Positions 1 to 64,000 of a DNA stretch of 64,000 nucleotides are shown here, piece by piece; within the stretch, counting starts at the first letter, position 1, and the number at the start of each line of letters is the position of its first letter. Both the position numbers and the translations under genes were made by a program. The notes beneath the pieces are model-generated. The model was given only the letters and a program-made list of their open reading frames with translations, ran no database searches and had not been told where the DNA came from. The DNA is from Nitrosopumilus sp. (GTDB lineage Archaea; Thermoproteota; Nitrososphaeria; Nitrososphaerales; Nitrosopumilaceae), in the NCBI GenBank assembly GCA_965205675.1, contig OZ242186.1, forward strand, positions 640,001 through 704,000. The letters are read 5' to 3'.

Positions 1-584
1 ATTATTTCAATTTCCCCTGATTTATTTGGAAATATGTTTTCTTTTTGTGTTTTAATTGATACCCATACTCTTTGTCCATTAATTATGGAATCTTCTTGAA
101 AAAAAACTGGATGTACATGTCCCATTATGATTTTATTTACATGAGAAAAATTTTCTGAAGGCATTGTATGCCCATGTGTTAACAATACATCTTCTTCCAC
201 CACTCCTGTTGAACTAATCATTGATATGTTATCTGGAACTAATCTTTGAATATTTGCATCATGATTTCCTGGAATTAATACCACATCGCATTTTTTACTA
301 ATTTCTCTAAAAAATAATGGTACTTCGTTCCATTCGTTTCTTGATATACTTTTGATGCTTGATTTGATATCTCCGAGTAAAATAACTGAATCTGGTTCCT
401 CAGAATCAATTAATTCTGTTACTTCTTGAATTGATTCATTTATCGTTGAATTTTTACCTATAAAAATTTCATTTGATGCCATGTTATTTTCAAATCCTAT
501 ATGAATATCTGTAATTATGAGATTCTTTCTCTTTCCTTCTAAAATCAAAGCTGGTTTTGATGGGATTATTCTTGTCTGCATCAT
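1..584 (-). CDS. Calcineurin-like metallophosphoesterase (runs off the window start)
   Basis: Manual minus-strand translation from ATG at 584: MMQTRIIPSKPALIL...TDIHIG...LGDI...PGNHD...HGH...GHVHP, the full set of metallophosphoesterase motifs. Absent from the ORF track because it has no stop in the window. Confidence 0.85.
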   Translation of the reverse strand, partial: MMQTRIIPSKPALILEGKRKNLIITDIHIGFENNMASNEIFIGKNSTINESIQEVTELIDSEEPDSVILLGDIKSSIKSISRNEWNEVPLFFREISKKCDVVLIPGNHDANIQRLVPDNISMISSTGVVEEDVLLTHGHTMPSENFSHVNKIIMGHVHPVFFQEDSIINGQRVWVSIKTQKENIFPNKSGEIEI

Positions 585-618
585 CAAAGTTATACTGTAG
601 ATATATGATTAAATTCTT

Positions 619-921
619 ATGAGCAAGGATTTGAATCGTATACAGTCTATAGTTTCTCAACGACGAGTCAAATTGCATATTTTTGAGCCTAGTCAAAGAA
701 AAATCTGGACTGTAGTTGGTAAAGGTAAAGAACATTGGGTAGATCCTGATTGTAATTATTGCTCTTGCTTTGGATTTTATTTTGGTAGATTAAATGGAAA
801 AATTACCTGTTATCATCTTGAATCTGCACAACTTGCTAGAAACAATAATCAAGTTGAAAAAATTATTTTTTCTGATGATGAATTTACTATTTTTCTGTCA
901 GGATTAATTTCTGATTTGTAA
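619..921 (+). CDS. SWIM-type zinc finger protein
   Basis: YCSC...CYH (CxC-xn-CxH) pattern. Confidence 0.7.
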   Translation: MSKDLNRIQSIVSQRRVKLHIFEPSQRKIWTVVGKGKEHWVDPDCNYCSCFGFYFGRLNGKITCYHLESAQLARNNNQVEKIIFSDDEFTIFLSGLISDL

Positions 922-968
922 TTATTGCTATTCGAACTTGTTAATAACTAGAAATTTTATACAAAACT

Positions 969-1220
969 ATGGATGAGAATCAACAAAATTCTGAAATAGA
1001 AAAAATTGCAAATATCATGCTTCATGATGATATTTCTCCTGATGAGCAAGATGTTGCTAAATTAGAGAAATACAAAAACCAAATCAAAGAAGATTGTAAT
1101 CTTGATGATGATAAAGCAATGAAGCTTGTTTATGAAACACTGCTTTATAGAAAATTAAAAAACTCTGATTCTAGTGATGTTTTAGAAAAAGGTAGTGAGT
1201 TTGGAGCTGGATTTAGCTAA
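969..1220 (+). CDS. Hypothetical protein
   Basis: Acidic ORF with normal composition; AT-rich TATA-like element upstream. Confidence 0.65.
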   Translation: MDENQQNSEIEKIANIMLHDDISPDEQDVAKLEKYKNQIKEDCNLDDDKAMKLVYETLLYRKLKNSDSSDVLEKGSEFGAGFS

Positions 1221-1222
1221 GT

Positions 1223-1522
1223 TTATTCTAACGGTATAGTGTCAATATCGTCTTTTGAAACTCCTTTCCAAAGACCAATCATCCCTTCTGGTTCTACTTG
1301 TTCAACTTTGGTAATTTGTTGAATTTTGATGTGATCTGGGGTTGGAGGCATCCATAACATTGCCATATACTCTCCCACCTCTCCAACTTTTGTTGGTGAT
1401 GCTATGGTGATCTTTTCTGCTACAAATCCTTTTGCAACTAGTGCATTTGTGGCTTTTTCTTTAAGATCCATTTTTCCATGTAGGAATAAATAGACCTCTT
1501 TTTGTGTATCAATTTCTGCCAT
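1223..1522 (-). CDS. Hypothetical protein
   Basis: 99-aa ORF with globular composition, convergent with its neighbour. Confidence 0.7.
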   Translation of the reverse strand: MAEIDTQKEVYLFLHGKMDLKEKATNALVAKGFVAEKITIASPTKVGEVGEYMAMLWMPPTPDHIKIQQITKVEQVEPEGMIGLWKGVSKDDIDTIPLE

Positions 1523-1610
1523 GAAATATATGATCTTTTAAACTAAATCAATCTTTCTTGATCTAATTTCCCCAAAAAGGATTAAATTAGAACAAACGAG
1601 AATCCCAACT

Positions 1611-1904
1611 GTGAAAATCTTCACTGTTGGTAACAAATCTTTTGTAACTAGTTTCCAGTTGGCTGGAATTCCTGGCAAAATCTCTGAAACTCCTCAAAAG
1701 GCTTTTGAAGAAATCAAAACATTAACTGATGATTCTGATGTTGGTTTGGTTTTGGTCAGTGATGATATTACAGAATCTATTGGTGATAAATTAACTGCTT
1801 TACGAGCTGAAAAATCTACTCTTGTTTTTGCATTACCTGCAGCAGGTAGTGAAAAAACTGAAGTTGATTACAGAGTTATGCTAAAGAAAATTCTTGGTGT
1901 ATAA
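1611..1904 (+). CDS. atpF: A/V-type ATP synthase subunit F
   Basis: MKIFTVG...F.LAGI...DVGLVLVSDDI...YRVMLKKILGV, typical of subunit F; GTG start. Confidence 0.85.
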   Translation: MKIFTVGNKSFVTSFQLAGIPGKISETPQKAFEEIKTLTDDSDVGLVLVSDDITESIGDKLTALRAEKSTLVFALPAAGSEKTEVDYRVMLKKILGV

Positions 1905-1935
1905 TCTATTATAATCAGATTTATGATATTTTACA

Positions 1936-2964
1936 ATGAAAACTGCTTCTGTTAAAGAACCATCTGTAATTTCTGTAGATGAAACAGAAAAACCTCAATT
2001 AGAATCTGGAGATATTTTAGTACAAATGCGTGCATGTGGTATTTGTGGCTCTGACTTGGAGAAAGTCTTTGGTCAGTATGGTCAACCTTCAATGCGTTTA
2101 GGCCATGAGCCCTCTGGAATTATCTTAGATGTTGGTTCTAATGTGACAGAATTCAAAAAAGGCGATAGAGTGTTCACTCACCACCATGTTCCATGTTATG
2201 ACTGCCATTTTTGTAATCATGGAAATGAAACAATGTGTAAGAAATACTATGAAACAAATCTTTCTCCTTGTGGGTTATCTGAAGAATATGTTGTGCCTTC
2301 ATGGAATGTTTCACATGGTGGAGTTTTGAAAATTTCTGACTCCCTTAGCTATGAAGAAGCTGCAATGATTGAACCATTGGCATGTTGTGTTAGAGCATGG
2401 TCAAAATTCTCTTATCATGAAGATGATTCAGCTGCAATTTTTGGTGTAGGTCCTACTGGTATGATGCATGTGCTACTAGCGCATACTAAAAAATTCTCAA
2501 AGATTTTCTGTTTTGATGTTAATGATTTTAGATTGAATTTTGCCAAAAAATTTGATATCACTAATTCTATCTCATCTATGGATGAAAACCGAAAACAAAA
2601 GATTCTAGATGATACTGGTGGTCAGGGAGTGGATGTTGCAATTGTTGCTACAAGTAGCCTCAAAGCATTAGATGATGCTCTAGATATGGTGAGAAAAGGT
2701 GGCACTGTTATGATGTTTGGTGTTCCTTCTAAAGGTGCCAAATTAGATTTGGATATGAGCAAAGTTTACTCTAAGGAAATTACTTTGATCACTAGTTATG
2801 CTGCATCTGATTCTGATACTAAAGAAGCCTTATCTTTGATAGAGTCTTCCCAAATTAATGTCAAGCAATTAATTACTCACACTTATTCCATATCTGATTC
2901 TCAAAAAGCATTTGATCATGCTCGCACTGGTCAAAATGCTATGAAAATTATCATTACAAAATAA
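1936..2964 (+). CDS. Zinc-dependent medium-chain dehydrogenase (sorbitol/threonine dehydrogenase-like)
   Basis: CGICGSD, GHE, CxxCxxC...C structural Zn site, GVGPTG Rossmann motif. Confidence 0.9.
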   Translation: MKTASVKEPSVISVDETEKPQLESGDILVQMRACGICGSDLEKVFGQYGQPSMRLGHEPSGIILDVGSNVTEFKKGDRVFTHHHVPCYDCHFCNHGNETMCKKYYETNLSPCGLSEEYVVPSWNVSHGGVLKISDSLSYEEAAMIEPLACCVRAWSKFSYHEDDSAAIFGVGPTGMMHVLLAHTKKFSKIFCFDVNDFRLNFAKKFDITNSISSMDENRKQKILDDTGGQGVDVAIVATSSLKALDDALDMVRKGGTVMMFGVPSKGAKLDLDMSKVYSKEITLITSYAASDSDTKEALSLIESSQINVKQLITHTYSISDSQKAFDHARTGQNAMKIIITK

Positions 2965-3009
2965 GAAAGGCTTAAGAAGGGATTTTCATTCTTTCAAAAT
3001 CGAAGTAAT

Positions 3010-4164
3010 TTGGATTGGGGATTAAAAAATAGAATTTCTAGTATAATCAAACCGCAAAATAACCGTGCATTGATGTTGGCTGTAGACCATGGTTATTTTC
3101 TTGGCCCTACTGAAAAGTTAGAGAATCCTAGAAAGGTAATTGCTCCTTTGTTAAAATATTGTGACTCTTTGATGGTTACCCGAGGAGTTCAAAGAACTTC
3201 TGTTCCTGCAACTACTGATACCCCTATGGTCTTGAGAGTTTCTGGCGGTTCTAGTATTATAGGTGATGATCTATCTCAAGAAGATATCACAGTATCTGTT
3301 GAAGATGCTATTAGACTAAATGCAAGTGCTCTTGCAATGTCTATCTTTGTTGGCTCAAAATATGAATATCAAACCATTGTTAATCTTGGAAAATTAGTTA
3401 ATGAGGCAGAAAAATATGGTTTGCCTGTTTTAGCAGTTACTGCAGTGGGAAAGGAACTTGGTAAGGATGCACGATACCTTTCATTGGCTTGTCGTATTGC
3501 AGCTGAACAAGGCGCACATATTGTCAAAACTTACTATTGTGAGAATTTTGAAAAAGTTGTTCAATCATGTCCTGTGCCAATTATTGTTGCAGGTGGAAAG
3601 AAAATTCCTGAACGTGATGCCTTACAATTAACATATAACGCAATCAAAGGCGGCGCTGTGGGTGTTGATATGGGTAGAAACATCTGGCAATCTGCACATC
3701 CAGTTCCTATGATCCAGGCTGTGCGCGCAATTGTACACCAAAACAAAAATGCTGATCAAGCTTTCAAAATATATCAACAACTCGTAGCACAAGAACCAAA
3801 ATCAAACGAACCTAATAATTACAAAAAAGGTAACAACCCAAACCAAAAGAAAGGTAACAACCCAAACCAAAAGAAAGGTAACAACCCAAACCAAAAGAAA
3901 GGTAACAACCCAAACCCAGAGAAAGACAATAACCCAAAACCAAACGAACTTAACAATCAGAAAAAAGATGATGTCTCAAACCAAAAGAAAGACAATAATC
4001 CAAAACCAAACGAACTTAACAATCAGAAAAAAGATGATGTCTCAAACCAAAAGAAAGACAATAACCCAAAACCAAACGAACTTAACAATCAGAAAAAAGA
4101 TGATGTCTCAAACCAAAAGAAAGACAATAACCCAAAACCAAACGAACTTGATGGTACAAAATAA
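3010..4164 (+). CDS. lsrF: LsrF/DhnA-family class I aldolase/thiolase with a low-complexity repeat tail
   Basis: MDWG.KNR, LAVDHGYFLGPT, VKTYY, IAGGKK-like, GVDMGRNIWQ motifs; C-terminal ~110 aa are K/N/D/Q repeats. Confidence 0.85.
   Translation: MDWGLKNRISSIIKPQNNRALMLAVDHGYFLGPTEKLENPRKVIAPLLKYCDSLMVTRGVQRTSVPATTDTPMVLRVSGGSSIIGDDLSQEDITVSVEDAIRLNASALAMSIFVGSKYEYQTIVNLGKLVNEAEKYGLPVLAVTAVGKELGKDARYLSLACRIAAEQGAHIVKTYYCENFEKVVQSCPVPIIVAGGKKIPERDALQLTYNAIKGGAVGVDMGRNIWQSAHPVPMIQAVRAIVHQNKNADQAFKIYQQLVAQEPKSNEPNNYKKGNNPNQKKGNNPNQKKGNNPNQKKGNNPNPEKDNNPKPNELNNQKKDDVSNQKKDNNPKPNELNNQKKDDVSNQKKDNNPKPNELNNQKKDDVSNQKKDNNPKPNELDGTK
3826..4149 (+). repeat. Compound coding tandem repeat: 4 x 24 bp followed by ~3.5 x 66 bp
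   Basis: 24-bp unit aaaggtaacaacccaaaccaaaag at 3826/3850/3874/3898; 66-bp unit starting aaagacaataa at 3922/3988/4054/4120 (last partial). Confidence 0.95.
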
Positions 4165-4200
4165 TAAAGTTTCTAATACATATCAAAATTTAATCTATTT

Positions 4201-4602
4201 TCATTCAATTCTAGATAAATGAATATGTGCAATCTTCCATGTTGGTTGTTTTACCAAAACAAATGTTGCACGCCCTGTTATTGTCATGTGTTCTCCTGTG
4301 AATGCTTTGTTATCTACTAGCATTCCTTTTTGGATCAACTCCAACGCAACAATTGCCGTTTCTCCAAATACACTGATTTTTGGATTTTTTATCTCATAAG
4401 AATAGTCTGATATGCTAACAAATCTTAATTCTTCTAACTCTATTGTTGTTTGATAGTCTTTGAGATCATATGGTGGCAAGTCACTAAAACTGGAAAATTT
4501 TGGGTCATTAAGGTGAATCCCTTTGAGTGTCTCCAAATCCTTGGTAATTCCTGCTTGAAATAATATTTCAATCACTTTGATTATCTCTTCATTATCGTTC
4601 AA
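4201..4602 (-). CDS. NTF2/SnoaL-like (DUF4440-like) protein
   Basis: Ends in GRATFVLVK...WKIAHIHLS, typical of NTF2-like folds. Confidence 0.7.
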   Translation of the reverse strand: MNDNEEIIKVIEILFQAGITKDLETLKGIHLNDPKFSSFSDLPPYDLKDYQTTIELEELRFVSISDYSYEIKNPKISVFGETAIVALELIQKGMLVDNKAFTGEHMTITGRATFVLVKQPTWKIAHIHLSRIE

Positions 4603-4720
4603 AACAGTCTAATCTAAAATGAAGAAAATATCAGTTAAATCTTATGTATATTTGAGGCTAACACTTGATTATTTTTTGAGAATCTTTATTAATTGTCAAT
4701 TGATTATTTTTTTGATTTCA

Positions 4721-4780
4721 ATGAGTACAGAATTTACAGGAATTTTTGGCAAAGTAGTGTCAGTGACTGTTCTACTGTAA
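4721..4780 (+). CDS. Putative leader peptide of the ilv/leu operon (MSTEFTGIFGKVVSVTVLL)
   Basis: 19-codon ORF 28 nt after TTTATTAA (4685-4692); 6 of the last 8 codons are Val/Leu; lies directly upstream of ilvB. Confidence 0.5.
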   Translation: MSTEFTGIFGKVVSVTVLL

Positions 4781-4811
4781 AATGTGCCTGATATCTTACT
4801 AGATTAAAATT

Positions 4812-6524
4812 ATGGAGAGAAGTTTGATGAATGAAATGGAAAATATGACTGGTGCAAAGGCCTTGATGACCTCTATGGAAAAAGAAGGCGTCAAACAAGT
4901 ATTTGGTTTACCTGGAGGTGCAAATCTCCCAATGTATGATGAATTTGCCAGATGTGATATACGACACATTTTGGTAAGGCATGAACAATCAGCAGCTCAT
5001 ATGGCTGATGGTTTTGGTAGAGTTAGCAGAAAACCTGGTGTATGTTTTGCAACTTCTGGTCCTGGTGCTACTAACATTTTAACTGGAATTGCAACTGCAC
5101 AAGCTGATTCTGCACCTATGATTGCAGTAACTGGACAAGTATCAGTCGACATGATTGGTAAGGATGCATTTCAAGAAAGTGATATTATTGGAATGGCAAA
5201 CCCTGTTGTAAAATATGCTTTTCAACCTCGAAGTGCTGCTGAAATCCCCGAAGTTGTAAAAAAAGGATTTTTCATTGCAGAAACTGGAAGACCTGGACCT
5301 GTATTAATTGACATTCCAAAAGATGTTCAAATAAATGAAGCACCAATGAATTTTCCTGATGAATTTAAAATTCAAGGTTATCATCCTTGGACTGATCCTG
5401 ATATTGTTAATGTTGAAAGAGCAATCGATATGTTACTTCACGCAGAAAAACCAATCATACTAGCTGGCGGTGGTGCAATCATTTCATCAGCTTTTGCAGA
5501 GCTGCAATCAATTGCTGAAGCATTAATGCTTCCAGTAGTTACTACTTTCAAAGGCAAGGGTGGATTTCCAGAAAATCATCCTTTATCCCTAGGCCCAATT
5601 GGAATGCATGGCCATGCAGAAGCTAACAAAATGATGGCAGAAGCTGATTGTGTGTTAGCTATTGGTACTAGATTCTCTGATCGGTCAGTTGGTACCTTTG
5701 AGGCATTTGAGAAAAGATTGAAAATTATTCACATGGATGTAGATCCTGCAGAGATTGGTAAAAACCAAACAGCTCAAGTTGCCATAGTGGGAGATGTTCG
5801 TGCCTCCTTGCGTATTATGGTAAAATTACTTTTGCAAAAAGCGATTAAAAAAACTGAAGAAACTCCTTGGATAAAACATGTCAAGGAAACTAAGGCATAT
5901 TGGAAAGAAAACTTGAAACTTCATCCTGGTGAAATGGGTGCCGCTAAAATTTTACGCAAGCTTCGTGAATTACTCCCAAAGGAATCTATTGTTACAACTG
6001 AGGTAGGACAACACCAAATGTGGGCTTCTTTATTTTATGATGTAATTCAACCCGGAACTTTCTTTAGTTCTACTGGACTTGGTACTATGGGTTGGGGATT
6101 TCCTGCAGCCATTGGTGCCAAAGTTGCAAAACCTGATGCACCTGTAGTTGACATTGCAGGAGATGGTAGTTTTAGTATGACTGAGAATTCTCTTGCAACT
6201 GCAGTTCTTGAAGACATTCCTGTCATTGTATTTCTCTTAAACAACTCTTCACTAGGAATGGTAGCTCAATGGCAAAGAACCTTCTATGACCGACGAATGA
6301 TTGGTGTAGATCAACAAAGTTGTCCTGATTATGTTAAACTCGCAGAGTCTTATGGCGCACAAGGATTAAGAGCTCAGTCTATGGATGAACTTGACAATGC
6401 AATTAAAACTGCATTAAGCAGCAATGTTGCAACTGTAATTGACATTCCAATTGATCCTGAAGAAGATGTATTGCCATTTGTAGCTCCTGGAACTCCGTTG
6501 TCGGAGATGATCTTACCTTCTTAG
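4812..6524 (+). CDS. ilvB: Acetolactate synthase large subunit (true start may be 4827 or 4836)
   Basis: VFGLPGGA, RHEQ, TSGPGATN, GRPGPV, GDGSF TPP-binding motif. Confidence 0.95.
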   Translation: MERSLMNEMENMTGAKALMTSMEKEGVKQVFGLPGGANLPMYDEFARCDIRHILVRHEQSAAHMADGFGRVSRKPGVCFATSGPGATNILTGIATAQADSAPMIAVTGQVSVDMIGKDAFQESDIIGMANPVVKYAFQPRSAAEIPEVVKKGFFIAETGRPGPVLIDIPKDVQINEAPMNFPDEFKIQGYHPWTDPDIVNVERAIDMLLHAEKPIILAGGGAIISSAFAELQSIAEALMLPVVTTFKGKGGFPENHPLSLGPIGMHGHAEANKMMAEADCVLAIGTRFSDRSVGTFEAFEKRLKIIHMDVDPAEIGKNQTAQVAIVGDVRASLRIMVKLLLQKAIKKTEETPWIKHVKETKAYWKENLKLHPGEMGAAKILRKLRELLPKESIVTTEVGQHQMWASLFYDVIQPGTFFSSTGLGTMGWGFPAAIGAKVAKPDAPVVDIAGDGSFSMTENSLATAVLEDIPVIVFLLNNSSLGMVAQWQRTFYDRRMIGVDQQSCPDYVKLAESYGAQGLRAQSMDELDNAIKTALSSNVATVIDIPIDPEEDVLPFVAPGTPLSEMILPS

Positions 6525-6533
6525 TGATTAAAC

Positions 6534-7016
6534 ATGTGGGCAATACTTTCTATCCTAGTTGAAAACAAACCTGGAATCTTATTCAAGGTGACTCATCTTT
6601 TCAGAGCAAGGAATTTCAATATTGATAGTATCTCTGTGGGGATAACTGAAAATTCTGAATATTCCAAGATGACTATTACTACATATGGTGATGAAAAACA
6701 AATTGATCAAATCGTAAAACAACTCGATAAAATGATTGACACAGTCAAAGTTGAGCGCTTAGATGAGCACAAAACAGTATATCGCGAACTTAGTCTTTTT
6801 AAGATAACACTCAGTAATGCTAATGATAGTATGGAAGTTAATAAACTAGCAAATGCGTATGGTGCCAAAGTCCATGACGTGAAAAAAGATTCTCTTATGG
6901 TAGAATTAACTGCCACACCTGATCAAATCAAAGCATTTGAAGAATTAGTAAAACCTTTTGGAATTCTTGATGTTGCTCGAACCGGTGTTGCTGCTTTGCA
7001 AAGAAGTGGTGCATAA
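6534..7016 (+). CDS. ilvN: Acetolactate synthase small (regulatory ACT) subunit
   Basis: LSILVENKPGIL...F..RNFNIDSISVG...ARTG; adjacent to ilvB. Confidence 0.93.
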   Translation: MWAILSILVENKPGILFKVTHLFRARNFNIDSISVGITENSEYSKMTITTYGDEKQIDQIVKQLDKMIDTVKVERLDEHKTVYRELSLFKITLSNANDSMEVNKLANAYGAKVHDVKKDSLMVELTATPDQIKAFEELVKPFGILDVARTGVAALQRSGA

Positions 7017-8524
7017 TGACAAATGTTAGAATTTTTGATACCACACTAAGAGATGGCGAACAAACTCTTGGAGTATCTTTATCTCCTGATCAAAAATTAG
7101 CAATTGCAAAAAAACTTGATGAATTGGGAGTTGATGCAATAGAGGCAGGATTTCCTGTAATTTCTGAAGGTGAATCACAAGCTGTTAAAATGATTACAGC
7201 AGAAGGGTTATCTTGTGAAATTGCAGGATTGACTAGAACTATCAAAAAAGATATTGATGCTGCAGTTGATGCCGGATTAAATTACGTTCACACATTTATT
7301 GCAACTTCAGACATTCACTTGGAACACAAGCTCCACATGACTCGAGAACACGCTCTTGAAAAAGCAATTGAAGCAGTAGAATATGGCAAGTCTCGTGGAT
7401 TGCAAGTAGAGTTTTCAGCTGAAGATGCATCAAGAACTGATCGGGAATTTTTGAAAAAAGTTTTCGGTGATGTTGCAAAAGCAGGTGCTGATCGTGTCAA
7501 TATTCCTGACACTGTGGGTTATTCTACCCCTGAATACATGGCTGAAATTACTAAAGACACTATTGAGGCTACAAAACTTCCAGTAAGTGTTCATTGTCAT
7601 AATGATTTTGGATTAGCAGTTGCAAATGCCTTATCTGGAATTCATGCAGGTGCTGCATGTGCCCATGTTACAATTAATGGTATTGGGGAAAGAGCAGGCA
7701 ATGCTTCATTAGAAGAATTTTCAATGGCACTCAAATGTTTACCCTATGATCAAAATTATGAAACCAACATCAAATCTGAATTAATTTATGATACATCTAG
7801 ATTCATTTCAAAAACTGTGGGGATTATTGTACAACCAAACAAAGCAATAGTTGGTGCTAATGCTTTTGGTCATGAATCTGGAATTCATACACATGGTGTA
7901 TTGAACAATCCTCTTACTTACGAACCTATTAGTCCTGAATTAGTTGGAAGAAAACGTTGGCTTAAGGTTGGAAAACATGCAGGTGTTCATGGGATGAATG
8001 CCATGTTGGAAGAGTATGGTGTAAAACCCACTGAAGAACAAGCAAAACAAATCTTAGAACAAGTTAAGATGCTCGGTGACCAGGGAAGACAAATTACTGA
8101 TGTCGAGTTGTTATCTATTGCTAGTGAAGTTCTAGGTGAAAAAGATCTTAAAAGAATTGTACAATTGACTGGTTTTTCTGTCTCTACTGGAATTGGAACT
8201 ATGCCTTATGCCTTTGTAAAACTAAATGTCAATGGCCAGGATCATATTGGAACTGATTATGGTGTTGGGCCTGTAGATGCTGCATTAAATGCGATTCAAA
8301 AAATTACTGGTAAGATTTCTGAAATTAAAATCAAAGACTATGGATTGGCATCTATTTCTGGCGGTTCTGGAGCATTATGTGAAGTTACAGTAAAAGTTGA
8401 AGATCCTTTGGGAAATAAGGTCTCTGCAAAATCTGTTGGTGAAGATATTGTAACTACTTCTGTAAAGGCAGTTATTGACGCAATTAATAGAATCATGCTC
8501 AAAAAAATGCTTGATGAAAACTAG
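7016..8524 (+). CDS. leuA: 2-isopropylmalate synthase / citramalate synthase family
   Basis: FDTTLRDGEQ, HCHNDFG, GERAGNA, HESGIH, C-terminal GPVDA regulatory domain; leuA versus cimA cannot be settled by eye. Confidence 0.85.
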   Translation: MTNVRIFDTTLRDGEQTLGVSLSPDQKLAIAKKLDELGVDAIEAGFPVISEGESQAVKMITAEGLSCEIAGLTRTIKKDIDAAVDAGLNYVHTFIATSDIHLEHKLHMTREHALEKAIEAVEYGKSRGLQVEFSAEDASRTDREFLKKVFGDVAKAGADRVNIPDTVGYSTPEYMAEITKDTIEATKLPVSVHCHNDFGLAVANALSGIHAGAACAHVTINGIGERAGNASLEEFSMALKCLPYDQNYETNIKSELIYDTSRFISKTVGIIVQPNKAIVGANAFGHESGIHTHGVLNNPLTYEPISPELVGRKRWLKVGKHAGVHGMNAMLEEYGVKPTEEQAKQILEQVKMLGDQGRQITDVELLSIASEVLGEKDLKRIVQLTGFSVSTGIGTMPYAFVKLNVNGQDHIGTDYGVGPVDAALNAIQKITGKISEIKIKDYGLASISGGSGALCEVTVKVEDPLGNKVSAKSVGEDIVTTSVKAVIDAINRIMLKKMLDEN

Positions 8525-8560
8525 GTTATCTAAATCCTAAAATCTCCCTTTATCTTATGT

Positions 8561-9580
8561 GTGATTATGTATAAAATCTCATTAATTACAGGTGATGGCA
8601 TAGGTCCTGAGTTATCTGAATCTGCAATTTCTGTGTTAAATACAATTCACGATAGATTCGATTTGAAATTTGATATTACAAAATTATCTGCAGGTGACAA
8701 GGCATTATCTGAAACTGGAAAAGCACTTCCTGATGAAACAGTTGATGTCATAAAACAATCTGATGTTTGCATGAAAGCTCCTGTGGGTGAAAGTGCAGCT
8801 GATGTGATTGTAGTGTTAAGACGGATGCTTGATTTGTATGCTAATATCAGGCCTGCAAAATCATATCCACATATGCCTGCCTTACGTGATGATATTGATA
8901 TGGTAATAGTTCGAGAAAATACTGAGGATCTCTACACTGGAAAAGAATTCAGTTTGGGTAATTCTGCTGTTGCATTAAGAATAATTTCTGAAGATGCATC
9001 AAAACGAATTGCAAAATATGCATTTGAAACTGCCAAACAACGTGATTCTATGAAAAAAGTTACTTGTGTTCACAAGTCCAATGTAATGCGCATTACTGAT
9101 GGGCTCTTTGCAAAAGCTTGTACCAAAGTCTCTAAAAACTATCCTGACATTATATTTGAGCAAATGTATGTTGATGCATGTGCTATGAATTTGATTCGAC
9201 AACCAGAACAATTTGATGTTGTAGTTACAACTAATCTATTTGGAGATATTTTATCTGATGAATCTTCTCAGGTTGTTGGTGGATTGGGCATGGCCCCTGC
9301 TGCTAATATTGGAGACAAGTTTGCACTCTTTGAACCTGTTCATGGTGCAGCATTTGATATTGCAGGACAAAATATTGCAAACCCCTCATCATTTTTACTA
9401 TCTATCAAGATGATGCTTGATTGGCTAGGTAACAAACACAATGATTCAAAATGCATTGAAGTGGGACAAAAATTGGAATCAACAATATTTGATTTAGTCA
9501 AATCTGGTGTCAAGACTAAAGATATTGGCGGTGATAAGAGTACATCAGAATTTACAAAAGAAATTACAGATAATCTCTAA
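8561..9580 (+). CDS. leuB: 3-isopropylmalate / isocitrate-family dehydrogenase
   Basis: GDGIGPE, RENTEDLY, NLFGDILSD, FEPVHGAAFDIAG; operon context. Confidence 0.85.
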   Translation: MIMYKISLITGDGIGPELSESAISVLNTIHDRFDLKFDITKLSAGDKALSETGKALPDETVDVIKQSDVCMKAPVGESAADVIVVLRRMLDLYANIRPAKSYPHMPALRDDIDMVIVRENTEDLYTGKEFSLGNSAVALRIISEDASKRIAKYAFETAKQRDSMKKVTCVHKSNVMRITDGLFAKACTKVSKNYPDIIFEQMYVDACAMNLIRQPEQFDVVVTTNLFGDILSDESSQVVGGLGMAPAANIGDKFALFEPVHGAAFDIAGQNIANPSSFLLSIKMMLDWLGNKHNDSKCIEVGQKLESTIFDLVKSGVKTKDIGGDKSTSEFTKEITDNL

Positions 9581-9657
9581 AAATATGCCTAAAATTAGGA
9601 AATTCTGTTCTGATTTCTTTTATCAATTTTTATTAATCGTTAATTTTTCTTGATAGT

Positions 9658-9789
9658 ATGGTTGTATGTTGTATCTGTAAAATTGCCACTGGAACTCTCA
9701 AAATCTCTGATGGTAATCCAAAGTACAAAGGAAAACCCATTTGTAAAGAGTGTCAGGGATATCGCAAATTACTTAAAGAAACTAAATAG
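9658..9789 (+). CDS. Small (43 aa) CxxC...CxxC zinc-finger protein
   Basis: MVVCCICKIATGTLKISDGNPKYKGKPICKECQGYRKLLKETK; TTTATTAA ~21 nt upstream; below the ORF-track cutoff. Confidence 0.65.
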   Translation: MVVCCICKIATGTLKISDGNPKYKGKPICKECQGYRKLLKETK

Positions 9790-10036
9790 ATTCTTCTGAT
9801 TTTGTTTTATTTTTTACAGCCCATTCTTCATACATTTTGATTAATTCATCTACATCCTTACCTTCTTCAGAATATGTTACAATGACTCCAAATGTTCCTT
9901 TTTTATCATGGCCTCTAGCAAAATATCCCCAAAATGAATCCGGCAACTTTGCAAAGCTATTAGAATCATGTGAGACTCCGATTAGATTATTTCCAACCAC
10001 TTCAACAACTTTTTTTGCATCATCTTGTTCTATCAT
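9782..10036 (-). CDS. Hypothetical protein
   Basis: 84-aa ORF co-oriented with the aspS cluster. Confidence 0.65.
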   Translation of the reverse strand: MIEQDDAKKVVEVVGNNLIGVSHDSNSFAKLPDSFWGYFARGHDKKGTFGVIVTYSEEGKDVDELIKMYEEWAVKNKTKSEESI

Positions 10037-10082
10037 GCCATGTCATATCTTTAATGAAATAAAAACATGAATTTTACACAAA

Positions 10083-10316
10083 TCAATTAACGCCTTTTCT
10101 TCTACGTAGTTTTTCGCCTGTTAATGTAACAGTGTCTTTAAAATCTGTAATTTCTTTATTCATTTCATCTTTTTCTTCTTTTGTTAGTTCGCGAACAATC
10201 ACATCTATTCCATCTGCAAAATTTTCACATTTCTTACATAACCATAATGGAGCTTTATCTTTTTGTTGGACTATGGGATATCTTCTTTGATTGCATTGTT
10301 TACAAAATAATGTCAT
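10083..10316 (-). CDS. Zinc-ribbon protein
   Basis: CKQC...WLCKKC. Confidence 0.7.
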   Translation of the reverse strand: MTLFCKQCNQRRYPIVQQKDKAPLWLCKKCENFADGIDVIVRELTKEEKDEMNKEITDFKDTVTLTGEKLRRRKGVN

Positions 10317-10332
10317 AATCTATCATGTTTCC

Positions 10333-11619
10333 TTATGGACTAAGCCTGTCTGGATCTCGTGGATACAACACTACTTCACGAACATTCTCTATTCCAATTA
10401 ATGTGGTCATCAATCTATCTAATCCCATACCCCATCCTGAATGTGGTGGCATACCCCAGTCAAATGTTTTAATGTGATCTTCAAATTGTGTAGGATCTAA
10501 TCCTTGTTCTCTCAGCCTATTTTTAATCATCTCTGGACTGTGTAGTCTGGTTCCTCCTGAAGATAGTTCTAAGAATCCATATTGCAAGTCAAATGAGCGT
10601 GAAAGTGTGGCATCCTCATCTTTTTCTCTAATGTAAAATGGTTTTAACTTCATTGGCCAATCAATTAAAAAGAAAAACCCTGGGTGATTCTTACCAATGA
10701 TTCTGAGATGTGAATCAAGTAAATCATCTCCAAATTCTATCTTTTCCCCTTTCTTTTTTAACTCTTCAACACACTGAGTGTATGTTATTCTTTCAAATGG
10801 TGCTGTAGGTACTTTTATAGTATGTTCAATTGCTTCTTGTTCTGTTTTACAATTCTCTGAAATATCTTTGTACACTGATAACACTAATGATTCTAAAACG
10901 TTCATAACATCTTCATAATCCATGAATGCTGCTTCGATATCTATACTGGTAAATTCAGTTAGGTGTCTTCCTGTATGAGAATTTTCTGCTCTGTAAAAGT
11001 TTGAAATTTCAAATACTCTTTCTAAACCCATAGTCATTTGTTCTTTGTATAATTGTGGGCTTTGAGCAAGATATGCGGTTTTTCCAAAATATTCTAATGA
11101 AAATAAATCTGCACCTCCTTCACTTGCACTACCAATTATCTTTGGTGTTGTAATTTCTATGAATTTTTTATCTGTTAGAGTCTTTCTTAATGATTGCAAT
11201 ACATGATGACGTACTTTGAAAATAGAAGCTGTTTTTTGATTTCTCATATCTAATGCACGATGATTTAATCTCGTGTCGATATTACTTTCAAGTCTGCCTA
11301 TTGGGTCTACTGGTAGTGGGTGAATTGCTTTTCCTAACACTTCTATTTCCTCTGCTTTAATTTCAAATGCAAAGTCACGTGCTTTAGTTTCTTGTACAAT
11401 TCCTTTGATACTTACAACACTCTGACGATTAATTTCTCCAAGATTATCATTTAATTCTCCTTTAACTATTACCTGTGATATTCCTGAAACATCTCGGAGT
11501 GTGATAAAAGACATCTTTCCTAATTTTCTAAGATCTTCAATCCATCCTCCCAAGACAACTTGTTTTCCAATTAATTCTTGATTTAACTCTGAAATATCAT
11601 GAGTCTTTACAAAAACCAT
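10333..11619 (-). CDS. aspS: Aspartyl-tRNA synthetase (archaeal type)
   Basis: OB-fold N-terminus, YLAQSPQLYK, RAENSHT.RHL.EF, PPHSGWGMGLDR, YPRD. Confidence 0.95.
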   Translation of the reverse strand: MVFVKTHDISELNQELIGKQVVLGGWIEDLRKLGKMSFITLRDVSGISQVIVKGELNDNLGEINRQSVVSIKGIVQETKARDFAFEIKAEEIEVLGKAIHPLPVDPIGRLESNIDTRLNHRALDMRNQKTASIFKVRHHVLQSLRKTLTDKKFIEITTPKIIGSASEGGADLFSLEYFGKTAYLAQSPQLYKEQMTMGLERVFEISNFYRAENSHTGRHLTEFTSIDIEAAFMDYEDVMNVLESLVLSVYKDISENCKTEQEAIEHTIKVPTAPFERITYTQCVEELKKKGEKIEFGDDLLDSHLRIIGKNHPGFFFLIDWPMKLKPFYIREKDEDATLSRSFDLQYGFLELSSGGTRLHSPEMIKNRLREQGLDPTQFEDHIKTFDWGMPPHSGWGMGLDRLMTTLIGIENVREVVLYPRDPDRLSP

Positions 11620-11622
11620 ATC

Positions 11623-12135
11623 TTATCTTTTATCCTCAAATTCTATCTCAATGTCAAGGTTTCGGGCATCTTTGACTATTTGAACTACTTTTTCAGTATC
11701 TATTGGAAATTTACGTGTCCATTTTCCTAAGACTATTGCTTTTGTCTTCTGAACTCCTCCCGGAGCCCAAACTGCATTAATTGACAGGATTTTTGTTGGG
11801 AAAAACAAATCTTCAATAAATCGTTTATCTGTCTCATCTGCTTCAACAAGCCAAATTTTCCCCTTAAATTGATCTTGTAATGTTCGATATAATGTGCGGC
11901 TTTGCCTGATTACCATGATATTGTTTTTTGCAAGAGACAATATGAAATTCCCATCAAATTCTTTGCAGGAATATAGTGTAAAATTTGCAATTTCTTTATT
12001 TAATTTTGCAATTTTTGCAAGATTAATTGATGCCTCTGCATCGGCTTTAGTTAATTCCCCTGATTCGATTTTCTTTTCACACTGGGGACATAGAACCGAA
12101 TTTTTTGCATCAAAGCCACATATTGGTAATTTCAT
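11623..12135 (-). CDS. Archaeal NusA-like protein with N-terminal Zn motif
   Basis: MKLPIC..D.K...LCPQC N-terminus characteristic of this family; lies next to aspS. Confidence 0.7.
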   Translation of the reverse strand: MKLPICGFDAKNSVLCPQCEKKIESGELTKADAEASINLAKIAKLNKEIANFTLYSCKEFDGNFILSLAKNNIMVIRQSRTLYRTLQDQFKGKIWLVEADETDKRFIEDLFFPTKILSINAVWAPGGVQKTKAIVLGKWTRKFPIDTEKVVQIVKDARNLDIEIEFEDKR

Positions 12136-12216
12136 TTAAATCGACTTTTTCATTCTGATAATGTTGTTTATATCCCTTGGTGCAAAATAATATTCTAGTT
12201 TGGATCTAAAAGAACA

Positions 12217-13155
12217 ATGACATTTCTAAAAGTTGGTGGATTATCATCAAAATATTTGTCTTCGAAAGGATCAGTTTATGCTGTTGATGATGTTGATTTT
12301 GAATTAAATGATGGTGAATCCATTGGGATTGCCGGTGAGAGTGCATGCGGCAAAAGTACCTTGGGGCTATCTTTAATCCGAATGCTTTCTGGTGGTGTCT
12401 CTGAAGGAAATATCATACTTGATGATATTTCTATTTTAGATGTTGATGAGTCAAAATTTGATGATGAGTTTAGATGGAAAAAAATCTCCATGATCTTTCA
12501 GGGTGCTATGAATTCTCTGGATCCTGTTTTTACAATTAATGAACAATTTGTAGAAATTTTAAAACAACATAGTTTTGTTGGTGATTCAAAAAAATTGATC
12601 TTAAATGCTATGAATTCTGTTAATCTTGATGAAACCGTATTGAAAAAATATCCTCATGAACTTAGCGGTGGTATGAAACAAAGAATAATTATTGCAATGG
12701 CACTATTACTTAAACCAAAATTTGTAATTGCAGATGAACCTACTACTGCACTAGATGTCTTAATTCAAGCACAAATTATCAACTTGCTGAAATCTTTGAA
12801 AAAAGATGGCATGTCATTTATGTTAATTACGCATGATTTGGCTATCTTGTCTGAAATTTCTGATAAAATTGGAATAATGTATGGTGGACATATGATAGAG
12901 TTTGGTTCTTCTAAACAAATTTACAAAAACCCAAAACACCCTTACACTCAAGGTCTCTTAAAATCTATTCCTACTTTGAAAGGAGGAATCCCCAAATACA
13001 TCAAAGGTGTGCCTCCTAGCTTACTTGATGCTTCCACACAATGTAGATTCATTGAACGTTGTCCTTTGGCCATAGAGAAATGCAAAACACTTCCTCCTAA
13101 ATTTAAAACTAGTACTGGATATGTTAGATGTTGGTTATATGAAGATGAAAAATAA
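12217..13155 (+). CDS. Oligopeptide/dipeptide ABC transporter ATP-binding subunit (DppD/OppD-like)
   Basis: GESACGKS, YPHELSGGMKQR, ADEPTTALD, HPYT and C-terminal Cys cluster. Confidence 0.92.
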   Translation: MTFLKVGGLSSKYLSSKGSVYAVDDVDFELNDGESIGIAGESACGKSTLGLSLIRMLSGGVSEGNIILDDISILDVDESKFDDEFRWKKISMIFQGAMNSLDPVFTINEQFVEILKQHSFVGDSKKLILNAMNSVNLDETVLKKYPHELSGGMKQRIIIAMALLLKPKFVIADEPTTALDVLIQAQIINLLKSLKKDGMSFMLITHDLAILSEISDKIGIMYGGHMIEFGSSKQIYKNPKHPYTQGLLKSIPTLKGGIPKYIKGVPPSLLDASTQCRFIERCPLAIEKCKTLPPKFKTSTGYVRCWLYEDEK

Positions 13156-13157
13156 TT

Positions 13158-13451
13158 TTATTTTTTATTGAGAAATTCTTTATCCATTTTTTTCAGATAT
13201 ATTTCTTGTAATTGTGCAATTTCACGACCTGTTGTATTTCTACTAATCATTTTTGCATATTGAATCAATTCTTGATTTTTCTGAGTTTTTCTAAATGCTT
13301 CTATTTTTCTAAATGATTCTCGTTCAAATTCCATTATGTCTCTTAATTCTTTACTGATTTCCTCAACGTTCATTTTTTTATAATTTTTTGATTCAGATTT
13401 TCTAAAACTAATTTCATCAATTAATTTTTTAATTTCATCTGGTTCTTGCAT
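13158..13451 (-). CDS. Hypothetical protein
   Basis: 97-aa charged helical ORF. Confidence 0.6.
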   Translation of the reverse strand: MQEPDEIKKLIDEISFRKSESKNYKKMNVEEISKELRDIMEFERESFRKIEAFRKTQKNQELIQYAKMISRNTTGREIAQLQEIYLKKMDKEFLNKK

Positions 13452-13576
13452 CTTTTAATTAAAATTCTTCAAATATGTTAATTTTGCATTTCTTTTTTAT
13501 GTTCTAGTATGTGTTTTAATCCGTCTGTCATACTAAGAGAATCTAAATCTATCTCACAATATAGGCATTTCATGTG

Positions 13577-13951
13577 TTAAGAGTATTTTTTTACAACTGG
13601 CAAACATGAATCAATAATTCTCAACATCTCTGATCTAATCACTTTTTTATCTATTGATATCCACACTCTTGATTTTTTTATTGCAAATGATATGGTCTGA
13701 ACTTTCTTCCTTTCTTCCCATACAAATTCAATCCCGCCTAAATTTTTGTCAAAAAATCCCTCCAAATCTGTCTTTATTGCAATATGTGAGAATTGATACT
13801 GTGTATTTTTCTCATTTAGTAATGGAACTAGGTCTGATCTTCTTTTGTATGCTAACAAGTTTCCACTTTCTCCAATCACGCCTACGAATCTGATAAATGG
13901 ACTAATTGTTGCAATTGTATCGCAAATACTTTCAAAATCTTTCTTTGACAT
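13577..13951 (-). CDS. Roadblock/PAS-like small sensor protein of the thaumarchaeal type
   Basis: IRFVGVI...G.L...R....PLL...LG.IEF....RKKV..ISF pattern. Confidence 0.6.
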   Translation of the reverse strand: MSKKDFESICDTIATISPFIRFVGVIGESGNLLAYKRRSDLVPLLNEKNTQYQFSHIAIKTDLEGFFDKNLGGIEFVWEERKKVQTISFAIKKSRVWISIDKKVIRSEMLRIIDSCLPVVKKYS

Positions 13952-14390
13952 TTGATAGAGTTCTGTAGATATGATATTTTAATGCATAGTACGTTATTTC
14001 TCACGCATAACTATCTAAATTTCTCAAATCTAGAGTGATTCCCATCGTATTGTGTCATAATACTAGGACTATTTTAGAACCATAAATGGTATGCAAACTC
14101 GATCGTAGCAAGCCTACAAGTTGAATCTAAAAAAAATCCTAGAATCGTCATGAAGACAATTAGTTCTAAAGAAATATCTGGAATGAATTTAGAAATGAAG
14201 AGTTTTATGGAAATGAAATTATATAAAGCAAATACTCCATCAAATTTTTTATAAATATCTAATTCTTGAAAGAAGTTTGAGAAAATTCTTTCAGTATTTT
14301 CTTATATCAAATTCATCTGTAGAGTATGGTTCTAACGATGCATGAACTCCCCTAGATTTAATTAAATACCGCCTGAGAACAATCTGATTT

Positions 14391-15026
14391 GTGGATTTTA
14401 TTGACATATTTCCATTTGCCCCCGATGTCGGCTATCCTCTTTTGGCTTTGGTCAATTTCTTTGGGTCTTTGGTACCTTTTGTACCCTTGCCTGGTTTCTT
14501 ACTTCTCGCTACAATGTCTGTGGGAAATCAATATGACTTGCATATCTTAGCATTAATTTCTGCTGTAACTGCAACTGTTGCAAAACAAATTATTTTCTAT
14601 GTTAGTTATGGCGGTCGAAGAATAATTAATGAAAAAACTCGAAAAAGAATGCGTCCATTTGAGAGATTAATTAAAAGATATGGTGCAGGAGCTGCTTTCT
14701 TTGCTGCTGCAACCCCGATTCCTGATGATCTAGTGTATGTTCCATTAGGCCTGGCAAAATATAATCCCAAGAGATTTTTTATTGCAACTTTAACTGGAAA
14801 AATTGTTCTTAGTTATTCTATTGTGTTTATTTCACATCATTTGGGATTCTCTTTGGTTGAACCTTTCCTTGAAAATGTTGATGATGCCACTCCAATATAC
14901 CTTGGAATCATTATTTTTGGTGTAATGATGACTGCTGTTATTGTATTGTTGTTGAGATTAGACTGGGCAAGAATTCTTGGAAAATTTGCACCATGGACTT
15001 TGGATGAGAATAATAAAGAAGATTAA
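14391..15026 (+). CDS. DedA/VTT (SNARE-associated) membrane protein
   Basis: PFVPLP, ATPIPDD...PLGL..Y...RFF....GK motifs; hydrophobic segments. Confidence 0.85.
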   Translation: MDFIDIFPFAPDVGYPLLALVNFFGSLVPFVPLPGFLLLATMSVGNQYDLHILALISAVTATVAKQIIFYVSYGGRRIINEKTRKRMRPFERLIKRYGAGAAFFAAATPIPDDLVYVPLGLAKYNPKRFFIATLTGKIVLSYSIVFISHHLGFSLVEPFLENVDDATPIYLGIIIFGVMMTAVIVLLLRLDWARILGKFAPWTLDENNKED

Positions 15027-15580
15027 ATTTCTATTTTAAAATTCCACAATCTATCTGTCGCTTTTGTAATTCCTATCCTTGGTGATGCAATAATTTTATC
15101 TGGTTTTATTCCTTTTGTGATGTATAATTTTGATTTTTTTGTTAAATCTACACCATAGTGATCTTTTGTAATCTCTAATGCCTGAGCTAATTTTGCAGGT
15201 CCATCAGTAAGATTTTTTAAATTTTCAATTCCTCTGTTTTTTTGCATAATCTTAATTCCTTTTACAGGTTTGATTCCACGAATGAGCACTGCTCCTGCAG
15301 CTACCTTTGGATCTTTTGCAACTATGTTGAAACAAAAATACATTCCATATGTAAAATAGACATATGCAAATCCCACTTTGCTGAACATTGCCTTGTTTCT
15401 GTCTGTGATTTTTCTTGCTGCGTGACTTGCAGGATCATCGCTGTGTCCATAAGCTTCAGTTTCTGTAATTATTCCTGTCATTTCTTGTCTTCCTATTTTT
15501 CTAACTATTGTTTTTCCAAGGAGATTCTTTGCTACTGTAACTGTATTTTTTAAATAAAATTTTCTAGCAAGTATAGTCAA
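15023..15580 (-). CDS. mpg: DNA-3-methyladenine glycosylase
   Basis: ETEAY...DPASHA, YVYFTYGMY.C.N, GAVLIRG, GPAKL, RIGI. Confidence 0.92.
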   Translation of the reverse strand: MTILARKFYLKNTVTVAKNLLGKTIVRKIGRQEMTGIITETEAYGHSDDPASHAARKITDRNKAMFSKVGFAYVYFTYGMYFCFNIVAKDPKVAAGAVLIRGIKPVKGIKIMQKNRGIENLKNLTDGPAKLAQALEITKDHYGVDLTKKSKLYITKGIKPDKIIASPRIGITKATDRLWNFKIEI

Positions 15581-16157
15581 TATCTACTTTTATGGTATTG
15601 TCGTTTTTTAACTCTGTGATCACATCAAATAATTTTATAATGTCATCTCTTAACACTTTGATTAATTCTTGATTATAAATTGTGGCAGCTGGATGAACTG
15701 TCAAAAAATATAATTGATTATCTTTACGAACTATTTTACCTCTGAATTTTGTTATCTCTGATCCCCCTAACAATGAATTGAATGCTGTATTTCCTAATAT
15801 GCAAATTATTTTTGGTTTGATGATTGCAATTTCTTGTTTAAGATACTCTTGACATGTGTTTCTTTCCATTGTAGTTGGAACTCTATTTTTTGGCGGTCTG
15901 CATTTCACAATATTTGTAATGTATACTTTTTCTCTTGAGACTCCTGCATCTTCTAAAGCTGCTGATAATTTTTTTCCTGCAATTCCTATGAATGGCTCTC
16001 CTTTTTCGTCTTCATTTTTACCTGGAGCTTCTCCTACAAAGATCACGTCTGAATGAAAATTTCCTTTGCCTGGAACTGAATTAGTTCTAGTTTTACACAA
16101 TTCACATTTTGTACACTCTATTACACTTCTCTTGATGATTTCTAATTTTTGACTCAT
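15564..16157 (-). CDS. udg: Uracil-DNA glycosylase family 4
   Basis: CTKC 4Fe-4S ligands, GEAPG, NIVKCRPP.NR, HPAA. Confidence 0.92.
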   Translation of the reverse strand: MSQKLEIIKRSVIECTKCELCKTRTNSVPGKGNFHSDVIFVGEAPGKNEDEKGEPFIGIAGKKLSAALEDAGVSREKVYITNIVKCRPPKNRVPTTMERNTCQEYLKQEIAIIKPKIICILGNTAFNSLLGGSEITKFRGKIVRKDNQLYFLTVHPAATIYNQELIKVLRDDIIKLFDVITELKNDNTIKVDIDYTC

Positions 16158-16249
16158 TTCTTAATTCACACTTTTTATTGTTGTAATTCCTCTCGTTATA
16201 GGTTCATTCATTACCGTTTTCAATCTTTTGTGTATATTGACAAGATATG

Positions 16250-16582
16250 GTCTATTTTTCTTTTTTTGATATGTTTGAACAAAATTCAATTTTATTTTTT
16301 TTGATTATATATAGTATTTTTAATTGATTTGTAAATCACATCTTTAATTTGTTCATGTTATTGTGGCTTAGGTATTGAAGAAAAATTACATGTGTTGTCT
16401 TTAATTATTCTAATTCCAATTTTGCTGTCTTGGTTTGTATTGATAAATTTTGTTGCGTTATTTTCTAAAACAATTGATTCCTATTCTTAGTGTTCTGCCC
16501 TCGTATTCCAATATTAAATTCCTAGACTTTTTGCATAATAGATTGCTTTATCTGCAAAATCTTGCAAATCTGTATTCTGCAA
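16250..16582 (-). pseudogene. TldD/PmbA-family N-terminal relic
   Basis: Manual translation LQNTDLQDFADKAIYYAKSLGI*YWNTRAEH*E*ESIVLENN...KIGIRIIKDNTCNFFSIPKPQ*; several in-frame stops; far shorter than a full TldD. Confidence 0.6.
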
Positions 16583-16622
16583 ACATAACCTAGTTCCACA
16601 TTACTGCAAAATCTTTTATTCT

Positions 16623-16763
16623 CTAATGGTTTGAAATTGCAGGCATGGTAAAGTAGTATTCATCCTCAAAATCATAATCAGTGGCACCTTTTTTACGTAA
16701 AAATTCAAAATACTCTGTACAATTTTTGTAAAATTCATTGTTTTTGGCATGTAATTGTTCCAT
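16623..16763 (-). CDS. Small hypothetical protein (46 aa)
   Basis: MEQLHAKNNEFYKNCTEYFEFLRKKGATDYDFEDEYYFTMPAISNH; protein-like composition; below the track cutoff. Confidence 0.55.
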   Translation of the reverse strand: MEQLHAKNNEFYKNCTEYFEFLRKKGATDYDFEDEYYFTMPAISNH

Positions 16764-16923
16764 GTCTTAACTATGAAAATATCCATTTTGTTCAGTGTGT
16801 GAGTGTTTTTAGTTCTAAAAGTTTGTTTTCTTTAAGCAGTTTTTAATGACGTCTTAAACTCTCAAGATACTATCTTAAGAAAGCAATTTAGGACATAAAA
16901 TAATTAAAACATTGATCTGAAAA

Positions 16924-18744
16924 TTGTCAAAAATTGTAGCTGATACTAGTGTCATTATCAATGGCCAATTAGTTTCTCAAATAGAATCTGGCACTATTAG
17001 AGATTTTGAAATTATTATACCTCAAGCAGTTTTTGATGAATTACAATCTCAGGCATCAAAGAAAAAAGAACAAGGGTTTGTAGGTCTTGAGAAGATTCAA
17101 AAATTAAAATCTCTATCTGGAAGTTATGGTCTGAATATAGTTGCAAGTGGAAGTCATCCTACATCTGATGATGTAAAGCTAGCAAATAGTGGAAGAATTG
17201 ATTCTCTGATAGTTGATATGGCTAAACAAAATAATGCTGTTTTGTATACTTCTGATAATGTACAGTATCTGGTGGCTCAGGCTGCTGGCGTTGAAACCGT
17301 TTTTCTCAAGTCTGAATTCAAAAATGAATCTCTAGAATTTTTAAAATTTTTTGATTCTGACACCATGAGTATACATCTCAAAGAAAACCAATGTCCGTTA
17401 GCGAAGAAAGGTAAACCTGGTGAATTTGTACTGACAAAATTAAATGATGAACTCCTTACCAAAGACTACTTGGAGATAATTTCATCTCAAATTTTAGATC
17501 TTGTAAATATTCATGATTCGAGCACTCTGGAACTATCTAAGACTGGTGCATCTGTAATCCAACATGAAGATTATAGAATAGCTATCACCCATCCTCCTTT
17601 CTCTGAATCTTTTGAAATTACCATAGTACATCCAATTGTAAAATTATCCCTTGATGATTATGATATATCTGAAAAATTAATGAAACGCTTTGCTGATAGT
17701 GCTGAAGGCATTATCATTTCTGGCTCTCCTGGTTCTGGAAAAAGTACTCTTGCATCTGGCCTTGCAAATTTTTATCACAAGAAAGGAAAAATTGTGAAAA
17801 CATTTGAATCTCCACGTGACTTGCAAGTTGATTCTGGAGTAACTCAATACAGTAAACTTGATGGAAGTTTTGATAACTCTGCTGATATTTTGTTACTTGT
17901 AAGGCCTGATTATACTATTTTTGATGAAGTGCGACGACGTGAAGATTTTGTAACTTTTGCTGATCTGAGACTAACTGGTGTTGGAATGGTTGGAGTCGTA
18001 CATGCAAACTCTCCTCTAGATGCTATTCAGCGATTCATTGGCAAAATTGAACTAGGAATTATTCCAAACGTTCTGGATACTGTAGTTTTTGTAAAAGACG
18101 GTGGCATTGAAAAAGTATATGATCTGGAATTAAAGGTAAAAGTTCCTACTGGTATGACTGAATCTGATTTAGCTAGACCTGTTATAGAAATCAAAAATTT
18201 TGAAGATGGTGTTTTAGAACATGAAATTTACACTTTTGGTGAAGAAAATGTTATTGTTCCTATAGAAAAACGACCTGAAAAAATTGGAATTGAAAAACTA
18301 GCCGAAGATAAAATTAAAGAAACCTTTAGACAATATGATCCTCGTGCTGAGGTTGAAATTCTATCTGCTAATAAAGTCAAAGTTATGGTTGATGAACAAT
18401 ACATTGCATCCATCATAGGTAGAGGCGGCTCAAACATTAATGATATTGAAAAGTCACTTAAAATCCATATCGATATTGTTGAAAAGACTCTTGATGATGT
18501 ATCTTTTACCTCAAATGATCTATCTTTTAGTTTCTCAGAATTAAAAACTGCTTTACTTTTTACTGTGAATCGAGAATTTACTTCAATGTATGCCGATATC
18601 TATGCTAATGAAAAATTTGTTGCATCTGTTAGAATTGGTAAAAAAGGACAAATTAAAATTCCAAAACGTTCTGATATTGCAAGATCTTTGATGGATTTTA
18701 CATCTTCTCAAAATGATATCCAACTTTATCTTAAAGATTTTTAA
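16924..18744 (+). CDS. PIN-domain/KH-domain ATPase (PINA family)
   Basis: N-terminal PIN (DTSVII), GSPGSGKS Walker A, ESPRDL, RPDYTIFDEVR, KH motif IIGRGG. Confidence 0.9.
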   Translation: MSKIVADTSVIINGQLVSQIESGTIRDFEIIIPQAVFDELQSQASKKKEQGFVGLEKIQKLKSLSGSYGLNIVASGSHPTSDDVKLANSGRIDSLIVDMAKQNNAVLYTSDNVQYLVAQAAGVETVFLKSEFKNESLEFLKFFDSDTMSIHLKENQCPLAKKGKPGEFVLTKLNDELLTKDYLEIISSQILDLVNIHDSSTLELSKTGASVIQHEDYRIAITHPPFSESFEITIVHPIVKLSLDDYDISEKLMKRFADSAEGIIISGSPGSGKSTLASGLANFYHKKGKIVKTFESPRDLQVDSGVTQYSKLDGSFDNSADILLLVRPDYTIFDEVRRREDFVTFADLRLTGVGMVGVVHANSPLDAIQRFIGKIELGIIPNVLDTVVFVKDGGIEKVYDLELKVKVPTGMTESDLARPVIEIKNFEDGVLEHEIYTFGEENVIVPIEKRPEKIGIEKLAEDKIKETFRQYDPRAEVEILSANKVKVMVDEQYIASIIGRGGSNINDIEKSLKIHIDIVEKTLDDVSFTSNDLSFSFSELKTALLFTVNREFTSMYADIYANEKFVASVRIGKKGQIKIPKRSDIARSLMDFTSSQNDIQLYLKDF

Positions 18745-19195
18745 AATTATCAATAATTTTTGGATTTGCTTTTAGGAATGTAATAAATTTCCTTAACTGT
18801 TTGATTGTTTTTGGATTCAAATGATGTTCAATCCCTTCGGTATCTTGATTAGCAGTATCATATCCTACTCCTAGTATTTCAAAAAATTCTAATAATATTC
18901 CATGTTTTTGTCTTATCCCTTCTGCAATCTTTATTCCTTTATCTGTAAGATTAATTCCATGATACTTTTCATATTCTAAAAACCCATTTTCATCTAATCT
19001 TTGAAGCATTTTTGTAACACTTGGTGCACTTACATTCATGTATCTTGAAATATCCAACGTAGTTGCATATCCTTTTAATTCTACCAACTCTCCGATAATT
19101 TCTAAATAATCTTCCATTCGTGTACTTGAAGGTGTTCTTGTTGATTGATGTGCTGCTTTGATTGAATCTAGCCTTTTGGAATTTTTAGATTTCAT
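18731..19195 (-). CDS. DtxR/MntR metal-dependent repressor
   Basis: EDYLE.I, VSAPSVT.ML.RL, H..LE.F, EGIEHH. Confidence 0.9.
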   Translation of the reverse strand: MKSKNSKRLDSIKAAHQSTRTPSSTRMEDYLEIIGELVELKGYATTLDISRYMNVSAPSVTKMLQRLDENGFLEYEKYHGINLTDKGIKIAEGIRQKHGILLEFFEILGVGYDTANQDTEGIEHHLNPKTIKQLRKFITFLKANPKIIDNFKNL

Positions 19196-19329
19196 GTGGT
19201 CTTTGTATCTGCATAGAATCTAGTATAATTGAGTGTCTTTTGGGTTGATTTTGGTTATTCTTTGTTGACTTGGATGTTATGGGAGTTGATCTCTGTTTCT
19301 TAACTATTTTCTTTTAAATTAAGGTTGGA

Positions 19330-19680
19330 ATGGCTGATCCCCTAAAGGAACGTCTCGACAAATTGAGAAAATTCTCTGATTCTGCTAAACGTAGAGCAAA
19401 TTTGTATACTGAAGTTAGCAGTATTGATGATAAACATACTGCTAGGTCTTTAGGCGCTCTTCAAAAAGCACCTGCTCCTGGAAAAAAACTCCAAAAAATC
19501 GGATTCTTGATGTTATGGGTTCCAGAACCTACTGGTGTGACTTGTGCTATTGGAGGACCTATGATAGTTGCAGGACGTTATCTTGACAAAAAATACAATA
19601 GTTCTACTTTACATGATATTGGCCATCAGACAAAAAATAACATGTCTGCAATTAATGATTTTAAGAATTCTGTATTCTAA
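19330..19680 (+). CDS. Hypothetical protein
   Basis: 116-aa ORF with a hydrophobic hairpin (LMLWVPEPTGVTCAIGGPMIVAG). Confidence 0.6.
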   Translation: MADPLKERLDKLRKFSDSAKRRANLYTEVSSIDDKHTARSLGALQKAPAPGKKLQKIGFLMLWVPEPTGVTCAIGGPMIVAGRYLDKKYNSSTLHDIGHQTKNNMSAINDFKNSVF

Positions 19681-19720
19681 TCCCCCTTTAGTTTTTAAAA
19701 GGATTAAATCCAATTGATTT

Positions 19721-20212
19721 ATGACTACTCGTGCTCAAGCATTGATTCCAATTACTATTGCTGCAGTAATTATTGGTGTTATTGGCATGCTCACTCTTCC
19801 TAGTGATAGTAAATTAGAATCAGTTGAATTTCCTCGTGGCACTATTTTAGTCGATGATGTTGCCATTGAAGTACAAATTGCTGATTCTGAACCAAGACGT
19901 GTTCGAGGATTAATGTTCCAAGATCAACTTCCATATGATCAAGGTATGATCTTTTTATTTACAGAACCTGGATTGTATTCTTTGTGGATGCTTAACATGC
20001 AGTTTCCTTTAGATATGATGTGGTTTGATCAAGATGGAAATATTGTGCATATTGAGGAAAATGTTCCGCCGTGTAAGACTGCCCTAGAAATTACAACTTG
20101 CCAAAGTGTTGTACCTGATAGTAAAGCATCATATGTTCTTGAAGTAACTGCTGGATTTATTGAACAAAACAACATCACATATGATTCAAAATTAACTATT
20201 ATCTCAATTTGA
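19721..20212 (+). CDS. DUF192 family exported protein
   Basis: N-terminal TM, RGLMF, GMIF.F, WM.NM.FPLD, YVLEV.AG. Confidence 0.85.
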   Translation: MTTRAQALIPITIAAVIIGVIGMLTLPSDSKLESVEFPRGTILVDDVAIEVQIADSEPRRVRGLMFQDQLPYDQGMIFLFTEPGLYSLWMLNMQFPLDMMWFDQDGNIVHIEENVPPCKTALEITTCQSVVPDSKASYVLEVTAGFIEQNNITYDSKLTIISI

Positions 20213-20253
20213 TCATTGTAAAGCCTTATCTTTGAATACAAATTTTATGACTT

Positions 20254-20889
20254 ATGAATAAATTTTTTATTATTCCTGTTGTTGTCATCATTGGGATAAT
20301 AATTTCTGTATCTCTTGTATTTGAAACTGATACTTCTTTTGAATCTCAATCTTCGTCAATTTATGAAACTGGTTTTACTTATTATGACATTGAGATAATT
20401 CAATCTATTTTGGCAGAAGAAAATATTGTTGTATCTACACCAACTGCAATAACTGATCATACTATTAACCAATATTGCACCTTCTTTGAAAAGGGACTTC
20501 CACGATCTGTAGAATATTGTACCACTACTGCTGTGTTTGATTCTGAAGGAAATTCTTTTGGAAATATCAACATTGGGGGTGATACCCAGTCTCCTGTCTT
20601 GGCTATAGCTAATTTGGAAACTTTTGATTTGGATTCAAATCAAGATGAAGTCTTTCTAATATTTGAGACTGTGATTGAAACTCTTGTTTGTGATTGTTGG
20701 GATGAACAAGACACTGCAGAGTATGAATCTATTTCTTCATGGTTAGAGGCGGTTCAAACATTTTCTTCTGATTCTGAGGGCCGTAATATTAAATCAAAAA
20801 TTGATAATCTGGACAATCATGAAATCTCTTTAGAAATTACAACCAAAGATGATGATTCTATTTTGCAGACACTAATCATTCTAAAATAA
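20254..20889 (+). CDS. Exported/membrane-anchored acidic hypothetical protein
   Basis: N-terminal signal or TM segment; acidic, Cys-containing body. Confidence 0.7.
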   Translation: MNKFFIIPVVVIIGIIISVSLVFETDTSFESQSSSIYETGFTYYDIEIIQSILAEENIVVSTPTAITDHTINQYCTFFEKGLPRSVEYCTTTAVFDSEGNSFGNINIGGDTQSPVLAIANLETFDLDSNQDEVFLIFETVIETLVCDCWDEQDTAEYESISSWLEAVQTFSSDSEGRNIKSKIDNLDNHEISLEITTKDDDSILQTLIILK

Positions 20890-20898
20890 TTTAATTAT

Positions 20899-21696
20899 AT
20901 GATAGAAAATTCTTTGATTGATATTACGATGATTGATCAATTATGGTTTATTTTATTGGGGCTTGTAGCTGGGGTTTTGGGTTCTATGATTGGCCTTGGC
21001 GGTGGAATTATTATTGTCCCCGTGTTGACATTTTTGGGATTTCCTCCAACACTAGCTGCAAGTAATAGCTTATTTGCTGCATTAAGCAATGCTACTGCAT
21101 CTACTATTTCATATTCAAGACAAAAACGAATAGATTATTCTCTGGGAATTAAACTCGGATTACTTTCAATCCCTGGAACTATCTTAGGTGCCGTTATCTC
21201 TACTGACACTGCTCCTGATATTTTTAAAATTTTATTTGGATTTGTATTGATTGCCTCTGCTATGTACATATTTTTAAGAAAAAAAATTGAAACTAGAAAA
21301 AAAACAATTTCAAAACAAATAATTGTATTTGCAATTGGTGCGAGTTTCTTTGCTGGAATAATTTCTTCATTTTTTGGTATTGGCGGCGGTGTTGTTTTTG
21401 TACCTTTGATGGTAGTGGGCATGGGTTTGACAATGAAAAAAGCAGCTCCTACTTCTCAAATGATTTTATTATTTGCATCTTTATCTGGTGTAATTGTACA
21501 TAGTGTATTAGGACATCCTGATTTTCTTCAAGCCGGTTTGTTGGCAATTGGTTCTTTTGTTGGTGGTTTAACTGGTGCTCGATTATCTATTGACATCAAA
21601 GAAAGATATCTGCAAATTCTTGTCTCCGTTGTTATTCTAATTGCAGCTGCAAAATTATTCTTTGACTCTATGTCTGGAAATTATTTTGGATTTTAG
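20899..21696 (+). CDS. TSUP (TauE/SafE) family transporter
   Basis: Two GxGGG.I.VP repeats, multiple TM helices. Confidence 0.88.
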   Translation: MIENSLIDITMIDQLWFILLGLVAGVLGSMIGLGGGIIIVPVLTFLGFPPTLAASNSLFAALSNATASTISYSRQKRIDYSLGIKLGLLSIPGTILGAVISTDTAPDIFKILFGFVLIASAMYIFLRKKIETRKKTISKQIIVFAIGASFFAGIISSFFGIGGGVVFVPLMVVGMGLTMKKAAPTSQMILLFASLSGVIVHSVLGHPDFLQAGLLAIGSFVGGLTGARLSIDIKERYLQILVSVVILIAAAKLFFDSMSGNYFGF

Positions 21697-21924
21697 CCTT
21701 GATAATTTTTTTGCGTTTTTATACTAATTTTGTAATGTATATTGTTCATTAGGTCTTATATGGCCTAAGGGCGGGAGAGACTAGTCGGCTCTCCTGTATT
21801 CTCATCCCCTCGCTCGTTGATTTTTATTTGTAAAACTTGATTGATGATCTGGAGATTATGAAAACAATCAAACAAATTCAACTAAACCTGTGATTATCTT
21901 GTAACACTAACTAGTCTCAGACAC

Positions 21925-22452
21925 ATGAAAACTAGTGAACTTAGATGGGTAGACTTGTTCATAATTGCAGCTATACTTCAGGGCGCATTAATTACAGTAA
22001 TGGCTATAGTCATTGTTGCCATCCAGGCCACAAACAGTGAAATTAACATAATTCAATATCTCTCATTATCTTTTGAAGGAACTGCAAAGTGGTTCTTTTT
22101 AGGAATAATATTCCATCTTATCATAATTGTCGCAGTGGCTGTTACAGCATTGTTTTACAGTCATCTTGAAATCACATTAAAGAAAAAATTCTCAAGGAAA
22201 TCAAACGTGTTAGCTGCAATTCATCTTGTTGGAATGAATGTTGGCGGTGCAGGTTCTATGATGATTATGACTTATGCTGGTTTGGCAGGTACTGGACTAC
22301 TTTCTATTTTCACTGAAGGAAAACTAGGGCCAAAATATCCTGCTATTCTGGATTCATTCATAGAACCCATTGGTGGATTCATTGCGCTTTTAGCATTAGG
22401 TGTAATGTGTGGCGGCATGGGCTTTCTCTTGGCATATCGAAATGATTCTTAA
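21925..22452 (+). CDS. Integral membrane protein (about 4 TM)
   Basis: Hydrophobic helices containing His residues. Confidence 0.7.
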   Translation: MKTSELRWVDLFIIAAILQGALITVMAIVIVAIQATNSEINIIQYLSLSFEGTAKWFFLGIIFHLIIIVAVAVTALFYSHLEITLKKKFSRKSNVLAAIHLVGMNVGGAGSMMIMTYAGLAGTGLLSIFTEGKLGPKYPAILDSFIEPIGGFIALLALGVMCGGMGFLLAYRNDS

Positions 22453-22640
22453 CTTGCAGTTAATTTACAAGTCTAAATGTTAAAACTTGTTTCAATAGCA
22501 CTTGTAAATATATTGCTAATTAACTCAAGGATTCTATCTCCAAACATTTGATCTATTCTAGTTATATTGTCTGCAAAAACATCTTTTTTCATTATGTCAA
22601 AAATCCTAAATAATGTATCATTTACTATGAATTTTTAATT

Positions 22641-23093
22641 TTATTTTAGAAGATCTTTTTTAATTCTGTAAATGTTTCTTTTTGATAGTACTATGAGTTT
22701 ATTTTCTTGTGATGTTCCTTCGTAATCTATGAAGATTTTCCCAAATTCTTCATCAATATCATCTGTTTGTGAAACTGTAAATTTTAATTTCAACACTTGA
22801 TCTGTATACAAAGGTTCAAGAAATCTTGTGTTTCTATTTTCCCATTCCTCATCTCCATCTGTCCCCAGAAAAATTATGTCATTTCCATAAATTTGATTTA
22901 ATCTTGTAAATTCCCCTTCCATTCTTGATAGAATTGCCCTTCCTGAAACTAGCTGTTGTCCTTTTTTCTTTTTGTCTTCCAAGAATGCGTTTCTAACTCT
23001 GGAAAATTTTAGATATTCTTCTAATTCTTTATCTGAAATACTACACGTGGAATGAAATGTGTCGCCTACTCTAAACTCTGAGAATTTTTTCAT
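22641..23093 (-). CDS. Hot-dog fold (MaoC-like) protein
   Basis: F.VGDTF N-terminus, RF.EPLY.D.V.K.KF.V; 2 nt from the SDR gene. Confidence 0.6.
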   Translation of the reverse strand: MKKFSEFRVGDTFHSTCSISDKELEEYLKFSRVRNAFLEDKKKKGQQLVSGRAILSRMEGEFTRLNQIYGNDIIFLGTDGDEEWENRNTRFLEPLYTDQVLKLKFTVSQTDDIDEEFGKIFIDYEGTSQENKLIVLSKRNIYRIKKDLLK

Positions 23094-23095
23094 CC

Positions 23096-24868
23096 TTATC
23101 TTGATTCATCTACACAGAAAATTACTTCTGATGATAAAGCCGAACTATCTGAAACTAGGAAATTAAATGCCTCTGCAATTTTTTGATTGTTTGGTTCTGA
23201 ACCTGTTACAGAACCTGGGAAAATAGTAAACATTCTGATTTGTGATTTTAACACATCACTTAATTCCTGATTAACAGTTGTTGTAAATGGTCTTAGTGCT
23301 CCTCTAAATACTTCTACCTGTGCTCTTTGTGTTCCAGTTACTTTTCTTCCAATTGGGAGGTCTGGCCCGATAATCATGATTGCACCTTTTGCATCTTTGT
23401 AAAGTCGAGGATCTTTGCTTCCTCCTGGAACAAACTGCTCTAGAGTTCTTTGTGCAACATTTGCTGGCGTTGTTATAAATTTCTCAGTCAATGCTTCCCA
23501 TTCTGTACGTGATAATTCTGTTAATTTTAGATTCTCAGCTAGTTTACCTGTGATGTGAATAACTCCTAGTATTTCCCCAATGTTTGTTTTTGCTGTATTT
23601 AGCCATCTTTGAATCTCTTCTGGATTTTTGATATCTACTACATGTGAGTGGAATTTACTGCTAATGTATTCTTGAAGTTCTATTGAAGTTGTTTGTGAAA
23701 TGAAACATGCAACCTTGCCTCCATTCTTTTCAACATGTTGTGCTAGAAACTTTACTCTTTCTGCATCTGTTTTATCAGTTGCATCAATTGTGAAGACTAT
23801 GGCTTTTCCTGTAAAGTCTGGTTGATGTACACCTGGAGTTGTAGTTCCTACATGTGGTTTAACTGGATAAAATACTCTGTCTCCTGGAATTACTTTGCCG
23901 TTTAGTATTTTTGCAATCTCATCATCGCATAAATTCAAAACTGATTCTGATACTTGTCCTTGAGACAAAAATTCTTGGTTTGCAATCATACGTGATGTGT
24001 TATTTTGTACTTTTTCTGCTATGGTTTGAATTTTATTTAATAGATTTGTAAATGTCTCAGTTAATTTTGCAACATCTTTTCCATCTGCAAGTTTTTCAGC
24101 TGCCTTTAAAATTCCTTCTTTGATAATATTTTCATCTTCTCCTAACAATGGAAGTAATTCTTTGTTTGCTACATCAACTTCAGTTGGTATCAAATCTTCA
24201 AATCCACTAACTCTCATAAATTCTGCAGCAGCTTTAGGATACACTGTCTTGTAAATTCTATCTGAGTGTACTGGACCTGGGTTTGTGGCAATTGAAATAA
24301 TTCCTTTGTCTGTTAATTCCCATGACATTAATTCTGCAAGTCTGTTCTTTGCTCCTTGAGATGCAGTATATGGACTTCTAAATCTATACGGTCTTTGTTC
24401 TAATGGGCGTTCTTCTGTAAAGAATGTTGAAATTGTAATAATTTTGCCTCCCGGTTTCATTATTTTTAGTGCTTGGACAGAGCCCCAAAATGTTCCAGTT
24501 AAATGAATTCCAACTGTATTTTTAAAATCATCCATTGATGCATTTGCAAAACATGTTACTGGACCTGAAACTCCTGCATTGTTAATGATGTAATCTACTG
24601 TGATGCTGTCTTTGCTAAGTGAATCAAACATGCCATTCATTGCTGCTTCATCTGCAACATCTACTCCGGAAAATATTCTAACTGATGCTCCGCTATTTTT
24701 TTCAGAAATGATTTCCTTTAGTATTTTTGCTGTTTCATCTAATGGCTCCCTTCTTCTTCCGAGAATTATCACACTTGCACCGTTTTCAACAAATCTTTTA
24801 GCTATAGCTTGACCTATGCCTGTACCACTGCCTGTAATTAATGCAAATTTATCTTGAAATTTTAGCAT
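23096..24868 (-). CDS. Tandem-domain SDR oxidoreductase (malonyl-CoA-reductase-like)
   Basis: TGSGTGIG, NNAG, PYRFRSPY, PGPVHSDRI; second degenerate SDR domain in the C-terminal half. Confidence 0.85.
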   Translation of the reverse strand: MLKFQDKFALITGSGTGIGQAIAKRFVENGASVIILGRRREPLDETAKILKEIISEKNSGASVRIFSGVDVADEAAMNGMFDSLSKDSITVDYIINNAGVSGPVTCFANASMDDFKNTVGIHLTGTFWGSVQALKIMKPGGKIITISTFFTEERPLEQRPYRFRSPYTASQGAKNRLAELMSWELTDKGIISIATNPGPVHSDRIYKTVYPKAAAEFMRVSGFEDLIPTEVDVANKELLPLLGEDENIIKEGILKAAEKLADGKDVAKLTETFTNLLNKIQTIAEKVQNNTSRMIANQEFLSQGQVSESVLNLCDDEIAKILNGKVIPGDRVFYPVKPHVGTTTPGVHQPDFTGKAIVFTIDATDKTDAERVKFLAQHVEKNGGKVACFISQTTSIELQEYISSKFHSHVVDIKNPEEIQRWLNTAKTNIGEILGVIHITGKLAENLKLTELSRTEWEALTEKFITTPANVAQRTLEQFVPGGSKDPRLYKDAKGAIMIIGPDLPIGRKVTGTQRAQVEVFRGALRPFTTTVNQELSDVLKSQIRMFTIFPGSVTGSEPNNQKIAEAFNFLVSDSSALSSEVIFCVDESR

Positions 24869-24914
24869 AGATGACTTTACAAAAGTTTTGTGATATTTAT
24901 TTTGATCTCTGTTT

Positions 24915-25199
24915 TTGTCTTTTCTTGATATCTTTATTTGTGGGTATGATTCACGATTTTTGATGCATGATACAGAATCTGATACATTTCTTTATCAATC
25001 ATGGCCTGAGAAATTCTCTGAAATGTTAAAAGAGATTGGTGTAGATTCTGAATCTAAAGAAATTGGAACTGATGAAATTGAAAAAGATGATTACTATAGT
25101 AGATATTTTACTCAAACGCCTAGAATGGTAACTAATAGAGGATGTATTGATATCAAAAATTCGAACATTGATGCAGTACAAATAATTCAAAAGGGATAA
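24915..25199 (+). CDS. Hypothetical protein (start probably further downstream)
   Basis: ORF whose stop overlaps the next start. Confidence 0.55.
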   Translation: MSFLDIFICGYDSRFLMHDTESDTFLYQSWPEKFSEMLKEIGVDSESKEIGTDEIEKDDYYSRYFTQTPRMVTNRGCIDIKNSNIDAVQIIQKG

Positions 25200-25579
25200 T
25201 GATGCAAGATCCAAATCCACTCCCATGGGGTGCTTTAGATAGATTTCAAGCTCAATTCATAGTTAGGAAATCTGCTGGTTCTGCATTTAGTAATTATGTT
25301 GCAAAAACCCGACTTACTACTAAAGGCCATTTTGCATCAAAAACTATAGTCAAGGTAGAATGGGATGGTTCTGGCAGTTTAGCCTCAAAACTAAATGATG
25401 ATGTTAAACTCAATGAAATGATAGCAAGGCAATCTGTTAAAGATGCCACTATCTACGTTGAACCCACTGAAGTGGCAGTCCGAATTCGAAGTAAATGGGA
25501 TAATCATATATCTTTTGGAATTACCAAAGAACTTTTTGAGATTTATGACAGAATAGCTGGTCACATAAAATCTGTCTAG
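25199..25579 (+). CDS. Hypothetical protein
   Basis: 126-aa ORF coupled to the previous one. Confidence 0.65.
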   Translation: MMQDPNPLPWGALDRFQAQFIVRKSAGSAFSNYVAKTRLTTKGHFASKTIVKVEWDGSGSLASKLNDDVKLNEMIARQSVKDATIYVEPTEVAVRIRSKWDNHISFGITKELFEIYDRIAGHIKSV

Positions 25580-26112
25580 GCTTTCCACCAATCCAATGCT
25601 AAAAAATCTACTTTGTCCTTGCCTTTTGGTATTGCTAAAATGAATTGTTTTCTAACTGTAGTTGCCAATCTTCCTGCAAGAACAATCTCAGTTGATGTTA
25701 TTGATTCACTTCTAGTGTACACTTGAATTAAAAATGGAGCATGATCAATACCTGGTCCTTTCTCATAAACTGCAAAATCACATCCAAATTTAATTCCTGG
25801 ATTTATTATGTATCCTTTGTCTCTGAAATTTTTGTATACTAGATATTTTTTATCAAATTCTAAAACTTCTTTTTTACAAATTACAATTAATTGCTCTGCT
25901 GTAATTTTTTGTTTTGATTTTGTAATTGTAATTTTTTTATTTTCTAACAAGTACAAGCCTTCAATAAGATCTAAAATTAATGGTGCATCTATTTCTTCGA
26001 TTTTTGGTTTTGGAATTCCTATTGGCTTTCCATAATAGCCTTGACTGAAAAGTTTCTTTGAATCTTCAATATCCCATACTATAATTCTATTTTCAATTAA
26101 TTCACTTTTCAT
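25576..26112 (-). CDS. endA: tRNA-intron splicing endonuclease
   Basis: VY..FRDKGY, GIKFGCDFAVY..GPG.DHA, RLATTVRK. Confidence 0.92.
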   Translation of the reverse strand: MKSELIENRIIVWDIEDSKKLFSQGYYGKPIGIPKPKIEEIDAPLILDLIEGLYLLENKKITITKSKQKITAEQLIVICKKEVLEFDKKYLVYKNFRDKGYIINPGIKFGCDFAVYEKGPGIDHAPFLIQVYTRSESITSTEIVLAGRLATTVRKQFILAIPKGKDKVDFLALDWWKA

Positions 26113-26208
26113 GTATTTGTAACCTTTGATTGGTATATGAATTCTCTAGTAAAATCTAATAATATTCCAAACTCAAAATAAAGTAAAAATGATGAGATTG
26201 TTAGTTGA

Positions 26209-26862
26209 CTAGAGACTTAATGCTAATAGTATGAATGAATCTGATACTCTTTGACATTTATCTGCCATTTCTTCAATTCCTTCAATTACATCTTTGATCA
26301 ACATCAATTCTTTTGTATCTGTAACTGCCGATAATAGTTTTAATGTTGCCTGTCTGTATTTTATGTCTATTTCTCTTTCAATTGTTTGCGTTTCCTGAGC
26401 TAACTCAATAGCATTTGCAGTGTTTGTGTTGAGACTACGGATGATCTCATTTAGCTTGTAAACTTCATCTACAACTAATTCAATCAATTTTGTAATATCT
26501 TTATCTAATTTTGCATTTTTCAATGTTGTAATTTTTACATTTGATAGCTTGAATGAAATTCCTGTAATGTAACCTGCAATTTCATCCATTGTATATGCTG
26601 TATTCAAAAGATTTTCTCTATTCATGATTAATCCTCCAACATCTGCAACTTCACGTGTAATTTTTCTTCTTAGATTTTCTACTTCTTCTTCAATAGTTGA
26701 AATTTGTTCTAATGTATTTTTTATTCCTGATTTGTCCTTTTTCATCATTAGTTCAGGAAGTGTTGCAAGTTCTCTGGATGCATGTAGGATTCTGTTGATT
26801 TCGTCTTGTAAAACTGCTATTGCTTTTCGTTTTGCTTGAACTTCAAGCTCTCCACTATACAT
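26209..26862 (-). CDS. DUF47 / PhoU-like phosphate transport regulator
   Basis: Two helical repeats with E...D/E..R and IE..AD motifs. Confidence 0.8.
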   Translation of the reverse strand: MYSGELEVQAKRKAIAVLQDEINRILHASRELATLPELMMKKDKSGIKNTLEQISTIEEEVENLRRKITREVADVGGLIMNRENLLNTAYTMDEIAGYITGISFKLSNVKITTLKNAKLDKDITKLIELVVDEVYKLNEIIRSLNTNTANAIELAQETQTIEREIDIKYRQATLKLLSAVTDTKELMLIKDVIEGIEEMADKCQRVSDSFILLALSL

Positions 26863-26929
26863 AACATAAATGAAAAAACCGCTAGGTAATTTAAATCCTC
26901 GATGATTTTTGGTGTTCCTTGAGCACGAA

Positions 26930-28747
26930 TTACATCAAACTTTTGTCATGTGCTACTTTCTTCTGTCCTTTGTATAATGTGATGACTTCTTCATTGGTAG
27001 ATGCATTCTCTACTGCTTTTTCAACTCTTATCTTTCCAGTAAATTTTGGAAATCTCAAAGCCAACCCTGCATCTTTTCGTATAACATCCATTGCAGCTTT
27101 GTGAATTGGACTCAATGTAATTTCTGATGCCACCACCTCAATTACTAGTTCTGGTTCAAACCACACGTCTGCCTCCATCTCACTAATTATGCGCGGATTT
27201 CTTTTAATTGATACTTTTGGATTTAATATCTGAAATAATTGGTCTAGTGATTCATCTGTAAATCCCGTTCCAACCTTACAAATGCTTGGAAATGTGTCTT
27301 CATCTTCATCATAAGTTGCTAAGAGCAATGTTCCATAATTTCCTGTTCTTCTCCCTTTTCCAAAGAATCCGCCGATAACTACTAAATCAAGACTATCTCC
27401 TAATTCATTTCTATATTCTCTTTTTAGCTTTAACCAATGACTTCCTCTGGATCCTGCTTGGTACGGTTTGTCTAACATTTTTAGCATCAATCCTTCACTA
27501 CCTGAATTGATACTGTTTTCCATAAAGCCTTCAACTTCGTTTTTATTTTTTACTATGTCCATAGGGATGTATTTTGCAAATTCATCCTCTTTGACATGTT
27601 TTTCAAGCTTTTCTCTTCTTTCTTTGTAGCTTAATTCTGTACAACTTTTCCCATTACAATACAGAACATCAAAAAAATTTACTGTAATTGGATATTCTGT
27701 AACTGCTTTTTCTATCTTGTATTTTCTTCTTCTATGCATTAACTCTTGAAATGGCAAAAACTCTCCCGTATTTTCATTGATTGCAACTGCTTCTGCCTCT
27801 AAGATTATATTGTCTGCTTGGATATTTTTAGGAATTTTTTCCATGATATCTGGATAATAACTTTCAATATTCTCTAGACTTCTGGAAAACAAAGCAACTT
27901 TTTCCCCTTCTATGTGTAATTGCACTCTCTCTCCATCTAGTTTGTATTCTGCAGCAAATTCTGCTCCCATTTTTCCAATTGCTTCTTGTTCACTTTTTAC
28001 TCTGTCTGCTAGCATTGGTCTTATTGGATTAAACAAAATGATTTCAAACTTTTCAATTCCTTCCAAACCTTTTGTTGCAATGGTCTCTGCAACTTTGCCT
28101 AAATCGCTAGATACATTGTATGCATGTTGTATTTTTTTTCTATTTTCTTTATTACCTGAATATGTTATTGCTAAAGCATCCATTACTGTATTTTCTGCAA
28201 CTCCTAGTCGTAATGTTCCAAGTAACAACTTTGTAACAAATTTTACTTCTATTGGTTTTGATTTATTCCACAAGCTAGAAATAAAATTAATTTTTTTATC
28301 TTGAATATTTTTACCTGCTCCTTCTAATTGAGAAATTGACCATAATACTTCGTAAATTCTTTCAACTGTGTTGGCTTTTGTGTTAAAAATTGCTTCATCA
28401 TATGTGTCTGAATCAATACCGAAATCAAATAACCCTGTCTGTGTTTTTTTCTTTAGTGTATTTGAAATTGCAGTTCCAAGATCTCCTATTTTATTTAAAG
28501 TGGCAATGATGTCGTTTTCATTTATTCCTAATGATTTTTTTGCAGCTCTTAACACTAATTTTTCTGAAACCCCTAACTCAATTCCTTCAAAATCTGGTCT
28601 TAATTTTCCTTGAATGAGATAGATAATTTTAGAAATTACCTTGTTTGGAGTTTTTTCAAATAACTCTACTAAAAATTGTGTTAACTCTAATCTTTTTCTA
28701 GTTGACTCCATTTTGTTAAAAGATTCAGCTAAAACTGCAAACTCCAT
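26930..28747 (-). CDS. lig: ATP-dependent DNA ligase
   Basis: EYKLDGER adenylation motif, EGLMLK, WLKLK, LRFPKF. Confidence 0.95.
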   Translation of the reverse strand: MEFAVLAESFNKMESTRKRLELTQFLVELFEKTPNKVISKIIYLIQGKLRPDFEGIELGVSEKLVLRAAKKSLGINENDIIATLNKIGDLGTAISNTLKKKTQTGLFDFGIDSDTYDEAIFNTKANTVERIYEVLWSISQLEGAGKNIQDKKINFISSLWNKSKPIEVKFVTKLLLGTLRLGVAENTVMDALAITYSGNKENRKKIQHAYNVSSDLGKVAETIATKGLEGIEKFEIILFNPIRPMLADRVKSEQEAIGKMGAEFAAEYKLDGERVQLHIEGEKVALFSRSLENIESYYPDIMEKIPKNIQADNIILEAEAVAINENTGEFLPFQELMHRRRKYKIEKAVTEYPITVNFFDVLYCNGKSCTELSYKERREKLEKHVKEDEFAKYIPMDIVKNKNEVEGFMENSINSGSEGLMLKMLDKPYQAGSRGSHWLKLKREYRNELGDSLDLVVIGGFFGKGRRTGNYGTLLLATYDEDEDTFPSICKVGTGFTDESLDQLFQILNPKVSIKRNPRIISEMEADVWFEPELVIEVVASEITLSPIHKAAMDVIRKDAGLALRFPKFTGKIRVEKAVENASTNEEVITLYKGQKKVAHDKSLM

Positions 28748-28783
28748 TTTATTTCTCTATGTGATCTTGAATAAAAGTTTGAA

Positions 28784-29194
28784 TTAGATGTATCTGAAGA
28801 TTGTTGGCTTGTCTGATTTTGGAAGATCTGAAACTAGTGCAAAGTTGTAAAACGGGTATGTTTTCTTGTATTGTTTCATAAAACTCCATGCTACGTCATG
28901 TGTTTTGAATTCTGTTCTAATTCCTTCTATCTTACTTTTTTTCCCAAAAATGTCAAATGGTATAATCGAATATTCTTTTGGACGATTATGTGGTCTTGCT
29001 TTGAGGAGCCATGCAAATGCAAATACAAACACTGTTCCCAAGACTACATATTCTCCAGCAATTTTAAAAAATGTTAGAATTATTCCTGGTATGGTTTGCC
29101 CAAATAATACTGCCACAAAACTTGAAAAAGATATGACTGCCAATGCTGTGAAAATATACGTTTTCCAATCAAACACCTTTTGAAAAGCATTCAT
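28784..29194 (-). CDS. Membrane hypothetical protein
   Basis: Two N-terminal TM segments and a soluble C-terminus. Confidence 0.65.
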   Translation of the reverse strand: MNAFQKVFDWKTYIFTALAVISFSSFVAVLFGQTIPGIILTFFKIAGEYVVLGTVFVFAFAWLLKARPHNRPKEYSIIPFDIFGKKSKIEGIRTEFKTHDVAWSFMKQYKKTYPFYNFALVSDLPKSDKPTIFRYI

Positions 29195-29259
29195 GACCTA
29201 GTACAACTATGATGTTTTTTGATTTAACTATTTCCTATGATTGAGAAGATTTGAAATTG

Positions 29260-30393
29260 TCAATCTGGATCTTCATAGTTCTCTTTCTTTTCGCCACTGG
29301 ACGTATCTTCCATTGCCTTCATCTTACTTTCGAGAACATTCATTCTTGCTCTGTATCCTTCAGCATATTCTAACTCTGATGGAACTAATGTTGCTGGATG
29401 AATAAATCCTTGACTTCTGATTGCCATAGCTTTCTTTGTTGCATTTTCTCTAATGTAATCCCAATCTGGTGTTGAGAATCCGTCAAACGGTCCTGTTAAT
29501 TTTCCATTATGCATACTGAAAACTAGTGCTTCTACAATTGGAATGCAAAAGTTGATTGTAGCTGCAGAATTTAATTTTACAGGCATTAATGGCATATTGT
29601 GGCTGCCTCGTGTGTTTCCTGCAACATAGTGGGGATTGTTAAACACACTTCCCACTTCTTCAGTTGCTGGGAAATTTTTTTGGGTTCTTACTAGGCAAAT
29701 AGGATCATCTTTTCCAACATAAGTCCCTGCAATGTTGTGCAATCTGTCAGTTGATGCGTCTAGGATTGGCTCTCCGTCTTTTGTATATACTGAATCTACA
29801 ACATATCTTCCTGGATACATTAATGCAGCTTCAATCGTTGGTTTGTCTTCCCACAGATGCAATTCTGCAATTGCTGCCTTTTCTACATCCATGATGTTCA
29901 TTTTTACTCCTGCTGCAAGACTCTTGTTAACAATTAATCCTGTGTTACTAAGTGCGTCTACAAACATTCTGTATATTGGATAGTTAAATGCGCCTGGTTC
30001 TGTTTTATCTGCTGCAAATATTGTAAATGCTTCATTTGGTCTTTCTTCAAATTCCATCTCTGCAACTCCTGGGCCCATTCCTTTTACGTTTCCTGAAAAA
30101 GAATCTTTAAGTAAATCTTGTCCTGCCCCATACAGCCCTTCATCTTTTGCTACTTGTGTTCCTGCCATGAATGCATCCCATGCTAATTTGTGAACTTCTT
30201 TGTTGTCTACTCCATGAGTATGTGTCATGACGATATGTGTGTCGTCTCCACAATATCCTATGTAATGATCAATTAGTAAATCTCCTGAATTTTTGACGGT
30301 ATTTCTAATTGCTTTAACTAGTCCGTCACTTGGTTTTGTATGTCCTCCAACTCCGCCTACATCTGCTTTGATAACTGAAACTGTAATTTTCAT
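29260..30393 (-). CDS. fbp: Bifunctional fructose-1,6-bisphosphate aldolase/phosphatase
   Basis: KADVG..GGH, GDD, YGAGQDLLKD.FSGN.KG.GPG, ADKTEPGAFN, GKDDP. Confidence 0.95.
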   Translation of the reverse strand: MKITVSVIKADVGGVGGHTKPSDGLVKAIRNTVKNSGDLLIDHYIGYCGDDTHIVMTHTHGVDNKEVHKLAWDAFMAGTQVAKDEGLYGAGQDLLKDSFSGNVKGMGPGVAEMEFEERPNEAFTIFAADKTEPGAFNYPIYRMFVDALSNTGLIVNKSLAAGVKMNIMDVEKAAIAELHLWEDKPTIEAALMYPGRYVVDSVYTKDGEPILDASTDRLHNIAGTYVGKDDPICLVRTQKNFPATEEVGSVFNNPHYVAGNTRGSHNMPLMPVKLNSAATINFCIPIVEALVFSMHNGKLTGPFDGFSTPDWDYIRENATKKAMAIRSQGFIHPATLVPSELEYAEGYRARMNVLESKMKAMEDTSSGEKKENYEDPD

Positions 30394-30523
30394 ATTTTTG
30401 ATTTTTATCTCTTTGATTTATGTGCTTTTAGCAAAGTCTTATGATCTGTAATTTATTGAAGATTTTCTATTCTTTCTTCAAAAATTCATAACAGTAATAA
30501 ATGCCCTCAGTTAGGCATTTCTT

Positions 30524-31822
30524 ATGGCAGATAAACCACACTTGAACCTGATTGTTACAGGACATATTGATAATGGAAAATCAACTACTATGGGTCATTT
30601 TTTGATGGATCTTGGAGTTGTAGATGAAAGAACAATTGCAGCCCACGGAGCAGAATCTGAAAAGACCGGAAAAGGTGATACTTTCAAGTATGCTTGGGTT
30701 ATGGATAACATTAAAGATGAAAGAGAACGAGGTATTACAATCGATTTAGCTTTCCAAAAGTTTGAGTCACCAAAGTATTTCTTCACTTTGATTGATGCTC
30801 CTGGTCACAGGGACTTTATTAAAAACATGATTACTGGCGCTTCTGAAGCAGATGCAGCCATCTTAGTACTTTCAGCAAAAGAAGGTGAAACCGATACTGC
30901 AATTGCAGCAGGTGGACAAGCAAGAGAACATGCATTCTTGTTGAAAACACTCGGTGTAGGCCAACTAATCATTGCAATAAACAAAATGGATGCAGTCGAA
31001 TACAAAGAAGATGCATTTAATGCAGCAAAAACAAAAGGTGAGGGCTTGGCAAAATCTGTCGGTTACAAATTAGATAATGTGCCTATCATTCCAGTATCTG
31101 GATGGAAAGGAGACAATCTCGTTAAAAAATCTGAGAACATGGCATGGTACAAAGGTAAGACCTTACTTGAAGCATTTGATGACTTTACAGTAACTGAAAA
31201 ACCAACTGGCAAGCCACTACGTGTTCCAATTCAGGATGTTTACACAATTACTGGTGTAGGAACTGTCCCAGTAGGTAGGGTTGAAACAGGTGTGATGAAA
31301 GCAGGCGACAAAATTGTTGTAATGCCTTCAGGTGCTCCCGGTGAAATCAAATCTATTGAAACTCACCATACTGAAATGCCATCTGCAGAAGCAGGTGACA
31401 ATATTGGTTTCAACCTTAGAGGTGTCGAAAAGAAAGATATCAAGAGAGGAGATGTTCTTGGTAGTCCTGATGCTCCTCCAAACGTTGCAAAAGAATTCAA
31501 AGCACAAATTATTGTAATTCATCATCCAACAGCAATTGCTCCTGGTTACACTCCAGTAATGCACGCACACACTACACAAGTTGCAGCAACTGTTACAGAA
31601 TTCCTTCAAAAGATCAATCCTGCAACTGGTGCAGTTGAAGAAGAGAATCCAAAATTCCTTAAAGTTGGAGATTCTGCAATTGTCAAAATTAGACCGGTGA
31701 GACCAACTTGTATCGAAACTTTCCAAGAATTCCCTGAAATGGGCAGATTTGCCCTTAGAGATATGGGTGCAACTATTGCAGCAGGTATTGTAAAGGAAAT
31801 TACCGAAGAGTACAAACCATAG
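30524..31822 (+). CDS. tuf: Translation elongation factor EF-1alpha
   Basis: GHIDNGKST, ERERGITID, DAPGHRDF, NKMD. Confidence 0.97.
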   Translation: MADKPHLNLIVTGHIDNGKSTTMGHFLMDLGVVDERTIAAHGAESEKTGKGDTFKYAWVMDNIKDERERGITIDLAFQKFESPKYFFTLIDAPGHRDFIKNMITGASEADAAILVLSAKEGETDTAIAAGGQAREHAFLLKTLGVGQLIIAINKMDAVEYKEDAFNAAKTKGEGLAKSVGYKLDNVPIIPVSGWKGDNLVKKSENMAWYKGKTLLEAFDDFTVTEKPTGKPLRVPIQDVYTITGVGTVPVGRVETGVMKAGDKIVVMPSGAPGEIKSIETHHTEMPSAEAGDNIGFNLRGVEKKDIKRGDVLGSPDAPPNVAKEFKAQIIVIHHPTAIAPGYTPVMHAHTTQVAATVTEFLQKINPATGAVEEENPKFLKVGDSAIVKIRPVRPTCIETFQEFPEMGRFALRDMGATIAAGIVKEITEEYKP

Positions 31823-31831
31823 GCGGATTTT

Positions 31832-32140
31832 ATGACACAAACCGCCCGTGTTAAACTCACTTCTACCAGTCTACCAAAATTGGATGGTGTTTGTGGGGAA
31901 ATCATGGGTATTGGTAAAAAAACCGGTGTTAAAGTTAAGGGTCCAACTCCACTTCCTGTAAAAAGATTACACATTGCTACTAGAAAATCCCCCTGTGGTA
32001 GCGGTACTGAAACTTATGAAAAATGGGAAATGAAAATGCATAGAAGAATAATCAATATCAACGCAGATGATAAAGCAATCAGACAACTAATGAGATTAAA
32101 AATACCTGATGATGTATACATTGAGTTGTCCTTGACATAA
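31832..32140 (+). CDS. rpsJ: 30S ribosomal protein S10 (uS10)
   Basis: GPTPLP, TRKSPCG.G..T.E.WEMKMHRR; follows tuf. Confidence 0.96.
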   Translation: MTQTARVKLTSTSLPKLDGVCGEIMGIGKKTGVKVKGPTPLPVKRLHIATRKSPCGSGTETYEKWEMKMHRRIININADDKAIRQLMRLKIPDDVYIELSLT

Positions 32141-32167
32141 TCTGGTTAGCCTTAAATTATAGAAATT

Positions 32168-32374
32168 TTGATGATAAACATGGTTGAAGAAGAAATTGAT
32201 AAAGTAGAAGAAACTCTTGTTGAGACTTTTGAGGTAAATTATTCTTGCTTGAGATGTGGAACTACTGTTTCTAATACTGAGCTATCTAGATTGCCTGAAA
32301 TCAAATGTATTTGTGGTTTTAGAGTATTTACCAAAACAAGACCTCCTATAGTTAAAACAGTAAAAGCAATTTAA
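32168..32374 (+). CDS. rpo12: RNA polymerase subunit P (Rpo12)
   Basis: Y.CLRCG...IKC.CGFRVF.K.RPP.VK.VKAI. Confidence 0.88.
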   Translation: MMINMVEEEIDKVEETLVETFEVNYSCLRCGTTVSNTELSRLPEIKCICGFRVFTKTRPPIVKTVKAI

Positions 32375-32572
32375 TTATCTGTCTTTTTTATAACTGTGTT
32401 CTCTCTGTAAATGAGTTCTCATATCTTGCATATTTGTGAAATATTTCTTACATCCTTTACAATCATACCTTAGGTCTTTTCCGTGAATGATCTGTTTATG
32501 ATTCATCAATTCTTCCTCTTTAGAAAATCCCTTATCACAACTTTCACATTTTATTTTTTTAAAAAATCCCAC
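32375..32572 (-). CDS. C2H2 zinc-finger protein (2 fingers)
   Basis: CESC..F....L..H...H and CKGC..F....M..H...H. Confidence 0.85.
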   Translation of the reverse strand: MGFFKKIKCESCDKGFSKEEELMNHKQIIHGKDLRYDCKGCKKYFTNMQDMRTHLQREHSYKKDR

Positions 32573-32574
32573 TT

Positions 32575-32985
32575 TTATCCAAACTCTGATTTTTTCTCAT
32601 CCCAACATTTTCTACAAAGCTGGCCTTCAATCTTCCAATGCCTTTTTGCATTATATCTGATTAATCCCATTTTACCACTACATAGTGAACAAAAGTTTTT
32701 CTTTTTACTATGGTCTTCTTCTTTTTCATCAAAACAAGTCTTACAAAGTAATCCTTCCATGTCCCATTGCCATCTTGGTTCCCATAAATCTGTAATTTTT
32801 TGCGTGGCTTTGCACACGACACATGGCTGTCTGACTTTGCCTTCATAGTATTCTTTTGATTTATCAAAATGACAGTCTCCACAAAGTGAGCCTTTGATAT
32901 TCCATTCTCTTTTTGGTTTGTGTTTATGAGTCAGTTCTTTGCTACAGACACTACAAAATGATGGCTTTTTATTAAATAATCCCAT
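32575..32985 (-). CDS. Multi-zinc-ribbon protein (three CxxC...CxxC units)
   Basis: Probable start MGLFNKK at 32985 inside track ORF 32575..33039; repeated W..EG.LC..C units. Confidence 0.75.
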   Translation of the reverse strand: MGLFNKKPSFCSVCSKELTHKHKPKREWNIKGSLCGDCHFDKSKEYYEGKVRQPCVVCKATQKITDLWEPRWQWDMEGLLCKTCFDEKEEDHSKKKNFCSLCSGKMGLIRYNAKRHWKIEGQLCRKCWDEKKSEFG

Positions 32986-33045
32986 TTCCTTAGATCTACA
33001 AAATACGATATATTCTATAAATGTAAATAAAAATAGCAAAGATGC

Positions 33046-33168
33046 TTATTCGCTTAAGATTTTTTCAAGAGCTTGACTTGCATTAAGCATTCCGTTTCTC
33101 TTGGCAAATTCTTCGATCATTTTGTATTGTTTTTCAGTGAAACATACTGGCATTGAACGATTTTCCAT
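33046..33168 (-). CDS. Small CopG/RHH-like protein (40 aa)
   Basis: MENRSMPVCFTEKQYKMIEEFAKRNGMLNASQALEKILSE; strand-helix-helix pattern. Confidence 0.6.
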   Translation of the reverse strand: MENRSMPVCFTEKQYKMIEEFAKRNGMLNASQALEKILSE

Positions 33169-33243
33169 GTATGATATCTGTATTTTTTATTAATATCTTT
33201 TTCTTTTGGAAAGATATTTCAATCCATTTTCTTAATTTCATAT

Positions 33244-33382
33244 GTGAGAAAGACACGCCAAATTCTGGTTAATTGGAAATAACACTAGTGGTTGTACTTC
33301 TAAACATGAAAAAATTGCATGTGATATTGGTTTTGAAATTGCAAAATCTGACTCTGTCTTGATTAATGGAGGGAGGGGTGTA
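33244..33382 (+). pseudogene. LOG/TIGR00725-family N-terminal relic
   Basis: MRKTRQILV then frameshift then IGNNTSGCTSKHEKIACDIGFEIAKSDSVLINGGRGV, then truncated. Confidence 0.6.
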
Positions 33383-33489
33383 CGGTTACATGAATGGTTC
33401 TTTCCACCTAGTTTCCAAAGTAGCATCATTCCATTTCCTTTTTATTGCATCTTGTAAAGTTGTGATGTTGTATGATCTGACTTTGACAT
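33383..33489 (-). pseudogene. Truncated, frameshifted 5' end of a gene formerly downstream of the hydroxyacyl-CoA dehydrogenase
   Basis: ATG 12 nt after the upstream stop, frameshift, then TLQDAIKGNGMMLLWKLGGKNHS; breaks off at the LOG relic. Confidence 0.4.
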
Positions 33490-33501
33490 AAATTCTACTG
33501 T

Positions 33502-34641
33502 TCATTGCATGGACACTAACAACGGATCTGGTCTGTAAAACTCACCATGTTTATCAGCTAATTTGTTTAACTCATCTACAATATTTTTAATTCCAATTTC
33601 TTTTGCAGTTTCAAATAGTGGTTTTTTTAATCCCAAGCCTAATTGAGCTGCTTTTTCTATTTCTTCAATATCACTAGCTCCGTTTGTAATTAGCCATGCT
33701 GCGTTGTTTAGGATATTTGCAACAAGTTGTATTGGATTACATTTTTCTGCCAATTCTCCTGAAAGTACCACTCGTTCGTATTTGTCATCAGAATATTTGT
33801 AATAACCTTCTCCTGACTTTTGTCCTAATTTTTTATCATCAAACATTTTTTCAACAAGTGAGTGTGGATTGATGACTTTTTTATCTCGTAAATGCATTTC
33901 TACAGTTGCTTTGTGAATTACATCCATTCCTGTAAAATCAGCTAATTCAAAAATTCCCATTGGGAATCCTAACTTGAATTTTACTGCTGAATCAATCTCT
34001 TCAAGTGTGGCATTTGTTCTCTCTTTTAGAAAACATGCTTCATGAACCATTGGTATGAATAATCTATTGATGATAAATCCTGGAACATCTTTTCTGCATA
34101 ATATTGCTTGCTTGTTAATTGATTTTACATATTCTTGCGTTAATTCTGTAATCTCGTGTGATGTTTTCTCCCCTGGAATGATTTCTACTAGTTTCATTAG
34201 TTGTGGAGGATTGAAAAAATGAATTCCAATAAATTTCTCAGGACGTGATGTCGTATTTGCTATTTCTGTAATTGGTAAGGTGCTTGTATTTGATGCAAAT
34301 ACTACTTCAGGTTTTGCTGCTTTATCTAATTCTGCATAAACTGATTTTTTTAGATCCATTATTTCTGGAACCACTTCAATTACAAGTTCTGTATTTTTTA
34401 CTGCATCATTCAAATCTACTATTGGTGTAATTCTTGAAAATATTTCATCTCTTTTTTCTTTAGATATTTTTTCTTTTGATACTAGTTTGTCCAAACTCCA
34501 TTTTATTTTCTCCATAGCTTTGTCTAAAAATTCTTGTTTGATATCTCGTAAAACTACATTATATCCTGCTGTTGCTGAGACCTGAGCAATACCGTGCCCC
34601 ATAACTCCTGAACCTAACACTGTGATATTTTTGATTGTCAT
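33502..34641 (-). CDS. 3-hydroxyacyl-CoA (3-hydroxybutyryl-CoA) dehydrogenase
   Basis: GSGVMG.GIA, ASNTS, HFFNP, PGFI.NR, PMG.FEL.D..G.D; fits the 3HP/4HB cycle. Confidence 0.92.
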   Translation of the reverse strand: MTIKNITVLGSGVMGHGIAQVSATAGYNVVLRDIKQEFLDKAMEKIKWSLDKLVSKEKISKEKRDEIFSRITPIVDLNDAVKNTELVIEVVPEIMDLKKSVYAELDKAAKPEVVFASNTSTLPITEIANTTSRPEKFIGIHFFNPPQLMKLVEIIPGEKTSHEITELTQEYVKSINKQAILCRKDVPGFIINRLFIPMVHEACFLKERTNATLEEIDSAVKFKLGFPMGIFELADFTGMDVIHKATVEMHLRDKKVINPHSLVEKMFDDKKLGQKSGEGYYKYSDDKYERVVLSGELAEKCNPIQLVANILNNAAWLITNGASDIEEIEKAAQLGLGLKKPLFETAKEIGIKNIVDELNKLADKHGEFYRPDPLLVSMQ

Positions 34642-34729
34642 ATTTTTTTAAAATGTTGTATCCTTTTTAATGTATTTCAAACCATAAAGAATATCATTTA
34701 TAATTTCTATGCTCTTATAATTTAGAATA

Positions 34730-34929
34730 ATGAAACAGCGATCTATTTTATTATTTGAATCTGCAATAAAACCAAAATTCTCTAGAAAATCACCCTTGTT
34801 TTTACTTTATCTTTTAACTTTGATCAAAAACTATCTTGCTCAATACATCCTGCCTGATTTTTGATCTAGAACCTTGGAAGATTACTTTGCAATACTAAAA
34901 ATTAAAAAGTATATTTCGGATAACTTTTA
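34730..34929 (+). pseudogene. Possible tyrosine-recombinase N-terminal relic
   Basis: MKQRSILLFESAIK...(stops)...LEDYF resembles the N-terminus of thaumarchaeal integrases as I recall them; heavily degraded. Confidence 0.4.
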
Positions 34930-34954
34930 ATGTATTTCAAATTTTTACTAAATA

Positions 34955-35122
34955 ATGGGCTTATTCAAACGTAAAAAAGACGATGAAACTAAAACTAAAT
35001 GTAATGTTTGCGGAACCGACTTGCATGATCCTGAACGACTAAAAAAACACATGAAAAAAGCACATGGAAATGTACCTGCTAAGAAACTAGATCCTAATGC
35101 AGGTGATGGTGGAACCTGGTAA
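34955..35122 (+). CDS. Small C2H2 zinc-finger protein (55 aa)
   Basis: MGLFKRKKDDETKTKCNVCGTDLHDPERLKKHMKKAH...; stop abuts the next ATG. Confidence 0.75.
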   Translation: MGLFKRKKDDETKTKCNVCGTDLHDPERLKKHMKKAHGNVPAKKLDPNAGDGGTW

Positions 35123-35401
35123 ATGGAATTTACATCCAGTCAAAAAACCAGTCTTGTATTTGTAGGTGCTTTTCTTACTGCTGGTATTGTTTTATCTACT
35201 TTGGTGTTTCCTTTTTGGAATCTAATTCGTGAAGATGTATATGAAGAAGTAACAATTTTGTCAAATGATGAAGGTATTTGTTATGTTGAAACTAGTGACA
35301 CTATTCCAAAAATAATTGAAGATTGTACTTTGCAATCTGGCGACGTTACTACTATCAAATTTGGAGAGGGGCTTGCCTGGGCAACTATTGTTGAACCTTA
35401 A
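35123..35401 (+). CDS. Small membrane-anchored protein
   Basis: N-terminal TM plus a small beta domain with a Cys pair. Confidence 0.65.
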   Translation: MEFTSSQKTSLVFVGAFLTAGIVLSTLVFPFWNLIREDVYEEVTILSNDEGICYVETSDTIPKIIEDCTLQSGDVTTIKFGEGLAWATIVEP

Positions 35402-35439
35402 TCGATGATTTAATATTTTGATAAATTCCCTGAACCATT

Positions 35440-35847
35440 ATGGATTGTATTTTCTGTAAAATTATTTCTGGTCATATTCAATCAAAATTTCTCAAAGAAA
35501 CTCTCCACTCTGTGTCCTTTTTAGATGCATTTCCTCTCGCAAAGGGGCATGTTCTAGTTATTCCAAAAAATCACCATCAAAAAATTCAAGATATGTCTAG
35601 TGAAGAAAACACTGATTTGTTTTCCCTTGTTTCTAAGATGACTTTGCGTGTTGATACAATTACTGGTTCTACTTTAATTGCAATACATAATGGAAAAGAA
35701 TCTGGCCAAGAAATTCCACATGTACATGTTCATTTAATTCCAAGAAGTTCATCTGATTCTGCAGGCCCTGTACATAGTATGTTTGATTCTCCCCCAAATC
35801 TGTCTGAATCTGAAATGAATGATCTTTACAATAAATTAAAAATCTAA
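35440..35847 (+). CDS. HIT family hydrolase
   Basis: CIFCKII, GHVLVIPK, GQEIPHVHVHLIPR. Confidence 0.93.
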   Translation: MDCIFCKIISGHIQSKFLKETLHSVSFLDAFPLAKGHVLVIPKNHHQKIQDMSSEENTDLFSLVSKMTLRVDTITGSTLIAIHNGKESGQEIPHVHVHLIPRSSSDSAGPVHSMFDSPPNLSESEMNDLYNKLKI

Positions 35848-36557
35848 TAAGGGAATAGTCTTTCTTTTGTTTTTAAATTTTCTACATTAATTGCTTTTGT
35901 GGGACATGTTTCTGCGGCATTCATTATTTTGTTAATGCCTGCCCCTTTTTGATTAATCACTGCCGATTTTGGATTTGATCTACTCTCTTTATTGATGGAA
36001 AATACATCTGGTGCAATCATTTCACAACTACAACAACCTATGCATAAGCTTTCATCTACATTTACAAAAAGTTCGGGCTGTTCTCTGGGTTCTTGGGCTT
36101 TCTCAAATTCGCCATTTCTTCCATCAGCATGTACTCGTGCATTGTAATCCTCCCAGAATTTTTTTTCATACTCTTTCCAAAAATCTGGATCTCCTTCTTC
36201 AAATTCACGCGTGTATTTGCCCCAATCTTGTTCTGGTATGCTTCCATTCTCCGGAGCCCCCCATTGTGGTTTTCTTTTAAAATCACTTTTTGGTTTATTT
36301 TGAGTTGTATCTTGATGAGGCGAATCAGTTCTTTGATTGTGGTTTTTCTTTAGATGATTATATGCTTCAGTAATCTTCTTAAATTCTGCATCTTCGGCTT
36401 TATCTTGATTTTTGTCTGGATGTAATTCTAATGCTAATTTTCTATATGCTGCTTTAATATCGTTTTGTGATGAACTAGAATCTACATTTAGTATTCTGAG
36501 TGCTTGGTATGTATTCACTAGCAATACAGATTTGTCATGTGTTAAAAATAATTGCAT
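35844..36557 (-). CDS. DnaJ-ferredoxin fusion protein
   Basis: J domain with HPDK plus C-terminal CIGCCSC...CP ferredoxin; true start probably near 36518. Confidence 0.9.
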   Translation of the reverse strand: MQLFLTHDKSVLLVNTYQALRILNVDSSSSQNDIKAAYRKLALELHPDKNQDKAEDAEFKKITEAYNHLKKNHNQRTDSPHQDTTQNKPKSDFKRKPQWGAPENGSIPEQDWGKYTREFEEGDPDFWKEYEKKFWEDYNARVHADGRNGEFEKAQEPREQPELFVNVDESLCIGCCSCEMIAPDVFSINKESRSNPKSAVINQKGAGINKIMNAAETCPTKAINVENLKTKERLFPY

Positions 36558-36578
36558 AATATTTGCAGTTTATTTTGC

Positions 36579-36934
36579 TTATTCTAAGAACACCTCATCA
36601 TCTGTTTTCCAAGTCCAACAATACACAAAAATTTTAATTCATTAGATCCCGAATTCTCAATGAATTGTCTGGAATTTGACGGTACGCTGAATCATCTTTT
36701 TCTAAATGATACATCTCTTCACCTGTGTGTAAAATCTCTGTACTTTCTAAAATATAGTATATTTCAGATGATGTTATTTTGTGCTGTCTTGATTTTTTCC
36801 CTGTTTTTGGAGAAAATTGGGCCAAACTATAGTTTATTCTATTTAGTGTATATCGTGTGGATGAAAGTACTCTTTGATTTTAGTTCCTTCGTTTCCTTTA
36901 ATTGTGTCTATTTCAGAACTCTTACGTAATGATA
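36579..36934 (-). pseudogene. Cupin-domain pseudogene
   Basis: Start mutated to ATA; frameshifted pieces SLRKSSEI..KEYFHPH / YSLAQF...HKITSSEIYYIL / QFIENSGSNELKF. Confidence 0.65.
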
Positions 36935-36940
36935 TTTCAT

Positions 36941-37399
36941 TTAGATGATAATTTTTGAAACATTGGTTTTAAAATCTGATTCATACCATTTCGTTTTGTA
37001 TGTTGCATTTTTCTTTGGAAGGATGTTAATAGCAATATGGGAAAATTCTTCTTTCTTATCTATAGAACCATGTGTATGAAGTGTTTTTGCAGGAATGTGT
37101 ACAGTGTCTCCTTCATTGAGGTTGATTTTTTCTATTTTTTTAATTCTAAAATTTGTTTTTCTAGTTCCATATTTTCTAAAAATCTCCAAGCTACCTTTTC
37201 CCTTTACTCCAATTAACACTTGATTTCCATTATGTTGATGAAGTTTGGTTCTTGATCCTTTTTGAAAATGAACATGATAGATGTCTTGATCTTTTGTTTT
37301 AATTTTTTCTGAAAGAACTTTCATCCATGTCTTATTTGTAAACCAGTCTGGGTTTACATCTCTTTTATCCCCTGTCCCATGTATGTTTATTTTTTCCAT
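36941..37399 (-). CDS. Cupin domain protein
   Basis: H.H...Q.L....G.G and GD.V.IPA...H.HG. Confidence 0.85.
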   Translation of the reverse strand: MEKINIHGTGDKRDVNPDWFTNKTWMKVLSEKIKTKDQDIYHVHFQKGSRTKLHQHNGNQVLIGVKGKGSLEIFRKYGTRKTNFRIKKIEKINLNEGDTVHIPAKTLHTHGSIDKKEEFSHIAINILPKKNATYKTKWYESDFKTNVSKIII

Positions 37400-37400
37400 T

Positions 37401-37778
37401 CTATATTCTATCCAATATTTTTTTCTTTTTAGCTTGAAATTCTTTTTCTGTAATTACATCTGCTTTTCTTAGTTTTCCTAATTTTTTTAGTGTCTCTAAA
37501 TCATCATGAGTGTTTGCTGTAACTTTTTTTGCAGTAGATAACCCTTTGTTGATTTTCTTGATTCCTTTTCTCTGCAATGATTCTTTCTCTTTTAGTGCCT
37601 GTCTGTGTAGTTCTTTGCTTGTTTTGGAAGCTTGTTTTGCAGTCATTGAGCCTATCTCGACTGCTTCTTCTAATACTTTGTCTGCTTTTCTGACTCCTTC
37701 TTGAATTGCCTTGTCTGCTTTTTTCAAAAACTTGTCAATATAGCCTCTTCCTCCTTTTTTCTCTGTCATACTTTGCAA
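37401..37778 (-). CDS. SHOCT-domain coiled-coil protein
   Basis: C-terminal LKKL..L....VITEKEF...KKKIL. Confidence 0.75.
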   Translation of the reverse strand: MQSMTEKKGGRGYIDKFLKKADKAIQEGVRKADKVLEEAVEIGSMTAKQASKTSKELHRQALKEKESLQRKGIKKINKGLSTAKKVTANTHDDLETLKKLGKLRKADVITEKEFQAKKKKILDRI

Positions 37779-38603
37779 ATAATCTTAAATGTATTATCTC
37801 TTTCTTATTTGGGCTTTAGTTAGTCTTTTGGTTGTTTTTATCGCTGTTGAGTGTAAGTTGAGGGGTGATTGTGAGGAGATTTGATATGGTCTCAAGTGGC
37901 ATCATTAAGATCAAATCATGCATATGCCTCATTTCCCATTTTAGATGAGAGTCTTTACAAGACAGTCATCATAAATCCCATTGATATCTTTTAGATCCAT
38001 GCTACATAATGATTCCTTAAATTCCTCATCTATGAAATTGCTATTTACAGAGTTGAGAGTTTACAATATTGGATATTCTGTTTAACCTTTTCTAGTTTTG
38101 ACTTTAATTCCTTGTTTTCTTTTGCTAGTTTTTGTACATCATCTGCAAGATCGAGTCTGTCTTTTCTTGCTTATGATCACTTAATCTTGATTGTAATGAT
38201 ATACTGTAGGCATCAAATAACTAACACAACAACAGACAAATATTTTGTTTGAAATCAAAGTTTGAGGGTATTGGCGAAAGAACATGAAATTATCACGTAT
38301 TTCCCTATCTAGCCTACATGATATGTATTAACCTGTAAATTATTTATGCATTTATCCTGTTATGATTAATGATGTGGATTCAATTACATTCCAAATAGTT
38401 CATTGTTGCAATAAAATAGTTCATTGTTGTTGTAGGTAAATGATGATGCTATCAATTCTGTCTCCAAACTCTGAATTACAGATATTTGATGGTGACTGGC
38501 CCATTAATTAAGAATCAATACGAAGAAAATAATCCAAGATACGCCAGTATATCTCCTTTATCTGAATTGATTTAATAGATAGAATTGTATACTTTGTATA
38601 GTT

Positions 38604-39311
38604 TTGGCAAAATCCACTCATGATGTAAAGATTGTTGTTTTACGAAAAAATATTGATGAAACTGAAGCAATGGGTATAGTTGAAGGAAAAAAAACTGCCC
38701 CTTTCAAATCATTATTATCTAGACCTAAAAAAGATGATGTTCATATTCATTCTTTGAAATTATACCACGAATGTATCCTTATGATCTCAGGAAAATACGT
38801 TGCAGATTATCTTAGAAAAGCAAATCATGTTATTTCTGTAGATTCCAATGTCCATGAAATATCTCTAGGTGATGGTGTTTTTCCTATACGATCAAAATCT
38901 GGTATTACCAAAGCTTTTGTTGGTAAACGTGGCAAGAACAAAATTGACTTGAAATTAGAAGAACATGTATTTGTTGAAGAAGAAGGCGAACTATCTTTTG
39001 ATCATCATGGTCGTGAAATCAAATTCCCATTTAAAATCAATTCAAAAACTATAGAGAATTATCCTAAAAAATTATTAGAACAAAACTTTTCTAATGTTAA
39101 AAAATCTGAAATCACTTATGATGCTGCAATCAAAAAACTTCAGTTAGAGCTAAAAAAACCATTAGAAACTGATGTTAGGAACCTGAATGAAGAATTTATC
39201 TTGCGTGAAATTGTAGAAGTTTATGCCCCTGTTTTTGAGGCTAGATTAACTGGACCTAAAAAGAAAGTCGGAATAATTAGAATTGATGCAGTACGGAAAA
39301 AAATTCTATAA
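38604..39311 (+). CDS. Hypothetical protein
   Basis: 235-aa ORF with normal composition. Confidence 0.7.
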   Translation: MAKSTHDVKIVVLRKNIDETEAMGIVEGKKTAPFKSLLSRPKKDDVHIHSLKLYHECILMISGKYVADYLRKANHVISVDSNVHEISLGDGVFPIRSKSGITKAFVGKRGKNKIDLKLEEHVFVEEEGELSFDHHGREIKFPFKINSKTIENYPKKLLEQNFSNVKKSEITYDAAIKKLQLELKKPLETDVRNLNEEFILREIVEVYAPVFEARLTGPKKKVGIIRIDAVRKKIL

Positions 39312-40127
39312 TTTTACCAATTTTCTAAATTGATCATTAGTGTGCAATTTTATAAATATTGGTTCTTCTTTTGCCCACACTCGTATGATTTTGGGGTTTT
39401 TAGAAACTGCCTGTTTTAGTAATTCTAATGACTCTGGATATTTTTCTAGTGCTGCCTTGCTACGTGATTTTGCGTAAATGACATTTACATTGTCTTTGAA
39501 TTTTTTGAGAATACCATCAAAGACTACAAGTGCTTTCTCATGTTCTCCCAGTTCTGCTAATTGTACTCCTTTTTGAAAAAATGCATCTTGATTATTTGGG
39601 TATTTTTTACAAATGTTTTGAAAACAATTCAGAGCTTCTTCATGTCTTTTCATTTTGCCTAGAATAATTCCTTTGTACATCACCACATTTGGTTTTCTTG
39701 AGTCAATTGATATGGCTTTATCCAAAACAACTAGAGCTTCTTCTCTTTCTTGTAGTTTGTCTAACAGTACTCCTTTGTTAAAATATGCTGATGCATTTTT
39801 TGGATCTGTTTTTATTGCTTTGTCATAACATTCTGCTGCTGCTTGTATGTTGCCGTTTTCAGCCATTGCAATTCCTTTGTTGTTATATGCCTGAGAGTCT
39901 TGAGGATTAATCTCTAGCAAAACATCAAAGCATGTTATTGCATCACTGTATTTCTTTATCTGGTTTAATGCCAGACCCTTGTTGAATAACGCTGATGCAT
40001 TTTTTGGTTCTTGTTTTAGTATTTTGTTAAATAGTGAAATGGCCCCTTTTGCTTGGTTCTGCTTCATTAGAGACATTGCATTATACAGCAAATCTTCTAC
40101 GTCTACTTTTGAACCAAACAGTCCCAT
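39306..40127 (-). CDS. Tetratricopeptide repeat protein
   Basis: Repeated A..NKG..L......A...FD......P units. Confidence 0.88.
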   Translation of the reverse strand: MGLFGSKVDVEDLLYNAMSLMKQNQAKGAISLFNKILKQEPKNASALFNKGLALNQIKKYSDAITCFDVLLEINPQDSQAYNNKGIAMAENGNIQAAAECYDKAIKTDPKNASAYFNKGVLLDKLQEREEALVVLDKAISIDSRKPNVVMYKGIILGKMKRHEEALNCFQNICKKYPNNQDAFFQKGVQLAELGEHEKALVVFDGILKKFKDNVNVIYAKSRSKAALEKYPESLELLKQAVSKNPKIIRVWAKEEPIFIKLHTNDQFRKLVKL

Positions 40128-40164
40128 AATTTCCCAAAAATGATATTGCTAATGAAAGTTTGGC

Positions 40165-40287
40165 TTAGCTTAATGATTTGAATTTCTTTATTGCTTCTTT
40201 TGCCATGTTTTCTTGCTCTTTTGCAGATGTGTCTGTAGGATCATCTGTTGCATATGCTACCTCTTTGTTCTCTTTTTTCTTTTCCAT
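40165..40287 (-). CDS. Small hypothetical protein (40 aa)
   Basis: MEKKKENKEVAYATDDPTDTSAKEQENMAKEAIKKFKSLS; TTTATAAA-like element upstream. Confidence 0.5.
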   Translation of the reverse strand: MEKKKENKEVAYATDDPTDTSAKEQENMAKEAIKKFKSLS

Positions 40288-40962
40288 GTTATATTTTGAT
40301 TAGACTATTTTATAAAAATCTGTCATTTCCTTAAATCTTGGAATTTATACAAATATGCCAAATAGATTCTTTATGCATTTTGTTTTTTTCAAGATTTCTA
40401 AGTCATTGGGTATATACTGGCTAAAAATGAATTAGGTGCTTATCAATCATTTATCCCCAACATATAGTCAAGCAATAATAAGAAAGTATATTCTCAGATT
40501 TTCTCTACTCATAAGATAATATTTTCCAGAATCGTACTTTAGATAACATATGGAATTTGTACTGTTGAATCTTTTACAGAAAAATTCCAACGAAGATGGT
40601 TTGTATGAAATTATTTTGGATATCTCGATAATATTGATTATTTTTCCCAATAATTTCACAAAATTAGTTGCGGGCAATGGGTTTGCAATCCCCAAAATTT
40701 ATTTAATTATTTTAATTACGCCATTTATTTTTGTATAATTCTTTTTTTTAATTAAAAATCCTGATGCTTTAATAAAGTCTTGATAGGCGATTTTATTCTC
40801 TGTCTAAAATCTAGCTGCATCCTTTACCTGTGATAAAATAAAATCCTTGATATGTGCAAAATTTATCTTAATAATTATGAGAATTATTATTGAGAATGCT
40901 ATTGTTTTCTGTATTCTAAAACTAGATTTTTAATTTTAAAATAAGAATAATCATCAAAGTAT

Positions 40963-41916
40963 CTAGGATTTTTTATTTAATTTTGAAAGTAACGCAGCAT
41001 AAATGAAAGGCAAAATTGTTGTAACTTCTGCATGAAGTGTGGTTTGTTTTGCTTCTCGTGTAACTTTTCCCCATGAAATTGCCTCTTTAACTAATGCACC
41101 ACTCAAACTTCCATCAAATTCCTGTGCAGTCGTAATGTAAAATGCATAATCTAATCCATCTCTGTATTGATTCCACCATAATGTGTGATGTTTTGAAATT
41201 CCTCCGCCAATCATAAATGCCCCTGATTTTTCAGCTTTGAAAATCAATTCTGATATTAAATTAGCATCACCTATCAAATCCAATGTGAAATCACTATGTG
41301 ATTGTGAAAACATCCAAATTTGACTTCCAACTGAACCATCCATAATTCCAGGAACAATTACCTTGACATCATTTTTGTAAGCCCAATATAGATAAGAGTC
41401 CTCTCCAAGATGCTTTCCGATCATCTTGCAAATATCAGCAGTAGTCATTTTTCTAACACCTGCTTGATATTCTTCTTCTAGGAATAACTGCATTTTTTCT
41501 TCAATAAGTGGACCATAACTATCCATAGGTACCAAGATGTTTCCTAATCTGTGAATGTTTTGCTTTGCTAATTCTCCATCCTCCATGGTAAATGATCCTT
41601 CGTTATAATGTGAAAAATGTCTTGCAATATCATGATCTAATGAACCGCAGGTTACCATTGCAACATCAAACCATTTATTCTTAATCATGTCTTTGATTAT
41701 GCCCCTTAATCCTGTGGATATTACAGCAGCTACAAATGAAACAAATTTGAGACATTTTTCATCTGAAATCATTTCAGTTAAAATTTTTAATCCATCTGAT
41801 AGATTAACTGATTCAAATCCTCCAGATTGGGATAATTCTTGAAATATTTTTTCAATGGATGTGTTAGAATCTATTTCTATGTCTTTTACTGGACGACCTA
41901 CATTAATCATCATCAA
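40963..41916 (-). CDS. dys: Deoxyhypusine synthase
   Basis: GGF...NL, ISTGLR, RLGNILVP, IGGGISKHH, DGSLSGA...EAISWGK. Confidence 0.93.
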   Translation of the reverse strand: MMMINVGRPVKDIEIDSNTSIEKIFQELSQSGGFESVNLSDGLKILTEMISDEKCLKFVSFVAAVISTGLRGIIKDMIKNKWFDVAMVTCGSLDHDIARHFSHYNEGSFTMEDGELAKQNIHRLGNILVPMDSYGPLIEEKMQLFLEEEYQAGVRKMTTADICKMIGKHLGEDSYLYWAYKNDVKVIVPGIMDGSVGSQIWMFSQSHSDFTLDLIGDANLISELIFKAEKSGAFMIGGGISKHHTLWWNQYRDGLDYAFYITTAQEFDGSLSGALVKEAISWGKVTREAKQTTLHAEVTTILPFIYAALLSKLNKKS

Positions 41917-41992
41917 ATTTTCATTATGTTATCTATAAATCTATTGTAAAGTAATACCAAAAATTTGAATCCATAACATTCTTGATTACAAG

Positions 41993-42232
41993 TCATGTAT
42001 GTTGTTCTGATTTTTTAATTCCAATGATTATTCCATAATAATCATTATACGATATGTCTGTAATCTTCATGTTAAATTTTTGTAACATACTTTCTACGAA
42101 TGTAAAATGTATTGAAATTTGATTTGTTTTAATCTGAATTTGTTCACCTGTAATTATTTTTTCCCAACTGGATACAGTTTGTTCAAGATAATTAAAAAAA
42201 CTATCATATTTTTTTATTTCATTATCATTCAA
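41993..42232 (-). CDS. Hypothetical protein
   Basis: 79-aa ORF upstream of dys. Confidence 0.5.
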   Translation of the reverse strand: MNDNEIKKYDSFFNYLEQTVSSWEKIITGEQIQIKTNQISIHFTFVESMLQKFNMKITDISYNDYYGIIIGIKKSEQHT

Positions 42233-42322
42233 AACTATTTTTCACTTGTACTTTTGATATTAAATCTTTCAAGAATATTTTTCATATAAATATAAATAAA
42301 AAGAAGTAATTAATACTAAAAT

Positions 42323-42535
42323 ATGCCCGCACATAAAGCAACTTCTGAAAAAACATTATCAATTAAAACCAAATTAATCATTATTGCAATTATGTTTGTC
42401 ATTATAAATTTAATATTTTACATTGGATTTGATTCATCAAATGACTCTGAAGAATCTATTGAATTAGAAAATAATCTTCAGTCAAATATTAAAAACCAAA
42501 CATCTGCAGAAATAATAACTTCAACAATACCCTAA
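42323..42535 (+). CDS. Small single-TM protein
   Basis: One hydrophobic helix and an acidic tail. Confidence 0.5.
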   Translation: MPAHKATSEKTLSIKTKLIIIAIMFVIINLIFYIGFDSSNDSEESIELENNLQSNIKNQTSAEIITSTIP

Positions 42536-42577
42536 GTTACTTGTGTTAATTTAATCAGAATTTAGAATATTTTAAAT

Positions 42578-44269
42578 CTAATAATATTGATGCATTTGTC
42601 GTTGTTCTAATCCTTCTTGCTCAAAATGATTATGTGCTTTTCCACCATCATGATGAGCATGAACATGACCATCAATATGACAATGAGTGTTATCAATTTG
42701 ATTTTTCATAAAGACATCGTCAATATTTAAGATCATATTGGTTGCCTCTACGGCTGTATTGAAAATCTGTTGTTTAACAGCTGCTGTTTCAATAATTTTT
42801 GATAAGGTCATATCTGATATTTTTCTAAAACTATAATCTACTCCATACCATTTAATTTTATTGGTAGAATTTGCAAATTTTGCCCGTAATTGGGTTTTTG
42901 TGTCAATCACATTCATTCCAACATTTCGAGCTAATGTCAATGGAATTTCTTCCACTGAATTTGCAAATCGTTCTAACACAATCTGTTCTTTATTTTCAAT
43001 AGTAGAGGCATGAATTCTGATTTTCTCTGCAATGATTCCTTCAATAGAGCCGGCACCAAATACAATAAATGGACTTTCAATAAAATTTTTCAATACTTTA
43101 AATCCGTTTAAAGCATTCCTATGAATCTCATCCAAATATCGCTTTGAATTGGCTCGCAATAACATGGTGACTGATTTTGGATTAACGCCTTCGACAAATA
43201 TCATTGTGTCTCCACCAATAGTTTTTTTATAAATTTTTTTGGCATGTCCTATTTCGTCAGTAGCTATTTTTTGCATATCCTTACAAGTTTTAGCACCTGT
43301 TGCTTTTTCTAACCACCATAAATCATTGTATTTCACTCTTCGAATCGTAATAATTCCTTTTTGTGCAAGAGCTTCTTGAACAAAGTCATTTATTCCCTTT
43401 CTAGATATTACAACGTTAACATTAGCATCTACAATTTTTTTTACAAGTGCTTCTAAATCCGTATTTTCTTGAATTAAAAATTGACTCATTTGTTCTGGAG
43501 AAGTAATTTCAATTTCAGATTCAGATTTTGTTTTCATTGTCTCTAAGGATTCATTAATTAGTAAAATTTTTGGATTGTCTATACTTTTAGGCATTGCAGG
43601 ACTATCAATGGTTTTATCAAGTACCGTTCCTCTAACTAATTGCGTATCTGAAATATTTCCAATTTTTTCTTCAATTTTGATATCATCAATATTGATATAA
43701 TTATTTTTAAAATCTCTAATGCAAGAAACAGACTCGATTATCAAATCTAAAAGTTTTTCTTGTGAATCGTATAAATCAAAAAGCGTTTTACCATTCAAAC
43801 ATGTGTAAAGTAACTGTTTCATTATTTTTTGATCTAAATTATTTGAACTTATTTTTACATCATCTAATACCTCTAAGGCATAATCAAGGCTTCGTTCATA
43901 ACCTTTTATTATTACAGTGACGGGGATTCCAATGTTTAGCAAATCTTTGGCATTTTCAAGTAACGCGCCTATTAAAATAGCCGAAGATATGGTGCCGTCA
44001 CCCACATGAGTATCTACAGTATTTACTGCTTCTATAACTGATTTAGCTGCAGGATGATCAACATCGACTTTTCTTAAAAATGCGCCACCATGTTTTGTTA
44101 AAGTATCTTCATCCAGTATGTCGATGTATATTTTCGACATACCTCTTGGACCTAAAGATGTTTTAACCAGATCTGTAACAAGTTTTCCAGAAATTAAATT
44201 TAACATTTGTGATTCTTGAATACCGATACGAGAAACATCTTCATCAAGTAAGTCTGGATATTTCATCAC
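42578..44269 (-). CDS. Divergent group II chaperonin (thermosome-like) with His-rich C-terminus
   Basis: SLGPRGM.K, HPAAK, GDGT, MPK.I.NPKIL, IP.TLA.N.G, IL.IDD; tail THCHIDGHVHAHHDGGKAHNHF. Confidence 0.9.
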   Translation of the reverse strand: MMKYPDLLDEDVSRIGIQESQMLNLISGKLVTDLVKTSLGPRGMSKIYIDILDEDTLTKHGGAFLRKVDVDHPAAKSVIEAVNTVDTHVGDGTISSAILIGALLENAKDLLNIGIPVTVIIKGYERSLDYALEVLDDVKISSNNLDQKIMKQLLYTCLNGKTLFDLYDSQEKLLDLIIESVSCIRDFKNNYINIDDIKIEEKIGNISDTQLVRGTVLDKTIDSPAMPKSIDNPKILLINESLETMKTKSESEIEITSPEQMSQFLIQENTDLEALVKKIVDANVNVVISRKGINDFVQEALAQKGIITIRRVKYNDLWWLEKATGAKTCKDMQKIATDEIGHAKKIYKKTIGGDTMIFVEGVNPKSVTMLLRANSKRYLDEIHRNALNGFKVLKNFIESPFIVFGAGSIEGIIAEKIRIHASTIENKEQIVLERFANSVEEIPLTLARNVGMNVIDTKTQLRAKFANSTNKIKWYGVDYSFRKISDMTLSKIIETAAVKQQIFNTAVEATNMILNIDDVFMKNQIDNTHCHIDGHVHAHHDGGKAHNHFEQEGLEQRQMHQYY

Positions 44270-44397
44270 ATTTCTTAGAATTCCTTGTTAAAAAATATTT
44301 TTGAAAAAATTAAATGTAATATAATTATTTTAAATTATCTTTTAATATTCATCAATTTGGATACGTGGTCGGATATGAAAGTGGAGAATGATAACAT

Positions 44398-44694
44398 ATG
44401 ATGCAAGTGCAAAAAAATGAGCTAAAAAGTGCCTACATACTTTTGAAGTGTGATAAAAAAGAACATAGTGATTGCAGAAAAATACGTGATGCATTATTGG
44501 ACAAATACCCCAATGTTAGACGTGCTCAAACTACTGATGCAAAAATTAATGGCGAACAATGGTGTGTTGCAGCAACTGCTTTAGTAAATTCTACAGATGC
44601 AGATAAAATTAAAGAGGATTTGTGGAAGTTACGTACAAATAACAAAAGATTTATTGGAATATCTAATGTTCACTTTGTTGTAGATCAACAATAA
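44398..44694 (+). CDS. Possible stand-alone Lrp/AsnC ligand-binding (RAM-like) domain
   Basis: AYILLKC start and a beta-alpha-beta-beta-alpha-beta pattern; no HTH. Confidence 0.45.
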   Translation: MMQVQKNELKSAYILLKCDKKEHSDCRKIRDALLDKYPNVRRAQTTDAKINGEQWCVAATALVNSTDADKIKEDLWKLRTNNKRFIGISNVHFVVDQQ

Positions 44695-44699
44695 ACTTA

Positions 44700-45783
44700 T
44701 ACCTTGGAGCATAATTCTTTGCAATTTCTCAAAACAAATAGCAATACTTTTTGATCAGTAGTTAGAAATAATTTCATGGACATCACAAATGACGAGTTAC
44801 TCCAGGCCTACAAAAAAGAAAAAAATATTCACAAAAAAAAAACAAGATTACATGCAATGTGTATAATTAAGATCAACGAATCCACAATTGCTGAAACTGT
44901 CAACCAAATGTTTTGTACCTACAATTCTGTAAGGAATTAGCTTGATTCATTTGAAAAATACGGACTGGAGGATCTCCCTCGTTCTGGCCGTCCGCCATTA
45001 ATTTCACACAAAAAATTACAAAAAATAGAGCGTACATTTAAGAAAATTTCAGATGGAATGACTCCAAAGAAACTGATACAATTCATATTTTACAGAACAC
45101 GCATTACATATCATATCACTCACGTGCGTCGTTTGATGCATAAATGGAATCTAAAACCAAAGGTTCCACAAAAGGTACATGTGCGAGCAGCATCCAAGGA
45201 TACATGCCGCAAGTGGAAAAACCGCATCATTTCACGCATAGAAAAGGCAAAAAAGAAAGGTTTTACAGTATTTATCCAAGACGAGTCTGTATTTGTAGAC
45301 GATGTACGTCTTGGTAAAAAATACTGGACAGATACACATCAACGAATGATTGTACGTTGGAGAGGATCACATCAAAGATTTTTGGTTTATGGAAATGATG
45401 ATAATCAAAGTTTTTTTAGATCGTATGAAAAATTTAATTCAATTGCATTTATAGATTATTTGGAAGCAGCTCGTAGAAAATTTGGAAAAATATTTGTTAT
45501 CATCGATAGAGCGCCACAACACAAAGCTAATGATGTAAAAAAATATCTGCACAAAAACAAAGATGTCAAACTGGCATATCTTCCAAGAGGTTCTCCACAT
45601 TTGAGTATGATTGAAGAGATTTGGAAACAGTGCAAACATGTTAATGTTGAATCAGAATTTTATGAATCTATTCATGAAATGAGGCATATAGTTATGGAAT
45701 ATTTTAGAACGCACAAATTCAATTTGAATATGTATCAGTATTTTGCAAGAACAATAAATTGAAAAGACTTATGATCTGGGGTA
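44700..45783 (+). mobile_element. IS630-family element, copy 1 (transposase inactivated)
   Basis: Ends TACCTTGGAGCATAA ... TTATGATCTGGGGTA flanked by TA; near-identical to 61244..62339; ORF from 44776 has TGG>TAG at 44938 and in-frame indels (+3, -9, -6 bp). Confidence 0.92.
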
Positions 45784-45850
45784 TAATTGCGCAAGAGGCC
45801 TAATACAAATAATGTTGGTGTGGATTAGACTCAGTCAACAAAAAAATGTT

Positions 45851-46066
45851 TCAGATTTGTTGTAGAAACTCTTCTTTTGAGATTTCTGCTTGCTCCAGTA
45901 TTAACTTTAAGGTGGACTCTCTTATTGGAGAATGTCTTGGAACTGGAACAATATTGCCCTTGCTATTTTGTAAAATTATGTGGCTTCCTCTTTGTCTGTT
46001 TGTATGATACCCAAATTTATTTAATGCCTTTATGACATCACGCCAATTGTGGTTTCTCAGACTCAA
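45851..46066 (-). CDS. hicA: HicA mRNA-interferase toxin
   Basis: RQRGSH.IL...VPVPRH.PI...TL..IL.QA.I..EEF. Confidence 0.9.
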   Translation of the reverse strand: MSLRNHNWRDVIKALNKFGYHTNRQRGSHIILQNSKGNIVPVPRHSPIRESTLKLILEQAEISKEEFLQQI

Positions 46067-46281
46067 TTTGGAATCTCTACAACTATCTTTTGATCTGGTT
46101 TTGTTTTTTCCTCAATGGATTCTAGAACTAATGAGATTACTTCTTTCATGTTTACTTCTAGTTGCTCCATTGTGTCTCCTTCACTGATTGCTGCAGGCAA
46201 TTCAAGGCATCGTCCGGTGTATCCACCTTCTGATGATTTGATTACCTGTATAGTGAATTTTCTTGTATTCATGCTTTTCAT
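46063..46281 (-). CDS. hicB: HicB antitoxin (short form)
   Basis: GGY...C.ELP.AISEGDT.E.L..NMKE.I.L.LE; overlaps hicA by 4 nt. Confidence 0.88.
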   Translation of the reverse strand: MKSMNTRKFTIQVIKSSEGGYTGRCLELPAAISEGDTMEQLEVNMKEVISLVLESIEEKTKPDQKIVVEIPN

Positions 46282-46599
46282 TTTCTTGTGTTGTTTCCTT
46301 TCTAAAAAAGATTAGGAATCAAGAATGCGGTTTAATTCTTGCCTTATCTTTTTGAGTGTCTTTTTGTGCTTTCTTTGACGTATTCTGTCTTGTGCTATTC
46401 CTAATTCAACTCGAGCATCTGAAATTATCTTAGATGGATGTCTCAGTTCAATCATCATATGACACGAGGCATTGCAGTGTCTAGTGTTTTTTGTTGCAAT
46501 GCCATGAATTCCATGAACTAAAAATTGATGTATACTAAATAACAAAAATTTGTCACCCTATTCTGAACTCGATTTACGTACATTGTAGATTCAAGTTTA

Positions 46600-47323
46600 A
46601 ATTTCAGGAATTAGTATAATTTGGAAGATTTTGGTTCATGAATATTTGTTAGACAGTATAGTTCAATGCTAAAAGCAGATGGTCCAGTATGGCACAAATC
46701 AGACATTGAACAAAACCGTCTGCCAATATCAGGAATTGACACTGTTGTTCAATGGGGATCTCTAAATCAAAGGGTTGGATATTTGGATACAAACTGCACA
46801 TGAGTTGCAGTACTGGCAAACTGGTTGTTCCTTTATCTGCTAATGTCTCAACTGCAAATGTTTCTGATGGTAAAATGTATTATACAATAATTGAACCGCT
46901 TTCAGGACTGGTTGAGAATATTTTATGTGATCCCGCATATGATGATAAATCATTATATCAGTTTAGCGATGAGAGACATTTGAGATTGATTTGTCCTATC
47001 AAAATATATCCATCAACGCCACCAGAGCGAATCAAACTTGCAGATTTTTATAATTCTGTACAAGGTCAAGAGTTATACTCACAAAGAAAAGTTTCAATTG
47101 AACCCCTCTTTGAGTATCTCAAAGATATTTTTAACATCAGGGTGATGCCAGTAAGAGGATTATACAATGTCAAATCATTTGTGTTGGTTTGTGTTCTTGT
47201 GTATCAGTTGACAGTGTATTACAACTGTATAATTGGGGCAGAGAATCCCAGATTTGTAAAGAGAATGCTTTACTGTTAGAAAATCCCTGAGAATTATTTT
47301 TGTAAATAATTATGCCCAAGTCT
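46600..47323 (+). mobile_element. 5'-truncated IS982/IS5-like DDE transposase relic
   Basis: SSMLKADGPVWHK...WG, frameshift, GWIFGYKLH...TANVSD...CDPAYD...R..SIEP.F..LK. Confidence 0.7.
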
Positions 47324-47486
47324 CAACTATTTTACTTTTGCTTTTTACTGCATGTTGGGTCTTGATACTTTACACGAAGATCCATAGTTGAGGTCTCATT
47401 ATTTCTGTCTGGTTACTGAAAAGGTAGAGATTAGGCGTAAAAGTCATAAACCTATGAAATAAAAAAAGCGAAACTCTGATATTAAA

Positions 47487-49085
47487 TTATTTTTTCATTG
47501 CATTGTGACTTGTGAGATCATCTCCTGATGTATCTAAAGTATTTGAATCATAACCATTTGGCATGGAATCATCAGCATTTCCAAAGTGTTTCAAATCTTC
47601 ACCTGATATGACATCCTCTTCTGGTGGAACATAATCTCGTACGTCATGTCGCGTTTTTCCAGGATGTGTGTTTTGTGTTGCATATGCAACAATTACAAAT
47701 AATATTGTTGCAATTACTGGAGGAATCATTGTATCTAATCCTGCCCACTCTTCAGGCATGGTAAAGAATAGAATCAATCTAATGGCAGAACCTACAATTA
47801 TTGCCGTTATAGCTGCTGGCATGTTTGCTTTTTTCCAGAATAATCCAAATGTAAGAGGTGCAAATGCGCCTGCAAAAACGATGTCAAAAGCCAAAATTAG
47901 ATAAATTCCAGGAGCTGGGATAAAGTAACCAATTGCAGTTCCAATCACTATCATAGGAATAATGGCAAGTCGTGTTACTTTGAGTAATTTGCTATCACTC
48001 CAATTAGATCTGCCCATCCAACGCCGTCGAATTATTCTTTGCATTAGATTTCTAGATATTACACTTGAAATAGCTAGTAATCCTCCACTAGCTGTAGACA
48101 TTGATGCGCCAATTACACCCATTAGAATTGCAGCCCCAATTGCAAATGGCATAAACTCAGTAGCTAGCACCGGTAATGCTAAATCAGGCATTATGTCAGC
48201 AGGTAAATAATAAAATGCTACAATTCCTAACATGCTGGTTGGGATGACTGTGAACATTGTTAATGCGCCCCCCATCAATGCCCCTCTTTGTGCAGTTTTG
48301 GGGTTCTTTGCTGCAAATACTCTTTCCATAAAGTCAAGTGCAACAATATCTCCCAATCCTAATGCAACAATAGCTCCCCAATTTATCAGTGCTCCATTTG
48401 CAATATCAAACAGCCCTGAAAGATCCATGAATTCAGGAGGCGCATTATTATAAATTACATCCCATGGGGTATCTGAGAATCCGCCAAAGAAGAAAAGGAA
48501 TGCTGCCCAAAATGCACCAATTGCAAGATACACCTGAAATAGATTTGTGTATGCGGATGCAAATAATCCTCCTGCAACTGTATAGATTACTACAACTAGA
48601 GCTGAAATTGCTATTCCGTAAAAATAATTTATTCCAAATACGACTTCTAAAATAAATCCACTAGCTGCTAAATTACCTGCAACAAGAATAAGGAAACTGA
48701 TTATCATTAATATTCCTGATAATCCTTCAGCTCCATTTCCAAATCTTCTAAAATAAAAATCAGGTAATGTAATCATAGACATTCTGTTTAGAGGCTTTGC
48801 ATAAAATGCAGAAACAATAAGCAGACAAGATCCCAAACCAATTGGAATTACTGCACCGGCCCAAAATCCAAATTCAAACGTGAGTGCAATATTTCCTAAT
48901 GTTGAATTTCCATCTACTGCTTGTGCTGCAAGCATTGTTCCTACCATAAAAAGCGGCAAACTTTTTCCAGCAACAATTAATCTTTTCCCACTATTTTTTA
49001 CTAATCTGCCAGCAAACACTCCCACTGCAAGTGTAATTACAATGAATATTGCAACTGCAATGCCAAAACCCTCCAATTCAACCAA
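47487..49085 (-). CDS. Sodium:solute symporter (SSS/SLC5 family)
   Basis: VAGKSLP, ITLPDFY.RRFG, YT..GGL.A..YT...Q, ERVFAAK, ASMSTA; about 13 TM; TTG start. Confidence 0.92.
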   Translation of the reverse strand: MVELEGFGIAVAIFIVITLAVGVFAGRLVKNSGKRLIVAGKSLPLFMVGTMLAAQAVDGNSTLGNIALTFEFGFWAGAVIPIGLGSCLLIVSAFYAKPLNRMSMITLPDFYFRRFGNGAEGLSGILMIISFLILVAGNLAASGFILEVVFGINYFYGIAISALVVVIYTVAGGLFASAYTNLFQVYLAIGAFWAAFLFFFGGFSDTPWDVIYNNAPPEFMDLSGLFDIANGALINWGAIVALGLGDIVALDFMERVFAAKNPKTAQRGALMGGALTMFTVIPTSMLGIVAFYYLPADIMPDLALPVLATEFMPFAIGAAILMGVIGASMSTASGGLLAISSVISRNLMQRIIRRRWMGRSNWSDSKLLKVTRLAIIPMIVIGTAIGYFIPAPGIYLILAFDIVFAGAFAPLTFGLFWKKANMPAAITAIIVGSAIRLILFFTMPEEWAGLDTMIPPVIATILFVIVAYATQNTHPGKTRHDVRDYVPPEEDVISGEDLKHFGNADDSMPNGYDSNTLDTSGDDLTSHNAMKK

Positions 49086-49113
49086 AACAGAAATTTTTAT
49101 AACAAAAAATTAT

Positions 49114-49143
49114 TTAAGTATTAAAAATTTCAAGTAAAGTACG
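49114..49143 (-). promoter_or_regulatory. Shared operator/promoter element upstream of the SSS gene
   Basis: ttaagtattaaaaatttcaagtaaagtacg, 26/30 identical to 55099..55128. Confidence 0.7.
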
Positions 49144-49475
49144 TTTTATGAATATAGTTTCATATGTATGATATCATTTGACATAAAATTTATAATTATT
49201 GTAGTAATTTATTGTAAAAAATAATAATTAAAGATAAAAACTACTATTGATTCAATAATGGAATATAATAAAACACACAATTTTTTTTTGATTTAATTCG
49301 TATAATACATTTATTTTAAAATTTTTAAAAAAAACTATCATTTTAAAAAAATAATTTGTAAAAAGAATATCTCATTGCATCTAATTATAAAATAATAACA
49401 TTCAACAGAAATTTTTAAAAAATTAGATTTCGAAAAAATATAAATTTAATTAGTTAACTGGTACGATTATTCCCT

Positions 49476-49637
49476 ATGGATAAACAATATGCGTTGGCAG
49501 TAATTTTAATTATATTGGGAGTTGGTTTAAGTCAATCTGGAACAACTAATGCTTTTTACAGTGGCCTTGGAATTGGAATTATAGGATTAGGAATATTTTG
49601 GGTAATAATTCGGTTAATTAAAGAATTAAAAAGATAG
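49476..49637 (+). CDS. Small two-TM membrane protein (53 aa)
   Basis: MDKQYALAVILIILGVGLSQSGTTNAFYSGLGIGIIGLGIFWVIIRLIKELKR; below the track cutoff. Confidence 0.65.
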   Translation: MDKQYALAVILIILGVGLSQSGTTNAFYSGLGIGIIGLGIFWVIIRLIKELKR

Positions 49638-49699
49638 ATCGTTTTATTTTTAAAAATTAACATAATAAAATAATATAAGTATCACCTAGAATAAAAATT

Positions 49700-50218
49700 A
49701 TGCCTGCAAAAGGATATTCTACAATAGGAATGAAACCTGCAGTAATATCAGAATTACAAGACGTTACAGATAGAAATTATCTAGGAATGTTTCTACCTAG
49801 CACTCTAATCATCATGATGAATGAAATTAAAGCCGAACGATACTCGGTGCATTCCCACAAATTAAGATTAGATTTGACAGGGCGATACAATTCAATTACA
49901 ATAAGATCAGATGTAAAAGAATGGTTGCAGGATAATTATAAAATACTGAATCAAGAATACTTGGACAAATATAGAATTACTTGTTTTACAAAATTTGTTA
50001 GCTATTTTCTAGTTAATGTAATTGAATCAAAAAATGATTCTCAAAACAATACCTTAAATCTAAAAGAGGCAGATTTTAAATTTCTTCATAAAGAATACCA
50101 AAAACAAAAAAAGGCTTTAAAAAATGAAATGAAATTAAATTTTGAGCAATTTGTAGATAATTACATTAGTGAATTATTTGATAGAATAAAAATGGCAAAA
50201 AAAGCTTTAACTGTCTAA
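49700..50218 (+). CDS. Hypothetical protein, possibly a repeated RHH-like DNA-binding protein
   Basis: Three related segments (YSTIGMK..V.SEL / YNSITIR..VKEWL / NTLNLK..DFKFL), each followed by helices. Confidence 0.6.
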   Translation: MPAKGYSTIGMKPAVISELQDVTDRNYLGMFLPSTLIIMMNEIKAERYSVHSHKLRLDLTGRYNSITIRSDVKEWLQDNYKILNQEYLDKYRITCFTKFVSYFLVNVIESKNDSQNNTLNLKEADFKFLHKEYQKQKKALKNEMKLNFEQFVDNYISELFDRIKMAKKALTV

Positions 50219-50228
50219 AAATAAAAAA

Positions 50229-50480
50229 TCAAAGAGGAGTCATAGTATCAATCAATCTTGCATTAACTATATGCCCATCTTTCTCCTGAATCTCAAGATC
50301 TACGGTGTATTTCAATGCATTTAACATGAAATTAACTTGTACATCCCAACCTCTTCTAGTTCCTTTTTCAGGAATTGCAAATGTTTCATTTATTTTGAAA
50401 TCATTTACATCACCATAAAGAGCAGTTATTGCTTTTTGAGATGCATTGTGAATTTCTTCAACAGTACTTACTTGTTGCAT
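50229..50480 (-). CDS. PepSY-like small protein
   Basis: A...A....Y, W.V.V.F.....Y...I....G.I pattern. Confidence 0.55.
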   Translation of the reverse strand: MQQVSTVEEIHNASQKAITALYGDVNDFKINETFAIPEKGTRRGWDVQVNFMLNALKYTVDLEIQEKDGHIVNARLIDTMTPL

Positions 50481-50559
50481 AAAAGTAAATAAAAAAACAA
50501 ATATAAAAATTTTTATTATTTTTTTAAAATTTATTGTATCCTAAAATTAGTTTGTCTTT

Positions 50560-51250
50560 TACTCTGTATGGTATTTTTCTCCTAGCTGCTTACAACAAAT
50601 GCGATTTTCTTCTTTGCCATCTTTTGCATGAATGCTTTAGCTAGCGTTTTAAGATGATTATTCTCATCAAATAGCATGTGTGATTTTGTGTAATTGTGCC
50701 AATCAGTTAATTCGTTTATCACATCAAACCATTTTTGCTTTCTCTGAATCTCACTGTAAAATTGTCTTAGCTTACTGTTTGTCTAAAGATGACTCAGCAT
50801 AGTAGCTAGAATGTGCTTAATTTTTAATGTTGTTCATTCTCGCTCAAACTCTGATGAATTTTTTTGTATTGTGATTTTTTTGCATAAAACTGAAAACTAT
50901 GATTAGTTGGAACTGATTCAGATTTATCGTGTTTTGTAATTGTTTTTTTGAGTATTATAATTGCATTATTTCAAGTTGCATTTGTAAGCACTTTGTAATT
51001 GATGATGAATTGTAATACTCTATTCTGATAACAAATTAGCCAATTATCTGAGAATTTACAATCAGTATGTTGCATAAAATTGGAATATGTCTTCTCATAT
51101 CTTCATGAAATCAACAACCGTTGTATTTCACATTCCATTTTTTTAAATACTCTGATTATCTGCAATACTTTGGTTGGATCTAGTTTTTGCACGACTAGAT
51201 GATTCCTGTCTCTCTGCCCTATGCGTATCTTGATTTTAGTCTAGATGCCA
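50560..51250 (-). mobile_element. IS481-family transposase relic
   Basis: Degraded pieces QKLDPTKVLQII, NHSFQFYA, SSEFERE, IKHILA, QT.SKL..FYSEIQRK, W.NYTK.HM, KT.AKAF..KM. Confidence 0.6.
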
Positions 51251-51342
51251 TGAGTTAATTTCAGAACAATGGACTGGTGTATTTATTAATTAAAATATAA
51301 GAATCTAAGAAAGTATAATTTGTTAAAAATATACAGATATGC

Positions 51343-51828
51343 ATGCTGGAAATTCACGCACCAGACGGAAATATCTTTCTAGACCAAGAATTTGACAAAC
51401 TAAAAGATGAAAATTTTGAGAAACTAAAAATCTCACGAACTGATTTGGAAAAAAGAATTCTGAGAAGAAAGACAGATCGTGGAACAGATATTGGTTTGAA
51501 TTTAGACCCTGGAATAAAACTTTGCAATGGAGATATCATAAAAAACAACAATATGAAAATTATAATAGAGCAATTACCTGAAAAAGTAATTTTAATAAAA
51601 CTAAAAACCAAAAGTATTGTAGATGTGATGGTACTTTTAGGTCATATTATTGGAAACAGGCATAGGCCAATATCAATTCAGGAAGATGAGATAATGTTTC
51701 CAATTCAAACAGATTCAGAACAAGAAATATTTACAAAACTGTTTCATAATATTATAGATCATATTGAGATAAAAGTAGATGAGAGAATATTTCTTCCACA
51801 TTTGGGTGCTAACATACATGAACATTGA
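51343..51828 (+). CDS. ureE: Urease accessory Ni chaperone UreE
   Basis: KR..R..TD.G.DIG......L..GD, LGH.IGNRH.P, C-terminal HEH. Confidence 0.9.
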   Translation: MLEIHAPDGNIFLDQEFDKLKDENFEKLKISRTDLEKRILRRKTDRGTDIGLNLDPGIKLCNGDIIKNNNMKIIIEQLPEKVILIKLKTKSIVDVMVLLGHIIGNRHRPISIQEDEIMFPIQTDSEQEIFTKLFHNIIDHIEIKVDERIFLPHLGANIHEH

Positions 51829-52519
51829 TGATGTGGAACAAGAGCTTGGAGCCATGCAGCTATCTGACTCTTTTTTTCCTATCGGTATTTTTACAACATC
51901 AAACGGAGTAGAGCTTCTTTTTACAGAAAAAAAGATTCAAGGAGTGTCTGACTTGATAAATTTGATTAGAGTTAACATTATTCAACAGATTGCTCCTACA
52001 GACTGCGTAATACTTGCAAATGCTTTTGAGGATGCCAAGAGCGGTGACCTTGATAAAGTAATTGAAATAGATAGTATTGGGTTTGCCACAAAATCTATAA
52101 AAGAGATACGCGATGCATCTGTAAGATCAGGCATTCAGTTAATCCGATGTGTATCAGAGTTTGTGCAGGATAATGAAATTCTAAACCAATACAAAAATAA
52201 ATTATCCGAAAAAAAAACACATGGTATATTTCCTGTTGCATTTGCCATCTGCTGTAATGCATTAAATATTAAAAAAGAAAAAAGCATGATGATGATGCTA
52301 TATGGTTTTACTGTGGGTATGGTCAGTGCTGCATTAAGACTGGGATTGATACAGCACTTTGAGGCTCAAAAAATTATTCATAGTACAAAACCTGTTATCA
52401 GTCAGAGTATCAAAGAGTGTTCAAACAAGTCCATTTTAGAGATATGGCAGTTTACCCCTCAAATGGACATAACTCAAATGTCTCATGAAAAAATGGATTC
52501 TAAAATGTTTATTACATGA
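51818..52519 (+). CDS. ureF: Urease accessory protein UreF
   Basis: QLSDSFFP.G.F..S.G.E, S...G.QL, AALRL......AQ, HE...SKMFIT; start overlaps the ureE stop. Confidence 0.92.
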   Translation: MNIDDVEQELGAMQLSDSFFPIGIFTTSNGVELLFTEKKIQGVSDLINLIRVNIIQQIAPTDCVILANAFEDAKSGDLDKVIEIDSIGFATKSIKEIRDASVRSGIQLIRCVSEFVQDNEILNQYKNKLSEKKTHGIFPVAFAICCNALNIKKEKSMMMMLYGFTVGMVSAALRLGLIQHFEAQKIIHSTKPVISQSIKECSNKSILEIWQFTPQMDITQMSHEKMDSKMFIT

Positions 52520-52536
52520 ATTTTGGTTTTTTCATT

Positions 52537-52578
52537 ATGAATCATATGCCAAAAATTGGAAATGTTGCAATTGGATGA
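52537..52578 (+). pseudogene. Possible ureG 5' stub
   Basis: ATG 17 nt after ureF encoding MNHMPKIG..., similar to UreG starts, but it stops before any GxVGSGKT loop. Confidence 0.35.
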
Positions 52579-52836
52579 TTCATTAGAATCATATCCTCTG
52601 GAAAAATATTTGTAGAAATTGATGAGGCATTTTGCGAACAATGTCTCTAGTTGTCTTTATATTTTTTATTGGATGATTATTTCTTTGCTTGTTTTATGAT
52701 AAAGTTTCAAATGGAATAATCTACTAGTCTTTACATCAATTATACTTTTGATATAATCTACAAAAATAAGCTAATTTTTTCATATTCTTTTAAAATATTT
52801 GATTTCACTTTTAGAACTGTTTCCTATCATAAAATT

Positions 52837-53056
52837 TCATTTTACAACCACAAGATTGAAATCTTAGATTCATGCACTACGGAATTTACAACACTGCCAA
52901 GTAATTTCCATCTCATGCCGCCAAGTCCTTTTGAACCAATAATGATCATTGTTACACATGTAATTTTTACGTTATATGGTATGGCAAGTGAAGTTGCAGT
53001 ATCTGGTCTTTTTCTGATGTACCTGAAATATCTAATGCAACCAAAATATTTTTCAT
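52837..53056 (-). pseudogene. Universal stress protein (UspA) relic with internal deletion
   Basis: MKNILVALDISGTS...ITCV joined to MIIIGSKGLGG....LGSV...VVH.SKISIL. Confidence 0.7.
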
Positions 53057-53090
53057 TTTTATCTTCTAGTTAATTAAATTGTTTCTATAA

Positions 53091-53105
53091 TTCAGGTAAA
53101 GTACG
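53091..53105 (-). promoter_or_regulatory. Third copy of the shared operator core, upstream of the uspA relic
   Basis: ttcaggtaaagtacg, 14/15 identical to the SSS-promoter core. Confidence 0.55.
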
Positions 53106-53116
53106 AATTTATTTTT

Positions 53117-53875
53117 TTATAAAAATGTAATTAATTTAGCATTTAATAAAACTGTAAATATAATATTTAATCCGATAATAAAACTAATACCTGATACAAT
53201 ATATTTCAAATATTTTGTAGTTTGTTTGATTTTAGATACTAGTGCAAATGGTACGCCAATTATTCCACTAATGGTTATCATTCCAAAAGTACTTCCGATA
53301 CCAAATAAAATTAAAAAATAAAGCATTGTTTCAAAATTAATCATTGTGGAAGCAGTTAATGCTACAAAACTACCGCTTCCTGCAATGCCGTGAATACAAC
53401 CTATCCAGAATGTTTTGTGACTATGATCTTGACTATGATCTTCTTCATGATTGTGAAAATGTGTGTGTGAAATTCCATTTGAATGATTATGTGGATGAAT
53501 ATGCTTTTGTTTGAAAATCTTTTTGTTAGAAACTGTTAAAATCCCTAAAACAATTAACATGAATCCCACAATTAATTCTGCACCTAGAAAAAAATCACTA
53601 TGTATATTTAATGACAAACTTGCAATTACTAATCCAACTAATATGATACTTGACGTATGTCCAATTCCCCATACTGCCCCTCTCAATGAAGAAATCACAC
53701 TCAATTGTTTTAATGCTAATTTTTTTGAATTATTTCTATTCTTAATTAATAGTTGGGTTGAAACTGCACTGATATGGTCCGGTTCAAAGGCATGAATTAA
53801 TCCAATCATTAAACCTGCCATAATTACCAAAAAAGGATTGTTTAGTTGTAGTACTTCAATCAAGTTATCAATCAT
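53117..53875 (-). CDS. UreH/HoxN-like high-affinity nickel permease
   Basis: HAFEPDH, WG.GHT, His-rich loop (HIHPHNH...HTHFHNH), G.IHG.AGS. Confidence 0.9.
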   Translation of the reverse strand: MIDNLIEVLQLNNPFLVIMAGLMIGLIHAFEPDHISAVSTQLLIKNRNNSKKLALKQLSVISSLRGAVWGIGHTSSIILVGLVIASLSLNIHSDFFLGAELIVGFMLIVLGILTVSNKKIFKQKHIHPHNHSNGISHTHFHNHEEDHSQDHSHKTFWIGCIHGIAGSGSFVALTASTMINFETMLYFLILFGIGSTFGMITISGIIGVPFALVSKIKQTTKYLKYIVSGISFIIGLNIIFTVLLNAKLITFL

Positions 53876-53958
53876 TTGTTTAACCTTTATCCAAACAATA
53901 GATTTTCATAAAATAATGATATCTCACCATGTTCTTTATCTGCAAACATTTTTTCCCA

Positions 53959-55074
53959 TCAATCTCTTTTTGGAATCTTAGCTTGTGGGTTTCCAAAATT
54001 ATATGTATTTCCAGTACCCTTGTAGTCTTTTGGTCTTACAGGGTCTCCTCCATCTAGCCCTCTTTTTGTTAATGACAATCCTGCTAGCAATTCAACTACT
54101 AATCTTTGACCTAATCCTGAGGTAATGCCTCCATTGTAGGAGCTATTATCACTAACATCATAAGCAGGAGCAATCTCTACTAAATCCATTGCAAATCTAT
54201 CTGGATCAAATGATTTGGATAATTGACGTATCATTCTAATTCCTTCTCTTGATGTAAGTCCGTTTGGTTCTGGTTCTCCAGTTCCAGGTGCATAAGAGGG
54301 ATCAAAAGAATCAATATCCCAACTAAGATAAACTGCATCTGTTCCATCATTGGCTCTATCAGCTATTTCTTTTGCAATATAATCAATTCCTAATTCTTCT
54401 ACATCCAACATTGTAAACCACTGGAAATCTTGATCAGACATCCATTTGTACAAATCCCGTCCTGGCCAATATCCTCTTGGACCGACTAGGGAATAATTTT
54501 TCCCCTTTAGACATCCCATCTCCATTATTCTTCTAATATGTGCCCCGTGATCATACTTGAATCCAGTTAATCCCTGTGGCGCACAATCAGCATGAGTATC
54601 AAAATGAATCATGCCTATATTTTTAAATTTCTTCTGAAAAGCTCTGACATTTGCATATGTTATAGAGTGATCTCCTCCAAGCATTACTGGAATTCCATCT
54701 GCCTCTAAAACTTCTTTGACCTTTAGGGTCATACTTTTGTGAGATCCAATTACATCTCCTGGTGAGACAACTACGTCTCCATAATCCACTGTTCGAAAAG
54801 TACCAAATGGATCAGCACCAGTTTCAATATTAAATCTCTCAAAAGGGGGAGATGGAATGGTAGAAGCCGCTCTAATTGCTCGTGGACCATATCTTGCTCC
54901 GGGGCGGATAGTGGTACCAAAATCAAATGGCTCTCCAATAATTGCAACATCTGGTTTTGCTTTTAGTAATTCTTTATGGTCTTTAATCCATGGCAAATGT
55001 AAAAATGTATTAATTCCTACAAATGGCGCAACATCTGGACCTTGAAAATCCTCACCATAAAATTCTGCACCCAT
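53959..55074 (-). CDS. Ureohydrolase (agmatinase/guanidino-acid hydrolase superfamily)
   Basis: RPGARYGP.AIR, GGDHS, DTHAD, DID..DP..APGTGEPEP.G, DLVE.AP.YD. Confidence 0.93.
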   Translation of the reverse strand: MGAEFYGEDFQGPDVAPFVGINTFLHLPWIKDHKELLKAKPDVAIIGEPFDFGTTIRPGARYGPRAIRAASTIPSPPFERFNIETGADPFGTFRTVDYGDVVVSPGDVIGSHKSMTLKVKEVLEADGIPVMLGGDHSITYANVRAFQKKFKNIGMIHFDTHADCAPQGLTGFKYDHGAHIRRIMEMGCLKGKNYSLVGPRGYWPGRDLYKWMSDQDFQWFTMLDVEELGIDYIAKEIADRANDGTDAVYLSWDIDSFDPSYAPGTGEPEPNGLTSREGIRMIRQLSKSFDPDRFAMDLVEIAPAYDVSDNSSYNGGITSGLGQRLVVELLAGLSLTKRGLDGGDPVRPKDYKGTGNTYNFGNPQAKIPKRD

Positions 55075-55098
55075 AACAATCAGTTTTAATTACTAATT

Positions 55099-55128
55099 TT
55101 AATTATTAAATATTTCAAGTAATATACG
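55099..55128 (-). promoter_or_regulatory. Shared operator/promoter element upstream of the ureohydrolase
   Basis: ttaattattaaatatttcaagtaatatacg, 26/30 identical to 49114..49143. Confidence 0.7.
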
Positions 55129-55232
55129 AATATTTTCTTTTAAAATATGCTCATAGTCACTCTATTTAAAATAAAATTATAGTAATATACAACTCAATTA
55201 AAGTATAAAAATTATATTGCCTGTAATGTTAT

Positions 55233-56471
55233 ATGTTATTAAAAAAATCAAAAAACGCTTGGTATTTTTTAAATCAGGGATTAATTGCCGTTCATTATAA
55301 TCAATTTAAAAAAGCAATTTCTTATTTTGATAAAGCTATTTTATTGGAACCTAAAAATATGGTTTTACAACTTCATAAAGGTCTTACCTTACATAAAATT
55401 AAAAATTTTCGAGATGCAATAGTTTGCTATGATGATATACTCTGCAATGATCCAAAAAATTTAGATGCTTTGTATAACAAGGGAATTGCATTTGAAGCTA
55501 TGGGGCAACCCCATGATGCAATTGATTGTTTTAAAAAATCCTTTGCGATTGACTCTACATTTTCTAATTCATTAATTTCATTAGGAATATGTTTTAGTAA
55601 ACTGGGTGATCATGAAAAAGCACTTGAACTGACAGACGATGCTCTTTCTAATAATCCAAATAATGCCGAAGCCCTTTATAATAAAAGCTTGATTTTGGGT
55701 AGATTGCACCGTAATTCCGAGTCATTGATATTTTTTAATAAGGCAATTGATGAGGACGCTTATCAATCTAATATCCTATTTGAAAAAGGACAGAAACTAA
55801 CAAAAGAAAAAAAACATGAAGAAGCAATAAGATACTATACTAGATCTTTGGAAGTAGATAAAAAAAATACAAAAGCATTGGTTGCTAAAGGGTGGATCCT
55901 TGATTTTGCAGGATTTTCTAACAAAGATATTTTTGCTTTTTATGATGAGGCCATTAAAATTGATCCAAAGTGTACTGATGCATTATTTAATAAAGGAATA
56001 GTGCTAAATAAAACTGGATTACACAAAAAAGCTATAGTTTGTTTTGATAAAATTTTAGAATATGATCCTGAAAATATTAGAGCTCTTTATAGTAAAGGCG
56101 TGGCCTACATGTCATTGAAAAATATTGGCAAGGCAAAATCTTATTGTGAATTTGCACTAAATATTGAACCCGATAATGTTGTTGCCTTGTGTACCATGGT
56201 TTGGTGTCTGGAACATTCCAAGAAATATAACGAAGCGCTTGTCTACTGTGATAGGGCACTTAAAATTGAGCCAAACTATGTTTATGCCATAAGTTACAAA
56301 GCTAAATTATTTCTATTATTAAAAAACTATAAAGAATCACTTAGTTGGTATGATAAAGCATTAAAAATTGAACCTAATAACCAACCAGCGATTTTTCATA
56401 GATATAAAGTTGTAGCAGAATTAGATAAAAGAAACAAAGAATCTTTTTTTAAAAAAATTATGAAATTATAA
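55233..56471 (+). CDS. Tetratricopeptide repeat protein (about 11 repeats)
   Basis: Repeated AL.NKG..L......A...FD.A....P units. Confidence 0.9.
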   Translation: MLLKKSKNAWYFLNQGLIAVHYNQFKKAISYFDKAILLEPKNMVLQLHKGLTLHKIKNFRDAIVCYDDILCNDPKNLDALYNKGIAFEAMGQPHDAIDCFKKSFAIDSTFSNSLISLGICFSKLGDHEKALELTDDALSNNPNNAEALYNKSLILGRLHRNSESLIFFNKAIDEDAYQSNILFEKGQKLTKEKKHEEAIRYYTRSLEVDKKNTKALVAKGWILDFAGFSNKDIFAFYDEAIKIDPKCTDALFNKGIVLNKTGLHKKAIVCFDKILEYDPENIRALYSKGVAYMSLKNIGKAKSYCEFALNIEPDNVVALCTMVWCLEHSKKYNEALVYCDRALKIEPNYVYAISYKAKLFLLLKNYKESLSWYDKALKIEPNNQPAIFHRYKVVAELDKRNKESFFKKIMKL

Positions 56472-56473
56472 TC

Positions 56474-56845
56474 CAGTACTTGGGAAAGTAATCCAATTTA
56501 GATCATAAACTAACCATTATTTCATCAGTTAAACAACAAATTTGGATAGAACAATCTTGAAGGAGATGTGCTTCTCCATCAAATGTGAATCATAGCAATC
56601 TTGATTTTGCACACATTAGAAATTCAACAATTCAAGCATTTGCAAATATTGCTAAAATAATGTGCACAACGTTGTTGTTTTCATACCGAAAAACAACGCA
56701 CTATACAATTCAGAGGACATTCCTCATTTTATCATGGAATGTTGCCTTGGTGACTGTTATTCTGAATCAACTACAAAGAAATTGAAGATAAGGACTGAAT
56801 GTGTTATTCCATCAGGCTCTTGGATTAGAAAGCAGATCGTAAAAA
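56474..56845 (+). mobile_element. Truncated left part of a diverged ISH3/IS4-like element
   Basis: Begins CAGTACTTGGGAAAGTAATCCAATTTAGATC, matching the left end at 56910; carries a homologous transposase N-terminus (CLGDCYSES...PSGSWIRK). Confidence 0.7.
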
Positions 56846-56909
56846 TATACCTCCTAACATAAGTTCGTCAACCATCTTCTCATTGCATATACTTGAGAAT
56901 GTCTAAATT
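56846..56909 (-). mobile_element. Right-end fragment of another IS630-like element
   Basis: TATACCTCCTAACATAAGTTCGTCAAC resembles the IS630 ends at 61242 and 62533; minus strand encodes NLDILKY. Confidence 0.5.
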
Positions 56910-58228
56910 CAGTAGATGGGAAAGTAACTCAATTTAGATCAAAAACTATCAATCACTCAATCAATCTATTCAGATAGAAAAAGCTTGATGGAAGTATGTC
57001 ACTCCATCAAATATGCATTGTACTTCATTTGATACCATGACACACCAAGGCGTGATACTATCTAAAGCATTTGAGATTATCACTAAAATAATGTACAATA
57101 TCTTGTTGTTTCCATGCTCTAGTAAAAATAACTCACGGTTCCACAATGCAGATGCACATAATTCTGTCATGTCATTGTGTTTGGGAAATTCATATTCTGA
57201 ATCTGGATTAAAGAGACTGGCGATGGAATCAGATAATGCTTCTCCAACTGGTTTCATGGTTGAGAAAAATCATATCAAAAATATCACAAAAAACAATGCA
57301 AATTCAATTACATCGTTCACTGGATAGTACAGTATCAAAATTACAAGAACTGGGAGTATTGGAACAACCAGTTACTGTAGCAATTGACAAACATCTAATC
57401 CCAAGATATGACAAATTGCCAAACCATTCTTTAATAAAATCAAAATCTAAAAACAGTACTACTCATTTTGAGAGTTACTGCACCATGCAGTGCGTTGAAA
57501 AAAGAATCAGGGCTCAATTAGGTTGTTATCCTTTGTATGACAACAAATCAAATGCCGATTTTGTGCGTAAATTACTCTCTGATGGCATCAATAATGGAAT
57601 CAAGATTAAACTATTGCTAGTGGATAGGGAGTTTTTCACAGCTGGAACAATTTCAGAAATAAAACAAAAGAATCTGAAATTTCTAATGCCTGCATAAAAG
57701 AATTCTCGAATCAAAGATGCAATTGTACAATACGTTAATGGAGATAGAAAGTCAATCTCGCCATACACAATAAAATCATCATCAGGACATGTAGAATCAT
57801 TTACTCTAGTTATTCTGCCAAACAAAAATGCAAGAAAAAAATCAGATATTATTGATCAGTATGTTGTGTTTGCAACAAATATTTCACCAAAAGAAATATC
57901 ATATAACATACAAAACATTCCAACTGACTACAAGAAACGTTGGGGATTGAAACAGGCTATGCATGTGTGGGAAGGTTCAGACCAAAAACCACCAGTTCAA
58001 ACCAATCCATAAGATTGTTGTATTTTTACTATTCATTGATTTTGTACAATGCATGGATAATTGCTAATTTGATTATCTCAGAAGAAACTAATGTAAAAAA
58101 TCACAAACCAATAATATCAATTGAAATTCTCAAATATTTCTTTGTAAAGATAATTATTCATTATTTTAGAAATAACAAAAATAATTATTTTCTAGAATGT
58201 GTAACTTGAGTTACTTTCCCATCTACTG
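56910..58228 (+). mobile_element. ISH3-family (IS4 superfamily) element with disrupted transposase
   Basis: Perfect 23-bp TIR CAGTAGATGGGAAAGTAACTCAA (56910-56932 / 58206-58228); VAID, LLVDREFF, Y..RW.IETGY motifs; frameshifts and a TAA at 57695; no matching target duplication. Confidence 0.88.
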
Positions 58229-58253
58229 ACACTACAGATCTTTTCACTGATTA

Positions 58254-59002
58254 ATTTCAATCCTATAATAGTTCGATTCAAACCAAAATCTCAGATGGTA
58301 ATGTTGCAGTGATCGCACTATTTCAATCCTATAATAATTCGATTCAAACATTAATAATTTCTGATATTCATTTGAATCATACAAAATTTCAATCCTATAA
58401 TAGTTCGATTCAAACTTGTGCCGAAACTACTAAACTTCTTATCAATTAAGAATTTCAATCCTATAATAGTTCGATTCAAACATGCAAATTGCGTTAACAC
58501 TCGTAATTATCGGATCATTTCAATCCTATAATAGTTCGATTCAAACGAAATAATCATGCGAAAAATCATAATGTCTGATGAATTTCAATCCTATAATAGT
58601 TCGATTCAAACTGGCAGTTCCTCATCATCCACTATTTCACCGTTTATTTCAATCCTATAATAGTTCGATTCAAACATATATAAAAGAACAACACAAGGTA
58701 CTGGTGATGAATTTCAATCCTATAATAGTTCGATTCAAACTCGCTGTAGTTGCTGTCTTACGTCAAATGCAGTTAATATTTCAATCCTATAATAGTTCGA
58801 TTCAAACTGGGCAGATTTAGTCAAGGCGGTAAATTCTATGAATTTCAATCCTATAATAGTTCGATTCAAACTTTCTGCAGTAGATGTATGATTTTTTTGG
58901 CACATAATTTCAATCCTATAATAGTTCGATTCAAACGCAATAGGGTATGATCATGGCACAATATCAAGAACAATTTCAATCCTATAATAGTTCGATTCAA
59001 AC
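58254..59002 (-). CRISPR. CRISPR array: 12 x 30-bp repeats, 11 spacers of 34-37 bp
   Basis: Repeat (minus strand) GTTTGAATCGAACTATTATAGGATTGAAAT; copies start at 58254, 58320 (one SNP), 58386, 58452, 58517, 58582, 58646, 58711, 58778, 58842, 58907, 58973; the ATTGAAAN 3' handle implies minus-strand transcription. Confidence 0.98.
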
Positions 59003-59157
59003 CCGCCAAATTTATGCCTAAATCAAGATATCAAACGTTTGTATTTTTATCTACCTATGATCGTGCTGATTCCTTATAAGGTCAGCAAAGACATCATTGC
59101 ATCTGTTATCATTTTAGAATAGTTTAAGATAAAAACCGTTCTGTTTGAGTAACAATA
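59003..59157 (-). promoter_or_regulatory. CRISPR leader, shared divergently with the cas4 upstream region
   Basis: AT-rich non-coding region at the inferred 5' end of the array. Confidence 0.7.
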
Positions 59158-59649
59158 TTGAATGACACAACTGAATTGACGGGCACTCAGTTTAACTACT
59201 ATTTTGTGTGTAAAAGAAAACTATGGCTTCACTCCCGCAATATTTCCTTTGAATCAAGCTCAGAGATTGTAAAACTTGGGAGCCTCATACATAAGGACTC
59301 TTACAAAAGAAAGAAAAAAGAGATACGCATAGGCAGCATATCTATTGACTATATTGACAAGGGAAAGATACACGAAGTAAAAAAATCAGACAAGATGCAT
59401 GATGCACACACATATCAATTACTGTATTATATTCACTATCTGAGAAAGCTCGGCATTGATACAACTGGAGTACTGGACTATCCAAAACTCAAAAAGACAG
59501 TAAAGGTAACACTCACAAAACAAAAGCAGGATTTTATACATGAAACAATAAACCATGCATTGGAAATAATCTCTGCAAAAAAACCACTTGCTGCAGAATA
59601 CAAGCCAATATGTGACAAATGCGCATATGCAGAATACTGTTGGTCATGA
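59158..59649 (+). CDS. cas4: CRISPR-associated Cas4
   Basis: YYFVC.RKLW, G..IH..SY, EVKKS, QL.YY, C.KCAY.E.C. Confidence 0.95.
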   Translation: MNDTTELTGTQFNYYFVCKRKLWLHSRNISFESSSEIVKLGSLIHKDSYKRKKKEIRIGSISIDYIDKGKIHEVKKSDKMHDAHTYQLLYYIHYLRKLGIDTTGVLDYPKLKKTVKVTLTKQKQDFIHETINHALEIISAKKPLAAEYKPICDKCAYAEYCWS

Positions 59650-60632
59650 AGGATTACTATATTTTTAGTGGTGGCAGAGTATCACGATCACAAAATACTA
59701 TCCAAATACTATCAAAAGACAATACAAAAAAATCAATTCCTGTGATGGATGTCAGCGCTTTGCACATATTTGGTCAGTGTGACTTTAACTCTGCACTGAT
59801 ATCATTCTTAAACACAAAAGGAATTACAGTACATTTTTACAATTATTATGGAAACTATGCCGGAAGCTATTATCCGCGTGAGAAACTTCTCTCAGGACTG
59901 GTTACAGTAAAGCAAGTGCAACATTATCTGGATAATCAAAAAAGACTATATCTTGCATCTGAATTCATCACATCAGCGACGCATAACATGCTTGCAAACC
60001 TGCGTTACTACAAATCAAAGAAAAAGGATGTGGTTGAGCATATGAATAAAATTCAGATTCTGCAGCAGCAAATACCGAGATACAAAAAAATTGAAGAGTT
60101 GATGGGAATCGAGGGAAATTGCCGAAATATTTACTATGACTCATTTGATAATTTTCTAAGGGATGGTTTTGAGATGGAAAAAAGATCAAGGATGCCTCCC
60201 AAAAATATGCTGAATTCTCTGATATCATTTGGCAATGGAATGATGTATAGCGATGTTCTCACTGAAATTTATCAATCACAGTTAAACACCACTGTAAGCT
60301 ATCTGCATGAACCAGGATACAGGCGCCATTCTCTCTCTTTGGATATCGCAGAAATATTCAAGCCAGTAGTTGTGGATAAGACCATCTTTAAGATGATAAA
60401 TAGTAAAATGATAAATGAAAAAAACTTTGATGACTCCCTAAATGGTTGCTATTTGGCAGAATCGGGAAGAAAGTCCTTTGTATCAGAGTACAATGAAAAG
60501 ATGGAAAGTACAATCTATGTATCTTCATTAAAGCGAAATGTAAGCTACAGGAGACTGATAAGGCTAGAATGTCACAAGATAGTAAAGCATATCGTAGAGG
60601 GTATACGGTATGAGGGATTCAGGCAAAAGTAA
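59646..60632 (+). CDS. cas1: CRISPR-associated Cas1 (type I-B-like)
   Basis: Start MKDYYIFS.G at 59646; HFYNYYG.Y.GS.YPRE, LMGIEG, PP.N..NSLISFGN, YLHEP..RR.SL.LDIAEIFKP. Confidence 0.95.
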   Translation: MKDYYIFSGGRVSRSQNTIQILSKDNTKKSIPVMDVSALHIFGQCDFNSALISFLNTKGITVHFYNYYGNYAGSYYPREKLLSGLVTVKQVQHYLDNQKRLYLASEFITSATHNMLANLRYYKSKKKDVVEHMNKIQILQQQIPRYKKIEELMGIEGNCRNIYYDSFDNFLRDGFEMEKRSRMPPKNMLNSLISFGNGMMYSDVLTEIYQSQLNTTVSYLHEPGYRRHSLSLDIAEIFKPVVVDKTIFKMINSKMINEKNFDDSLNGCYLAESGRKSFVSEYNEKMESTIYVSSLKRNVSYRRLIRLECHKIVKHIVEGIRYEGFRQK

Positions 60633-60895
60633 TGTATGCCATATTGGTGTATGATATTTCCATAGATCGCATAGATGCTGTGCGAGTCACGACAAAGCAA
60701 TATCTCAACTGGATTCAAAACTCGGTGTTTGAAGGAGAGATAACAATGTCTGGACTTGCAGAACTAAAATCCAAAATATTTAGACTGATTGATGTGTCTA
60801 AAGATTCGGTGCTTATCTTTACTGTGAACAATCCAAAATGGATAGAGAAGACAATCATTGGAATCGATAAGAACGACACAGGCAACATCATCTAA
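60632..60895 (+). CDS. cas2: CRISPR-associated Cas2
   Basis: ILVYDI, YL.WIQNSVFEG, DSV.IF. Confidence 0.95.
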   Translation: MYAILVYDISIDRIDAVRVTTKQYLNWIQNSVFEGEITMSGLAELKSKIFRLIDVSKDSVLIFTVNNPKWIEKTIIGIDKNDTGNII

Positions 60896-60909
60896 ATTTT
60901 GATTTGCCT

Positions 60910-62533
60910 TTGCAATGGCTGATGAGGCATTTTTTGTAAGAGATGCAAAGACAGGAAAAAATATTGGTCACCCGTTGCTAAGAGAATATTTCTTCCATAT
61001 ATGGGACGACCTGAAAGTTTGGCAATATATGGAACAATTACGGAAAATAACAGTCATCTGTTTAGAGTTATGATAAATTCAATGCTGTAACATTTGTAGA
61101 ATATCTAAAGGAGTTGCACTGGAAATACGGCAAGATTGCAATCATGCTGGATAGAGCATCAGTTCACAAATCAAAGAAGGTCAAGGAATATCTTGCAAAC
61201 AATAGAGATGTCAAACTAAATGGTTGCCAAAAGGTTCACCGTATACCCCAGATCATAAGTCTTTTCAATTTATTGTTCTTGCAAAATACTGATACATATT
61301 CAAATTGAATTTGTGCGTTCTAAAATATTCCATAACTGTATACCTCATTTCATGAATAGATTCATAAAATTCTGATTCAACATTAACATGTTTGCACTGT
61401 CTCCAAACCTCTTCAATCATACTCAAATGCGGGGAGACTCTCAGAAGATATGCCAGTTTGACATCTTTGTTTTTACGCAGATATTTTTTTACATCATTAG
61501 CTTTGTGTTGCGGTGCCCTATCGACGATAACAAATATTTTTCCAAATTTTCTACGAGCTGCTTCCAAATAATCCATAAATGCAATTGAATTAAATTTTTC
61601 ATACGATCTAAAAAAACTTTGATTATCATCAGTCATCATTCCATAAACCAAAAATCTTTGATGTGATCCTCTCCAACGTACAATCATTCGTTGATGTGTA
61701 TCTGTCCAGTATTTTTTACCAAGACGCACATCGTCTACAAATACTGATTCGTCTTGGATAAATACTGTAAAACCTTTCTTTTTTGCCTTTTCTATGCGTG
61801 AAATGATGCGGTTTTTCCACTTGCGGCATGCATCCTTGGATGCGGCACGTACATGTACCTTTTGTGGAACCTTTGGTTTTAGATTCCATTTATGCATCAA
61901 ACGACGCACATGAGTGATATGATATGTAATGCGTGTTCTGTAAAATATGAATTGTATCAGTTTCTTTGGAGTCATGCCGTCTGAAATTTTCTTAAATGCA
62001 CGCTCTATTTTTTGTAATTTTTTGTGTGAAATTAATGGCGGACGGCCAGAACGAGGGAGATCCTCCAGACCCTCCAATCCATATTTTTCAAATGAATCAA
62101 GCCAATTCCTTACAGAATTATATGTACAAAACATTTGGTTGGCAGTTTCAGCAATTGTGGATTCGTTGATCTTAATTATACACATTGCATGTAATCTTGT
62201 TTTTTTGTGAATATTTTTTTCTTTTTTGTAGGCCTGGAGTAACTCGTCATTTGTGATGTCCATGAAATTATTTCTAACTACTGATCAAAAAGTATTGCTA
62301 TTTGTTTTGAAAAATTGCAAAGAATTATGCTCCGAGGTATACTTGAACATGATAGAACAATGCTGGAAGATAAGCAAGTATGCGTTGTTGGTATCAGAAT
62401 ATTATGCAATGTTTACGATGATGAATGATGCAGTGTCAAAATATTTTAGAATAACAAGATTCAAGCTTGATGTTGCAAATTATATCTTTAGAAATCCTGC
62501 AAAGATGTTCACGAACTTTTGATCGTCGCTATA
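60910..62533 (+). mobile_element. Older 5'-truncated IS630 relic split by the younger IS630
   Basis: DEAFF...KYW...KFNA..F..YL...MLDRAS.H...LPKGSP[Y] | LNMIEQCWK...SEYY...YFR..RF.LD is contiguous once 61244..62339 and one TA are removed. Confidence 0.8.
61244..62339 (-). mobile_element. IS630-family element, copy 2 (intact 332-aa transposase 61265..62263)
   Basis: TA duplications at both ends, imperfect TIRs, HTH, RSGRP linker, DE..D..E catalytic motifs. Confidence 0.93.
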
Positions 62534-62549
62534 ATTAAACAACTGTAAT

Positions 62550-64000
62550 TTAAGATGGAGTCTGAAAAGAATTAGAGTTTAAATGTTCACGGTCTATGCC
62601 TTGCTCATCTGAATAATACTCTTTTTTTAGTAAGGGTATTCCTTTACTTGAATCTATGATATTTGAGAGATTCTGTGAAGTATTATCTAGACTTACCATA
62701 AATTTAGAAAGTACACTGCTCCATTTTTTGGTATCGATTTTTCGTTCGATATGTCCTCCTTTAAAATTTTCAATGAATTCATTATACTTTCCCCAAACAT
62801 ACTCGCCAGACACAGTATTGTCATCACGATTGGTATATTTGATAAATTCTTTTTCTTCTTTTGAAAACTCATTTACTGGAATGTTAGTGTCAACAAATAA
62901 AGATATCGAGTTTTGGTTTATGACATTTATTGTGTTTAGATCTTCAAAATCTAAATGTCTTATCCCTTTTCGAACAAAAGAAGATGATCCTTCTCTAATA
63001 AAATCATCATCTCTATCTTTTATGCGTTTTAGAACTTTGTTGTAATAAGAATCTAAATCTCTTTTTTCTAGAAAGCTTTGTACCTGTGTAGATGAAACAA
63101 GATAATCCTTACTAATTGTTTGCCAGCGATGTGATTCACCATAAATGAAACTCGCTATCTGTTTGTCATTTTCCTTTAAATTAGTTACAATCAATTTGGC
63201 AGTATTTTGATATGACTTTGCATTTCGATTTATTCTACCTGCAATCTGTTCAATAGAGTCAAAGAGGGCAAAATCCCGAATTCCAAAATCGCAGTCAATA
63301 TCCACACCGGCTTCTACGCTTTGTGTTGAGATTAAAATTATCTTATCGTTATTTTTCATTTTTTTAATAATCTCCCTTCGTTTATGTGGCAGAATTGTGG
63401 AATTTAAGAGATATGTCTGGAAACCCATACCCTGTATTTTTTTATCTGAATATACTTTTGCATATAGTTCTAAAGATGTCTTGATAGTGTTTACAACAAG
63501 CAATATTTTATTCATACTTTCATGAATCTCATTGTTTAGCACAGTCTGTAACTGTTCCAGATTGTTTACATCATGTCTAAATGTTATTGTAACTCGATTC
63601 TGAAACAAGCCATGGTTGTGATAGTTAGAATTAATCAAATTCAAAATACCTGATCCATCTAATAATGTAGCAAGTTTTGGAAGTGTTGCACTCATGATAA
63701 TAAAGTAAATGTTGAGATATTTGGAGCTAAACATTATAAGATCATTGAAAAGAGTCCAATCTTTGTCATTTAAACTCTGAATTTCATCTATGATCACAAT
63801 AGAGTTGGCCAAATTGACGAGACGGTAATTACTTGTCTTTCCAGATTTTATAAACGCATTAAAGAAATTTACATTACTCATGACAACAAACGGATGATTT
63901 AGAAATTCATTATCAATAACATGCTGAAATCCCTCTGTCTTGTTTGATTCAATATTCCAAGATGATGAAGAATATACAGAAGATAATTCTTGCTCATTTA
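62550..64000 (-). CDS. cas3: Cas3 helicase/nuclease, 3' part (5' end beyond the window)
   Basis: IIDEIQ, MSATLP, VVNT...S, STQ.VEAGVDID.D, Q.AGR.NR; frame is open from 63881 to the window edge. Confidence 0.92.
   Translation of the reverse strand, partial: NEQELSSVYSSSSWNIESNKTEGFQHVIDNEFLNHPFVVMSNVNFFNAFIKSGKTSNYRLVNLANSIVIIDEIQSLNDKDWTLFNDLIMFSSKYLNIYFIIMSATLPKLATLLDGSGILNLINSNYHNHGLFQNRVTITFRHDVNNLEQLQTVLNNEIHESMNKILLVVNTIKTSLELYAKVYSDKKIQGMGFQTYLLNSTILPHKRREIIKKMKNNDKIILISTQSVEAGVDIDCDFGIRDFALFDSIEQIAGRINRNAKSYQNTAKLIVTNLKENDKQIASFIYGESHRWQTISKDYLVSSTQVQSFLEKRDLDSYYNKVLKRIKDRDDDFIREGSSSFVRKGIRHLDFEDLNTINVINQNSISLFVDTNIPVNEFSKEEKEFIKYTNRDDNTVSGEYVWGKYNEFIENFKGGHIERKIDTKKWSSVLSKFMVSLDNTSQNLSNIIDSSKGIPLLKKEYYSDEQGIDREHLNSNSFQTPS

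Follow-up and report, generated by a model that had tools for sequence, protein, structure and literature searches.

What lies at this locus? The window, by which we mean the whole stretch of 64,000 nt that was analysed (Nitrosopumilus sp., assembly GCA_965205675.1, contig OZ242186.1, positions 640,001-704,000, forward strand), holds a module made up of an SSS symporter, a ureohydrolase, a UreH-like permease, a thermosome subunit with a His-rich tail, a TPR protein and a ribbon-helix-helix-like regulator, with a common palindrome (Table 1). A gap of 83 bp separates the hydrolase from the 252-aa membrane protein that follows it in the same orientation, and ureE-ureF and the SSS are nearby, just as the original prediction had placed them; its core genes were located correctly, although the module extends beyond 47487..55128. 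The attribution to an ammonia-oxidising archaeon (AOA) is borne out by amoA, which is present in the genome. Among 42 clustered loci, the hydrolase occurs in 32 and the 83-aa protein in 31. No conserved carbon-skeleton gene stands beside the module in the AOA, haloarchaeal, Scalindua-like and Aquificae-type neighbourhoods, which fits a substrate yielding only nitrogen.

Table 1. Genes and sites of the module and its surroundings (positions within the window)
Feature	Position	Strand	Remark
Third thermosome subunit, conserved His/Cys-rich C-terminal tail	42578..44269	-	candidate folding or metal chaperone of module
SSS symporter, probable guanidinium importer	47487..49085	-	
CGTA-N3-TAC operator-like palindrome	49134..49143	-	directly upstream of SSS TATA box
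Second CGTA-N3-TAC copy near SSS	49299-49308		
53-aa membrane protein	49476..49637	+	conserved in many module copies
172-aa protein, ribbon-helix-helix-like lead	49700..50218	+	candidate regulator
83-aa conserved protein, function unknown	50229..50480	-	no His or Cys conserved
ureE, genome's only intact copy	51343..51828	+	urease maturation, outside module core
ureF, genome's only intact copy	51779..52519	+	probable start 51818
Short ureG remnant	about 52537-52578		after ureF
Decayed universal stress protein gene	52851..53105	-	start about 53056
Third palindrome	53096-53105		at decayed universal stress protein gene
UreH/NiCoT-like permease, 252 aa	53117..53875	-	putative Ni or Co uptake
Ureohydrolase, 371 aa, probable guanidine hydrolase	53959..55074	-	clade motifs HGA[HW], PGTGEPEP, SYNGG
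CGTA-N3-TAC palindrome	55119..55128	-	directly upstream of hydrolase TATA box
TPR protein	55233..56471	+	divergent from hydrolase, conserved in module

The ureohydrolase and its relatives

The hydrolase carries all six ligands of a binuclear metal centre (H136, D159, H161, D163, D253, D255), matches PF00491 above its cut-off (266.9 bits) and is predicted to adopt an arginase fold (model pLDDT 88; TM 0.75-0.79 to 9FEK, 3NIO and 7ESR). The fold, the six ligands and the catalytic His and Glu are as in SpeB, GbuA and GpuA. A complete metal site with an atypical pocket had been predicted, and both hold up in the residues and in PDB alignments: unlike those enzymes, the hydrolase has HGAH (176-179), PGTGEPEP (263-270) and the loop insertion SDNSSYNGG, and no carbon-catabolism genes. 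The agmatinase pocket motifs HGT and PGTGTP are absent; GbuA and GpuA carry PGTGTPE with HGTT or HGTP, and GdmH carries PGTGWPEP with HTCP. Databases annotate the protein as agmatinase, and it scores below the cut-offs of the agmatinase profile TIGR01230 (152.3 vs 174.3 bits) and of PRK02190 (203.3 vs 302 bits). The only other ureohydrolase of the genome (C1:823170, 130 kb away) can, if it has the assumed activity, cover polyamine synthesis.

GdmH is the best match in sequence and fold. Its Thr97 is retained as Thr55 of the hydrolase, GpuA also having Thr there, and its Trp305, one of two residues reported in PMC11410670 as conferring GdmH specificity, is replaced by Glu267. With 30-34% identity to GdmH-type proteins, the hydrolase falls outside their clade. 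A wide tree (142 of 147 sequences left after the coverage filter), in which the nearest sister groups retain HGTP and PGTGTPEP, contained no Trp-type GdmH, and a second, small tree was therefore built; here two PGTGWPEP proteins fall outside the clade that the module hydrolases form (UFBoot 100), the deep nodes being weak. Judged from its sequence, the hydrolase is an orthologue of neither SpeB nor GdmH, so that activity on guanidine would be convergent. A literature search, mostly of open-access journals, found no characterisation of this clade. The nickel ureohydrolases MfmAB/MefH and DmgH, encoded with a nickel permease, also lie near urease genes, but they combine the products of two tandem paralogous genes in a heteromer and have Asn in place of the active-site His, whereas the module has a single gene and His176.

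Co-inheritance, metal supply and regulation

Among 151 family genomes, which are related so that the counts are not independent, the hydrolase occurs in 66, the SSS in 64 and both in 63; on the same contig the two lie within 10 kb of each other in 54 of 55 cases, and ureC is present in 64 of the 66 hydrolase genomes. A lack of co-occurrence of SSS and hydrolase had been set beforehand as a possible refutation; the co-occurrence in 63 of 66 genomes, together with co-inheritance with urease, supports the new specificity class that had been proposed. The enzyme clade extends to haloarchaea, where an SSS relative is present at 44 of 51 hydrolase loci and ureC is found in 42 of 43 tested hydrolase genomes (vs 43/151 in the class sample), to Scalindua, with one Scalindua-like locus in the order hydrolase-SSS-porin, and to Aquificae, with two loci of the type hydrolase-SsuA-family ABC-ureG-ureD. 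As it spans marine, soil, hot-spring and hypersaline lineages, the suggestion of a host-derived substrate found no support and was rejected. According to PMC11131427, soil Nitrososphaera MAGs have an SSS clustered with an 'agmatinase' ('SpeB'), reported as expressed; the former was taken there for a urea transporter of low affinity and the latter for an ordinary agmatinase. This pair is probably the same module.

Which metal does the hydrolase use, and how is it supplied? The UreH/HoxN label of the permease derives from the motif HAFEPDH, which we take to fit the UreH/NiCoT consensus His-x-Asp/Glu-x-Asp-His, and from a His-rich loop. The label is the one weak point of the original observation; the protein has no Pfam match (PF03824 included) and only a weak RcnA match (E 2e-4), and two of three tested orthologues match NicO below its cut-off. 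The permease follows the hydrolase rather than the urease, contrary to the alternative that it tracks only the latter: it lies within 5 kb of the hydrolase in 51 of 54 cases, and of the 12 genomes whose ureC is more than 90 kb away, 10 have it within 6 kb. It is lacking from 12 of 66 hydrolase genomes, and in 13 genomes it is present although both enzymes are missing. In this genome, no HypA scored over cut-off and no HypB was found, both being absent also from the comammox GdmH setting, and no nickel-delivery gene adjoins the hydrolase at haloarchaeal and Scalindua-like loci. A HypA candidate in the gap of 400 bp that follows the hydrolase in relatives was rejected, the gap containing a UreA(gamma)-like gene that is missing from the corresponding place in the window. 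On balance, nickel is somewhat more likely than manganese in the active site.

The urease is encoded elsewhere in the genome, at C1:1489764-1492149. The window pair ureE-ureF shares about 67% DNA identity with its paralogues in the urease cluster; because those have decayed, the pair serves the urease, and its proposed role as dedicated nickel chaperones of the hydrolase was rejected. Close relatives have the entire ure cluster next to the module. The third thermosome subunit, unlike the two housekeeping thermosomes with their Gly/Met-rich tails, ends in a His/Cys-rich tail; it is present in 62 of 66 hydrolase genomes, compared with 2 of 19 genomes that have urease only (both fragmentary).

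A promoter element common to hydrolase and transporter had been noted in the original prediction and is substantiated by the count of CGTA-N3-TAC, with six copies in the window against 0.94 expected and none of 100 shuffles reaching six; two of the six sit in a repeated IS element. The copy before the SSS is the top-scoring site of the genome for a matrix trained on the hydrolase promoters of relatives. The 172-aa protein occurs in 55 genomes, 53 of which also have the hydrolase, and its ribbon-helix-helix likeness (scores 0.83-0.86) is a lead only. No guanidine riboswitch was found at the window or at six related loci. Contigs of relatives of both SSS and hydrolase occur in four of four seawater RNA runs, preselected with the hydrolase stretch and at small word shares; as contigs cannot prove transcription, they are weak evidence of expression at best.

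The substrate and its meaning for ammonia oxidisers

What can be discerned about the substrate? The original prediction held it to be unreadable from sequence, but the relatives of the transporter can narrow it to free guanidine. The three close bacterial relatives of the SSS in a plasmid collection (36-38% identity), the only ones inspected, are all guanidine-linked: in Rubrobacter, a guanidine-I riboswitch accompanies a GdmH with PGTGWPEP, the SSS and urease; in Acaryochloris, a guanidine-I riboswitch lies about 90 bp upstream of the SSS; and in Nonomuraea, the SSS relative is divergent from a GdmH-type gene. Neither of two control SSSs at 28-29% identity has such a link. The three and the module SSSs fall together in a single clade (UFBoot 92), grouping with haloarchaeal SSSs (100), and D58, N60 and D251 are common to all of these. 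Substrate switches are possible among transporters at 37% identity. In the Aquificae version, the ABC importer matches riboswitch-controlled guanidine-carboxylase operons, the two best matches of its binding protein (44% and 49%) lying in guanidine-I riboswitch operons with UAAP1/UAAP2; a third (38%, Chondrocystis) showed no guanidine link, and a PDB search returned taurine/sulfonate binders only.

The reading we consider probable is that of an importer and a hydrolase for guanidine that evolved independently and feed urease. The SSS would import guanidinium by cation symport, and the binuclear hydrolase, with its pocket shaped by Glu267 and extra loops in place of Trp305, would split it into urea and ammonia by the chemistry of its family. 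Urease, matured with the window ureE-ureF, would free two more ammonia, bringing the yield of each guanidine to three, available for oxidation or for assimilation. The UreH-like permease may supply nickel and the His-tailed thermosome perhaps handles metal. Importer and hydrolase would be co-regulated through the CGTA-N3-TAC(G) site beside the TATA box, to which, as a guess, the 172-aa protein may bind.

An unlikely alternative is methylguanidine or another small alkylguanidine, giving urea and an excreted amine. Glu267 is smaller than Trp305 and, mapped by DxD offset, would lie on the loop with residues 289-291, by which dimethylguanidine and metformin hydrolases are told apart; methylguanidine could pass through a guanidine-type importer, and the urease linkage is equally compatible. 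However, the transporter relatives adjoin GdmH and are under control of the guanidine-I riboswitch, which binds guanidine, not methylguanidine (PMC12508155), and no conserved methylamine-use genes were seen in AOA and haloarchaeal neighbourhoods. Less probable still is that the enzyme serves catabolism as a second agmatinase, or as an aminoalkyl-guanidine hydrolase, and scavenges agmatine, while the SSS takes up agmatine or urea, following the interpretation in PMC11131427. The database annotation, the sister-group motifs, a distal amine that Glu267 could bind and deoxyhypusine-synthase genes near the module in some genomes agree with it, but not the TIGR01230 score, the lack of putrescine-use genes nearby, the second ureohydrolase with its assumed activity, or the SSS itself, which is only 19% identical to two DUR3 urea transporters and falls in a separate clade. 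Very improbable is another amidino or ureido compound (formamidine, guanylurea, cyanoguanidine, an oxidised-guanine product): the pocket is unlike any characterised member, and a formamidase lies next to the Haloarcula module and, in Rubrobacter, next to the GdmH-SSS pair, but none was seen in AOA neighbourhoods, and the tight urease linkage indicates urea as product. We give hardly any credence to a guanidino acid (creatine, guanidinoacetate, taurocyamine, guanidinobutyrate), possibly from animal hosts, since the sulfonate/taurine family of the Aquificae binding protein and the good PDB matches to GbuA and GpuA are opposed by an SSS nearest to cation (choline) transporters with conserved acids in place of their aromatic residues, by the acid at 267, which disfavours an anionic tail, and by a clade common among free-living lineages.

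A guanidine pathway of this kind would resemble that of GdmH, known from Synechocystis (Sll1077; PDB 7ESR/7OI1) and Nitrospira inopinata (guanidinase; PDB 9FEK), in combining ureohydrolase, importer and urease, the importer specificity being surmised from relatives. The GdmH genes of Rubrobacter and Nonomuraea adjoin SSSs of the module's clade, and the Aquificae version has, like Synechocystis, an ABC importer of the SsuA family. Unlike GdmH, with its riboswitch and HypA/HypB, the module has a separate enzyme clade, the DNA palindrome, the His-tailed thermosome and usually the UreA-like gene. Chances are about even that guanidinases evolved independently a second time, as a family with its own SSS, a DNA-operator regulator instead of a riboswitch and a His-tailed thermosome as metal chaperone, that this family lets ~30-45% of AOA use guanidine, along with the marine anammox bacterium Scalindua and with many haloarchaea and some Aquificae, and that AOA could grow on guanidine as sole energy and nitrogen source. 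Two genome screens, one of them in PMC11410670 (2024), reported no guanidine genes in AOA; both searched known families.

Before comammox growth on guanidine, ammonia oxidisers had just two confirmed sources of ammonia besides ammonia itself, urea and cyanate, according to PMC11410670. If the guanidine pathway is real, guanidine could be open to a large share of the AOA of sea and soil and to marine anammox bacteria, and the AOA, as abundant nitrifiers, would gain an energy source thought missing. Niche models and expectations for fertilisers and wastewater would change, as would the annotation of AOA 'agmatinase' copies, and the ureohydrolase fold would have found a second route to guanidine specificity.

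The hydrolase and its conserved neighbourhood

The genes, spacing and motifs originally described for the hydrolase, the permease, ureE-ureF and the SSS symporter were all re-found as stated, in a complete genome of 2.01 Mb that carries amoA and one further ureohydrolase. By profile comparison, the hydrolase falls short of the cut-off for each of agmatinase, formimidoylglutamase and arginase, and its best solved relatives, at 30-34% identity, are the nickel-dependent guanidine hydrolase GdmH, GbuA and the comammox guanidinase. The specificity-related Thr97 of GdmH is kept, whereas Trp305 is replaced by Glu. In trees, the signature HGA[HW], PGTGEPEP and SYNGG marks one well-supported clade, for which a literature search found no characterisation.

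Conservation of this neighbourhood across ammonia-oxidising archaea (AOA), a check proposed with the original prediction, was examined in an evenly drawn family sample of 151 genomes. The hydrolase is present in 66 (18 of 27 genera; full-length matches at 76-94% identity) and the SSS in 64; both occur together in 63, counts which, as kin are not independent, are descriptions rather than tests, as are all genome counts here. While ureC is found in 64 of the 66, urease occurs without the hydrolase in 19 genomes. A His-tailed thermosome, whose tail is conserved, unlike those of housekeeping thermosomes, accompanies the hydrolase in 62 of 66 genomes and, among the 19 with urease alone, is found in only two, which are fragmentary; a 172-aa protein is present in 55 genomes, 53 of them with the hydrolase. 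TPR, 83-aa and usually UreA-like genes make up the remainder of the set. Class-wide, the hydrolase occurs in 54 of 201 genomes from three families, and its identity to five relatives (87-96%) exceeds that of UreC in four.

A divergent UreA(gamma)-like gene directly follows the hydrolase in most relatives (e.g. loci L241 and L045); the window and a few further genomes lack it at this place, so that it seems dispensable. In several relatives the module is bordered by deoxyhypusine synthase (DHS)-like genes, and in Haloarcula an additional chaperonin with a His tail is encoded close to the module.

The palindrome CGTA-N3-TAC(G) lies immediately upstream of the TATA box of both hydrolase and SSS. 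In relatives it recurs upstream of the hydrolase (24/31) and the SSS (20/29), the very regions from which the pattern was derived, and in none of the upstream regions of ureA or ureA-like genes (0/34), ureE (0/14) or the permease (0/30). When the genome was ranked with a matrix trained on the hydrolase sites of 25 relatives, the SSS site took first place and the hydrolase site fourteenth, with the site preceding a decayed USP gene in fourth. The 172-aa protein, predicted to be ribbon-helix-helix-like, is a candidate regulator, as a lead only.

Members of the hydrolase clade extend to haloarchaea, Ca. Scalindua, Thermodesulfovibrio and Aquificaceae. In haloarchaea an AbrB/PhoU regulator stands between the SSS, present at 44 of 51 loci, and the hydrolase; ureC is present in 42 of 43 hydrolase-bearing haloarchaeal genomes tested (43 of the 51 loci taken in), versus 43 of 151 in a class sample. 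On a Scalindua-like contig the hydrolase is followed by the SSS and then a porin; at two Aquificae-type loci it is followed by an SsuA-family ABC importer, ureG and ureD. Across AOA and these lineages, no conserved carbon-skeleton gene accompanies the hydrolase.

Features of the window, its genome and related loci (C1, contig of the same genome)
Feature	Coordinates	Remark
Hydrolase	53959-55074 (-)	371 aa
Permease	53117-53875 (-)	UreH/NiCoT-like
SSS	47487-49085 (-)	
Thermosome	42578-44269	His/Cys-rich tail 42578-42720
UreA-like gene	53876-53958	absent
IS elements	44776-47279, 50594-51282, 56470-58209, 61265-62263	several, intact or decayed, interrupting the module; many genomic copies
Deoxyhypusine synthase	40963-41916	adjoins module
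Second DHS-like gene	C1:1511220-1512269	
ureE-ureF	51343-52578	ureE-ureF intact; span takes in a ureG remnant
ureE, ureF	C1:1488634-1489672	urease cluster (L008), broken
CRISPR-cas region	58231-63881	array of 12 repeats, then cas4, cas1, cas2, IS element, Cas3-like helicase
Aldolase-like ORF	3010-4164	long Asn/Lys/Pro-rich C-terminal repeat extension
Acaryochloris plasmid pREB7	L255 4458-8503	ammonium transporter, guanidine-I riboswitch, SSS of module clade
Haloarcula marismortui formamidase	L240 5881-7152	adjoins module
Rubrobacter formamidase	L254 7559-8803	adjoins GdmH-SSS pair

The metal of the hydrolase

The original prediction had counted the nearby ureE-ureF as part of a nickel system for the hydrolase. 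They belong instead to urease: intact ureABC was indeed found elsewhere, about 800 kb from the window, alongside ureG and ureD as well as two DUR3 transporters, but ureE and ureF of that cluster are disrupted by numerous stop codons and frameshifts. The window copies, alignable with them at ~67% DNA identity, are the only intact ones found in the genome and, serving urease, are uninformative on the metal of the hydrolase. In close relatives a full ure cluster adjoins the module. Reciprocal decay of two clusters would be the simplest history.

Characterised guanidine hydrolases use nickel. In favour of nickel here, the permease keeps close to the hydrolase (no more than 5 kb away in 51 of 54 cases, and no more than 6 kb away in 10 of the 12 genomes whose ureC is distant), and 14 of 19 urease-only genomes lack the permease; the His-tailed thermosome, its tail presumably akin to the nickel tail of Helicobacter HspA, tracks the module; and Aquificae ureG-ureD stand in line with the hydrolase. 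Against it, the permease is missing from 12 of 66 hydrolase genomes, support for its family is weak, no HypA above cut-off and no HypB was found in the window's genome, and 13 genomes with neither hydrolase nor urease (e.g. L072-L075, L078) have the permease, where, at a guess, it serves another metal such as cobalt. On balance, nickel is the somewhat better supported candidate.

Importers and the likely substrate

The substrate cannot be named from the hydrolase sequence alone; the transporters are more informative. Among the best 20 of 190 plasmid-collection records, seven match the SSS at 36-38% identity: four haloarchaeal, with the hydrolase also present, and three bacterial, all of whose loci were inspected. 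In Rubrobacter a true GdmH and the SSS occur with urease and a guanidine-I riboswitch; in Acaryochloris the riboswitch lies immediately 5' of the SSS; Nonomuraea has a divergent GdmH-type gene and no riboswitch above gathering score. Two control SSS loci (28-29% identity) showed neither riboswitch nor GdmH-type gene. In a tree, the three bacterial SSSs fall together with those of the module (UFBoot 92), and with the haloarchaeal ones at UFBoot 100; D58, N60 and D251 are common to bacterial and module SSSs and absent from controls and DUR3. That of pREB7 is apparently an undescribed bacterial SSS-type guanidine importer.

Independently of the SSS, two of three inspected top matches of the Aquificae binding protein are encoded in UAAP1/UAAP2-containing operons that carry a guanidine-I riboswitch, with guanidine carboxylase also seen in one of the two. 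Two unrelated importer types that go with the hydrolase thus have guanidine-regulated nearest relatives. Methylguanidine is not bound by this riboswitch, according to PMC12508155. The Synechocystis guanidine importer is likewise an SsuA-family ABC system, as found beside the Aquificae-type hydrolase. Free guanidine is thus our leading candidate substrate, favoured with modest confidence, and no more since the Trp is absent, transporter identity is 37% and the sample is small.

PMC11410670 and PMC12625717 report no guanidine genes in AOA, and the former has no AOA among its tested strains. Most AOA are described with 2-3 speB copies (PMC10753782), and an SSS adjoining 'SpeB' in soil AOA was interpreted as urea handling (PMC11131427). 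The module is real, ancient and co-regulated. It would work like the GdmH route, but with a hydrolase from outside the GdmH family.
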